Shown one piece after another: positions 1-34,189 of a DNA stretch of 34,189 bases. Location: NCBI GenBank assembly GCA_016839785.1, contig JAEOTQ010000091.1, forward strand, positions 1 to 34,189, written 5' to 3'. The notes under the pieces were generated by a model. That model did not search any database. It saw nothing but the letters and a program-made list of their open reading frames with translations, and was not told the origin of the DNA. The stretch comes from Candidatus Hodarchaeota archaeon (GTDB taxonomy: Archaea; Asgardarchaeota; Heimdallarchaeia; Hodarchaeales; Hodarchaeaceae). A program made the position numbers and the translations under genes. Within the stretch, counting starts at the first letter, position 1; each line of letters begins with the position of its first letter.

Positions 1-3000
1 ACATATTATCAATTAATGCGTCAATCCGATCCAGTCTTCTTCGACTTTGATCACTTAGACCAGAAGAATATTTATCGATGTCTAGTTTCCCCGTCTCAGC
101 ATCCTTAGCTAATTTTTCTAATGTCGCATTCATAAGATTCACAGCCCCTGAAGCATCTTCATAACTGACCTCTTCACTCAAGCGCATTTTTGCTCGAGCT
201 TCTGACAATCTTACCAATGCCTCGAGTTGGCGTGGAGTGATAGCGATGGGATCTGGTCTTCCCTCTTCGATCTTTCCACTTGAGCTCCTTAGATCAGTAT
301 AATATTCCAATAATCGCGCCTCAGCTTCATCTGTGAGCTTCGGATGTAGTGTCCTCCGAGCATGTGCAATGTATTTTCGCAAAAGAGTTTGCTCAATTGG
401 AGGATCAACAGGAAGAGTTTGGAGTTTATGAAGTTTCAAGATATGTAATGCTCTATCGTGATCCTCTTTCAGGTCAGGTTTGTCTTCAAGTACAAATATC
501 AAATCAAATCGTGATAAAATGGTTGGAGGAAGGTTTAAATTTTCCGCTGTGGCTTTATATGGATTCCACCTTCCTCTTCGTGGATTAGCAGCCGCTAATA
601 TTGAAGTTCGCGCATTCAAGGTTGCTACAATACCTGCTTTGGCTATACTTATAGTGTGCTGCTCCATTGCCTCATGTATCGCCGTACGGTCGTCAGGACG
701 CATTTTATCGAATTCATCGACCATTGCTATCCCCTGATCTGCAAGGACTAAGGCGCCTGCTTCAAGAGTGATCTCACCCGTATCCTGGTCTCTAATTACC
801 GCGGCGGTTAATCCCGCGGCCGTACTTCCCTTACCTGTTGTATATAATGCCCTAGGGGCTAATTTGGACACAAATTTCAATAATTGGCTATTGTGAACTA
901 TGAATCCATCAGCAATAAAATTGTGAACCTCTGGTACTTGCAAATCATAAACCCAGTCAGTATCTGATGGAATCTGTGTTATTTCTTCAATACGATCCCA
1001 ATATACCTCAGAGAAACTCAATTTTTCCAGGAGGTCTAATTCTTTGCTCCAAATCTTCCTATCAATAAGATCTTTAACTATAACTTGTAGGTTTTCTCGC
1101 GAAGGATTACTATCCTTTCTCTCATAATGTAATATTGCAGAGCGAGAGAGGGAGAAATCTCGCTGATAAAGCCCAGCATCCAAACGAATCTTTTTTATTA
1201 GATCTCCAACATTTGGAATAATATCAGTATTTGTATTTGCGACTTTTGAGGTGTTTGATACCTTTCTCAGTCTCTCATTCTTATAATCTATCGAAAAGCC
1301 AATCTTTTCGGAATATCGTCTTAATTCCTGAATTCCAGTTATATTTAGTCGATAATAGATTTCTCCATGAATCACTTTCTCCTTGATATGCGAGATAATT
1401 TCAAATCGTAGTAATAAATATTGAATATCCTTAAGTAATTTATACGAAGCTGAAGCAAACTCTATTTTAGGTCTATCATTGGCAATATGGGCTTCTCCAT
1501 CAAACAAGGCCCTAAGAAAAATTGCCACAATATCATCAGTAGCTCTTAGAATGGGATTTGGAACTCTTTTTCTTTTAGATCCATCAACTAATCTTGGTTC
1601 GAGAGCTTTTAGATAATTAAATAATTCACAAGACGCTGAATAGATATCCCATGCTGTTTTCTTACTAGACTTTCTTTGATTAAAATTAACACCAAGTTGG
1701 TTCAAATGGGATCTAAATCTTAATAATAAGTTCTGATCAGAATTAGTGAACCAAATAGTTTTTGATTTTCCCTGATCCTGAGAAGAGCCCTCTGCAATAT
1801 ATAAGCCTAAAAACTCAGCAAACCAGGGGGTAATTGAAGATGGTGGTTTTAACCGAACCGCATTATTTGCCTGACTCTTCTGATAAGAAATATTTAGATG
1901 ATTTCTTCCTTTGATACGGACTTTTCGTGGTACAGCAAGAAATTCGTCAGTTCTTAGGTCTTTGGCAGCAATTCCCCGGATCTTTCCGTTTTTACAAATG
2001 AAAAATGGATGTGTTGGAGTGACCTTAATTCTTCTCCCACTCTGAGTTTTGATTAAAAAAAGAAATTGAGGTGATTTTCTTTTCCATAATAAATTGCTTT
2101 TAAGATCTACAATTTGTGCATTAAGGTTTAGGGATTTTAAATATAAGTCTGAAGGTTGATAGTAACCATCATCAGTAGTAAATTCACCCGATATTTCCTG
2201 ATCGACAAATTCTCCTATGACAAATCTCTCTCCTGATGATAAGATAACCTCTGTTTCAGGAACAACACATTTTCCTACTCCTGGATCTCCTATAAGTAGT
2301 ATATTCGATTCTCCACGAATTTTCATACCATCAGGTGTTAGTTTTTCACTTCCTCCAAAAAGAAGTGCTGCAATGCCCTCTTTAACTATATCATGTCCAT
2401 AAATAGAGGGAGCCAGTGAATCACGAATTTTCTTTATTATATAGGGGGACTCTGATAATTCCTTGATTTGTTTAAGATCTTCTTCGGTGACTTCGATATC
2501 CACATATTCTGCTGTTTCTTTTGTGATGTTTATTCCTTGAAAGAATTTGTTATACGTAGCTAATTGTCCTCTTTTCAGTATTCGAGTGGCTCGAGCTTTC
2601 AAAATTCCTACAACTTCAACACGATCACCTGGACGTGCTTGATCCACGAGATCATCAAGAACATGAATCATAATGCTTTGAGGTAATTGGCCTGGGGGAA
2701 GTTCCTCTGGCCGTTCTTGGATGGTAATTTTTTGCCAATCTATGAATTGACTTTCGTCTAGTAGAAGTGACAATGAACCTTTCCTTTGGCAATGTTCATC
2801 TCCACATTGATAAGGAGGGTTGTAAATACCTTCTGGAAATACCTTCACCTGGTGATGACCACATGACGCACAAATAAAATGTCCTTCTATTAATAATGGT
2901 TTTGTTTCAGTTACACCAATAACAATTCCTTCAAAACTCGTTAGAAGTCCTAAATGTTCAGTTTTTAATGTACGGAGGAGGGCCTTGTCACTATATTTGT

Positions 3001-3292
3001 CGACTCGAATGTGGAATAACCGGTATTTATCGTAGTAATCTTGATCAATCTGTATTAAGATATTTTGTAAGACCTTTTCTCCCTCGCTAAAACATTCTTC
3101 AGGATTATGAACAATTTCTCTCGCTAATCTGGGGTCGTGATGTAGCAAATCACTATACAAGATCAAAAGACTTCTTTGTTCTTTCTGGGGCATATTGCGT
3201 ATTTTTTCACGGTATCGCAATTGACCTGTTTCATCAGCAAATTCATTGATGAACGATTCGAATCGTCCTTTGATATCAAAAGCCAGACCCAT
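1..3292 (-). CDS. mcm: Replicative helicase MCM, intein-containing; C-terminus lies beyond the window edge
   Basis: Hand translation from ATG at 3292: MGLAFDIKGRFESF..., Zn finger CASC...CGDEHC, QERPEELPPGQLP, Walker A GDPGVGK|S split by the intein, GKGSTAAGLTAAV, Walker B MVDEFDKM, AIHEAMEQ, Arg finger LSRFDL, ITPRQLE. Frame stays open to position 1, so the ORF track lacks it. GGAGGA precedes the start. Confidence 0.98.
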   Translation of the reverse strand, partial: MGLAFDIKGRFESFINEFADETGQLRYREKIRNMPQKEQRSLLILYSDLLHHDPRLAREIVHNPEECFSEGEKVLQNILIQIDQDYYDKYRLFHIRVDKYSDKALLRTLKTEHLGLLTSFEGIVIGVTETKPLLIEGHFICASCGHHQVKVFPEGIYNPPYQCGDEHCQRKGSLSLLLDESQFIDWQKITIQERPEELPPGQLPQSIMIHVLDDLVDQARPGDRVEVVGILKARATRILKRGQLATYNKFFQGINITKETAEYVDIEVTEEDLKQIKELSESPYIIKKIRDSLAPSIYGHDIVKEGIAALLFGGSEKLTPDGMKIRGESNILLIGDPGVGKCVVPETEVILSSGERFVIGEFVDQEISGEFTTDDGYYQPSDLYLKSLNLNAQIVDLKSNLLWKRKSPQFLFLIKTQSGRRIKVTPTHPFFICKNGKIRGIAAKDLRTDEFLAVPRKVRIKGRNHLNISYQKSQANNAVRLKPPSSITPWFAEFLGLYIAEGSSQDQGKSKTIWFTNSDQNLLLRFRSHLNQLGVNFNQRKSSKKTAWDIYSASCELFNYLKALEPRLVDGSKRKRVPNPILRATDDIVAIFLRALFDGEAHIANDRPKIEFASASYKLLKDIQYLLLRFEIISHIKEKVIHGEIYYRLNITGIQELRRYSEKIGFSIDYKNERLRKVSNTSKVANTNTDIIPNVGDLIKKIRLDAGLYQRDFSLSRSAILHYERKDSNPSRENLQVIVKDLIDRKIWSKELDLLEKLSFSEVYWDRIEEITQIPSDTDWVYDLQVPEVHNFIADGFIVHNSQLLKFVSKLAPRALYTTGKGSTAAGLTAAVIRDQDTGEITLEAGALVLADQGIAMVDEFDKMRPDDRTAIHEAMEQHTISIAKAGIVATLNARTSILAAANPRRGRWNPYKATAENLNLPPTILSRFDLIFVLEDKPDLKEDHDRALHILKLHKLQTLPVDPPIEQTLLRKYIAHARRTLHPKLTDEAEARLLEYYTDLRSSSGKIEEGRPDPIAITPRQLEALVRLSEARAKMRLSEEVSYEDASGAVNLMNATLEKLAKDAETGKLDIDKYSSGLSDQSRRRLDRIDALIDNM
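890..2269 (-). mobile_element. 460-aa intein with LAGLIDADG homing endonuclease in the MCM Walker A motif
   Basis: In-frame 1380 nt between GDPGVGK and SQLLKFV. Block A CVVPET, block B KVTPTHPFF, endonuclease motifs FLGLYIAEG and FLRALFDGEA, block F WVYDLQVPEVHNFIADG, block G FIVHN followed by Ser+1. Confidence 0.97.
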
Positions 3293-3294
3293 GG

Positions 3295-3891
3295 TTATCC
3301 TCCCTTATCCTCTTGATTAATGAGTGATTTCCAGTTAACAACCCAAGAATTTATTCTTTTTAAAAGAACTGCCTCAAATGCTGTTAAATTGAGTTTTTGG
3401 TGATCAATATTATTACTATCGGATAATTTGATAATTTTTGATAGTCTTTCAGTTATTAGCTGATTAATCCTATCTTTTTGTCGTTTTAATTCTATTTCAT
3501 CATAATGTGAATCGTTAATGTTCGATTTCATTACCTGCTCACTGAATAAAGAATAAAAATAAGGATGAAGCTGTTGTACTTCACCATGTCGTACCTCTTT
3601 TCTCACAGCTGCTGTTAGATCTTGCAATGATAAGGGAAAATCATTTCTAAAATCTTCAATAAAGTTTTCCTTTAATAAAATTTCAGCAATGAAATATGGA
3701 ATATCCAATCTACTGTTTTCGGTGACAGATGGAATTTTAATTCCTCCAAACTCATAACCAGCAAAAGATTTAATAAATTTCACTGAAATAGAACTATCTG
3801 TAAACTCAAATAGTATCCTCTTTAATTCTAACTCCAGTTCTGTATATTCAGATTGAAGATTCTCAGATATTTCGGTGATAATGTTCTCCAC
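3295..3891 (-). CDS. gins23: GINS subunit, Gins23 (Psf2/Psf3-like)
   Basis: N-terminal beta domain (DIPYFIAEILLKENFIE) before a helical domain (QQLHPYFY, ERLSKIIKLS); stop lies 2 nt before the mcm start, the known gins23-mcm arrangement. GTG start. Confidence 0.85.
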   Translation of the reverse strand: MENIITEISENLQSEYTELELELKRILFEFTDSSISVKFIKSFAGYEFGGIKIPSVTENSRLDIPYFIAEILLKENFIEDFRNDFPLSLQDLTAAVRKEVRHGEVQQLHPYFYSLFSEQVMKSNINDSHYDEIELKRQKDRINQLITERLSKIIKLSDSNNIDHQKLNLTAFEAVLLKRINSWVVNWKSLINQEDKGG

Positions 3892-4290
3892 CTAAACTCA
3901 CTATTATAGGGATTTTTCCTCAACAACTAGGGAGGTGAATTTTTGTATTGATGGAATTTCCTTCACGAAAAATGCTTTATTTTCAGAGTTCAGGAAGTTG
4001 ACTCATTTGTGCTGGAAATCCGACCAGTTTTACAAACCCCTTTACAAACGAATTATTTGGGTGATAAGTTAAAAGACCTTCCTTCCCGTATTACAAATAA
4101 ATTACTTCCCTAATCCGGGTTTAATGCTACAAGGTCCTTATATGCGGAGAAGATTCCCCTTTTTCTTTGTGAGATCTGTTTTACAATGTTTACATTTAAT
4201 TAAAGAAAGTTCAAAAGAATATTCAATCATTATTCGCGTTTTAAACAAATAAAATCAACTTTTTACTGCCACACCAAGGGGAGAATTTCA

Positions 4291-5511
4291 TTATTCACTT
4301 TTTAATCGCTTAGCAAGAAATACTTCTATTCTCTCAATAAGAATTGCAGCAGGAACATCATGAATTGTTAACCGCGCTCGTACTCCTTTACGTCCTTTTA
4401 CACCTTTGGTAACTTTGCCCAGAATACCTATTGCTTCTAGGGTTGATAGGTAGTTTCTGAATGCTGCTTCACCATTAGGTGTTGCATTCCATTCCTCACA
4501 TATAATTCGATAATTCTTAAAAGAGTGTTCAATCGTTGTTGCAGTAATTCCCTTATGATGTAGCCTCCGAGCGACGCTAAGAGCGGCAAACAATTCGTGT
4601 GGGTTGAGTTCTTCTAAAATATCAGCTCGCATTTCCGGGTATACATCATTTTTTGCTCTACGAATAAGTTCAGGAGTAATTTCATCTATCCGCATTTGAT
4701 CGGCTGCTCTCCCCGCACGATATAGTGTTTCAATCCCGTGTCGCAAATTTTTTGTTTGATCGGAAATTTCAGCTACCATATCGATAATTTCTTCTGATAA
4801 GGCATAAGATTTGAACGCTAGTTCAGAGCGGTAACCAAGAATTTTACGTGTTTCCTCATAGGTGTATGGTTGAAAGTGAATTACATCAGAAATTCTCTGA
4901 GAAACCATTGATGAAAGCGCCACCTTCCATTCAGTCGGACGGCTTATCATGATCAGGGAGATCCTGTGTTCCATACCGAATTCTTCTGACAAATGGACAA
5001 AGCCACGAATATCTTTTTGATTCAGGACACTCACCTCATCAAGGATTAATAGTAGGTAAGCTTGTTCAGAATTCAAGCGTCTAATTAAAATATCGGTTGA
5101 TTCTTCGTCACTAAATCCACGACTTGCAACACCAAATTGATCACGAAGAATAGATCGAAGAATAGACGTTTTCGTTCTTGTAGTCCAACAATTCTTGTAA
5201 TCGGTATAAAGACGAAGATGATATTTTTCAGCCGTTGCTTGTATCCGATCAACGGTATAACGACTAGTTACTGTCTTTCCAATACCAGCAGATCCTGTAA
5301 TTGCCATATTAATCGAAAAACCTGAATATCCTCCTCTTTCTGAAGCAAATAGTTCGCGAAAATTCTGAGAAATTCGTCGAATATGATCTTCACGAAAATT
5401 CAAAATTTCTGGAATATAAGACTGATTGAGAGTTCTTTCTCCACCTTCTTTAAATACTGATGATGAGAATAAAGCCTCTTGAATAATATCAACTGATTTC
5501 TTATCGTTCAT
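4291..5511 (-). CDS. cdc6: Orc1/Cdc6 family AAA+ replication initiator
   Basis: SYIPEILNFRE, Walker A GSAGIGKT, NC motif, Walker B LILDEV, FQPYT, C-terminal winged-helix region; 406 aa. Confidence 0.95.
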   Translation of the reverse strand: MNDKKSVDIIQEALFSSSVFKEGGERTLNQSYIPEILNFREDHIRRISQNFRELFASERGGYSGFSINMAITGSAGIGKTVTSRYTVDRIQATAEKYHLRLYTDYKNCWTTRTKTSILRSILRDQFGVASRGFSDEESTDILIRRLNSEQAYLLLILDEVSVLNQKDIRGFVHLSEEFGMEHRISLIMISRPTEWKVALSSMVSQRISDVIHFQPYTYEETRKILGYRSELAFKSYALSEEIIDMVAEISDQTKNLRHGIETLYRAGRAADQMRIDEITPELIRRAKNDVYPEMRADILEELNPHELFAALSVARRLHHKGITATTIEHSFKNYRIICEEWNATPNGEAAFRNYLSTLEAIGILGKVTKGVKGRKGVRARLTIHDVPAAILIERIEVFLAKRLKSE

Positions 5512-5612
5512 GTAACTTGTTTCCTTACCTTAATCAGAACCAAACCATTGTGGGGAATTCAAAAGTGATTGCTATGTTATAGAGTCTATCATTATTTTAG
5601 GAACATGAGTAT

Positions 5613-6794
5613 TCAAATATTTTCAGTGCATTGATTCCATACCCCTACTTCCTGCAACTCTTCTTTTAATACTTGAAGATATTGAGAATTTGCTTCATTA
5701 ATCAACGAATGACGCTCAATTTTCAGGGGATCCAATTTATCATCAGTCAATTTCGTACTTACATCTATTTGATAGGTTTTTTTGCAATAATCAATCCATT
5801 CTTGCGGAGCAAATTCGGGAAGAGATATTCCACTAATTCCCGCCAATATAGTCATCCAGACCCTAGCTACAGAGTCAGGATTGTATCCCCCTCCTCCTAA
5901 TAACAATAATCGGCCATTAGCAGAACAATCATCGCTTAACTCAGAAATTCTCTTTCCAAGGTAGTTATATAGATTGGTAGTTAAATTTAAATGGCCTAAT
6001 ATGTCACCAAAATGGCCATCAGCACCACATTGCCAGACTATGAACTCAGGATCATATTCCTTCCAAATACATGGTATTATACTTTCAAAAAGATCCATAT
6101 ATAGATCATCCCAGGTTCCTGGGAATAAGGGTATGTTAATTGTGTAACCTAGGCCTTCTTCTTTCCCAATTTCATCGGAAAGCCCTGTTCCAGGAAATAA
6201 AAATTGTGGTGATTCGTGAATTGAAAGACCAAGTACATTTTTACTGGAATAGAAGGCACTCAATACTCCGTCTCCGTGGTGAACATCGGTATCGATATAA
6301 AGAACTCGATCAATTCCATATACTTCTTGAAGATGTTTGATTGCAATAACTGCATCATTATAATAGCAGAATCCTGCTGCTCTTTCTTCGAATGCATGAT
6401 GTAAACCTGCCATTAGTGAAAAAGCCTGATCAACTTCATCATTCATAATAAGGTCAGTTCCCATTAAAGTTCCACCTACAATGAGGCAAGATGATTCATG
6501 CATTTCAGGAAAGACAGGACAGTCTCCAGTCCCTAATCCATATCGACCATAATAGCCATCTCCTGCCTTAGAAAGTGATTTGACCATTTTGATATAGTTT
6601 TTTGAATGATATCCTAAAAGGTCGTCTTCAGACGCTTCTACTGGGGTGAAATCCACAATAGAATGATTATCGTGAAAATCAAGATTTTTATATAATTGAT
6701 AAGGAATATCCAGTCGCCTTGCATTCATAGGATGCCCCTCCCCTAGATTATACTTAGTGAATCGGTCAGACCAGATTATTCCAGTTTTTTTCAT
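5613..6794 (-). CDS. Zn-dependent deacetylase, AcuC/class I HDAC family
   Basis: GHPM..RR, GDCPVF, GLHHA...AAGFCYYND, DTDVHHGDG, FPGTG, QCGAD, GGGGY. Confidence 0.95.
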   Translation of the reverse strand: MKKTGIIWSDRFTKYNLGEGHPMNARRLDIPYQLYKNLDFHDNHSIVDFTPVEASEDDLLGYHSKNYIKMVKSLSKAGDGYYGRYGLGTGDCPVFPEMHESSCLIVGGTLMGTDLIMNDEVDQAFSLMAGLHHAFEERAAGFCYYNDAVIAIKHLQEVYGIDRVLYIDTDVHHGDGVLSAFYSSKNVLGLSIHESPQFLFPGTGLSDEIGKEEGLGYTINIPLFPGTWDDLYMDLFESIIPCIWKEYDPEFIVWQCGADGHFGDILGHLNLTTNLYNYLGKRISELSDDCSANGRLLLLGGGGYNPDSVARVWMTILAGISGISLPEFAPQEWIDYCKKTYQIDVSTKLTDDKLDPLKIERHSLINEANSQYLQVLKEELQEVGVWNQCTENI

Positions 6795-6999
6795 CTTTAC
6801 AGATCCCTATTGCGATAATCATCGAGATATCATTATTTAAATTCTTCAAATCTTCCCCCTAAGTATCATTCTAAATGTTTACTTAGGTCAAAAAAACCTC
6901 ACCAATAGTGTGAAACGTTAGTTATTTAAGAGGACATTCCAAATTCTTTATTTGATAAACACACCAAATCGCAAAATATAAGGAGAATTGTTTTACTTG

Positions 7000-7575
7000 A
7001 TGAAGAAAAACGCGAAAATTAGTGTATTGGGTCTAGATCGTGCTGGAAAAACTACAATGCTTCAGAGGTTAAAAACTGGCCGATGGATTCCAGATACAAC
7101 TCCAACCATTGGAATGAACGCCGAAACGATTCAAATAGGAGATGTCACTTTTTCTGCTTGGGATCTAGGAGGCCAATTACAGTTTAGACGAGCTTTATGG
7201 GAGATGTACACCAAAAACTCGAAGGGTCTCATTTATGTCATTGACTTAAGCGACCCCGCCCGATTTCCAGAGAGTCGAAATTATCTCTGGAGAATGTTAA
7301 AAATGAACCATCTGAAAAATATTCCATTGGCAATTTTCGCAAATAAAATAGACTTGGTAGATTGTACAGAAGAAGATTTGGCAAATTTTATGGGAATAAA
7401 CAAGAAAATGAGTAGAGTCCTTTCGATTTTCAAAACAAGTGCTTTTTCTGGGGAAGGTATTCATAAAGGAATATATTGGTTAGCTGATGCAATTCAGGAA
7501 GGTAAGCATTCCCCCATGGAATTATATCAAATTAAATCTCTATTTGGAAGAGATACATCAATACTAGCTACGTAA
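7000..7575 (+). CDS. Arf-family small GTPase
   Basis: G1 GLDRAGKTT, G2 PTIG, G3 WDLGGQ..FR.LW..Y, G4 ANKID, G5 TSA. ATG at 7000, alternative TTG at 6988. Confidence 0.93.
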   Translation: MKKNAKISVLGLDRAGKTTMLQRLKTGRWIPDTTPTIGMNAETIQIGDVTFSAWDLGGQLQFRRALWEMYTKNSKGLIYVIDLSDPARFPESRNYLWRMLKMNHLKNIPLAIFANKIDLVDCTEEDLANFMGINKKMSRVLSIFKTSAFSGEGIHKGIYWLADAIQEGKHSPMELYQIKSLFGRDTSILAT

Positions 7576-8295
7576 TTACGCATCAAAAGCGTGTGTTTCG
7601 ATTGCCAATTTTGACTCTGCAAGCGCACGATGGATGAGTTCTTGATCTTCTTTGTACATATGATTTGTATCATGAAACAGCCATTTCTCAGCTTGTTTCA
7701 TATAAGATGGATCCTTGAGAAGATTCGCTTTCAATAATAACTTTACACCTTGGAATACATGACTTTTTACTATTTTTCCAGGAAGATTTGTTCCGAGTTC
7801 TTTCATTAAATGAGTTGCTTGAAAAGCATCTTCGCCCAGAAGAGCACATAGCACCGCACATGAGTATAAACAACTCGCATTCTCATAAAAACTTAGTTCT
7901 AAATGTTTTTCACCAGCAGTAAGATAAGCATCTTTCGCAGCTTTAAATTGTTTTACTACCAATTCTTCAAGGTGTAATACTCTGGGTTTCTGAGGTGGAA
8001 TACTTTTTAGAATAGAACCGAAACCTCCTTCTGTAATTTCTTTTAGAATATCTGAAGTAAGGTCATCTTCAATTAGAAACGTTAATGTTTCATCAACAGG
8101 ACCTATATATGATACTGATTCCTCAAGTAAAGGAGGACGATTTAATATATCCTCAGGTAACGTCGGTGGAGGGGAAAGAATGGGATAATAAACTGATTGA
8201 GAATATATCCTATCTTCTAGGGAGGGAGGCGAGGGTAATTCAGTGGTTGAAACCTTTTGCAATTTTTTTTTGGGACGACGAAGGATGGGGGGCAT
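7576..8295 (-). CDS. Hypothetical protein, Pro-rich N-terminus and helical (TPR/SNAP-like) C-terminus
   Basis: 239-aa ORF with GGAG upstream; LPSPPS, LSPPPTLP, NRPPL, then Ala-rich helices (FKAAKDAYLTAGE...YENASCLYSCAVLC). The fold is inferred. Confidence 0.7.
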   Translation of the reverse strand: MPPILRRPKKKLQKVSTTELPSPPSLEDRIYSQSVYYPILSPPPTLPEDILNRPPLLEESVSYIGPVDETLTFLIEDDLTSDILKEITEGGFGSILKSIPPQKPRVLHLEELVVKQFKAAKDAYLTAGEKHLELSFYENASCLYSCAVLCALLGEDAFQATHLMKELGTNLPGKIVKSHVFQGVKLLLKANLLKDPSYMKQAEKWLFHDTNHMYKEDQELIHRALAESKLAIETHAFDA

Positions 8296-8374
8296 AATCT
8301 GACTCCTAATCTAAATAAACTCGGATGTACTGTGTAGGTACAGGGTAAACGACTATAAAAAATCTACTAACCCG

Positions 8375-8390
8375 AACGTATTAATACGTT
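8375..8390. promoter_or_regulatory. Perfect 16-bp palindrome in a divergent intergenic region, candidate operator
   Basis: AACGTATTAATACGTT is its own reverse complement and lies between starts at 8295 (-) and 8436 (+). Confidence 0.4.
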
Positions 8391-8435
8391 AATACCAGAA
8401 GCTGAGTAATTAATGCCCTCCTTTGGTGTGAATGC

Positions 8436-9008
8436 ATGGAAGCTGAACTAAAAATTCCAATTGCTGATATTTTTATAGATGAAGATCTGAGAGGATATTT
8501 AACTCAAATCATAGGTTCACCAGTGGAAGAAATCATACAGATCGATACTTATTTCCAAAGCCCAGTCAATGATTTCCGTAATACGGATGAAGCACTCCGT
8601 ATAAGACAGATTCTATCACAAGGGGAGAATGAAACAATAGAGTTAACTTATAAAGGTCCCAAAACTGGCAAAGATATGAAAGTTCGAGAAGAAATCACTT
8701 CGAGGATAATTCATTATGCAGAGGCAACTAAAATTCTTGAACAACTGGGATTTTCTATTGTAATGAAAGTTTCAAAAAAACGAACAAACTGGCATACGCA
8801 ATCAATAACACTTTCCTTGGATGAAGTTAAGGGGCTTGATAAATTCATTGAGGTTGAAACTATGACCATAAATTCCCCTCAAGCTATAGATAACGACAAA
8901 AACAAGTTAATCGAGTTTACTCGATCAATATTTCCTGATTGGAATGGGAAGAATGAAAGGAAATCCTATTTAGAACTTCTAATGGAAAAGCAGACTGATT
9001 CAGGATAG
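8436..9008 (+). CDS. cyaB: CYTH-domain protein (CyaB-like triphosphate tunnel enzyme)
   Basis: ExExK (MEAELK), QIDTYF, DEALRIR, LTYKGPK, FIEVE, RKSYLELL. Confidence 0.92.
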   Translation: MEAELKIPIADIFIDEDLRGYLTQIIGSPVEEIIQIDTYFQSPVNDFRNTDEALRIRQILSQGENETIELTYKGPKTGKDMKVREEITSRIIHYAEATKILEQLGFSIVMKVSKKRTNWHTQSITLSLDEVKGLDKFIEVETMTINSPQAIDNDKNKLIEFTRSIFPDWNGKNERKSYLELLMEKQTDSG

Positions 9009-9015
9009 GTATTGG

Positions 9016-9948
9016 ATGATAGAAAAAACAATCTCTAGGGAGTTCATAAAAAGATGGGGGAATTTCTATGGTAGAAATATAACTGGTAGGATTCTTAGAG
9101 AGTTAGGAAAATCGGATCCCCGCATTCTTGCCCCAAACACCCTCTATACTTCAAAACGTCAGCTTCAAGAAAACCTAGAAAACCAGGGATTTAGGTTTGC
9201 AACCGAATCCCCTTTTAATAGTCTAATTCTCGATTTTGAACCATATAACATTGTTGCTACAACTGAATATCTGTCAGGTTTATTTACAATTCAATCTTTG
9301 ACATCACTAATCCCTTCCAAGAGTTTAAACCCTTCTCATGGGTCTGTAGTAGCTGATTTGGCTGCCTCCCCTGGAATAAAAACGTGCTTGCTTGCAGAAT
9401 TAATGAAAAATACAGGTACCATCTATGCAATTGAGAAAGCAAAAAAACGTATTCCAGCCCTCAAAGCAAACCTTGCTAGGATGGGTATCTATAATACCGT
9501 CATTTTGAATGGAGATGCACGATCATTTCCTGATCTTAACATCGAAGTCGATCATATATTATTAGATGCCCCATGTACAGGAACAGGACTGAAGTTAAGA
9601 AAGAATAAGCGTTTGGAACGCAGAGTACTTAACGATGTCAATCGTCACGCGCAAACTCAACGCGAAATGTTAGAAGAAGCATGGAAGCAACTAAAAAATC
9701 ATGGAACTATTGTTTATTCAACTTGTAGCCTTGAACCTGAAGAAGGGGAGGTTCAAATTAATAATTTTCTTGCTAGACATGAAGGCCAGATCCAAGTCCT
9801 ACCCATAGGATTTAAAACTGGAATTCCAGGAAATATAACAAGATGGGACGAGACCTTGGATTCTCAGATTAGAAATACGAGAAGAATATTCCCTGATCAA
9901 GGAATGGATGGATTTTTCATTGCTCTGATGGAGAAGGTGAGAGCCTAA
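9016..9948 (+). CDS. nop2: Nop2/RsmF-type RNA m5C methyltransferase
   Basis: DLAASPGIKT, LLDAPCTG, YSTCSLEPEEGE, MDGFFIA. Confidence 0.92.
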   Translation: MIEKTISREFIKRWGNFYGRNITGRILRELGKSDPRILAPNTLYTSKRQLQENLENQGFRFATESPFNSLILDFEPYNIVATTEYLSGLFTIQSLTSLIPSKSLNPSHGSVVADLAASPGIKTCLLAELMKNTGTIYAIEKAKKRIPALKANLARMGIYNTVILNGDARSFPDLNIEVDHILLDAPCTGTGLKLRKNKRLERRVLNDVNRHAQTQREMLEEAWKQLKNHGTIVYSTCSLEPEEGEVQINNFLARHEGQIQVLPIGFKTGIPGNITRWDETLDSQIRNTRRIFPDQGMDGFFIALMEKVRA

Positions 9949-10493
9949 TGAAATATTCAAAGCTTATTGATGAGGAGATTATTACTGTAACAAACGTGAT
10001 CAATGAAATTTTAAAATCGGATGATTTCAGTCAAATGCTAAATACTCATTCTCTAATCAAAATCGTTGATAGGCGGGATGATATTTATTTAATAGAGGCT
10101 TCCGATAGTCTCCATCTAAGCAATCTTATGACAGGTAAGAGTAGGCAGAACTTCAAAATCTTAGCGTTTAAGACCAAACTTGGATTTTTTATTCGTCAGG
10201 AATTTAGAATTGGTATTGAATCACTTCGTTTCATTGCCAGTCTTTGTTCAAATCCTGTAATCCTCTCATCAAGACAGGAACAAAAATTTATTTATGGTAA
10301 AGACATAAGAATAAGATTAGATGAGGCAAAAAAGGTTCAAGAGAATTATTTAGACGGTTCATTGATACTAATATCTAATAACAAAGGAATGCCTATTGGA
10401 TATGCCAAAGTTTTTCCAAAAGAAGATTTTCTCCAATTGAAAAACATAGTTGATATTGGGATTTATCTTCGGTCGGAGAAAACAGCATTCTAA
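9948..10493 (+). CDS. nip7: Nip7-like PUA-domain ribosome biogenesis protein
   Basis: EQKFIYGKDI and C-terminal DIGIYLRSE; translationally coupled to nop2 (TAATG overlap). Confidence 0.85.
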   Translation: MKYSKLIDEEIITVTNVINEILKSDDFSQMLNTHSLIKIVDRRDDIYLIEASDSLHLSNLMTGKSRQNFKILAFKTKLGFFIRQEFRIGIESLRFIASLCSNPVILSSRQEQKFIYGKDIRIRLDEAKKVQENYLDGSLILISNNKGMPIGYAKVFPKEDFLQLKNIVDIGIYLRSEKTAF

Positions 10494-10496
10494 AGT

Positions 10497-10510
10497 AAAA
10501 AAGTTTATAT
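10497..10510 (+). promoter_or_regulatory. BRE/TATA promoter of the RNase P RNA gene
   Basis: AAAAAAG-TTTATAT ends 25 nt upstream of the P1 5' strand at 10535. Confidence 0.65.
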
Positions 10511-10534
10511 CTTATCCTGATAAAACTCGTCTTG

Positions 10535-10909
10535 TGAGCATCGAAGCAACAGCCTGACTTCGGGTTTCATAGTAAATCTGAGGAAATTCCAGCCATTCAT
10601 TAACGCCGAACAGAGGCTTCCCTTTAACGGGTGAAATCTCTGTCAATCGAGAGGTTGGGCTCTGTTACAGAAACGATACGCCCTTATTCTTATGGCGAGG
10701 ATAGAGTGAAGTCTGTGGTAACACATGATTATTTAAGCTCTTGAGGACGAATAAGGAATCGATGAGACGAACATCCTCGGTGAATGCAAGCAGAATTTTT
10801 GATCTTTTACGAGATCTAGGAGAGTTGCGCTTAGGTTGATGTCAGGAACCTTATTAAGGTGACTTAATTAGGAAAACAGAAGCTGGATTACTCATTGGAG
10901 CGATGCTCA
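10535..10909 (+). ncRNA. rnpB: Archaeal RNase P RNA
   Basis: P1 TGAGCATCG/CGATGCTCA, P2 CCTGAC/GTCAGG, CR-I GAGGAAATTCCAGC pairing with CR-V AACAGAAGCTGGATTA (P4), P5 CATTC/GAATG, P9 CAATC-GAGA-GGTTG, CR-II ACAGAAACG, P12 CCTTATTC/GAATAAGG, CR-III TGAGAC. Confidence 0.95.
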
Positions 10910-11005
10910 ATTTCTTCTCACATTTACTTAAAGGAATCTCAAAATACTTTAATGTAGAACTAGAAAGACGACTTGTTCGTTAGCTTCAGGGAGCTCTCAC
11001 AAACA

Positions 11006-12841
11006 ATGCGAATTGTGGTTCTTAATACCGATAAATGTAAACCAAAACGTTGTGTTAAAGAATGTCGGGGTTCATGCCCGGTCGTTCGTTCTGGAACGGA
11101 AATGTTTGAATTCCCAACTGATATATCGCAACCGATTATCCATGAACAATTCTGTACAGGTTGTGGCATTTGTGCGCGTACTTGCCGCTTTCAGGCACTT
11201 ACCATAATAAATACCCCAGAAAAATTGGATAAGGATCTGACACAACGATTTGGTAGGAATGGATTTAGTCTATTCCGCTTACCCATAATTAAACCCAACA
11301 AAGTGAATGGATTTGTTGGACAAAACGGAATAGGAAAATCTACAGCGTTAAAAATTCTCTCAGGGGATATAATTCCAAATTTCGGACAACATGAAAAAAA
11401 CCCGTCCTGGGAAAGTGTAAAAGAGTTTTACAAGGGTACAGAATTACAGAATTTCTTCCAGCGTATGATTGATAAAGAAATCAAATGCATAAGAAAACCG
11501 CAAACTATTGAAAACATTCCTAAACAAGTAAAGGGATCTGTAAAGGAAGTATTAAGTCGATTTGATGAAAGAAATGTGCTAGAAGATCTGAAAGAGGATT
11601 TAGCTTTAGAAAAAATATGGGATCGAGAGATTGCGGTATTGTCAGGAGGCGAACTCCAGAAGGTTGCTATAGCAGTGGCAATTACAAGGGAAGCAGATAT
11701 CTATCTATTTGATGAACCCTCCTCATTCTTGGATATCAATGAACGATTGCGTACGGGGAGAGTTATTCGTAGTTTAATTGATGACAAGAAAACTGTAATT
11801 GTTGTGGAACATGACCTTGCTGTTTTAGATTACCTATCTGATTATGTCACAATGTTTTATGGGAGTCCGTCTTCATATGGTATTTGCTCACTACCTTATT
11901 CTGAGAAAGAAGGAATTAACGTTTTCTTAGATGGATTTATTCCTTCAGAAAACATGAGATTTCGTAATTATTCAATTAAAATAAAAAAATCATCAGAACG
12001 AACTGCCCAACTTGACTCTGATCCTCTTTTATCATATGACGATCTCTCAAAAGAGTTTGATCGGAGTAAATTCTCTCTTGATGTTCGAGGGGGCACAATT
12101 CATCAGAATGAAATAATAGGCATCCTTGGACCGAATGGAATTGGGAAAACTACATTTATAAAGATGTTAGCAGGATTAGAAAAACCTTCTACAGGTATTG
12201 TGGTAAAACAAAAATTAGTGGGAAGCGAAATTACAAATCATAACGAAGATGGGGAGGAGTCTGTTTTACGAGTTGCTTATAAACCTCAATACATTTCCTT
12301 AGATTCTGATCTATCAGTAGAAACATACTTGTTGAAGAAAGGGGGTTCAATTGTTGCTACTCCACAGTTTAAAAGCGAAAATATCAAAGCATTTGGACTT
12401 GAAAGTCTCCTTGATCAGCAAGTTCGTTATTTAAGTGGGGGAGAAAAGCAAAAAGTGGCAATAGTTGAAACTTTAGCTCAGTCTGCTGATTTGTACCTAT
12501 TCGATGAGCCTTCAGCATTTCTCTCAATCGAGGATAGATTAAATGCTGCAAAATTAATAAGAAGGATGATTCAATCACATCATGCCGCCGCTTTCATTGT
12601 CGAACATGATATTGTTACTCAAGATTATGTTTCTGATAGAAATATAGTTTTTCTTGGTACTCCAGGAGAATATGGAAGAGCTTATGCTCCTTCTGCAGTT
12701 AGAACAGGGATGAATCGATTTTTGGGGAATTTAAAAGTTTCTTTTAGAAGAGATCCGAAAACAGGTCGTCCTAGAGTTAATAAATTTGATTCAAAACTCG
12801 ACCGAGAACAGAAAAGCCAGGGCGAGTACTATTATGAATAG
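11006..12841 (+). CDS. rli1: Ribosome recycling ATPase ABCE1/Rli1
   Basis: Fe-S domain CKPKRCVKECRGSCP...CTGCGICARTC; two NBDs (GQNGIGKS, GPNGIGKT, LSGGE twice); FRRDPKTGRPRVNK. ATG 11006 preferred to TTG 10973. Confidence 0.98.
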   Translation: MRIVVLNTDKCKPKRCVKECRGSCPVVRSGTEMFEFPTDISQPIIHEQFCTGCGICARTCRFQALTIINTPEKLDKDLTQRFGRNGFSLFRLPIIKPNKVNGFVGQNGIGKSTALKILSGDIIPNFGQHEKNPSWESVKEFYKGTELQNFFQRMIDKEIKCIRKPQTIENIPKQVKGSVKEVLSRFDERNVLEDLKEDLALEKIWDREIAVLSGGELQKVAIAVAITREADIYLFDEPSSFLDINERLRTGRVIRSLIDDKKTVIVVEHDLAVLDYLSDYVTMFYGSPSSYGICSLPYSEKEGINVFLDGFIPSENMRFRNYSIKIKKSSERTAQLDSDPLLSYDDLSKEFDRSKFSLDVRGGTIHQNEIIGILGPNGIGKTTFIKMLAGLEKPSTGIVVKQKLVGSEITNHNEDGEESVLRVAYKPQYISLDSDLSVETYLLKKGGSIVATPQFKSENIKAFGLESLLDQQVRYLSGGEKQKVAIVETLAQSADLYLFDEPSAFLSIEDRLNAAKLIRRMIQSHHAAAFIVEHDIVTQDYVSDRNIVFLGTPGEYGRAYAPSAVRTGMNRFLGNLKVSFRRDPKTGRPRVNKFDSKLDREQKSQGEYYYE

Positions 12842-13382
12842 TGAGATTACTACACGGAATTTTATCACACTCTTTCATGCGAATCAATGTGATCGGCGGA
12901 AATGTACAGGAACTAAAACATGGCAGCTCTATAAAACAAACAAACTCCCATTTATTGAACAATTTCGGTTTGTAAAGCGGATTACACAAATCCCCAGATT
13001 TTCAATCGTACTGAATCCTTTATCCGAAACTAAGTTGACAATTGCCGATCAGCAACTATATCACCGTTTTGGAATTACCGTTCTTGATTGCTCATGGAAT
13101 CAGGCAGAGGATATTTTTTCAAAGAGTTTTCCAAATTCACGATCACTTCCACGTTTAATCGCGGCAAATCCTGTAAATTATGGCAAACAGGCTAAATTAA
13201 GTAGTGTAGAAGCATTAGCAGCTTCACTGTATCTTCTTACTACACCTGATTTGGCAAATAAGGTACTTTCGTATTTTAAATGGGGAAATCAATTCATAAA
13301 ACTAAATCAAAATCTTCTTACTGATTATCTTTCCTGTATTAATTCTGATGAAGTCGCTCAAGTTGAAAAGGAGTATTTCTAA
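12834..13382 (+). CDS. tsr3: SSU rRNA aminocarboxypropyltransferase Tsr3
   Basis: QCDRRKCTG, VLDCSW, RSLPRLIAANPVNYGK...LSSVEALAA, FKWG..F..LN. ATG overlaps the ABCE1 stop. Confidence 0.95.
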   Translation: MNSEITTRNFITLFHANQCDRRKCTGTKTWQLYKTNKLPFIEQFRFVKRITQIPRFSIVLNPLSETKLTIADQQLYHRFGITVLDCSWNQAEDIFSKSFPNSRSLPRLIAANPVNYGKQAKLSSVEALAASLYLLTTPDLANKVLSYFKWGNQFIKLNQNLLTDYLSCINSDEVAQVEKEYF

Positions 13383-13391
13383 CTCATAGCC

Positions 13392-13436
13392 TAGTTGTTT
13401 CTAAGGATTGAAACATAATTCGCTTAGAAACAATTA
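13392..13436 (+). terminator. Stem-loop after tsr3
   Basis: TTGTTTCTAAG (13395-13405) and CTTAGAAACAA (13423-13433) pair perfectly; extends to 14 bp with one G-U. Confidence 0.45.
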
Positions 13437-13508
13437 TGTTCATCTCATAATAATAATCATTTAGCCTTAAATTCCCTAATTACAAGCTATTTCTTGAGTG
13501 TTCATTAT

Positions 13509-13976
13509 ATGACAGCAGATAAACCTGTAAAAATAACATTGCTTGGTGTTAAACAGTCTAAACCAGGAAATAAGTTCATTTTTGTGGGTGAAACAGAAGG
13601 ATGTTCCGACTGTCGACTCCGTGGAGCATGTTTAAAACTCGAGAAAGGTAGGGTATATGAGGTCCAGGATGTTAAAGAGACTATTCATGTCTGTAATGTA
13701 TTTGATGAGGGTGTGAAAACTGTTGAAATTGTTGATCCCTCATACCAAGTTAGTACAGGAGCTAAACTGGCAATAGAAGGAGCAACGATATCATTCACTC
13801 CAAGAGAATGTGATATCATAGAGTGTCCCAATCATTATTTTCATTGCCGTCCCTCTTTCTTACCTGAAGGAGAAAAATTACGCATTCTTGAAATTACTAA
13901 AGATACAATGGAATGTCCTCATGGATATCAATTAAAATTAATAACTGCCGACAGAATGGAAAACTCTAACTCGTAA
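13509..13976 (+). CDS. UPF0179 family protein
   Basis: KITLLG, CSDCRLRGAC.KLEKGRVYEV, HVCNVFDEGV, CDIIECP...C, CPHG. ATG 13509 (TTG 13494 in the track). Confidence 0.88.
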   Translation: MTADKPVKITLLGVKQSKPGNKFIFVGETEGCSDCRLRGACLKLEKGRVYEVQDVKETIHVCNVFDEGVKTVEIVDPSYQVSTGAKLAIEGATISFTPRECDIIECPNHYFHCRPSFLPEGEKLRILEITKDTMECPHGYQLKLITADRMENSNS

Positions 13977-13996
13977 AAAGCCCCAGAGGGAAATTC

Positions 13997-14752
13997 ATGC
14001 CTATATTAGAAAATGATTGGATTAAAATTAATTATACTGGCCGTCTAAAGGAAAATTCGAAAGTTTTTGATACAACTCTCGAAGCAGTTGCACGCAAAGA
14101 ACACATCTTTGATGAGAAAAGAGGATACAGTCCATTATTATGCCGAGCGGGTGATGAAAAATTCCTAATCCCTGGGTTAGCACGCCAATTAGTAGGAATG
14201 GATCTTGATAAGCCCCAAACATTTGAAATTCCAGTCAAAGACGCTTACGGGGATAGAGATGCAAGTAAAATTGAAATGGTGCCTACAAAGCGACTTAGAA
14301 AAGCAAATATTGATCCACGAGTTGGGAACCGCGTTCAATTGGCAGGTAGATCTGGAACTATCATTTTTGCAGGCGGAGGACGAACAAGGGTTGATTATAA
14401 TCATCCGTTAGCAGGAAAAAAGTTAGTTTTTGATGTCACGATAGTTGAACAACTTGCTGAAGTCGAAGATATTCAAAAAGAAATCATTTCTCGTCGTCTT
14501 ACTGGTGTAAATCTCGAGGAAGTAGCCATTGAAACTTCAGAAGACCCAAAATCCATTACCATCTCCCTTCCAAATTACTTAATATTTATGGAGGGATTGG
14601 CAATTGCTAAATATACCTTGGGAACGGATCTCCATGAATTTCTTGATTTTGAAGTTGTTAAATTCCAAGATGTTTTTGACTATCAGAAAAAAGAAGAACC
14701 TATTGAAGAAGATTCATCACTAGAAGAGGAAGCCTCTTCCGAAGAAGAGTAG
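13997..14752 (+). CDS. slyD: Long-type FKBP peptidyl-prolyl isomerase (SlyD-like)
   Basis: INYTGR, VFDTT, AYGDRD, GGRTRVDYNHPLAGKKLVF; acidic tail. Confidence 0.93.
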   Translation: MPILENDWIKINYTGRLKENSKVFDTTLEAVARKEHIFDEKRGYSPLLCRAGDEKFLIPGLARQLVGMDLDKPQTFEIPVKDAYGDRDASKIEMVPTKRLRKANIDPRVGNRVQLAGRSGTIIFAGGGRTRVDYNHPLAGKKLVFDVTIVEQLAEVEDIQKEIISRRLTGVNLEEVAIETSEDPKSITISLPNYLIFMEGLAIAKYTLGTDLHEFLDFEVVKFQDVFDYQKKEEPIEEDSSLEEEASSEEE

Positions 14753-14851
14753 GAACCTCAAAAATAAGAAATTAAGAACGAGAAAATAAGCAAATTTTCT
14801 CTCGTGAACAAATTAAAAAATTCGAAAGCTTAGAGGAGTAGAAAAACATCC

Positions 14852-15046
14852 TCACTTAGCTTTAATTTTCGGAACATATTTCTTGGTCCATTTAAACTTC
14901 CGTGGATCACGTTTGAAGTCCAATAAGGAACGTTGACATTTCCGACTACAAAATCGAACCAGTTGTCCGTTTTTACGAACAAAAGACATACCAGTTCCTG
15001 GTTCAACCTCATGGCCGCAATAAGTGCACTCGTATAATCTAACCAT
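14852..15046 (-). CDS. rpl24e: 50S ribosomal protein L24e
   Basis: CTYCG..VEPGTG..FVR..G....FCSRKC, RDPRKFKWT. Confidence 0.97.
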   Translation of the reverse strand: MVRLYECTYCGHEVEPGTGMSFVRKNGQLVRFCSRKCQRSLLDFKRDPRKFKWTKKYVPKIKAK

Positions 15047-15065
15047 TGTATCTACCTTCTTCTTT

Positions 15066-15281
15066 TTATGGACGTTTCAAGTTCCGGGCTTCTCTTTCTG
15101 TTTCTCTTAAGAGGAGCGTATCACCTTTTCTTACAGGTCCTTTTACATTGCGTACGATAATTCGGCCGCGATCACGACCATCTAAGACACGTACACGAAC
15201 TTGAGTGATTTCTCCTGTTACGCCTGTACGTCCAATAATCTGCAATACTTCAGCTGGAATACTGATATTATCCTCACTCAT
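15066..15281 (-). CDS. rps28e: 30S ribosomal protein S28e
   Basis: [34 protein letters not shown]. Confidence 0.98.
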
Positions 15282-15294
15282 TCAAGCAGGCCTC

Positions 15295-15672
15295 TTAAAT
15301 TCCAGCTAGCTCCTTAATTCGAGCTGCAAGATTATCGATTTTAGCTTTTGATTCGCCTTCATTGATAATTGAACAGCTGGCTGTTTTTACACCAAGATTA
15401 CTAGCATTTCCCAGAATCTCTTTACTAGTCACATATAGATATGGGATCTTTTTATCTTTACACAGGAGGGGAATGTGTGCTACAATTTCAGGTGGGTCTA
15501 CATCTAATGCTAGGAATACTAGCTTAGCATTTCCACGTTCGATACTTTTTGTCGTTTCATTCGTACCTTTTCGAATATTGGATGGATCAGCACTAACCGC
15601 CTCCAATACCGTCAAAGCATCATTTTCAAGCCCTTCAGGCTGTTCATAATTTACATAGAATGGTTTACTCAT
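15295..15672 (-). CDS. rpl7ae: 50S ribosomal protein L7Ae
   Basis: IRKGTNETTKSIERG.AKLV, DVDPPEIVAHIPLLC. Confidence 0.98.
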   Translation of the reverse strand: MSKPFYVNYEQPEGLENDALTVLEAVSADPSNIRKGTNETTKSIERGNAKLVFLALDVDPPEIVAHIPLLCKDKKIPYLYVTSKEILGNASNLGVKTASCSIINEGESKAKIDNLAARIKELAGI

Positions 15673-15874
15673 GTTTATTTCGACCTCCAGGGTCTAGGAC
15701 GTAAGAAATTCCACTTCATCTGAAAAAGATAGAGCAAAATATTTCTAATTTCGGTTTAAATTCAACCCAATCCTTGGTCGGGCAATTGAATCAGCCTAAA
15801 TTCAAAGATAAAAAGTTTTAGCTCAAGTTTTATTCCGAATTCATCTTTATCCTAATTTCTCTTGAGTTTTCTAT

Positions 15875-17011
15875 TCAATTTGGTCGAGAAGAATACTCTC
15901 TTGGATCAATTCCATAAGCTCTTAACAAATCAGCCGTTTTTCCAGAGATAATAAGAGGTACTGATTTTAAATCTTCAATGGTTTGGCATCCAGTTAAGAA
16001 ACAGGTCAGTTTTATTTGATAAGCTATTTCGTCAATATATTTCAGCGATTTTTCGATCGAATGATCCTGTATAGCAAAAAGGAATGGAATAGCCATTCCA
16101 GCGGCATCTGCTCCAAGCGCTAGAAGTTTTGCAACTTCCATTCCATTTCTAACACCCCCAGATCCAATTATATGCCCGTTAAACGATTCTTTTGCAAAAA
16201 TAGTACTGATTGCTGTAGGAAGTCCCCAATCCCAAAAGACTTCTCCTGCTTTCTTATATATTGGATCTTCTGCCCTAATAGATTCAACACCAGCCCACGA
16301 TGTACCCCCCGCACCTTGAATATCAATTCCTGAAAAACCTGATTTCTTCAATCGTGTAATATCAAATCGACTAAATCCTGAACCTACCTCTTTTGCAATA
16401 ATCGGAGTTGAGGATTCATTAATTAGCTGTGTAACCTTTTCAATCAATTCGTGAAGGTTTGTATCACCATCAGGTTGTATTGATTCTTGTAATGGATTAA
16501 AATGAAATGCAATTGCATCTGCGCTAATCATTGAAACGATATCTTTCAAATCCGTTGAATTCAATCCTTCTACTATCTGTCCTGCACCAATATTACCAAT
16601 TTTAAGCGTCTTAGGGGCATTTTTTTTCACAATTTCAAATGATTCTCGAGCTTGAGTATCTTCCAGGGCAGCTCGTTGACTTCCGACACCCATCCCTATT
16701 CGTGTTTTTTCTGCTACCTGGGAAAGAAAATCATTAAGTTGTTGTGCAAATGAATGGCCACCAGTCATACCTGAAATGATCAATGGAAATTGTAATTTTT
16801 TTCCAAAAATTTTTATTGATAGATCTATATCTTCCATATTGAGATCTGTAGTCGCATGATGTACAAAAGAAATATCTTCCAAACCTGTGGTTATATTACG
16901 ACTTTGAACATCATGTTCAAGACATATCTGTAGATGAGCGAGTTTGCGTTCAGAAGTCATGGTATTTTCTTTTTTCTCATCAATTTCCTGAGGTGAGTTC
17001 TTAGATTCCAT
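15875..17011 (-). CDS. fni: Type 2 FMN-dependent isopentenyl-diphosphate isomerase
   Basis: RKLAHL, SGMTGG, GVGSQRAA, HFNPLQE, KEVGSG, GAGGTSWAGVE, WDWGLPT. Alternative ATG at 16960. Confidence 0.97.
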   Translation of the reverse strand: MESKNSPQEIDEKKENTMTSERKLAHLQICLEHDVQSRNITTGLEDISFVHHATTDLNMEDIDLSIKIFGKKLQFPLIISGMTGGHSFAQQLNDFLSQVAEKTRIGMGVGSQRAALEDTQARESFEIVKKNAPKTLKIGNIGAGQIVEGLNSTDLKDIVSMISADAIAFHFNPLQESIQPDGDTNLHELIEKVTQLINESSTPIIAKEVGSGFSRFDITRLKKSGFSGIDIQGAGGTSWAGVESIRAEDPIYKKAGEVFWDWGLPTAISTIFAKESFNGHIIGSGGVRNGMEVAKLLALGADAAGMAIPFLFAIQDHSIEKSLKYIDEIAYQIKLTCFLTGCQTIEDLKSVPLIISGKTADLLRAYGIDPREYSSRPN

Positions 17012-17053
17012 TCCTGGTACACTTCTTAATGGTATTTTTGGCTATTAAAATAA

Positions 17054-17632
17054 TTATTCGGATTCTAGGACACTATTCCATCGTGTATATTTATCATTGG
17101 GTATATTGAAACAATCCAATATCTTACCCGAAATAAAATCGAATAAATCCTGAATCGTTTTTGGCTGGTGATAAAATCCAGGACTAAGAGGAAAGATTAT
17201 TGCACCATATAAAGAAAGTTGATTTAGATTATGGAGACATCCTGGACTTAAGGGAGTTTCTCGGATTCCGATAATTAATGGTTTTCTCATCTTTAACATT
17301 ATATCTGCTGCTCGAGATATTAGGTTTCCAGTATTTGCTGTTGCAATATTGCTAACAGTTTTGACCGTGGCTGGAATTACAACCATACCATCAACAATCG
17401 TAGAGCTACTTGAAATTGCTGCACTCATATCATTCTCTTTATAAAGATGGTCAGGCAACTGTTGAAAATCGTCTAATGTGCTAAATGACTCATTCTCTAT
17501 TAGATGTTTCGCCCATTTACTAATAATGACATGAGTCTCAACATCATGAGAGGATAGAGCTTTTATTACTTCAATTCCATAATCTATTCCAGAAGCTCCG
17601 GTTAAAGCAACAATAATTTTTTTAGGCTTCAA
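17054..17632 (-). CDS. ubiX: Flavin prenyltransferase UbiX
   Basis: ALTGASG, NLISRAADIMLK, RETPL, PGFYHQP; TTG start with GGAG upstream. Confidence 0.93.
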   Translation of the reverse strand: MKPKKIIVALTGASGIDYGIEVIKALSSHDVETHVIISKWAKHLIENESFSTLDDFQQLPDHLYKENDMSAAISSSSTIVDGMVVIPATVKTVSNIATANTGNLISRAADIMLKMRKPLIIGIRETPLSPGCLHNLNQLSLYGAIIFPLSPGFYHQPKTIQDLFDFISGKILDCFNIPNDKYTRWNSVLESE

Positions 17633-17781
17633 TAAATCAATCTCCAGTATAGACCTAACACTTGAAATTCTTTGGTTTAATAAAATGCTACTACGGAAAT
17701 AACTTCATTATGATTAAATCAATTTTATTGAGATTAATTAAATAATATTTGTTCTACATACTCTTTATGGTTATGATGTTA

Positions 17782-18774
17782 ATGAAAGCAACTGCAATTG
17801 CAAATTCCAATATTGCACTAGTAAAGTATTGGGGAAAAAGAAATTCCGATTTAATGTTGCCTCACAATTCGAGTGTCTCAATGACATTAGATAATCTTAA
17901 TACAATGACAACAGTGGAGTTTAGTGAGAATTTTTCCGAATATGAGTTGAAAATTAATGGGAAAACTGCAAAGGGTGAAGAATTAAAAAGAGTAGCAACG
18001 CACCTAGACCTCTTGCAGGATTCATCCCCTCAGAAAAGATTTGCAAAGATTATGAGCGAAAGTAATTTTCCTAAAAAAGCTGGATTAGCTAGTTCGGCCT
18101 CTGGATTCGCAGCTTTGACTTTAGCAGGGACAAAAGCTTTGGGCCAAAATCTTACATTGAAAGAATTAAGCATTTTATCAAGAAGAGGAAGTGGGAGTGC
18201 GTCTAGAAGTATTCTTGGAGGATTTGTTGAATGGATTAAAGGTTCTCTATTAGATGGCTCTGATAGTCATGCTATCCAAATTGAAGAAGAAGGACACTGG
18301 CCAGAGCTTTCGATGATTGTTACTATTATATCAACTGAGGAAAAAAAGGTCTCCTCTCGTGCTGGGATGAGTCAAACAGTGAAGACTTCCCCTTTTTATG
18401 ATGCATGGTTGGACACAATTGAGTCTGATGTTGAAAAAATGAAACAAGCAATTACAAAAAAGAATTTCACTTTATTAGGAAAAATTGCTGAAAATAATGC
18501 GCTTAAAATGCATGCAACCATGCATACAACAATTCCACCCATACTATATTGGGAATCAGGGTCATTATCCATTATGAAAGAAGTATTAAAGCTCCGAGAG
18601 GAGGGAACTGAATGCTACTTCACTATGGATGCAGGACCACAGGTAAAAATTTTATGTCAACAAAAGGACTTAGAAACAATAAAATCAAGGGTTACTGAAT
18701 TAGATTTAGTTAAAGATATTATAATTTGCCATCCAGGTGGCGAGGCAAGATTAATTGAAGACCATTTATTTTGA
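17782..18774 (+). CDS. mvaD: Diphosphomevalonate decarboxylase
   Basis: ANSNIALVKYWGK, GLASSASGFAAL, RRGSGSASRS, KKVSSRAGM, FTMDAGPQV. ATG 17782 matches the family N-terminus. Confidence 0.93.
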   Translation: MKATAIANSNIALVKYWGKRNSDLMLPHNSSVSMTLDNLNTMTTVEFSENFSEYELKINGKTAKGEELKRVATHLDLLQDSSPQKRFAKIMSESNFPKKAGLASSASGFAALTLAGTKALGQNLTLKELSILSRRGSGSASRSILGGFVEWIKGSLLDGSDSHAIQIEEEGHWPELSMIVTIISTEEKKVSSRAGMSQTVKTSPFYDAWLDTIESDVEKMKQAITKKNFTLLGKIAENNALKMHATMHTTIPPILYWESGSLSIMKEVLKLREEGTECYFTMDAGPQVKILCQQKDLETIKSRVTELDLVKDIIICHPGGEARLIEDHLF

Positions 18775-18795
18775 AATTCTGATGGAAGTCAAATC

Positions 18796-19911
18796 ATGAT
18801 TACTGTTTCAGCACCTGGTAAACTTATGCTCTCGGGTGAATGGAGTATACTAGAGAAAAATGTTAGGTGTATTGTTCTTGCAGTTCAACAGAGAGTTTTT
18901 GCCGCAATTCGACCTGAAGAGAGAATATCTATTCATTTGAAAGATTTTAACTTAACCTCAAGATGCCACTACTCTGACGGGGGTCTTTCTTTTAATATCG
19001 AGGATGGAAGACTAATTTTTGCAAAACACGCAATCGAATCTGCTCTAAGATATTTAGAAACGAGAAATATTCCGATACAACCTTTTTACTTGGAGACCTG
19101 GGGAGAAATCAGCATGGTAAAGAATGAGGAAACAGGACAGAAAATGAAGGTAGGGTTCGGGAGTAGTGCAGCTGCTGTTGTGGCAATTATAGCTGCTGTA
19201 TTACAATATCACACTGATTCTAATTTCACACAGCAAGATAAAGAAGTAATTTTCAAACTCAGCATAATTTCCCATTTCTTAGGGCAAGGAAAACTCGGAT
19301 CTGGATTTGATGTTGCCGCATCCACATTTGGTGGAGCTCTTATTTATAGGAAATTTGATCCAGACTGGCTACAACAGAAGATAACAAATGAACCCTTGAG
19401 TAAATTAGTCAATGAAGATTGGCCTCTATTGCAATACATACCAATAAGCTTGCCAGCAGAACTTGTGATGATGGTTGGGTTTACGGGAACGAGTGCTTCT
19501 ACAACAAAACTAGTTCAAGAAATGAAGCTGTATAAACAGAAATATCCTGATGGTTATTTTACTATAATTTCTAGAATTGCCGATGTAACTGAACAATTAA
19601 TAGAAGCCATTAAATCCAAGAATCAGTTATCAATCCTAAAATTACTCGACCAAAATAGAATTTTATTAGAAGAATTAAGTTTTGCCTGTTCGTGTCATTT
19701 GGAAATAGAAGCCCATCAAATCATGAGTCATACAGCTTCAAAATATGGAGCTGTAGCTAAATTTTCAGGTGCAGGAGGCGGAGATTGCAGTGTCGGAGTT
19801 TGTTTTAATGAATTAGATGCCGCCATAATTATCGAAGAATGGACAAAAAATGGGATTATGCCAATTGATATTGAATTTTCAAACGAGGGATTAAAAATAG
19901 AAAAAGAGTAG
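18796..19911 (+). CDS. Phosphomevalonate kinase, GHMP (ERG8/MvaK2) type
   Basis: SAPGKLMLSGEW, KVGFGSSAA, QGKLGSGFDVAASTFGG..Y.KF, GFTGTSAST..LV, KFSGAGGGDC. Confidence 0.88.
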   Translation: MITVSAPGKLMLSGEWSILEKNVRCIVLAVQQRVFAAIRPEERISIHLKDFNLTSRCHYSDGGLSFNIEDGRLIFAKHAIESALRYLETRNIPIQPFYLETWGEISMVKNEETGQKMKVGFGSSAAAVVAIIAAVLQYHTDSNFTQQDKEVIFKLSIISHFLGQGKLGSGFDVAASTFGGALIYRKFDPDWLQQKITNEPLSKLVNEDWPLLQYIPISLPAELVMMVGFTGTSASTTKLVQEMKLYKQKYPDGYFTIISRIADVTEQLIEAIKSKNQLSILKLLDQNRILLEELSFACSCHLEIEAHQIMSHTASKYGAVAKFSGAGGGDCSVGVCFNELDAAIIIEEWTKNGIMPIDIEFSNEGLKIEKE

Positions 19912-19918
19912 AAGAGAT

Positions 19919-20308
19919 CTAAATTATCTCTACTACTCCGTTTGTACCATCAACGTATAATTTCATTCCAGTTTCGATTTTGCTGACATCTATTTGATCA
20001 ACACAAGGAATTTCAGAAATTATCGTGCCTACCGCAACGATCGCTTCACAATCATTAAGAACCAGTGCTTTTGGACCTTTTCCTGTCATAGCCATTTGAT
20101 AAATCACATAAGATCCTACTGTGGATCCTTTACCTGAAGGAAACACAAGAATCTTTTCATTGATACTTATTCCTTCCAATTCATGCCCTTTTTCGACAAC
20201 AACACCAGTTTCTGGATCGACACCGCCATAAAACGAAATACTGTCTTTTGTAACTAAAGCCTCGCCTGTAGCTTCTCCTTTATAGATTTTTCGACCTGTT
20301 AATTTCAT
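19919..20308 (-). CDS. Phosphomevalonate dehydratase small subunit (AcnX swiveling domain, DUF126)
   Basis: GEALVT...ISFYGGVDPETG, HELEG, GKGSTVGSYV; coupled to the large subunit. Confidence 0.93.
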   Translation of the reverse strand: MKLTGRKIYKGEATGEALVTKDSISFYGGVDPETGVVVEKGHELEGISINEKILVFPSGKGSTVGSYVIYQMAMTGKGPKALVLNDCEAIVAVGTIISEIPCVDQIDVSKIETGMKLYVDGTNGVVEII

Positions 20309-21489
20309 TATGATAAAGCCTCCTCAAGACATTCATCCATTGACATTAATTTCACTGCAAACTTGTTCCGTCCTGATCCATAGTAACACATCTTTGCAGA
20401 ATCAGAGGCCAAGCCATGAAAACGCCCTTTGATCGGGGCCACTACACAGCAGGTATCCGCTGCAATTTTTGCACCAGAATCTTCAATCAGCTTCGTGAAT
20501 CCCATTCGATCAGCGATTTGTTTGGTTGGTCGAGCAGTGGTGATCCAGACTTCCTTCTTGGGGTTAATTGATTTTCCTTCTAACTTCTTGGCGATATACT
20601 CTAATTCCTTGAGGGAGGCATGAGGACAACCTAAACTAATGAAATCAATTTCGGTCTCATCGTCTAAATCTCCAAGAGCTTTCTTCATATCTTCCTCGGT
20701 AACAGTCTCTACTGTGTCAGGAACTTTGTTAACTCGATTTGGAGTAATATCTTTCATGTGAAATAACGCAACACCACCGTAAGTGGCATATGAGGCACAA
20801 AAGGATTTCAGCTCTTCTACTGAAGCCTTGGGGATCCCAGTAATATAAGTAATTTTTTTACCAAATCGATCTCCAAGTACTTTACCTAAGGCCCCGAATC
20901 GATAGGTATCCTTCACCTCGCATTTGACTTCGACAGTGAGTTCTGGTTGTCGATTTTCCTCAAGGTGAAATCCGTATTCAGGAGTCTTTCCAACAAGAGC
21001 GGCACTTAATGCACTTGGTCCTCCTTCACGATTGGTTTTGGCACCTAACACCGAATTGGCATAACAAACAGCAGAGCTCTCACTCCAGGAAATATGCTGG
21101 CCGTATGCAGGAAGATTGCCATATAGATAGGGAGTACAAGAACATGTCGTTATCACGCCCAACCTCCCAAAAGCCTCTATTACTCGTTGTTGATTTTCTG
21201 CGAACTCTTCACTAATAGCTAATTTACGCCATTCTTCTAAATCCATTCCTGCTGGATTTAAGGTCGTGAAAACCCGAACCTTTCCATCTTGTGCCATATT
21301 TTCAAGCCAAGATAGACCTGGTTCGTTCAAATTTGCATAACTCACACCAGCAATTTGTACAGAGGTAATATCAATTAATTTCTCGGCTCCGTAAATTTCT
21401 CCAAGAGTGATGAGAATATCCATAGCAGTTTGCGTTGCTTTACCGTATTTCCCTGCCGCCATATCTTGTTCTTCACGTGTTAATTCCAT
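20308..21489 (-). CDS. Phosphomevalonate dehydratase large subunit (AcnX, DUF521)
   Basis: AGVSY.NL, TTLNPAG, TCSCTPY, WSESSA...ANSVLGAKTNREGGPSAL, LGCPHAS, DTCCVVAP, SDSAK. Confidence 0.94.
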   Translation of the reverse strand: MELTREEQDMAAGKYGKATQTAMDILITLGEIYGAEKLIDITSVQIAGVSYANLNEPGLSWLENMAQDGKVRVFTTLNPAGMDLEEWRKLAISEEFAENQQRVIEAFGRLGVITTCSCTPYLYGNLPAYGQHISWSESSAVCYANSVLGAKTNREGGPSALSAALVGKTPEYGFHLEENRQPELTVEVKCEVKDTYRFGALGKVLGDRFGKKITYITGIPKASVEELKSFCASYATYGGVALFHMKDITPNRVNKVPDTVETVTEEDMKKALGDLDDETEIDFISLGCPHASLKELEYIAKKLEGKSINPKKEVWITTARPTKQIADRMGFTKLIEDSGAKIAADTCCVVAPIKGRFHGLASDSAKMCYYGSGRNKFAVKLMSMDECLEEALS

Positions 21490-21501
21490 ACCTAAACCTC
21501 T

Positions 21502-22812
21502 TTATTCATCTAAGTAGTCTTTTAAATCCACTTTAGGGAATTCTGCTCGTGCAAAGCTTTTACCTTTAGTTTTAAGGGGAGCAGTTAAGTCAAACCCAAT
21601 TTTATTTGTAAGTTTCGTTCCGGGTTCGGCACTGGGATCTAAGCTTGATCCAGGTTCTTTTCCAATATCGACTAAATCTCTCTCAGCTTGAAAACGAGTC
21701 GCCATTGACCATTCTACATCGAGAGGGTCATAAATATTGATGTCTTTGTCAACAACAAAGACGTGCTTGCAGCTTCGATGTCCTTGAAAAGCTGCATGGA
21801 TTGCTGTTTTGCCATCCTCTTCTTGTTTCTTATCAATTTTAACAATTGCATGCAACCAGGAAGAGCCACCAGGATTTACATTTACATCAATACAGGTTAC
21901 TCCTGCTTCGTTCACAGTTTTGAAAATCGTGGGTTCACGTGGCATTCCCATCAAGACTTTATGTTCTAATGCCCCAGGAATCAATGCTTGCCATATTGGA
22001 TTCTTCCTATGGGTAATATTTTTTACTTCAAACACAGGTTCGTCCCGAATAACATCGTAAGTTTCAGTTAAATCAATGAATGGTCCTTCATCTGATCGGT
22101 CTTTCATAAATACCCGCCCTTCAAGTACTACTTCGCAACCCGCAGGTATTAGAACATCAACAGATTTTGCTTTCACCACTTGAGTCGGAGCTAAGGCATT
22201 TGCAATTTCTAGTTCATTTATTCCAGTTTTTACTGAAGTTGCTGCTGCCACTAGAACATTAGGTGTATTTCCCACACAATAAACTGCATCTACTTCTCCA
22301 GTTCTTTCTAGAAATTTATAGAAATCTCTTCCCTTAATGATTCTCGTACTCATTCGGTTTTTTGAAAACTGCATGGCCCGATGAAAATCTAAGTTCTGCC
22401 CATATTCGGGATCTTTAGTCACAACAACTGCAGATGAAATATAACGGCCTCCATCTCTCTCATTATGTTTTAAGATAGGTAACTTGTCTAAATCCACTTG
22501 TTCCATGACTACTTCTTGACATGGAGCACTTGTAACCTCTTCAGGTGGACTCCTGTTATCTATGGCTTCCGTTAATTTTGGTATGAGTTGATCGGTAGAG
22601 ATTCCAAAATAATCTGCGATACTTATTTTCGTACTAAAGATATTTCCTGCAACACGAAAGTCTGGATACCCCTTTACATTTTCAAATAAAATAGGGGTTG
22701 GTTCAGCTGTTTTCAACACAGCAGCTGCCTCGATATCTATATCAACATTCTTTTTAATTTTAGTAATTCCATTCTTCTTTTCTAATTGAGTTACATACTC
22801 TCGAAAATCCAT
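21502..22812 (-). CDS. ubiD: UbiD-family decarboxylase, likely trans-anhydromevalonate-5-phosphate decarboxylase
   Basis: DGGRYIS, NLDFHR, EGPFIDLTETYD, VVDKDINIYD..DVEWSMATRFQ, GSSLDPS; lies between mvk and acnX. Confidence 0.9.
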   Translation of the reverse strand: MDFREYVTQLEKKNGITKIKKNVDIDIEAAAVLKTAEPTPILFENVKGYPDFRVAGNIFSTKISIADYFGISTDQLIPKLTEAIDNRSPPEEVTSAPCQEVVMEQVDLDKLPILKHNERDGGRYISSAVVVTKDPEYGQNLDFHRAMQFSKNRMSTRIIKGRDFYKFLERTGEVDAVYCVGNTPNVLVAAATSVKTGINELEIANALAPTQVVKAKSVDVLIPAGCEVVLEGRVFMKDRSDEGPFIDLTETYDVIRDEPVFEVKNITHRKNPIWQALIPGALEHKVLMGMPREPTIFKTVNEAGVTCIDVNVNPGGSSWLHAIVKIDKKQEEDGKTAIHAAFQGHRSCKHVFVVDKDINIYDPLDVEWSMATRFQAERDLVDIGKEPGSSLDPSAEPGTKLTNKIGFDLTAPLKTKGKSFARAEFPKVDLKDYLDE

Positions 22813-22845
22813 TTTCCATTACACCTTCGTTATTGGATACTAAAT

Positions 22846-23784
22846 TTAAACTCCAATTTTTGTTTTCCAAGCTGCAAATCCTGCATCCTTCAATGCATTG
22901 TAAACTTTATCTTGAAGATCTGCTCCTGGAGTTAATGCATTAATATTTCCTCCGCGTCCTGTACCTGTAACTTTAGCGCCCAATGCGCCTGCATCGGTAG
23001 CAATTTTTACCATCTTATCCAATTTTTCATTAGAAACAGTAATTTTTTGTAATAACTCATGATTTTTATTCATGAGCTTGCCTACCTTCTCTAAATCCAT
23101 CATCTCGAGTGCGTGACGTCCATCCTTAACTACTGATTTGTACTCTTTGACTATCTCCTCAAACCACTTGGGATTCTCTTCTTTCTTTTCACGCACATCA
23201 GCAACAACGACACTCGTATTCGCAGTCATTCCTGAACTGGCTATCACCATGTCAACAGGCTTGGAAAGTTTGATGGTTTCCATCGTATTCGGACCCCCGT
23301 GTAGGTTTTTCACAAAATAGACTAATCCTCCAAATGTTGAAGCTGTGTTATCAATCCCACTTGGAGTTCCATGATACCCTTTTTCTCCTTCGTAAGCCGA
23401 TTCATTTATCCGAGTGTCATCCCATCCCATTTGGAATTCGTCACTGATTGCCCTCGCTAATGCTACACAACTCGCTGCAGATGCTCCCACACCACTGGCA
23501 CAAGTTAAATTTCCACCTAGAGTGATTTTTAATTTTTCTTTATCGAGATCTACGCCCATAAAGGTTAAAACATTTTTTATCGAAATTTTCTGCTCGTCAA
23601 ATTTCTTTTTTTTATACCCTGGCACTTCAGGCCGATTATCACTCAGTTCATATCCCTTACCCTCTTCAATTTCAACGATTGCTTCTGTGAAATCTCCAAT
23701 TGCAGAAGCCATGGCAGGCAAACCATAAACTACAAAATGTTCGCCGAAAAGTATCGTTTTACCAAATCCAGAACCTTTTCCCAT
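22846..23784 (-). CDS. mvk: Mevalonate kinase
   Basis: GKTILFGEHFVVYG, ASGVGASAA, YHGTPSGIDN, GALGAKVTGTGRGG. ATG 23784 with GGTGG upstream. Confidence 0.95.
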   Translation of the reverse strand: MGKGSGFGKTILFGEHFVVYGLPAMASAIGDFTEAIVEIEEGKGYELSDNRPEVPGYKKKKFDEQKISIKNVLTFMGVDLDKEKLKITLGGNLTCASGVGASAASCVALARAISDEFQMGWDDTRINESAYEGEKGYHGTPSGIDNTASTFGGLVYFVKNLHGGPNTMETIKLSKPVDMVIASSGMTANTSVVVADVREKKEENPKWFEEIVKEYKSVVKDGRHALEMMDLEKVGKLMNKNHELLQKITVSNEKLDKMVKIATDAGALGAKVTGTGRGGNINALTPGADLQDKVYNALKDAGFAAWKTKIGV

Positions 23785-23946
23785 TTTTATTTTCCACCTA
23801 AATCTTATCTTAGCCAAATTTCCTTGTTATTGGATGAATTAATTGATCTTTATCGATATTTTCAGATGAAAGTTTTTCCTCACTTGTCTTTTTTTGTCTA
23901 GCTAACTGAGAAAAGTTGAAAAAAAAAAGGATATCTGCGTATAAGT

Positions 23947-25167
23947 ATGAGAACTCTGTTAGATTTCGATTTAAATGCCAAAGTTTGCTTGACTCGTGTC
24001 GATTTCAATTGTCCGCTTGATGATGATAAAAAAATACAAGATTTCACCCGAATTAAAGCACACGCTGAAACTATTAAAGCTATTTCGGATAAGCTTGGAA
24101 AAACTGTCATAATTGCCCACCAGGGGAGGCCAGGAAGCTCAGATTTTAGTAGTTTGGCACAACATTCAGAGAAACTACAGTTAGTTTTATCCGAAAAGTA
24201 CAAAGTTGACTTTATTGACCAGACGCATGGAGTAGAGGTAGAACAGAGGATATCTAGAATGGATCCTGGTGATATCCTTGTTCTTGAAAATGTACGACAA
24301 GTAGAGGGGGAAACACAAAGCAAATCACCTCAAGAACATGCTGAAAATGTGTATATCAAGAGTTTATTGAAAGTTGGGGATATTTTCATTAATGATGCCT
24401 TCTCAGCTGCTCATCGCTCACATATGAGTCTAATTGGTTTTACAGGATTATTACCCTCGGCTGCTGGCCTCATAATGGAAAGAGAAGTCTCCAATCTCCA
24501 ACGTGTTGTAGATAATCCTCAAAAACCGTGTGTATTCATATTAGGAGGAGTGAAACCTGAAGATTCATTCAAAGTTGCTGACCATGTATTAAAAAATGAT
24601 ATTGCAGATGCGGTCTTAACAGGAGGAGTGATATCTGAAATATTGTTGATTGCAATGGGAAAAGCGTTAGGGACACCAACCATGGATTTTCTAAAAAATA
24701 AAGACCTACTAAAGTTTGTTGATCCAGCAAAAAAGCTTCTCTCTGAATTTTCAGATAAAATTGAAATACAACAAGATTTTGCCGTTGATGAGAACGGACG
24801 TACTAACTATAATATGGATGATCTTCCTCTCGATGCTTCTATCTTAGACATTGGTGAAAAAACTATTCAGTATTATGCAGAGATAATTCAAAATTCTTCA
24901 ACCTCTGTTTTTAATGGCCCCATGGGTAAATTTGAGGATCCAAAATTCGCAAAGGGGACTTTAGAAGTGTTTAAAGCCATGAGTAACTCGAATGGATTTT
25001 CTCTTGCGGGGGGTGGACATAGTATTTCCATTTTGGAGAAGAATAAAATTTCACTCTCGTACATGAGTACCGCTGGAGGAGCAATGATCCGTTTTCTTAT
25101 GGGAAAGACGCTTCCTGCCATAGATGCTCTTCACACAAACGAAAAACAGTTTTCAATCGAAACCTAG
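23947..25167 (+). CDS. pgk: Phosphoglycerate kinase
   Basis: RVDFNCP, AHQGRPG, LENVR, FINDAFSAAHRSH, NGPMGKFE, GGGH, STAGGA. Confidence 0.97.
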   Translation: MRTLLDFDLNAKVCLTRVDFNCPLDDDKKIQDFTRIKAHAETIKAISDKLGKTVIIAHQGRPGSSDFSSLAQHSEKLQLVLSEKYKVDFIDQTHGVEVEQRISRMDPGDILVLENVRQVEGETQSKSPQEHAENVYIKSLLKVGDIFINDAFSAAHRSHMSLIGFTGLLPSAAGLIMEREVSNLQRVVDNPQKPCVFILGGVKPEDSFKVADHVLKNDIADAVLTGGVISEILLIAMGKALGTPTMDFLKNKDLLKFVDPAKKLLSEFSDKIEIQQDFAVDENGRTNYNMDDLPLDASILDIGEKTIQYYAEIIQNSSTSVFNGPMGKFEDPKFAKGTLEVFKAMSNSNGFSLAGGGHSISILEKNKISLSYMSTAGGAMIRFLMGKTLPAIDALHTNEKQFSIET

Positions 25168-25377
25168 TTCGAGTGATACTTAACACTTCCTATTTTATCC
25201 AGAATAGTTATTGAATGACGAATCATATGCAGATTCCTTAATGTTGGTCAGTTACTTCTAAAATCATGAAGTACTACAGATTCTGTGGTCAGAAGTGAAA
25301 AATTTTCATTATATCGGAAGAGATAAAAAAAGAGAATAGTATAAATATCCTAAATTCAGTAAAAAGTTGAGTTTAGT

Positions 25378-25899
25378 ATGGTTAAGTCTGAAGAAGTTGA
25401 ACAAATTCAAAATGATTTAGAATTAGTAACTAAAACCGCTAAAGTATTAGCTACTAAGTTAGAAAAGATATCTCAGCGAATAGATGAGATTATGACTTCT
25501 TTGAAGACGGCAGACGGAGGTTCGAGACCAACTGCCCAAACAACGGTTTCTAAAGCGGCACCTATAGCGAAAAAACCTGTCCAAGCCACTCCAGCTGTAC
25601 AACCAGTCCCTCAAAGACCGAAAAGGACAGAGTCATTTGATAGTACAAGTACTAAAGCGGGAAGGTTTCTAGACGCGTTTTTAGGTCAACTTCAGGAGCT
25701 TAAAAGAGGGAGAGAAATTTCGGAAGTATTATCTCGGCTTAGAGATCAAGTCATGCAATCTGCCGAAGTAGGTTTTCATCCAGCATTTCATGAAATGGGA
25801 AGAGAAGCAAGTCGATTAAAAAATATGAGTATTATAACCGAGGAAGAGAGAGAAGCGTTAATTGAAAAGGTCTATGATTGGAAAGATCGTATCGGGTAA
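25378..25899 (+). CDS. Hypothetical protein: coiled coil, P/A/T/Q-rich linker, helical C-terminal domain
   Basis: 173-aa ATG ORF filling the gap; no family recognised. Confidence 0.75.
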   Translation: MVKSEEVEQIQNDLELVTKTAKVLATKLEKISQRIDEIMTSLKTADGGSRPTAQTTVSKAAPIAKKPVQATPAVQPVPQRPKRTESFDSTSTKAGRFLDAFLGQLQELKRGREISEVLSRLRDQVMQSAEVGFHPAFHEMGREASRLKNMSIITEEEREALIEKVYDWKDRIG

Positions 25900-25928
25900 C
25901 TTCATTTCAAATTTGTAAGTTTATTTCT

Positions 25929-26456
25929 TCACCCTGATCTTACATGACTCCCACATTTATTGCAGAAAAAGGCATTCCCTGGGAGGGTAGATCCACAGGA
26001 TGAACATTTACGTTTATTATCCATATAAGAAGGGGCGGATGAAAACACAGGTTCCTTCTCGTTTTCATTTTTTACTGAAAACGGACTGGAGCTAAATGGT
26101 GAAAAAGCAGGGGGCGAAGAGTCTTCAAGAGATGAATCAAAAAAGGAAGGTTCAGGACTAGGAGGTGTAGAAACTCTGTCCTCTGCGAAATCCACTCGAC
26201 TTGCTAGGCTATCTATTTTATCAGAAATTTGAGACATGAGGGGGAGAAAAGGACATGTAGCTCCCTGGCCAGTATCCATTGAAGGTGAAATAGAAGAAGA
26301 TTCGGGGCTGATAAGCTTAAATCCGATCCGTAATCCCTCCGTTTTTTCATTGATGGCTATACCTTGCTCAAGTAGTCCTCGGATTACTTCTTTTGCCGAA
26401 TAAGATCGGCCGCGAATTAGAATCCTTCCGGAGACTTGATCAAGGGGTTGATTCAT
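25929..26456 (-). CDS. Hypothetical protein with S/P/F-rich linker and C-terminal zinc ribbon
   Basis: C-terminal CSSCG...NAFFCNKCG; low-complexity middle. Confidence 0.75.
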   Translation of the reverse strand: MNQPLDQVSGRILIRGRSYSAKEVIRGLLEQGIAINEKTEGLRIGFKLISPESSSISPSMDTGQGATCPFLPLMSQISDKIDSLASRVDFAEDRVSTPPSPEPSFFDSSLEDSSPPAFSPFSSSPFSVKNENEKEPVFSSAPSYMDNKRKCSSCGSTLPGNAFFCNKCGSHVRSG

Positions 26457-26837
26457 ACCTTTGAGTCCTCATTACAAAATATCCTAGCTGAGATAATAAG
26501 AAAAAATATCACGCGCGTATTATTGAATATATATGATTGGCTAGGAATTATTCATTACTCACTACTTTTTTTTTTAATGGTGTAATTAATCCTTAGACTA
26601 AAGAATCTAAAAGAAATTTTAAAAGAACAATTAAACACTAATGTATTTAATTATACTTTAATCCCTCGCAAGATAATCGCTTAACAACACTACTCCTGAC
26701 AATAACGCAATGTTTTTAATTTCAAATTACGAATTCCTTGAGAACAACATTTTTGAAAATGAATAATTTTTAAAAGGATTAGCTGAAAAGACTAGAAGTG
26801 ACAAAAAGAAGCATATTTCTAACGTTGAGGTGAAAAA

Positions 26838-27080
26838 ATGCCTGCTGCTTTTGTATTAGTTAATGCCGAAATTGGATCAGAAGATGATGTATTAGATGAG
26901 TTAAAAAGTACCAAGGGTGTTGTTGGTGCTTGGATAGTTTACGGTGTTTACGACATCGTTGCTAAAATTGAAGCAGATTCTATGGAAAAACTCAAGGAAG
27001 TTATTACTACAAATATTCGTGGCCTTGAGAATGTTCGTTCAACCTTAACAATGATTGTTGTTGAAACGGCAAATCAATAG
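26838..27080 (+). CDS. Stand-alone Lrp/AsnC ligand-binding (RAM) domain protein
   Basis: AFVLVN, VYGVYDIVAKIEA, IR.LENVRSTLTMIV; 80 aa without HTH; GAGGTGA RBS. Confidence 0.92.
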   Translation: MPAAFVLVNAEIGSEDDVLDELKSTKGVVGAWIVYGVYDIVAKIEADSMEKLKEVITTNIRGLENVRSTLTMIVVETANQ

Positions 27081-27100
27081 CAAAAAGATCGGTAATAGAT

Positions 27101-27140
27101 GACTGAATAGACTTTTCATATTAAACCCGTCTGTTTAGTC
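27101..27140 (+). terminator. 12-bp stem-loop followed by T-rich tracts after the Lrp gene
   Basis: GACTGAATAGAC/GTCTGTTTAGTC with two G-U pairs; TCTTTTCTCTTTTTC at 27152-27166. Confidence 0.45.
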
Positions 27141-27264
27141 TCATTTGTCAATCTTTTCTCTTTTTCTATAGGAAAAGACATAACTCTTAATTTGTTTTTC
27201 TCACGAATCAAAAACATTATTAGTTAATTCAACTTAAATCAAATTAGCTAAGTTAGGTGAATTT

Positions 27265-27963
27265 ATGAAACAGATTCTGACCGATGTTTATTGGCTTCTA
27301 GGCCAAGGTTTTGACTGCAATGTATTCATTATTGATTCAAGGCAAGAATCAATTATGATAGATACAGGTGCCGGTAGTGTTCTTAATCAAAGATTTAGCA
27401 CCGCCTCATCAAATATTGAAACTCTTAAACGGGCGATAGATACCAAAAGAATTAAACACATCTTTCTCACACATGGTCATATTGATCATATTGGAGGAAT
27501 TTTATCTCTCCAATCTGAAGTAGATTGCATGATATCGGCATCATCTGAAGAAGCTTTACAGTTATCTTCTGGTAACAGTCCCTATCTTGATCCAATCATG
27601 AATTCAACCTGCTCTCCGCTTAAAATTACCAAAAAATATGATGAAGGAGACACAATCGCGGTGGGAGATTACAATTTCCAAGTATTTGAAACTCCAGGAC
27701 ATACCAAAGGATCTTTATCTCTTTATGAACCTGAAAAGAAAATACTCATTAGTGGTGATACTGTCTTCCCTCAAGGATCCTTTGGAAGAACGGATCTTCC
27801 CTCTGGTTCCAGTTCAGAGCTTTTAAAATCATTAGAACGTTTATCAAATCTTGAAATCCATGTCCTACTCCCAGGCCATATGCCACCAGTTATTTCACAA
27901 TCACCCCTTAATTCTGTCAAAGATTCATTTAGAAACGCGCAAATGATGCTTTCCTATTATTGA
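27265..27963 (+). CDS. Metallo-beta-lactamase fold hydrolase (glyoxalase II-like)
   Basis: IDTG, THGHIDHIGG, TPGHT, ISGDTVF, GRTDLP, PGH. Confidence 0.93.
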   Translation: MKQILTDVYWLLGQGFDCNVFIIDSRQESIMIDTGAGSVLNQRFSTASSNIETLKRAIDTKRIKHIFLTHGHIDHIGGILSLQSEVDCMISASSEEALQLSSGNSPYLDPIMNSTCSPLKITKKYDEGDTIAVGDYNFQVFETPGHTKGSLSLYEPEKKILISGDTVFPQGSFGRTDLPSGSSSELLKSLERLSNLEIHVLLPGHMPPVISQSPLNSVKDSFRNAQMMLSYY

Positions 27964-28446
27964 AATAATCTCATTGCAAGTATCCTCAATATTCCTATCA
28001 TCATTTTGAATTTCAAACATAATATCTTGAGGATAAAATTCTGAAAACTCATAGAACAAGATATTCATAATTTCAGCCTCTAAATTTGATTCAATTTTCT
28101 CATTTGAGTAATCTCGTGATTCTAGTCTTTTCCTCAGGATGGAGATCGAAGTGTGGAGAATAATAATATAATCAATTGGTAAACCTAGTAGAACCATTCC
28201 GCTAGAAATGCAAATTTTTTTGTTAGCTTTCAGTTTCTTGAATAGATTTTGAGTTAAAAGTTCATCATCAACAATTAACGTATCGCGATCGATGTCATAA
28301 CCAAGATACAACCCTTCTTCAATGATAAGATCGTTTATCTCTAGAAAATCTAAATCAAGATTGTAAGATAGATTTTTTGCAATAATTGTCTTACCTGTAC
28401 CTGGTGTACCGGTAATATATATCCGTAATACAGAACTATCACTCAT
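27925..28446 (-). CDS. AK6/Fap7-type adenylate kinase/ATPase
   Basis: IYITGTPGTGKT, LRKRLESRDYSNEKIESNLEAEI; 3' end overlaps the MBL gene by 39 nt. Confidence 0.88.
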   Translation of the reverse strand: MSDSSVLRIYITGTPGTGKTIIAKNLSYNLDLDFLEINDLIIEEGLYLGYDIDRDTLIVDDELLTQNLFKKLKANKKICISSGMVLLGLPIDYIIILHTSISILRKRLESRDYSNEKIESNLEAEIMNILFYEFSEFYPQDIMFEIQNDDRNIEDTCNEIISIIGKHHLRVSK

Positions 28447-28581
28447 GACAACCAACCATTGTCTATCTGTCGATTTAAGACTTAGTATATTCCCGAATCT
28501 TCTTTATGTAGGTTTAAATTATTATATTAATAAAGAGGTTGTAGAGAAGAGACGATTCTATCCCGCGAATGGTTATGTATT

Positions 28582-31062
28582 GTGAGCTCAATAATTTCAA
28601 TTGTAGCAGAAAAACCCTCTATCGCAAGAGCATTAGTTAGAGCATTCTCTATCGTTTATAAAATGAAATTTGAAAGCCGAAAAGGTCAAACGCGTTATAA
28701 TTATATCTTTGAAGCCTCATTAGAAGACCAAAAAGTAACTTTTACAATTGAGACGACAGAATACCGATTAAAAAAGGGGGATATATTACTAATCTCGAGT
28801 GTTACTGGGCATATTCTCAACTTTGACTATCCTCCACCCTTCGATAAAGATACAAATTGGCATAATTCTGATCCGATTGAAATGGTCGAAATTGAGCCAA
28901 TTGAAAAAGCGATTCATGAGAGTATGGTTGACCATGTTACTCATATTGGAGCGCTTTCTAATGTATTAATAGTAGCAACAGATTGGGATGGCCATGGAGA
29001 AGTGATAGGTCGAGAAATTGTAGAGGTAGCAAGCAGAGAAAATAAGAAAATTCGCCATGGTAGGATGAGATTTACAAGTACCAATCCCTTATCTCTTCAA
29101 CGTGCTTTTGAATCTCAAACTGGATTAAATTGGGACTGGATCCGTCAAGTCGATTCATTAAGAAAACAAGACCTAAGAATGGGATCTTCTATCACCCGAT
29201 TTTTAACTGTAGGCGTTCAAGATCGAGGTATTCATAATCAGATGATTTCTTATGGTCCATGTCAGACAAGTGTATTGTATCTAATTGCCAGTCGTTATAT
29301 TGAGAATAAAGCATTTAATCCGGAAGAATTCTGGAAGATATCTCTTAAGATTATTGTGAATGATAAACCTTTGTTCCTTGATTGGCATGGGAACCCATCT
29401 AGTGATGAAGAACATGTCGATAATATTCTAAAAAAACTTGAAAATGAAGAAAAGGCAGTCATCAGTGATTTTAATGAAGAAATAGGATCAATTCGAAGAC
29501 CACTTCCCCTTGATACTGATACTCTTGAAGCAGAGTGTTCCAATTTCTTTAAGGTAAGCCCGAAACAAATTTCTGACATTGCAGAACGCTTATACAATAA
29601 TGGATTTATTACTTACCCCAGAACTGAAAGTTCCTACTATCTTGAGAAAGATTTAACAAAATTAACGAGCATTTTTACTGATCATACTGAATTTGGAAAG
29701 ATTGCTCAAGAATGTATTAATCTTGGTGGTGTTACCAAGCCATCTAAGGGGCGTTTTACGAAGGATCATGAACCTATCAAGCCTGTCAAAGCAATAACCA
29801 AGAAAGATTTAGAAAAAACATTTACTAAGACTCCTTCAATAATTAACTTGTCGTGGGCAATATATTCGTACATTGTCTGGAGATTTCTAGCAACTGTCCA
29901 TATTGATGCAAAAACGCTGGATCAGTACATTATTTTATCCGTTGGTGAAGAAGAATTTAAGGGGAAAGGGAAATTGATAACAGAACTAGGTTTTCTCAAG
30001 TTTTATCAGTATCGAAATATTGTCTCTTCTGAACTACCAAAATTGGAAAAACACACTGAATTTCCTTTTGAAACGAATAAACATCTTGGTTATACTACTC
30101 CACCTCCATTATGGAACGAATCTATGCTGATTCGAAAAATGGCTGAATTAAATCTAGGTACTGATGCAACTCGTTCATCTCACATTGACACAGTTCAAAA
30201 ACGCAGATATACGACACCAACAGGCACTCAACGGGTTCTAGTTCCGACTCCACTTGGTTTGGCTTTATATAATGTACTTAATGCTCATGCACAAGATTTA
30301 ATCCTCCCTGAAATCCGAGGAAAAGTAGAAACATGGACACAACAGATAAGAGAACACAAAAAAACTGCTGAAGAAGTAGATAAGTTAGTTATTGATTTAA
30401 CTACGCAAGGCATCATGGCTATGAAATCTAACGAAGAAGATATCTTTTCAACCTTAACCACAAGTTTTAAAGATATGACTGGTGTAGGTAATATCATGGG
30501 GGTGTGTTCAGACTGTGAGGGAGAGTTAGTTCTATTCCAAGGTAAAAAAGGGGCACGGTTCTTAAAATGTATGAATCCTCTCTGTGAAGCAAGTTTCCCT
30601 CTTCCAAAAAAAGGAGAATTAACAAAATTAGAGGAAGAATATTGTAGGATATGTAAGTCCACACCTTTATTGGTTACAGTTAAGTATCATAATTGGATTA
30701 TGTGTCCAGTTTGTTGGACCCGAGAAGCGAGTAAAGATCGCCCTTGGTTTTGTAGTGATTGTAACCGTGAAGAATGCCCGTATTCGGGTTCTTGGAAAGC
30801 TAAATCTAGTGACGAGAATTTAGGTAAGTGTCCTGATTGTAATGGAGATTTGTTCCTTCAAATAAAGGAAGATAATGCACGTGTAGAATGCGTTTCATGC
30901 AATAGAATCTGGAAAACTCCCAAACTTCGTCCTAAGATGTCTATTACCCTAGGAAAGGCATGTACGCAATGTGGGAGAAAGACCCTTTCAGTTGTAAAAC
31001 AAGGAAAAAAGCCCTACAGATTATGCGTGTTTTGCTCGCTATTTTATTTTGATGATTATTAA
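28582..31062 (+). CDS. top3: Type IA topoisomerase, eukaryotic Top3 (TOP3B)-like, with multi-zinc-finger tail
   Basis: VAEKPSIA, SVTGH, DWD, SYGPCQT, catalytic ITYPRT (Y345), GTDAT, 19-Cys C-terminal region. Confidence 0.93.
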   Translation: MSSIISIVAEKPSIARALVRAFSIVYKMKFESRKGQTRYNYIFEASLEDQKVTFTIETTEYRLKKGDILLISSVTGHILNFDYPPPFDKDTNWHNSDPIEMVEIEPIEKAIHESMVDHVTHIGALSNVLIVATDWDGHGEVIGREIVEVASRENKKIRHGRMRFTSTNPLSLQRAFESQTGLNWDWIRQVDSLRKQDLRMGSSITRFLTVGVQDRGIHNQMISYGPCQTSVLYLIASRYIENKAFNPEEFWKISLKIIVNDKPLFLDWHGNPSSDEEHVDNILKKLENEEKAVISDFNEEIGSIRRPLPLDTDTLEAECSNFFKVSPKQISDIAERLYNNGFITYPRTESSYYLEKDLTKLTSIFTDHTEFGKIAQECINLGGVTKPSKGRFTKDHEPIKPVKAITKKDLEKTFTKTPSIINLSWAIYSYIVWRFLATVHIDAKTLDQYIILSVGEEEFKGKGKLITELGFLKFYQYRNIVSSELPKLEKHTEFPFETNKHLGYTTPPPLWNESMLIRKMAELNLGTDATRSSHIDTVQKRRYTTPTGTQRVLVPTPLGLALYNVLNAHAQDLILPEIRGKVETWTQQIREHKKTAEEVDKLVIDLTTQGIMAMKSNEEDIFSTLTTSFKDMTGVGNIMGVCSDCEGELVLFQGKKGARFLKCMNPLCEASFPLPKKGELTKLEEEYCRICKSTPLLVTVKYHNWIMCPVCWTREASKDRPWFCSDCNREECPYSGSWKAKSSDENLGKCPDCNGDLFLQIKEDNARVECVSCNRIWKTPKLRPKMSITLGKACTQCGRKTLSVVKQGKKPYRLCVFCSLFYFDDY

Positions 31063-31269
31063 GCAATTTTTGAAAACATAGGAATCCATAAGAATAATCC
31101 TCTTTTTGTCTCATTAACTTATTTCTTTCAGATCTCATCCAATCATGAAAATTACTAAACTTCCATTCAAGATGAATAGAATAATATAAAATACTCTGAG
31201 GAATAAATAAAATTCATCAACATTCAGTAGTTCGATTAGAACCTGAATGTCTTAAAAATATCTCTTTCA

Positions 31270-33564
31270 GTGGTTTATATGAGTTCTAATAAAAACTTTG
31301 GTAGAGATCCCGCCCCCTCTGCAATTCGCTACCTAGTACTATTGAGTGCACTGGTTTCAGGAGTAACAGCCCTTTCATTTCTTCCAAAATTGGCTGGTTC
31401 TAGTACTGCAGAATCAAACTTTTTTACCGGTGCTATTCCTATCTTCACTGGGTTTGCACTGGTTTCTGTTTTCGAATGGTTTTTATTAGGCCGTTCTCGA
31501 AAAATGAGAGGCCCTTATGGGTTCGCATTTGCAGTAGAGATATTAAAGACTGTCGGTCTAGGAATAGGAGCAAATGAATATGCTAGAAATGTGGAAGGAG
31601 CATCTACTGGAGATTTCTTGCTATTACAATTGACTACATACGCTATTCTCGTTATGCTTGCCCTTACTAAATTTCTGAGGACAAGAATCGAAGAGATTGC
31701 ACAAAGAGATATTAGTCGACATGTTCTGAATTTATTACCAACAATTCTTGTTATTCTTCTTTTTATGGGAACTTATGTTACCGAAATTGCGGGTCTTGGG
31801 ACACCTCGTCAACGGCGTAATTTTGATCCATATACGGACAAAATTATTGATTGGAATATGTTTAACACTCCCACATGGGATGCTACTTATATTCTGGAGA
31901 ATCTATTAGATCAATTTACCGCTGGATTATCTGCTCCTGATGTAATTTTATTTAATGTAACGAGTGATGATCCCACCGATTCGACAGAACCGCCTGCGTA
32001 TTGGCGAGTATCTAATCTAGATGATTACGTTTATACCGCCAAACCACCTTATACAACTGATTGGAATCCAAGCACATCAGTTAAAAGAGATACATTCACT
32101 TACTCTAGTGTTGTACCCTCAGATTCACGAACTGCCCGTTTCAACGTCGAAATGCCTTTAGACCATAATAGTACGTCGGTTGATGTTACTATTCATCCGA
32201 GTTTTCCTAATATGTTACCTACAACATGGAATGGTCCTTTGGGTGCATATGTGGCATCAAGTTCTTTCAATCTGTATGATAGTGATGAAGGTTCATTATC
32301 TCTTGTAAATCCGGTATCAGAACAGGCAAAAGAAGTGTTTCCCAATGCCGACCCTGAAGATCTCTTTGGAGTTTATGCTAATTTACAGGTTGCTGAAACA
32401 TCTACTGATGCAGGGCGTTTTGAGTATACTATGGATTATCAAGCTCCTGATATTCAGACAGCAGCTGCGTTCTCCCTTACCAGATCAGATGCGGCCTATC
32501 TAAGTTGTGGGATACACCCTGTTACTTGGGAATCGATAAAATCACGTTATCTCCAGATTCCAAGTACTGTTCCAGCGCCTTCTACAACTTATGCTGAATG
32601 GGCTCCTACAGTCTATGATACTGCTGTAACATGGAATGATTCTTTCCAGACAGTGTTTGGTCAATCATATGCTAATATGTTAAAATTTGGCAATCAGTCT
32701 CAATTTACATTCGATACTGAAATGTGGCTTGGTCAACAACTCGGAGTGATGGCCCATCCTGATGAATATGAGGATTATAATGAATGGTTCCTCAATAGAG
32801 GTAGTGGAGTATCTTTACACTTTGCTTCAGCATATACTATTATTAATCGTCTCCAAAATATTCCTTCCCGTGTAGTTATAGGCTATCTAGCGGGAAATGA
32901 CTCTTATATTTATGGAGGAAAACGTGCTGTCACTTCTCGATTTTTACACGCATGGTCAGAAGTCCTAGTTCCAATAGATCCAAATCCTCTATTACCAGGT
33001 GACGAACGGGTTGAATGGATGAGTTTTGATCCTCTTCTAAGCCAATTAGCAGAGCAATATGGTTTCGAACTTCCCACGGATATTATCCCTCCATCCAGCG
33101 CTGAACAGACAACTTTTATTCGTGCAGATTATGATCTAGAGACTAAAGGATTAGCACAAGCCTATATTGATCAAGGAATAGCTCAAGCATCAGGTGATTG
33201 GCTTTTTGGAAGATGCACGGTAAATAATAGTGTCTTAGGTGATGGCGCAAGTCTCCATGATGGAGATACCGTTATTGTATCTACACGCTTAATTTCGATT
33301 CCCTCGGCTGCCACGTGGTTACCTTACCAGAATGAAACAATTGATTTCTATATTGCCACTGATAGTGAAAATGGCACGGGTGATATTGAAACTGTTGGGA
33401 CCTGGATTGGTACAAAAGAAACTGATAATAATGGAATAGTAACGATTTTATTAACTATCGATATTGGAACACATGGGATAAGAACTGTCCGATTCTATGG
33501 CGTAGTGATTCTAGGTTCAGTTAGGAGACTTGCTATATCATTTGCATATGACATTACGTTCTAG
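31270..33564 (+). CDS. Membrane-anchored transglutaminase-like protein (TgpA-like layout)
   Basis: About five N-terminal hydrophobic segments, YWR motif, HFASA...RLQNIPSRVVIGY, HAWSEV, WMSFDP, beta-rich C-terminus. Start GTG 31270 or ATG 31279. Confidence 0.8.
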   Translation: MVYMSSNKNFGRDPAPSAIRYLVLLSALVSGVTALSFLPKLAGSSTAESNFFTGAIPIFTGFALVSVFEWFLLGRSRKMRGPYGFAFAVEILKTVGLGIGANEYARNVEGASTGDFLLLQLTTYAILVMLALTKFLRTRIEEIAQRDISRHVLNLLPTILVILLFMGTYVTEIAGLGTPRQRRNFDPYTDKIIDWNMFNTPTWDATYILENLLDQFTAGLSAPDVILFNVTSDDPTDSTEPPAYWRVSNLDDYVYTAKPPYTTDWNPSTSVKRDTFTYSSVVPSDSRTARFNVEMPLDHNSTSVDVTIHPSFPNMLPTTWNGPLGAYVASSSFNLYDSDEGSLSLVNPVSEQAKEVFPNADPEDLFGVYANLQVAETSTDAGRFEYTMDYQAPDIQTAAAFSLTRSDAAYLSCGIHPVTWESIKSRYLQIPSTVPAPSTTYAEWAPTVYDTAVTWNDSFQTVFGQSYANMLKFGNQSQFTFDTEMWLGQQLGVMAHPDEYEDYNEWFLNRGSGVSLHFASAYTIINRLQNIPSRVVIGYLAGNDSYIYGGKRAVTSRFLHAWSEVLVPIDPNPLLPGDERVEWMSFDPLLSQLAEQYGFELPTDIIPPSSAEQTTFIRADYDLETKGLAQAYIDQGIAQASGDWLFGRCTVNNSVLGDGASLHDGDTVIVSTRLISIPSAATWLPYQNETIDFYIATDSENGTGDIETVGTWIGTKETDNNGIVTILLTIDIGTHGIRTVRFYGVVILGSVRRLAISFAYDITF

Positions 33565-33834
33565 GAATAAACGTAGAAATCAATGTCTATTCGTATTTTA
33601 ATTTCATTTACAGGAAATTTATACCATTAAAACTCTCAGAATTGATACTCTTCCCCACACAACTGTAATTCGTTTCGGCTGAGTTTTTGGATTCAAGTAA
33701 AGAATACCTTAAAAAAATCAATACATATAAATATAAGGCAAATTTAGATGATGTTATAGATATACTTGTGTGTCTTATTATAAAACACTGAAACAAGGAG
33801 ATATCTTTTAACATTAATGGAGCACGATTAAATT

Positions 33835-34140
33835 ATGTCCAAAGATAAAGTATATGGATATGGAATATCTATAATCACAATAATATTACTTCTCTTATAC
33901 ACCTGGTTTCTACCCATTCAAAGCTATTTTCCAGACATTGTAGAGGCTTTTAATCCACTAGGTACAACGCCAATAGATGCAATGTTATGGCCTGTGTACT
34001 TGGCAACCCTAATGGTCGGGTTTATCATCGCTTGGATTGGAATAACTATGGCTACTACTCCGCCACCAGAGCCCATTGACCTCGATGATCTAAATCTTGA
34101 AGACGAAGACTTTGATGAAGAAGATAAAGATGAAGATTAA
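33835..34140 (+). CDS. Small two-TM membrane protein with acidic tail, DPM2-like
   Basis: DKVYGYG-TM1-YTW...AMLWP-TM2-WIGITMATTPPPEPI, then D/E-rich tail; T-rich tract follows the stop. Confidence 0.65.
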   Translation: MSKDKVYGYGISIITIILLLLYTWFLPIQSYFPDIVEAFNPLGTTPIDAMLWPVYLATLMVGFIIAWIGITMATTPPPEPIDLDDLNLEDEDFDEEDKDED

Positions 34141-34189
34141 ATAACTTCACTTTTCCTCTCTCTCTATTTTTCTTATTTTATACAGGGTC

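What the first reader, a model, noticed from the sequence alone, without database searches (positions are those of the whole stretch)
15875..23784. Two alternative lower mevalonate routes interleaved in one cluster
Seen: minus-strand mvk-ubiD-acnXL-acnXS and ubiX-fni, with a plus-strand mvaD-pmk pair between acnXS and ubiX; all frames intact. Known: AcnX+UbiD+UbiX form the archaeal (Aeropyrum-type) route from mevalonate-5-P to isopentenyl phosphate, using an Fe-S dehydratase and prenylated FMN; PMK+MVD form the classical eukaryote-type route, which uses only ATP and is rare in archaea. Organisms normally have one route. Inference: a branched system at mevalonate-5-P, possibly switching between an ATP-saving, oxygen-sensitive route and an oxygen-tolerant one, or a snapshot of the archaeal-to-eukaryotic pathway replacement in an Asgard lineage.
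Basis: partly seen in the sequence, partly recalled or inferred. Interest (0 to 1): 0.9.

Follow-up and report, generated by a model that had tools for sequence, protein, structure and literature searches.

The report
Two mevalonate routes, one gene cluster
An Asgard archaeon's isoprenoid gene cluster encodes both the archaeal and the classical way of turning phosphomevalonate into isopentenyl diphosphate; the coexistence is real, but it has already been reported for this group of archaea.

Summary
Eight intact genes lie at 15875-23817: mvk, ubiD, acnXL and acnXS, then ubiX and fni, all on the minus strand, with a plus-strand mvaD-pmk pair between them. Isopentenyl phosphate kinase and HMG-CoA reductase lie elsewhere in the genome.

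MvaD carries the residues that mark diphosphomevalonate decarboxylases. The kinase scores as a phosphomevalonate kinase and branches with them. AcnX keeps its three Fe-S cysteines.

The locus is chromosomal in an Asgard MAG. The same junctions recur in three other species, so it is not an assembly chimera.

Coexistence of both routes in Asgard archaea, the oxygen argument and the eukaryogenesis reading are already published (PNAS 2021). The same-contig arrangement in Hodarchaeales is published too (Microorganisms 2024).

New here:
- All 22 genomes of the genus keep the archaeal genes. Only 7 carry the mvaD-pmk pair, in two orientations, and one more keeps a pmk relic.
- The pair is monophyletic within the genus and under purifying selection.
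- Its nearest relatives are small-genome archaea and one bacterium, not other Asgard.

It is best read as an accessory ATP-driven bypass that is often lost.

Side finding: some sibling species carry a 34-36 nt insert that looks like a bulge-helix-bulge intron in acnXL.

The parts
15875..17011 (-). fni: type 2 isopentenyl-diphosphate isomerase (IDI2)
   Evidence: TIGR02151 379.9 bits, cut-off 281.3. Pfam FMN_dh.
17054..17632 (-). ubiX: flavin prenyltransferase, which makes prenylated FMN for the UbiD-type decarboxylase
   Evidence: NF004685 199.1 bits (cut-off 188) and TIGR00421 194.1 (108.9). Pfam Flavoprotein.
17633..17781 (.). AT-rich divergent spacer between ubiX and mvaD; inferred promoter region for both units
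   Evidence: Sequence read. GC of 17001-18000 is 0.324, the lowest in the window. The promoter role is inferred and not tested.
17749..18774 (+). mvaD: diphosphomevalonate decarboxylase (DMD/MVD). The ORF starts at TTG 17749; the likely start is ATG 17782.
   Evidence: TIGR01240 336.2 bits (cut-off 171.35); the PMD model gives 180, below its 475 cut-off. Best solved relatives are MDDs at 248-276 bits. DMD-type Lys, Arg and Met positions and the DAGP aspartate are present. dN/dS is 0.07-0.095.
18796..19911 (+). pmk: GHMP-type phosphomevalonate kinase
   Evidence: TIGR01220 216.1 bits, cut-off 165.7. It lies inside the 53-row PMK clade, support 99. dN/dS is 0.04-0.07.
19906..19938 (.). Hairpin across the convergent stop codons of pmk and acnXS: a 13-bp stem with one mismatch and a 7-nt loop. 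It resembles a two-way terminator.
   Evidence: Sequence. Folds on both strands give z -4.0 and -3.9, with a U-run after the stem on the minus strand. The function is inferred.
19919..20308 (-). acnXS: small (swivel) subunit of phosphomevalonate dehydratase
   Evidence: PF01989 112.7 bits. NF003046 178.8 bits, cut-off 163.
20308..21489 (-). acnXL: large subunit of phosphomevalonate dehydratase (AcnX type II)
   Evidence: PF04412 490 bits. 339.6 bits to 7CNR/7CNS, the T. kodakarensis MVA5P dehydratase, against 198-202 to cis-3-hydroxyproline dehydratases. All three Fe-S cysteine ligands align to cysteines.
21502..22812 (-). [quoted passage not shown]
   Evidence: TIGR00148 354.1 bits (cut-off 244.85) and three UbiD Pfam domains. 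It lies next to acnXL-acnXS in all relatives examined, out to another class and a non-Asgard archaeon. The substrate is inferred from this context.
22846..23817 (-). mvk: mevalonate kinase. The ORF starts at TTG 23817; the likely start is ATG 23784.
   Evidence: TIGR00549 231.3 bits, cut-off 163.05. Start inferred. It groups with the MVKs of other Asgard genomes, support 100.

Best explanation
This is the native chromosomal lower-mevalonate cluster of an Asgard archaeon. The class and order (Heimdallarchaeia, probably Hodarchaeales) are inferred, not named by any tool.

It encodes the complete archaeal route:
- MVK makes mevalonate 5-phosphate.
- The Fe-S dehydratase AcnX (large and small subunits) makes trans-anhydromevalonate 5-phosphate.
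- The UbiD-type decarboxylase, supplied with prenylated FMN by UbiX, makes isopentenyl phosphate.
- IPK, on another contig, makes IPP.
- IDI2 makes DMAPP.

A two-gene classical module sits inside this cluster. PMK makes mevalonate 5-diphosphate, and the ATP-dependent decarboxylase DMD makes IPP directly. The pathway therefore forks at mevalonate 5-phosphate.

The archaeal branch is the core one: every genome of the genus keeps it. The classical pair is an accessory cassette.
- It entered the lineage once, as a unit.
- It is kept under purifying selection where present.
- It has been inverted in the window's lineage, so it now has its own divergent spacer and a hairpin at its end.
- It has been deleted repeatedly in sister species.

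Its likely use is a bypass that costs one more ATP per IPP but needs neither the oxygen-sensitive [4Fe-4S] dehydratase nor prenylated FMN.

Shown: gene identities, signature residues, synteny, distribution, selection and phylogeny. Inferred: both branches are active, the pair acts on MVA5P and MVA5PP, and any condition-dependence.
For: Identities and residues:
- Searches give the gene identities and signature residues.
- IPK: NF040647 153.3 bits against a 120 cut-off, on contig C247.
- HMGR is on contig C130.
- There is one AcnX and one MVD in the genome.

Distribution in the genus:
- The cluster DNA matches in 22 of 22 genomes.
- MVD is over its cut-off in 6 of 22. PMK is found at E<=1e-20 in 5 of 22.
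- tblastn adds the pmk 3' end at a contig edge in G190 and a pmk C-terminal relic with an in-frame stop in G130 (E 1e-10).
- In 12 genomes without the pair, the acnXS-ubiX interval was read on one contig.

Orientation:
- Inverted in G000, G107, G203, G119, G136 and G190.
- Collinear in G201, and the G130 relic is collinear too.

Selection, from pairs among G000, G107 and G203:
- pmk 0.04-0.07 and mvaD 0.07-0.095.
- For comparison: ubiX 0.05-0.07, fni 0.08-0.10, ubiD 0.02-0.035, acnXL 0.02-0.06.

Phylogeny:
- The genus MVDs form one clade, support 97 in two trees.
- The genus PMKs form one clade, support 100.
- Both genes have the same nearest neighbours, L052, L054 and L053. Support is 99 for PMK and 85-88 for MVD.
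- MVK groups with other Asgard MVKs.

Oxygen:
- The archaeal dehydratase is reported to be sensitive to O2 and H2O2 (PMC10040528, passages read).
- G000 has cytochrome bd oxidase.
Against: - No enzyme assay or transcript exists for any of these genes. No RNA run was available.
- The pair is dispensable: 14 of 22 genomes lack it and one more has only a relic. In the G119 assembly, pmk has a 1-nt deletion after a T5 run.
- dS values of 0.7-3 are partly saturated, so the dN/dS ratios are approximate.
- The oxidase association is weak. It is 7 of 7 with the pair against 9 of 15 without. My own arithmetic gives one-sided p about 0.07. Five of the seven are one clade, and the genomes are incomplete.
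- AMPD identity rests on family membership and gene context. It was not placed next to a characterised enzyme in a tree.
- G201's collinear order spans a contig break.
Confidence: 0.7

Rival explanations
1. The pair is a functionless leftover of a horizontal transfer that is decaying. Only the archaeal route works.
For: - The pair is missing from 14 of 22 genus genomes.
- G130 keeps only a relic.
- G119's pmk has a 1-nt deletion.
- The slot between acnXS and ubiX is variable. In G207, G212 and G062 it holds an adenine-deaminase-like gene.
Against: - Both genes are intact in G000, G107 and G203.
- dN/dS is 0.04-0.095, like the neighbouring essential genes.
- Catalytic and substrate-binding positions are conserved.
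- The G119 deletion sits beside a homopolymer run and may be an assembly error.
Confidence: 0.15
2. MvaD is really a phosphomevalonate decarboxylase (haloarchaeal-type route) that feeds IPK, and the neighbouring kinase has another substrate.
For: - IPK is present.
- Decarboxylases of this family are often misnamed, as PMC11052028 notes.
- The copies embedded in the same kind of cluster in family f13 have phosphomevalonate-type residues and no PMK next to them.
- The Anaerolinea enzyme scores nearly as well as true MDDs, 249 against 248-276 bits.
Against: - The window's protein has Lys where the Anaerolinea wild type has Asn, and Met where it has His. These are the two positions changed in the engineered variant 6N0Z (meaning taken).
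- It also has the Ser-Arg pair of MDDs.
- The PMD model scores 180, below its 475 cut-off.
- The kinase passes the PMK equivalog cut-off and branches inside the PMKs.
- The two genes travel together in all relatives.
Confidence: 0.1
3. The pair descends vertically from the Heimdallarchaeial ancestor shared with eukaryotes. The locus is then a surviving intermediate of the archaeal-to-eukaryotic pathway replacement.
For: - A related family, f6, has MVD plus a kinase and no detectable AcnX in 3 of 3 genomes. The class therefore spans archaeal-only, mixed and classical-only states.
- PMC11052028 and PMC8237579 argue for this scenario.
Against: - The genus MVD does not group with the f6 MVD. The AU test of one clade gives p 0.026, although the group was named after the tree was seen.
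- The nearest relatives are small-genome archaea and a bacterial MAG.
- Solved eukaryotic MVDs score 155-179 bits against 248-276 for bacterial ones.
- The PMK matches the Gram-positive model rather than the ERG8 model, which gives 122.7 against a 377 cut-off.
- No eukaryotic sequence could be put in my trees.
Confidence: 0.1
4. The interleaving is an assembly or binning artefact that joins DNA of two organisms.
For: The genome is a fragmented MAG: 248 contigs, 84.5% complete, 3.4% contamination.
Against: - The same junctions occur in three other species-level assemblies.
- An independent run's contigs bridge ubiX|mvaD in G107.
- Core archaeal genes lie on both sides on the same contig.
- Only 7 bases separate the convergent stop codons.
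Confidence: 0.01

Closest known systems
Hodarchaeales MAG clusters reported in 'Expanded Archaeal Genomes Shed New Light on the Evolution of Isoprenoid Biosynthesis' (PMC11052028, 2024)
   Same: PMK and DMD are encoded together with AMPD and AcnX on one contig of an Asgard (Heimdallarchaeia) genome. Their phylogeny also shows these sequences intertwined with bacterial and DPANN ones (passages read).
   Different: The paper gives one sentence and a supplementary figure (Fig. S5) that I could not open. From what I read, it does not report the within-genus presence/absence, the two orientations, the relic or the selection analysis. Whether this very MAG was in their set is unknown.
Archaeal (Aeropyrum-type) mevalonate pathway: PMDh (AcnX), AMPD (UbiD), UbiX, IPK
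   Same: All components are present. AcnX has two subunits and keeps its three Fe-S cysteines. It is closest to the T. kodakarensis enzyme crystallised with MVA5P.
   Different: Here a second, ATP-driven branch is embedded in the same cluster.
Classical mevalonate operons of Gram-positive bacteria (mvk-mvaD-pmk-fni)
   Same: The mvaD-pmk adjacency and order are the same. The TIGR01240 and TIGR01220 equivalog matches and the best solved relatives also agree.
   Different: The pair forms its own clade with two small-genome archaea and one Deferrimicrobium MAG, outside the Bacillota clade. The MVK and IDI2 beside it are the native Asgard ones.
Decarboxylase embedded in the archaeal cluster of another Asgard family (f13; matches the paper's description of Lokiarchaeia order CR-4)
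   Same: A member of the MVD family lies directly after acnXS in a ubiD-acnXL-acnXS-mvaD-mvk cluster. This was seen in 4 of the 6 f13 loci examined.
   Different: There is no pmk. The residues are phosphomevalonate-type: Asn or Arg instead of Lys, Asp instead of Arg, and His or Ile instead of Met. That enzyme would duplicate the dehydratase/decarboxylase step rather than open a diphosphate branch.
Sulfolobales classical pathway
   Same: An archaeon with DMD and PMK.
   Different: The Saccharolobus DMD (5GMD) scores only 168.8 bits. The Sulfolobus-type PMK model NF040957 gives 95 bits against a 500 cut-off. These are different lineages of both enzymes.

Membership tests
Diphosphomevalonate decarboxylase (DMD/MVD) | Passes the curated equivalog model and not the models of its sister enzymes | tested here: met
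   TIGR01240 336.2 bits against a 171.35 cut-off. PMD model NF040704 gives 180 against 475. MBD model NF040847 gives 60.6 against 560.
Diphosphomevalonate decarboxylase (DMD/MVD) | Residues that fit the diphosphate substrate: Lys in YWGK, and Met rather than His after the Ser-Arg motif | tested here: met
   The window has K and SSRAGM. The Anaerolinea wild type (6N0X) has N and H, and its engineered variant (6N0Z) has K and M. The primary paper (Thomas et al. 2019) was not held.
Diphosphomevalonate decarboxylase (DMD/MVD) | Catalytic aspartate in the DAGP motif | tested here: met
   D294 is invariant in 14 of 14 Asgard copies and aligns with the DAGPN motif of solved MDDs.
Diphosphomevalonate decarboxylase (DMD/MVD) | ATP-dependent decarboxylation of mevalonate 5-diphosphate | not testable with these tools
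   Needs an enzyme assay.
Phosphomevalonate kinase (GHMP type) | Passes the equivalog model and branches with PMKs, not MVKs | tested here: met
   TIGR01220 216.1 bits against a 165.7 cut-off; the MVK model gives 85 against 163. It lies inside the 53-row PMK clade, support 99, in a 133-row GHMP kinase tree.
Phosphomevalonate dehydratase (AcnX type II) | Two separate subunits, large plus swivel | tested here: met
   PF04412 490 bits and PF01989 112.7 bits on adjacent ORFs that overlap by one base.
Phosphomevalonate dehydratase (AcnX type II) | Three cysteine ligands of the Fe-S cluster (Cys110, Cys283, Cys342 of TkAcnX large subunit) | tested here: met
   All three align to cysteines in the window's protein. 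The ligand numbering is from PMC8184944.
Phosphomevalonate dehydratase (AcnX type II) | Closer to the MVA5P dehydratase than to cis-3-hydroxy-L-proline dehydratases | tested here: met
   339.6 bits to 7CNR/7CNS against 198-202 bits to 7CNP, 7CNQ and 7D2R. The NCBIfam hydroxyproline model gives 279.6 against a 700 cut-off.
[quoted passage not shown] | UbiD-family fold with all three domains, and a UbiX partner | tested here: met
   TIGR00148 354.1 bits, PF20695, PF01977 and PF20696. ubiX is in the same cluster.
[quoted passage not shown] | Groups with characterised AMPDs (Aeropyrum, Methanosarcina) rather than aromatic-acid decarboxylases | not tested
   No characterised AMPD sequence or structure was available. 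The best solved relative is an unrelated-function UbiD enzyme, 6H6V, at 283.8 bits. The only support is the conserved ubiD-acnXL-acnXS adjacency.
Isopentenyl phosphate kinase | Passes the curated model somewhere in the genome | tested here: met
   NF040647 153.3 bits against a 120 cut-off, at G000:C247:2706-3503.
Asgard archaea (host assignment) | Eukaryotic signature proteins absent from other prokaryotes | tested here: met
   VPS28 gives 43.7 bits against a 24.5 cut-off, with no hit in the 14 control genomes. An Arf-family GTPase in the window gives 161.4 bits. Profilin was not found, but that search rang nowhere. The order name Hodarchaeales is inferred only from the match to the published pattern.
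Bulge-helix-bulge intron (side finding in relatives' acnXL) | 4-bp helix flanked by two 3-nt bulges, with outer helices | tested here: inconclusive
   The CUGG:CCAG helix, the 5' AAA bulge and the inner hairpin are present. The 3' AAU lies opposite two unpaired bases, giving a 2x3 loop, which is a relaxed form. 92.6% of cells pair, against 25-46% when the partner is slid. Three pairs have compensatory changes, but only six sequences are available.
Bulge-helix-bulge intron (side finding in relatives' acnXL) | Removal restores the reading frame, and the host has the splicing endonuclease | tested here: met
   Cutting out nt 244-279 gives a 393-codon ORF without stops in G107, G119 and G190a. dN/dS among these copies is 0.016-0.057. 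Two EndA paralogues are found in 5 of 5 genomes examined.
Bulge-helix-bulge intron (side finding in relatives' acnXL) | Spliced RNA observed | not testable with these tools
   No RNA holder was listed.

The most novel reading that the evidence does not exclude
The genus is caught in a live and possibly reversible pathway replacement. The PMK-DMD pair is a selectable cassette that lets (micro)aerobic members make IPP without the oxygen-sensitive Fe-S dehydratase. It also removes the need for prenylated FMN, whose own prenyl group comes from this pathway's product. Inverting the pair in the window's lineage uncoupled it from the archaeal operon, so it can be regulated on its own. Related families show the two end states, archaeal-only and classical-only. 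A bolder sub-reading is that eukaryotic DMD and PMK descend from this cassette; I put that at about 0.1.
Probability: 0.3. Interest if true: 0.65.

Novelty: already known. Interest (0 to 1): 0.4.

Why it matters
Which mevalonate route the archaeal ancestor of eukaryotes used, and how the classical route replaced the archaeal one, is part of the open question of how eukaryotic membranes arose. This locus does not add a new kind of system, because the coexistence is in print.

What this genus offers is a natural experiment. Closely related species differ only in whether the classical pair is present, inverted, collinear or deleted, while the archaeal genes never go missing. That makes three things testable:
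- the cost and benefit of the bypass, by comparing expression or growth under oxic and anoxic conditions;
- the enzymes themselves, by assay;
- the order of evolutionary events.

The intron-like insert in acnXL of sibling species, if it is spliced, would be a third archaeal gene with an endonuclease-removed mRNA intron, and the first in Asgard archaea.

Tried and rejected
- The primary paper on decarboxylase specificity (Thomas et al. 2019) is not held. I relied instead on two papers that cite it and on the wild-type and variant chains in the PDB.
- The organism's name could not be obtained. The order assignment is therefore an inference.
- No eukaryotic MVD or PMK sequence could be brought into a tree. 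The link to eukaryotes is untested here.
- Expression: no RNA holder was listed.
- Laying contigs of four DNA runs on G107 gave short pieces only. None is listed as bridging pmk|acnXS, several bins have no cover, and no joint appears at the acnXL insert.
- The profilin search found nothing, but that model rang in no control genome either.
- The sigma-70 promoter scan gave fewer sites than shuffles did and does not apply to archaea.
- Inverted repeats that could explain the inversion: none is convincing. The best is 24 nt at 79% complementarity.
- The covariance model of the insert found only its six training copies in 22 genomes. Only 150 of roughly 750-3500 candidates per genome were scored.
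- My first dN/dS run failed for mvk, because codons upstream of the true start were included. It gave meaningless values for G107 acnXL because of the insert. acnXL was redone; mvk was not.
- The oxidase comparison is not significant and the genomes are not independent.
- For the IQ-TREE run I kept 38 of the 80 genome-contig loci, chosen by hand to represent each clade. The other 42 were dropped to save time. The FastTree run used all 96 rows.
- Supplementary figures S5 and S6 of PMC11052028 could not be seen. They may show this very arrangement.

Full report
WHAT IS THERE. Curated models name them without ambiguity.
- IDI2: TIGR02151, 379.9 bits (cut-off 281.3).
- UbiX: NF004685, 199.1 (188).
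- Diphosphomevalonate decarboxylase: TIGR01240, 336.2 (171.35).
- Phosphomevalonate kinase: TIGR01220, 216.1 (165.7).
- AcnX small subunit: NF003046, 178.8 (163).
- AcnX large subunit: PF04412, 490 bits.
- A UbiD-family decarboxylase: TIGR00148, 354.1 (244.85).
- Mevalonate kinase: TIGR00549, 231.3 (163.05).

Orthologues show that mvk most likely starts at the ATG at 23784, and mvaD probably at the ATG at 17782. The ubiX-mvaD spacer is AT-rich. The stop codons of pmk and acnXS are 7 bases apart, inside a 13-bp hairpin that folds on both strands with z about -4.

THE GENOME. The window is contig C43 of a 4.04-Mb MAG with 248 contigs, 84.5% complete and 3.4% contaminated.
- The rest of the window is core archaeal machinery: MCM with an intein, GINS, Orc1/Cdc6, ABCE1, Tsr3, L7Ae, PGK and a topoisomerase. 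It also holds an Arf-family GTPase.
- The genome encodes VPS28, which none of the 14 control prokaryotes has. The host is therefore an Asgard archaeon.
- IPK (153.3 bits, cut-off 120) and HMG-CoA reductase lie on other contigs.
- There is a single AcnX and a single MVD.
- No tool names the organism. I infer Heimdallarchaeia, probably Hodarchaeales, because the gene patterns of this genus and of a second family match the published description of Hodarchaeales and of Lokiarchaeia order CR-4.

ARE THE ENZYMES WHAT THEY SEEM?

The decarboxylase:
- Its best solved relatives are MDDs at 248-276 bits. Eukaryotic MVDs score 155-179 and the Saccharolobus DMD 169. Apart from 5GMD (named), I recall the organism names of these PDB entries; they come from no call.
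- The Anaerolinea phosphomevalonate decarboxylase (6N0X) and its engineered variant (6N0Z) differ at two positions: Asn to Lys in YWGx, and His to Met after the Ser-x motif.
- The 2024 paper names a conserved lysine of DMDs and a conserved histidine of PMDs. Aoki et al. 2022 state that this mutagenesis converts PMD specificity into DMD specificity.
- The window's protein has Lys, Ser-Arg and Met, and the catalytic aspartate of DAGP.
- The copies in family f13 have Asn or Arg, Asp, and His or Ile. The f5 copy has Gln and His. The three f6 copies have Lys, Arg and Met.

The kinase lies inside a 53-row PMK clade (support 99) in a 133-row GHMP kinase tree, while the window's MVK groups with other Asgard MVKs.

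AcnX large subunit scores 339.6 bits to 7CNR/7CNS, the T. kodakarensis enzyme crystallised with MVA5P. It scores about 200 to hydroxyproline dehydratases. Its three Fe-S cysteines are conserved.

The UbiD protein could not be compared with a characterised AMPD. Its assignment rests on family membership and on the invariant ubiD-acnXL-acnXS adjacency.

DISTRIBUTION. In an even sample of 201 genomes of the phylum, 14 have an MVD over the cut-off.
- 4 belong to this genus.
- 3 belong to family f6. AcnX was not found in any of the three, and MVD lies next to a weakly PMK-like kinase.
- 1 belongs to f5. It is PMD-like and groups with Chloroflexota copies; AcnX is present.
- 6 belong to f13. These are PMD-like. 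In 4 of the 6 loci the gene is embedded as ubiD-acnXL-acnXS-mvaD-mvk without a pmk.

All 22 genomes of the genus have the archaeal genes. MVD is over its cut-off in 6 of 22 and PMK is found in 5 of 22. Reading the loci gives four states.
- Inverted pair, as in the window: G000, G107 and G203 on one contig each. G119 has it with ubiD-mvk on a second contig. G136 has mvaD at a contig edge, divergent from ubiX. G190 has the pmk 3' end at a contig edge.
- Collinear pair: G201, as mvk>ubiD>acnXL>acnXS>mvaD | contig break | pmk>ubiX>fni.
- Relic: G130 keeps the last ~54 codons of pmk, with an in-frame stop, in the collinear position.
- No pair: 14 genomes. In 12 of them the acnXS-ubiX interval was read directly. 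It is 30-133 bp in eight. It holds an adenine-deaminase-like ORF in G207, G212 and G062, and 4 kb of other DNA in G211.

A five-gene locus tree puts the five close inverted copies in one clade, G201 with G130, and G136 among genomes without the pair.

HISTORY AND SELECTION.
- The genus MVDs are one clade: support 97 in a 96-row FastTree and again in a 54-row IQ-TREE mixture-model tree.
- The genus PMKs are one clade, support 100.
- Both genes have the same nearest neighbours: an Aenigmatarchaeota single-cell genome, an unclassified archaeon and a Deferrimicrobium MAG. The pair has therefore moved as a unit. The two archaeal neighbours have genomes of about 1 Mb in which AcnX was not found.
- Holding the genus MVDs together with the f6 MVDs costs 31.7 log-likelihood units (AU p 0.026). 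I named that group after seeing the tree.
- dN/dS among G000, G107 and G203 is 0.04-0.07 for pmk and 0.07-0.095 for mvaD, the same range as ubiX, fni, acnXS and acnXL.
- The simplest history is one acquisition before the sampled lineages with the pair split, maintenance by selection, at least one inversion and several deletions. The relic shows that at least one absence is a loss.

THE OXYGEN IDEA. The archaeal dehydratase is reported to be sensitive to oxygen and peroxide. Many members of this genus have terminal oxidases. All 7 genomes with the pair have COX1 or cytochrome bd, against 9 of the 15 without it. This agrees with the idea but does not establish it: my arithmetic gives about p 0.07 one-sided, five of the seven are one clade, and the MAGs are incomplete. 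A further point from general knowledge, not tested here: the UbiD step needs prenylated FMN, whose prenyl group comes from this pathway's own product, and the classical pair has no such dependence.

WHAT IS KNOWN.
- Hoshino and Gaucher 2021 (PMC8237579; passages read) already state that Asgard archaea have homologues of both pathways and that one archaeal enzyme is inhibited by oxygen. They suggest that a chimeric pathway may reflect the archaeal-to-eukaryotic divergence.
[quoted passage not shown] It also says CR-4 has DMD homologues without PMK.

The finding as given is therefore already in print. The within-genus polymorphism, the orientations, the relic, the selection figures and the congruent MVD and PMK neighbours are additions, as far as the passages I read show.

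SIDE FINDING (not in the window). In six copies of acnXL from five sibling genomes, a 29-36 nt insert sits at exactly one site: 36 nt in G107, G119 and one G190 copy, 34 nt in the other G190 copy and in G212, and 29 nt in the G211 copy. The genomes are G107, G119, G190 (two copies), G212 and a fragment copy in G211. The site corresponds to window 21246/21247, between the codons for NPAG and MDLEEW.
- The insert carries a stop codon, or in the 34-nt copies breaks the frame.
- Cutting it out leaves a clean 393-codon gene. dN/dS among insert-bearing copies is 0.016-0.057.
- The RNA folds into an exon-exon helix, a 2x3 loop holding AAU, a CUGG:CCAG helix, an AAA bulge and an inner hairpin whose sequence varies but keeps pairing. 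Fold z-scores are -2.3 to -6.8.
- Symmetric cuts in the two loops would restore exactly the intron-less sequence.
- Two EndA paralogues are present in 5 of 5 genomes checked.
- The model of the insert finds no other copy in the genus.
- A 2023 review counts two archaeal genes with endonuclease-spliced mRNA, cbf5 and HVO_1309. My searches turned up no Asgard case.
- No RNA data were available.

I put about 0.6 on this being a spliced, relaxed bulge-helix-bulge intron. The alternatives are a split gene that re-initiates at the conserved Met, or recent inactivation.

VERDICT. As a finding it is already known. Residual interest lies in the natural presence/absence series and in the intron-like insert of sibling species.

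Noticed in passing
Relatives only: L037:7419-7469(-), L050:11144-11194(+), L133:931-981(+), L135:6043-6091(+), L138:11647-11695(-), L039:17748-17791(-). The empty site in the window is at 21246/21247.: A 29-36 nt insert (36 nt in three copies, 34 nt in two, 29 nt in the G211 fragment copy) sits at one fixed site of acnXL in 6 copies from 5 of 22 genus genomes. It carries a stop codon or a frameshift, yet the gene is otherwise intact and under purifying selection. The RNA fold looks like a relaxed bulge-helix-bulge intron with compensatory changes, and two EndA paralogues are present. It would be a rare archaeal mRNA intron, and I found none reported for Asgard archaea. No RNA data were available to show splicing.
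   Followed up: partly
window 2-3292 (-): The MCM helicase gene is interrupted by an intein with a LAGLIDADG homing-endonuclease domain (Intein_splicing 87 bits, LAGLIDADG_3 86 bits). The ORF runs off the window's end.
   Followed up: no
window 6988-7575 (+): An Arf-family small GTPase (PF00025, 161.4 bits), a eukaryotic signature protein, lies next to a histone-deacetylase-family gene.
   Followed up: no
L143 (G209) 898-1818 and L144 (G102) 965-1906: In the two basal genomes of the genus, the mvk at the head of the cluster is only 34-36% identical to the window's MVK, while ubiD and acnXL are about 70% identical. The kinase has apparently been replaced there.
   Followed up: no
L032:5871-7850 (G207), L138:8159-10111 (G212), L142:3280-5232 (G062): The slot between acnXS and ubiX, which holds mvaD-pmk in the window, holds a 650-659 aa adenine-deaminase-like amidohydrolase in three genomes. 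The slot is a hot spot for gene exchange.
   Followed up: partly
L036:7507-9276 (G203); L039:4334-12911 and 14474-18460 (G211): G203 has 1.8 kb with two ORFs of no known family between acnXL and ubiD. G211 has 8.6 kb between ubiD and acnXL, including a MIT-AAA ATPase (Vps4-like). It also has 4 kb with a 984-aa unknown ORF and a duplicated acnXL fragment.
   Followed up: partly
L105 (uncultured archaeon LFW-281_7), 822-8200: A small-genome archaeon outside the Asgard has mvaD>ubiX>ubiD>acnXL>acnXS>mvk on one strand. A Micrarchaeia genome (L129) also has both an MVD and an AcnX. A decarboxylase of this family beside the archaeal route is therefore not confined to Asgard archaea.
   Followed up: partly
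L050:13534-13638 (G119) and L035:6376-6642 (G206): Single-base frame breaks appear in pmk of G119 (a deletion after a T5 run) and in ubiD of G206 (two overlapping tblastn pieces). Either could be real or an assembly error.
   Followed up: partly
L133 and L135 (G190); L137 and L138 (G212): G190 carries two acnXL-acnXS copies on different contigs. In G212, two contigs end inside acnXL, one with the insert and one without. This suggests strain mixtures or duplications that break the assemblies at this gene.
   Followed up: no

What the first reader, a model, noticed from the sequence alone, without database searches (positions are those of the whole stretch)
28582..31062. Archaeal topoisomerase with eukaryotic TOP3B signatures and zinc-finger tail
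Seen: ISYGPCQT (29245-29268) where prokaryotic TopA/TopoIII usually have SAGRVQ, plus DLRMGSSITRF, DHEPIKP, GTDAT...HI and LILPEIRGKVE. As I recall them, TOP3B has SYGPCQTP, DLRIG.AFTRF, DHPPITP, GTDAS..HI and LVLPTIRSAVE. The tail (C..C, F.LP.KG, CPVCW...CSDCNREECPYS, LGKCPDC, CVSC, CTQC, CVFC) follows the order of the TOP3B Cys clusters but stops without an RGG tail. Inference: a possible pre-eukaryotic ancestor of Top3 alpha/beta, perhaps active on RNA.
Basis: partly seen in the sequence, partly recalled or inferred. Interest (0 to 1): 0.85.

Follow-up and report, generated by a model that had tools for sequence, protein, structure and literature searches.

The report
Asgard Topo III with TOP3B-like zinc tail
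This is an intact second type IA DNA topoisomerase of a Hodarchaeales (Asgard) archaeon from the branch that also holds eukaryotic TOP3; its core motifs are ordinary for many archaea and its zinc tail is shared across Asgard, so it is a modest, largely published case.

Summary
The ORF (28582-31062, +, 826 aa) and every quoted motif are present. It is a type IA topoisomerase with a Toprim domain, a Topoisom_bac core and a 19-cysteine tail.

- **Closest solved structures:** human TOP3B and TOP3A, ahead of Sulfolobus Topo III.
- **Core "eukaryotic" motifs are not special.** SYGPCQ and GTDAT are also the motifs of the ordinary, sole Topo III of Thermoproteota such as Pyrobaculum and Vulcanisaeta.
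- **The tail is not specific either.** Its five-zinc layout is collinear with the TOP3B C-terminal domain. It is equally present in other Asgard type IA enzymes, including ones with the canonical SxGRVQ core.
- **Phylogeny.** In a careful ML tree, eukaryotic TOP3A+TOP3B group with Borr-, Wukong- and Njord-archaeal enzymes (92/91). Hodarchaeales form a separate clade in an unresolved polytomy. Hod+eukaryotes is not rejected (p-AU 0.196). Hod+TOP3B is rejected (p-AU 0.024).
- **Genome context.** The genome also encodes a canonical paralogue. No RMI1/TDRD3-type domain was found.
- **Literature.** A 2025 paper already relates eukaryotic Top3 to Heimdall-clan, Sif- and Wukongarchaeial Top3.

Verdict: observation confirmed, interpretation partly supported, modest interest. 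The one possibly new point is that the TOP3B tail layout has an Asgard origin.

The parts
28582..31062 (+). Whole gene: type IA DNA topoisomerase, Topo III-type paralogue, 826 aa, GTG start
   Evidence: ORF. Full-length orthologues of 826 aa at up to 90% identity and 100% coverage.
28600..29079 (+). Toprim domain (residues 7-166) with E10 and the D134-x-D136 metal-binding motif
   Evidence: Pfam PF01751, E 4.4e-07, above cut-off. VAEKPS at 8-13 and TDWDGHGE at 133-140. D134, D136, G139 and E140 are invariant in alignment A1.
29155..30378 (+). Topoisom_bac core (residues 192-599)
   Evidence: Pfam PF01131, E 3.7e-86. The genome search gives the same place. The AF2 model has pLDDT 89.8, and Foldseek gives TMt 0.90 to TOP3B 5gvc and 0.89 to TOP3A 4cgy.
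29245..29268 (+). ISYGPCQT motif (residues 222-229), marker of the archaeo-eukaryotic Topo III branch
   Evidence: motif table. The motif is shared with Thermoproteota enzymes.
29614..29616 (+). Codon of the predicted catalytic tyrosine Y345 (ITYPRTES, residues 343-350)
   Evidence: Motif position. Y345, P346, R347, T348 and E349 are invariant in A1. It aligns to the YPRTE of human TOP3B. The catalytic role is inferred from the family.
30505..30585 (+). Zinc ribbon 1 (C642, C645, C663, C668), followed by the FPLPKKG motif
   Evidence: Weak Pfam Zn_ribbon_Top1 match at 641-676, E 0.0011, below cut-off. Cys spacing. Cys columns are invariant or nearly so in A1.
30643..30777 (+). Seven-cysteine module (C688, C691, C708, C711, C724, C727, C732: C2C-16-CPVCW-12-C2C4C), counterpart of the two adjacent zinc sites of the TOP3B C-terminal domain
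   Evidence: - Spacing.
- Aligned to human TOP3B and to plant TOP3B.
- The TOP3B C-terminal domain is described in PMC11743793.
- The module falls in a gap of the alignment to six TopA-type tails from Methanoplasma, haloarchaea, Actinomycetota and unnamed relatives.
- It is present in other Asgard enzymes.
30829..30900 (+). Zinc ribbon 4 (C750, C753, C770, C773)
30961..31035 (+). Zinc ribbon 5 (C794, C797, C815, C818). The protein ends 8 residues later without an RGG tail.

Best explanation
**What it is.** The gene encodes an intact, vertically inherited type IA topoisomerase of the archaeo-eukaryotic Topo III branch. It is the second type IA enzyme of a Hodarchaeales genome that also keeps a canonical archaeal paralogue.

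**Inferred mechanism, from the family.**
- The Toprim acidic residues (E10, D134, D136) bind Mg2+.
- Y345 attacks single-stranded nucleic acid and forms a 5'-phosphotyrosyl link.
- A second strand passes through the protein gate of the toroidal core, and the break is resealed.
- The 190-residue tail binds five zinc ions through 19 Cys. By analogy with the TOP3B C-terminal domain, it holds nucleic acid next to the cleavage site.

**Likely division of labour (inference).** The canonical paralogue would relax negative supercoils. This enzyme would unlink precatenanes, hemicatenanes, recombination intermediates or R-loops.

**Evolution.** It is one of several Asgard and TACK lineages of the branch from which eukaryotic TOP3 arose. 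It predates, or lies outside, the TOP3A/TOP3B split. Its tail is an Asgard-wide layout that TOP3B has kept.
For: **Family and fold**
- Pfam Toprim and Topoisom_bac are above cut-off.
- Catalytic and metal-binding residues are invariant in 31 aligned sequences.
- AF2 gives pLDDT 89.8 and pTM 0.80.
- Foldseek hits: TOP3B 9cah E 6e-50; 5gvc TMt 0.90; TOP3A 4cgy TMt 0.89; Sulfolobus Topo III TMt 0.80.

**Branch**
- Careful ML tree of 71 rows x 590 columns. The clade of Hod, Thermoproteota, Nitrososphaeria-like, other Asgard and eukaryotic sequences has support 98/96. Hod is 100/100. Eukaryotic TOP3A+TOP3B is 100/97.

**Second paralogue**
- The genome has two PF01131 matches.
- The other is a 686-aa protein with SVGRVQL and GTKSSR motifs in a separate Asgard clade. 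It is 25% identical to this one.

**Vertical inheritance**
- An orthologue was found in 20 of 21 other genomes of the genus and 2 of 2 others of the order.
- The gene order AsnC - MBL - AAA_18 - TOP3 - transglutaminase-like is kept, wholly or in the part the contig holds, in the 22 Hodarchaeales loci.

**Tail**
- End-to-end BLASTP with plant TOP3B covers query 5-818 at E 2e-67.
- hhalign of the Hod tail against the TOP3B tail gives prob 98.1, E 6.4e-14, 179 columns.
- The published TOP3B C-terminal domain has a C4 finger, two adjacent Zn sites and two further C4 fingers (PMC11743793).
Against: - There is no biochemical evidence. Activity, substrate and the role of the tail are inferred.
- All NCBIfam equivalogs score below their cut-offs.
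- Pfam's TOP3B-specific ribbon PF23546 is not detected at E <= 0.1, although it is found in the eukaryotic TOP3B tested.
- Relations among the four sub-clades are unresolved.
- Eukaryotic TOP3A is represented only by 5 fungal sequences.
- No RMI1/TDRD3-type OB protein was found, and no RecQ zinc-binding domain in the genome, which is 84.5% complete. A eukaryote-like dissolvasome is therefore not indicated.
Confidence: 0.85

Rival explanations
1. The Hodarchaeales enzyme is the closest living relative (sister) of eukaryotic TOP3, inherited vertically by the eukaryotic stem from a Hodarchaeales-like ancestor before the TOP3A/TOP3B duplication.
For: - The AU test does not reject a Hod+eukaryote clade (delta lnL 12.36, p-AU 0.196).
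- The protein has the full five-zinc tail, end-to-end collinear with TOP3B.
- Its core motifs mix TOP3A and TOP3B states, as expected of a pre-duplication form.
- The best PDB sequence hits are TOP3B (1.6e-64) and TOP3A (7.7e-58).
Against: - The best tree puts Borrarchaeum-, Wukongarchaeota- and Njordarchaeales-labelled enzymes with eukaryotes (92/91), not Hodarchaeales.
- The Hod stem is long (0.86).
- The tail layout is not specific to this clade.
- PMC12680538 treats Top3 as a gene with probable HGT around eukaryogenesis (passages).
Confidence: 0.2
2. The gene reached Hodarchaeales by horizontal transfer, either from another archaeal lineage (TACK or another Asgard class) or from proto-eukaryotes, before the order diversified. 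It is not an ancient paralogue kept by descent.
For: - Within the class, only the order has this type. No same-class genome outside the order matched better than about 2e-47, and the two best-scoring ones that I read (L128, L129) are SxGRVQ type.
- The distribution in the phylum is patchy: found in f1, f2, f28, f33, f32 and as a second copy in f24.
- PMC12680538 postulates HGT for the polyphyletic multicopy Top3 of Asgard.
- PMC12395588 argues for gene flow between proto-eukaryotes and Heimdallarchaeia in general. In the passages I read it does not mention Top3.
Against: - The Hod clade is not nested in Thermoproteota, in the other Asgard group or in eukaryotes; all four are separate, fully supported clades.
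- Synteny and presence are stable across the order.
- Window GC is even at 0.34-0.41 with no local anomaly at the gene.
- A patchy distribution fits differential loss equally well.
Confidence: 0.3
3. It is an RNA topoisomerase that works on mRNA or R-loops as TOP3B does.
For: - The tail is collinear with the TOP3B C-terminal domain.
- RNA strand passage has been reported for E. coli Topo III (passage in PMC11894792).
- RNA topoisomerase activity in type IA enzymes of all domains is my recollection (Ahmad et al. 2016); I did not check that paper here.
Against: - There is no RGG or arginine-rich tail.
- No TDRD3-type partner was found.
- No neighbouring RNA-metabolism gene is tied to it.
- The same tail sits on other Asgard type IA enzymes with a canonical core.
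- If RNA activity is general in the family, it is not a distinguishing property.
Confidence: 0.15

Closest known systems
Human/eukaryotic TOP3B (PDB 9cah, 5gvc; Pfam PF01131 + PF23546)
   Same: - Best sequence hit (E 1.6e-64, aligned 7-735) and best fold hit (E 6e-50; 5gvc TMt 0.90).
- Shares SYGPCQT, DHxPIxP, YPRTES and the IRxxVE helix.
- The five-zinc tail is in the same order, including the C2C4C cluster and the PLPxxG motif.
   Different: - Has TDWD, DLRMG and GTDAT where TOP3B has LDCD, DLK[IV]G and GTDAS.
- PF23546 is not detected.
- Site 2 has four Cys where TOP3B has three Cys plus Asp.
- No arginine-rich tail.
- No TDRD3-like domain in the order (no positive control).
- A clade with TOP3B is rejected.
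Eukaryotic TOP3A (PDB 4cgy; fungal Top3)
   Same: - The core is as similar as to TOP3B: BLASTP 28% identity, E 1e-70 to a fungal TOP3A; Foldseek TMt 0.89.
- Shares TDxD, DLRxG and GTDAT.
   Different: - TOP3A has AHPPIHP, YPRTET and CQF.
- Fungal tails carry GRF fingers with no likeness to this tail (hhalign prob 0.1).
- No RMI1 domain was found.
Ordinary Topo III of Thermoproteota (Pyrobaculum, Vulcanisaeta, Caldivirga, Thermofilum, Methanomethylicia)
   Same: - Same branch (98/96) and the same SYGPCQ / YPRTE / GTDAT motifs.
- 27-33% identity, E 1e-58 to 1e-80.
   Different: - These enzymes are 560-690 aa with 1-8 Cys and no zinc tail.
- In the three genomes checked they are the sole Topo III. 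Here the gene is a second paralogue.
Top3 of Borrarchaeum/Sif-type, Wukongarchaeota and Njordarchaeales (Asgard), as in PMC12680538 Extended Data Fig. 4f legend
   Same: - Same branch, with S[FWI]GP[CV]Q and GTDAT motifs.
- The Borr type (858-914 aa) has a related multi-zinc tail (hhalign prob 97.7, E 1.4e-12).
   Different: - They group with eukaryotes (92/91) while Hodarchaeales do not.
- About 32% identity.
- They carry AHPPIHP and YPRTET like TOP3A.
Canonical Asgard/archaeal type IA (TopA-like, SxGRVQ core), including the paralogue on contig C54 of this genome
   Same: - Same fold family.
- Several members (f24, f11, f8, f10, f20) carry the same tail layout (hhalign prob 99.7, E 2.5e-26).
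   Different: - The core has SxGRVQ, GTK[SA][ST]R and T in place of R in the IRxxVE helix.
- Separate clades in the tree.
- 25% identity to this protein.
- The own-genome paralogue has a single C4 ribbon.

Membership tests
Type IA DNA topoisomerase | Toprim domain with conserved Glu and DxD, plus the Topoisom_bac core, above Pfam cut-offs | tested here: met
   PF01751 scores 30.4 bits (cut-off 23.1) and PF01131 scores 290.1 bits (cut-off 35.1). E10, D134 and D136 are present.
Type IA DNA topoisomerase | Catalytic tyrosine in the YPRT[ED] motif | tested here: met
   ITYPRTES at 343-350. Y345 and R347 are invariant in 31 sequences and align to human TOP3B.
Type IA DNA topoisomerase | Toroidal four-domain fold | tested here: met
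   AF2 pLDDT 89.8. Foldseek E <= 1e-25 to TOP3B, TOP3A, Sulfolobus Topo III, E. coli Topo I and III, and reverse gyrase.
Type IA DNA topoisomerase | Mg-dependent single-strand cleavage and strand passage | not testable with these tools
   Needs an enzyme assay.
Archaeo-eukaryotic Topo III branch (SYGPCQ type) | S[YFW]G[PS]CQ and GTDA[TS] motifs, and Arg in the L.P.IR..VE helix | tested here: met
   Motif table over 75 sequences.
Archaeo-eukaryotic Topo III branch (SYGPCQ type) | Placement inside the clade in an ML tree | tested here: met
   53-row clade with support 98/96; Hod sub-clade 100/100.
Eukaryotic TOP3B | Pfam PF23546 Zn_ribbon_TOP3B directly after the core | tested here: not met
   No hit at E <= 0.1 in P0001 and none at E <= 0.01 in three Hodarchaeales-type relatives. 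It is found in the 3 eukaryotic TOP3B-type proteins scanned.
Eukaryotic TOP3B | Membership of the TOP3B clade | tested here: not met
   TOP3B is 100/100 without Hod. A Hod+TOP3B clade is rejected, delta lnL 36.5, p-AU 0.024.
Eukaryotic TOP3B | C-terminal domain with five zinc sites in the order C4 / two adjacent sites / C4 / C4 | tested here: met
   with the description in PMC11743793. The layout is not exclusive to TOP3B.
Eukaryotic TOP3B | Arginine-rich (RGG) C-terminus | tested here: not met
   The protein ends FYFDDY.
Eukaryotic TOP3B | TDRD3 partner (DUF1767/OB, Pfam RMI1_N_C) | tested here: inconclusive
   PF08585 was found in 0 of 24 genomes of the order, but no positive control was possible because the control genomes are prokaryotes.
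Eukaryotic TOP3A | GRF zinc fingers; AHPPIHP and CQF core motifs; RMI1 partner | tested here: not met
   No PF06839 hit. The protein has DHEPIKP and CQT. The tail is unlike fungal TOP3A tails. The test for RMI1 is inconclusive.
Canonical archaeal topoisomerase I (TIGR01057 topA_arch, PRK07220) | Score above the curated NCBIfam cut-off | tested here: not met
   243 bits against a cut-off of 458; 336 bits against 635.
Reverse gyrase | N-terminal SF2 helicase domain fused to the topoisomerase | tested here: not met
   No helicase domain in the Pfam scan. TIGR01054 scores 106 bits against a cut-off of 472.

The most novel reading that the evidence does not exclude
The five-zinc C-terminal domain of eukaryotic TOP3B was not invented in eukaryotes. 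It was inherited from an Asgard-wide type IA tail: a C4 ribbon, then a CxxC...CPxCW...CxxCxxxxC double site, then two more C4 ribbons. The Hodarchaeales enzyme keeps the architecture of the pre-duplication TOP3 (SYGPCQ core plus full tail). TOP3A replaced the tail and TOP3B added the RGG box. If so, this protein is a tractable prokaryotic model for what the TOP3B tail does on DNA, R-loops or RNA.
Probability: 0.5. Interest if true: 0.45.

Novelty: already known. Interest (0 to 1): 0.3.

Why it matters
It bears on where the eukaryotic TOP3 enzymes came from.

- The core link between archaeal and eukaryotic Topo III is old knowledge (PMC2647321, passages). The Asgard link is in a 2025 paper (PMC12680538, passages and one figure legend). 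The finding therefore does not open a new question.
  - The "eukaryotic" core motifs are the normal state of Thermoproteota Topo III.
  - Hodarchaeales are not the best-supported sister of eukaryotic TOP3.
  - The lead: the TOP3B tail layout is already present across Asgard type IA enzymes, which would date that domain before eukaryogenesis. I found no mention of this in the passages I read. The paper's Supplementary Text, which I could not open, may cover it.

Tried and rejected
**Readings tested and dropped**
- **Specifically TOP3B-like.** Rejected by the AU test, by the mixed motifs and by the absence of PF23546.
- **Core motifs unique to Asgard and eukaryotes.** Rejected by the genome scan.
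- **Tail unique to this clade and TOP3B.** Rejected. SxGRVQ-core Asgard enzymes share it. Generic Zn_ribbon_Top1 arrays of archaeal and actinobacterial TopA also align (prob 99.2), though with a gap over the seven-Cys module. The Atlas feature search with orthologue P0016, residues 630-825, returned mostly bacterial Zn_ribbon_Top1 clusters.
- **Partner hunt.** PF08585 was absent from the own genome and from 24 genomes of the order, with no positive control. RecQ_Zn_bind was absent from the own genome.

**Trees**
- A first quick tree (75 rows) gave the same four-way polytomy.
- For the second tree I left out:
  - the long or odd rows P0100, P0118, P0120, P0121 and P0110;
  - the helicase fusions P0111 and P0113;
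  - redundant rows.
- I added Thermoproteota and further Asgard rows.

**Limits**
- Only 5 fungal TOP3A were available. The third homologue search returned basidiomycetes only.
- hhalign E-values are single-pair values on small alignments.
- Supplements of papers were not opened.
Full report
**Observation**

The window holds one ORF at 28582..31062 on the + strand, with a GTG start and 826 aa.
- ISYGPCQT is at residues 222-229. By arithmetic from the ORF start this is nt 29245-29268, as stated.
- DLRMGSSITRF is at 197-207, DHEPIKP at 395-401, LGTDATRSSHI at 525-535 and LILPEIRGKVE at 573-583.
- The last 190 residues carry 19 Cys spaced C2C-17-C4C-19-C2C-16-C2C-12-C2C4C-17-C2C-16-C2C-20-C2C-17-C2C.
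- The protein ends FYFDDY with no RGG run.

The only difference is that human TOP3B reads SFGPCQT.

**What it is**

Pfam finds Toprim (residues 7-166) and Topoisom_bac (192-599, E 3.7e-86). It also finds a weak, sub-threshold Zn_ribbon_Top1 at 641-676. All NCBIfam archaeal and bacterial topoisomerase equivalogs score far below their cut-offs.

The predicted catalytic residues are E10, D134, D136, Y345 and R347. All are conserved in a 31-sequence alignment (E10 nearly invariant, the rest invariant). The alignment includes five eukaryotic TOP3B. So are most tail cysteines.

The AlphaFold2 model is confident, with pLDDT 89.8 and pTM 0.80. Its best Foldseek matches in the PDB are:
- human TOP3B: 9cah E 6e-50; 5gvc TMt 0.90, rmsd 3.2;
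- human TOP3A: 4cgy E 3e-44, TMt 0.89;
- Sulfolobus Topo III: E 1.5e-39, TMt 0.80;
- bacterial enzymes, more distantly.

By sequence the order is the same: TOP3B 1.6e-64, TOP3A 7.7e-58, Sulfolobus Topo III 1.1e-33, E. coli Topo I about 1e-22.

**Organism and paralogy**

Close homologues at 60-90% identity, all 822-835 aa, carry source labels such as Hodarchaeales, Hodarchaeota and Heimdallarchaeota. A few are labelled Thor-, Hermod- or Promethearchaeota.

The genome is 4.04 Mb in 248 contigs and 84.5% complete. It has two PF01131 matches.
- The second is on contig C54. It is a 686-aa protein with one Zn_ribbon_Top1 and the canonical motifs SVGRVQL and GTKSSR.
- It is 25% identical to the protein under study.
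- Its relatives are other Asgard enzymes, then Methanoplasma, haloarchaeal and actinobacterial Topo I.

**Distribution**

With P0001 as query over 400 genomes of the phylum:
- An orthologue (E 0 to 1e-296) was found in 20 of 21 other genomes of the genus. The missing one is 86% complete.
- Relatives at 44-45% identity were found in 2 of 2 other genomes of the order.
- No genome of the other families of the class matched better than about 2e-47. The two of those best matches that I read are SxGRVQ type (L128, L129).

Elsewhere in the phylum, the SYGPCQ-like type turned up in the following:

| Family code | Source label | Size |
|---|---|---|
| f28 | Borrarchaeum / Promethearchaeota | 858-914 aa |
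| f33 | Wukongarchaeota | 717-722 aa |
| f32 | none | 726 aa |
| f24 (second, tail-less copy) | Njordarchaeales | 638 aa |

The gene order AsnC-type regulator, MBL-fold hydrolase, AAA_18 kinase-like protein (opposite strand), this gene, then a transglutaminase-like membrane protein is kept in the 22 Hodarchaeales loci, as far as each contig reaches. Window GC is even. This looks like stable vertical descent within the order.

**The core motifs are not eukaryote- or Asgard-specific**

The scan of one genome for each of 185,579 species used the exact peptide patterns [IVL]SYGPCQ[TS][SP][VT] and ITYPRTES[ST].
- It found 149 stretches, 143 of them confirmed relatives. The best 80 were kept, as 79 loci.
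- 22 loci are Hodarchaeales-type.
- The other 57 are 27-31% identical. They are labelled Caldivirga, Vulcanisaeta, Pyrobaculum, Thermoproteus, Thermofilum, Thermocladium, Infirmifilum, Methanomethylicia, Nezhaarchaeales, Culexmicrobium and similar. One is labelled a Dehalococcoidia MAG.
- All 57 of 57 read [LI]SYGPCQ[TS]. They are 563-698 aa with 2-8 Cys, so they have no zinc tail.

In Pyrobaculum oguniense, Vulcanisaeta distributa and a Methanomethylicia MAG, this protein and reverse gyrase are the only type IA genes. In those genomes the SYGPCQ type is therefore simply the ordinary Topo III.

In a sample of 121 Thermoproteota genomes, 103 matched P0001 at E <= 1e-15. The loci I read fall into four motif classes:
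- SYGPCQ/GTDAT;
- a shorter SWGSCQ/GTDATR class. Protein relatives with the same motifs (P0077 and others) are labelled Nitrososphaerota or Aigarchaeota;
- SAGRVQS;
- SIGRVQG/GTKATRA.

**Phylogeny**

The careful ML tree used the core only: 71 rows (70 distinct) x 590 columns, LG+C20+F+G4 by PMSF, with UFBoot/SH-aLRT support.
- A 53-row SYGPCQ-type clade has support 98/96.
- Its sister, within a 59-row clade supported at 99/97, is an Asgard SxGRVQ clade (100/99) that includes this genome's other paralogue.
- Inside the SYGPCQ clade there are four groups whose mutual order is unresolved:
  - the SWGSCQ group (100/100);
  - Thermoproteota (100/100);
  - Hodarchaeales (100/100, stem length 0.86);
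  - a group at 92/91. It holds the Njord sequence, the Borr+Wukong+f32 clade (100/99) and eukaryotes.
- Eukaryotic TOP3A (5 fungal rows, 100/100) and TOP3B (11 rows, 100/100) form one clade (100/97).

Two AU tests followed.
- Hod+eukaryotes held together costs 12.36 lnL, p-AU 0.196, so it is not rejected.
- Hod+TOP3B without TOP3A costs 36.48 lnL, p-AU 0.024, so it is rejected.

The motif states agree with a position outside the A/B split. The protein has TDxD, DLRxG and GTDAT like TOP3A. It has DHxPI and YPRTES like TOP3B. BLASTP gives 28% identity to a fungal TOP3A over the core and 25% to a plant TOP3B end to end.

Caveats:
- TOP3A is fungal only.
- Several rows have deviant composition.
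- I removed the long rows P0100, P0118, P0120, P0121 and P0110, and the helicase fusions P0111 and P0113, after the first quick tree.

**The tail**

The alignment with human TOP3B runs to the end of the solved chain, residue 718. The alignment with a plant TOP3B runs to query residue 818.

| Profile-profile comparison of tails (hhalign) | Prob | E-value | Note |
|---|---|---|---|
| Hod vs TOP3B | 98.1 | 6.4e-14 | 179 collinear columns |
| Hod vs Borr-type | 97.7 | 1.4e-12 | |
| Hod vs fungal TOP3A (GRF fingers) | 0.1 | 0.47 | no likeness |
| Hod vs TopA-type tails (Methanoplasma, haloarchaeal, actinobacterial) | 99.2 | 1.4e-19 | gap across the CPxCW...CxxCxxxxC module |
| Hod vs SxGRVQ-core Asgard tails | 99.7 | 2.5e-26 | |
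| TOP3B vs SxGRVQ-core Asgard tails | 98.0 | 2e-13 | as good as TOP3B vs Hod |

The published cryo-EM description of TOP3B lists a C4 finger, two adjacent zinc sites (3 Cys + Asp, and 3 Cys), two further predicted C4 fingers and an arginine-rich tail (PMC11743793, passages). The 4+4+3+4+4 cysteines here fit that layout.

The decisive control is that SxGRVQ-core enzymes of other Asgard families carry the same layout, including CPVCW...CxxCxxxxC. These are f24, f11, f8, f10 and f20. For f24 the only name I have comes from its second, tail-less copy, which is labelled Njordarchaeales. f8 is labelled Asgardarchaeum or Odinarchaeota.

The tail is therefore an Asgard-wide type IA tail that TOP3B shares. 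It is not a feature that singles out this protein. A language-model feature search with orthologue P0016, residues 630-825, returned mainly bacterial Zn_ribbon_Top1 clusters. That fits a generic origin of the ribbons.

**Partners and RNA**
- RMI1_N_C (PF08585, the OB domain family of RMI1 and TDRD3) was not found in this genome at E <= 1. It was found in 0 of 24 genomes of the order at E <= 0.01. No positive control was possible.
- RecQ_Zn_bind was not found in this genome, although it rang in 8 of 14 control genomes.
- Nothing in sequence or context speaks for RNA work. The RGG box is absent.

**Literature**

I read only passages returned by 'find' and one figure legend. I read no figures and no supplements.
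- PMC12680538 (Nat Ecol Evol 2025):
  - It lists Top3 among genes with unique expansions in Asgard archaea and with probable HGT around eukaryogenesis.
  - Its Extended Data Fig. 4f legend says one eukaryotic Top3 clade is related to archaeal Top3 of the Heimdall clan, Sifarchaeia and Wukongarchaeia.
  - The word 'zinc' occurs there only for PolB.
- PMC2647321 (2009) already states that archaeal Topo IA falls into several subgroups. It also states that archaeal and eukaryal Topo III are related.
- PMC12395588, PMC11894792, PMC8185306 and the bioRxiv preprint 10.1101/2025.02.13.637844 gave nothing specific on this protein in the passages read.
- Searches made.
- That no paper describes the Asgard origin of the TOP3B tail rests only on these searches and passages. 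The Supplementary Text of PMC12680538 may cover it.

**Verdict**

The protein is a real, conserved, very probably active Topo III-type paralogue of Hodarchaeales. It lies on the branch that gave rise to eukaryotic TOP3, outside the TOP3A/TOP3B split.

The reading as a special TOP3B-like ancestor is only partly supported.
- The core signatures are ordinary for TACK Topo III.
- The tail is Asgard-wide.
- Other Asgard lineages sit closer to eukaryotes in the best tree.
- The general point is published.

The remaining lead is the pre-eukaryotic origin of the TOP3B tail layout.

Tools that did not run: the search of protein representatives and the search of earlier findings.

Noticed in passing
proteins P0111 (1412 aa) and P0113 (1115 aa), metagenome sources: These are helicase-topoisomerase fusions (precomputed Pfam DEAD, Helicase_C and ResIII plus Toprim and Topoisom_bac). 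Their topoisomerase part carries TOP3B-type motifs (LDCD, ISYGPCQT, DHPPITP). In the quick tree they fell inside the eukaryotic TOP3B group. The architecture is reverse-gyrase-like but built on a TOP3B-type core. Their origin is unknown.
   Followed up: no
L056 (contig labelled uncultured Dehalococcoidia bacterium, 6141 bases): It is the only bacterial-labelled locus among the 79 from the genome scan. It encodes a 624-aa LSYGPCQS-type Topo III like those of Thermoproteota. It is either a misbinned archaeal contig or a transfer.
   Followed up: no
window 26838-33564 and loci L033-L054: The gene order AsnC-type ligand-binding protein, MBL-fold hydrolase, AAA_18 kinase-like protein (176 aa, opposite strand, overlapping the MBL gene's 3' end), topoisomerase, then a 764-aa transglutaminase-like membrane protein is conserved across Hodarchaeales. 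No functional link to the topoisomerase is evident.
   Followed up: partly
L112, L113, L030 versus L124 (family f24; L124 is labelled Njordarchaeales): These genomes pair the parts the other way round. An SxGRVQ-core enzyme (814-863 aa) carries the long multi-zinc tail with CPVCW...CxxCxxxxxC. A tail-less 638-aa enzyme has the SIGPCQT core.
   Followed up: partly
The genome search, family f12 (genera g24, g25): 0 of 19 genomes of this Asgard family matched P0001 at E <= 1e-20, while 352 of the 400 genomes searched did. Either their type IA enzyme is very divergent or it is missing.
   Followed up: no
G494, G422, G454 (Thermoproteota sample): The type IA matches in these genomes carry 1-2 in-frame stop codons (TGA; in G454 one TGA and one TAA). 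I did not look at them. They could be pseudogenes, assembly errors or recoding.
   Followed up: no
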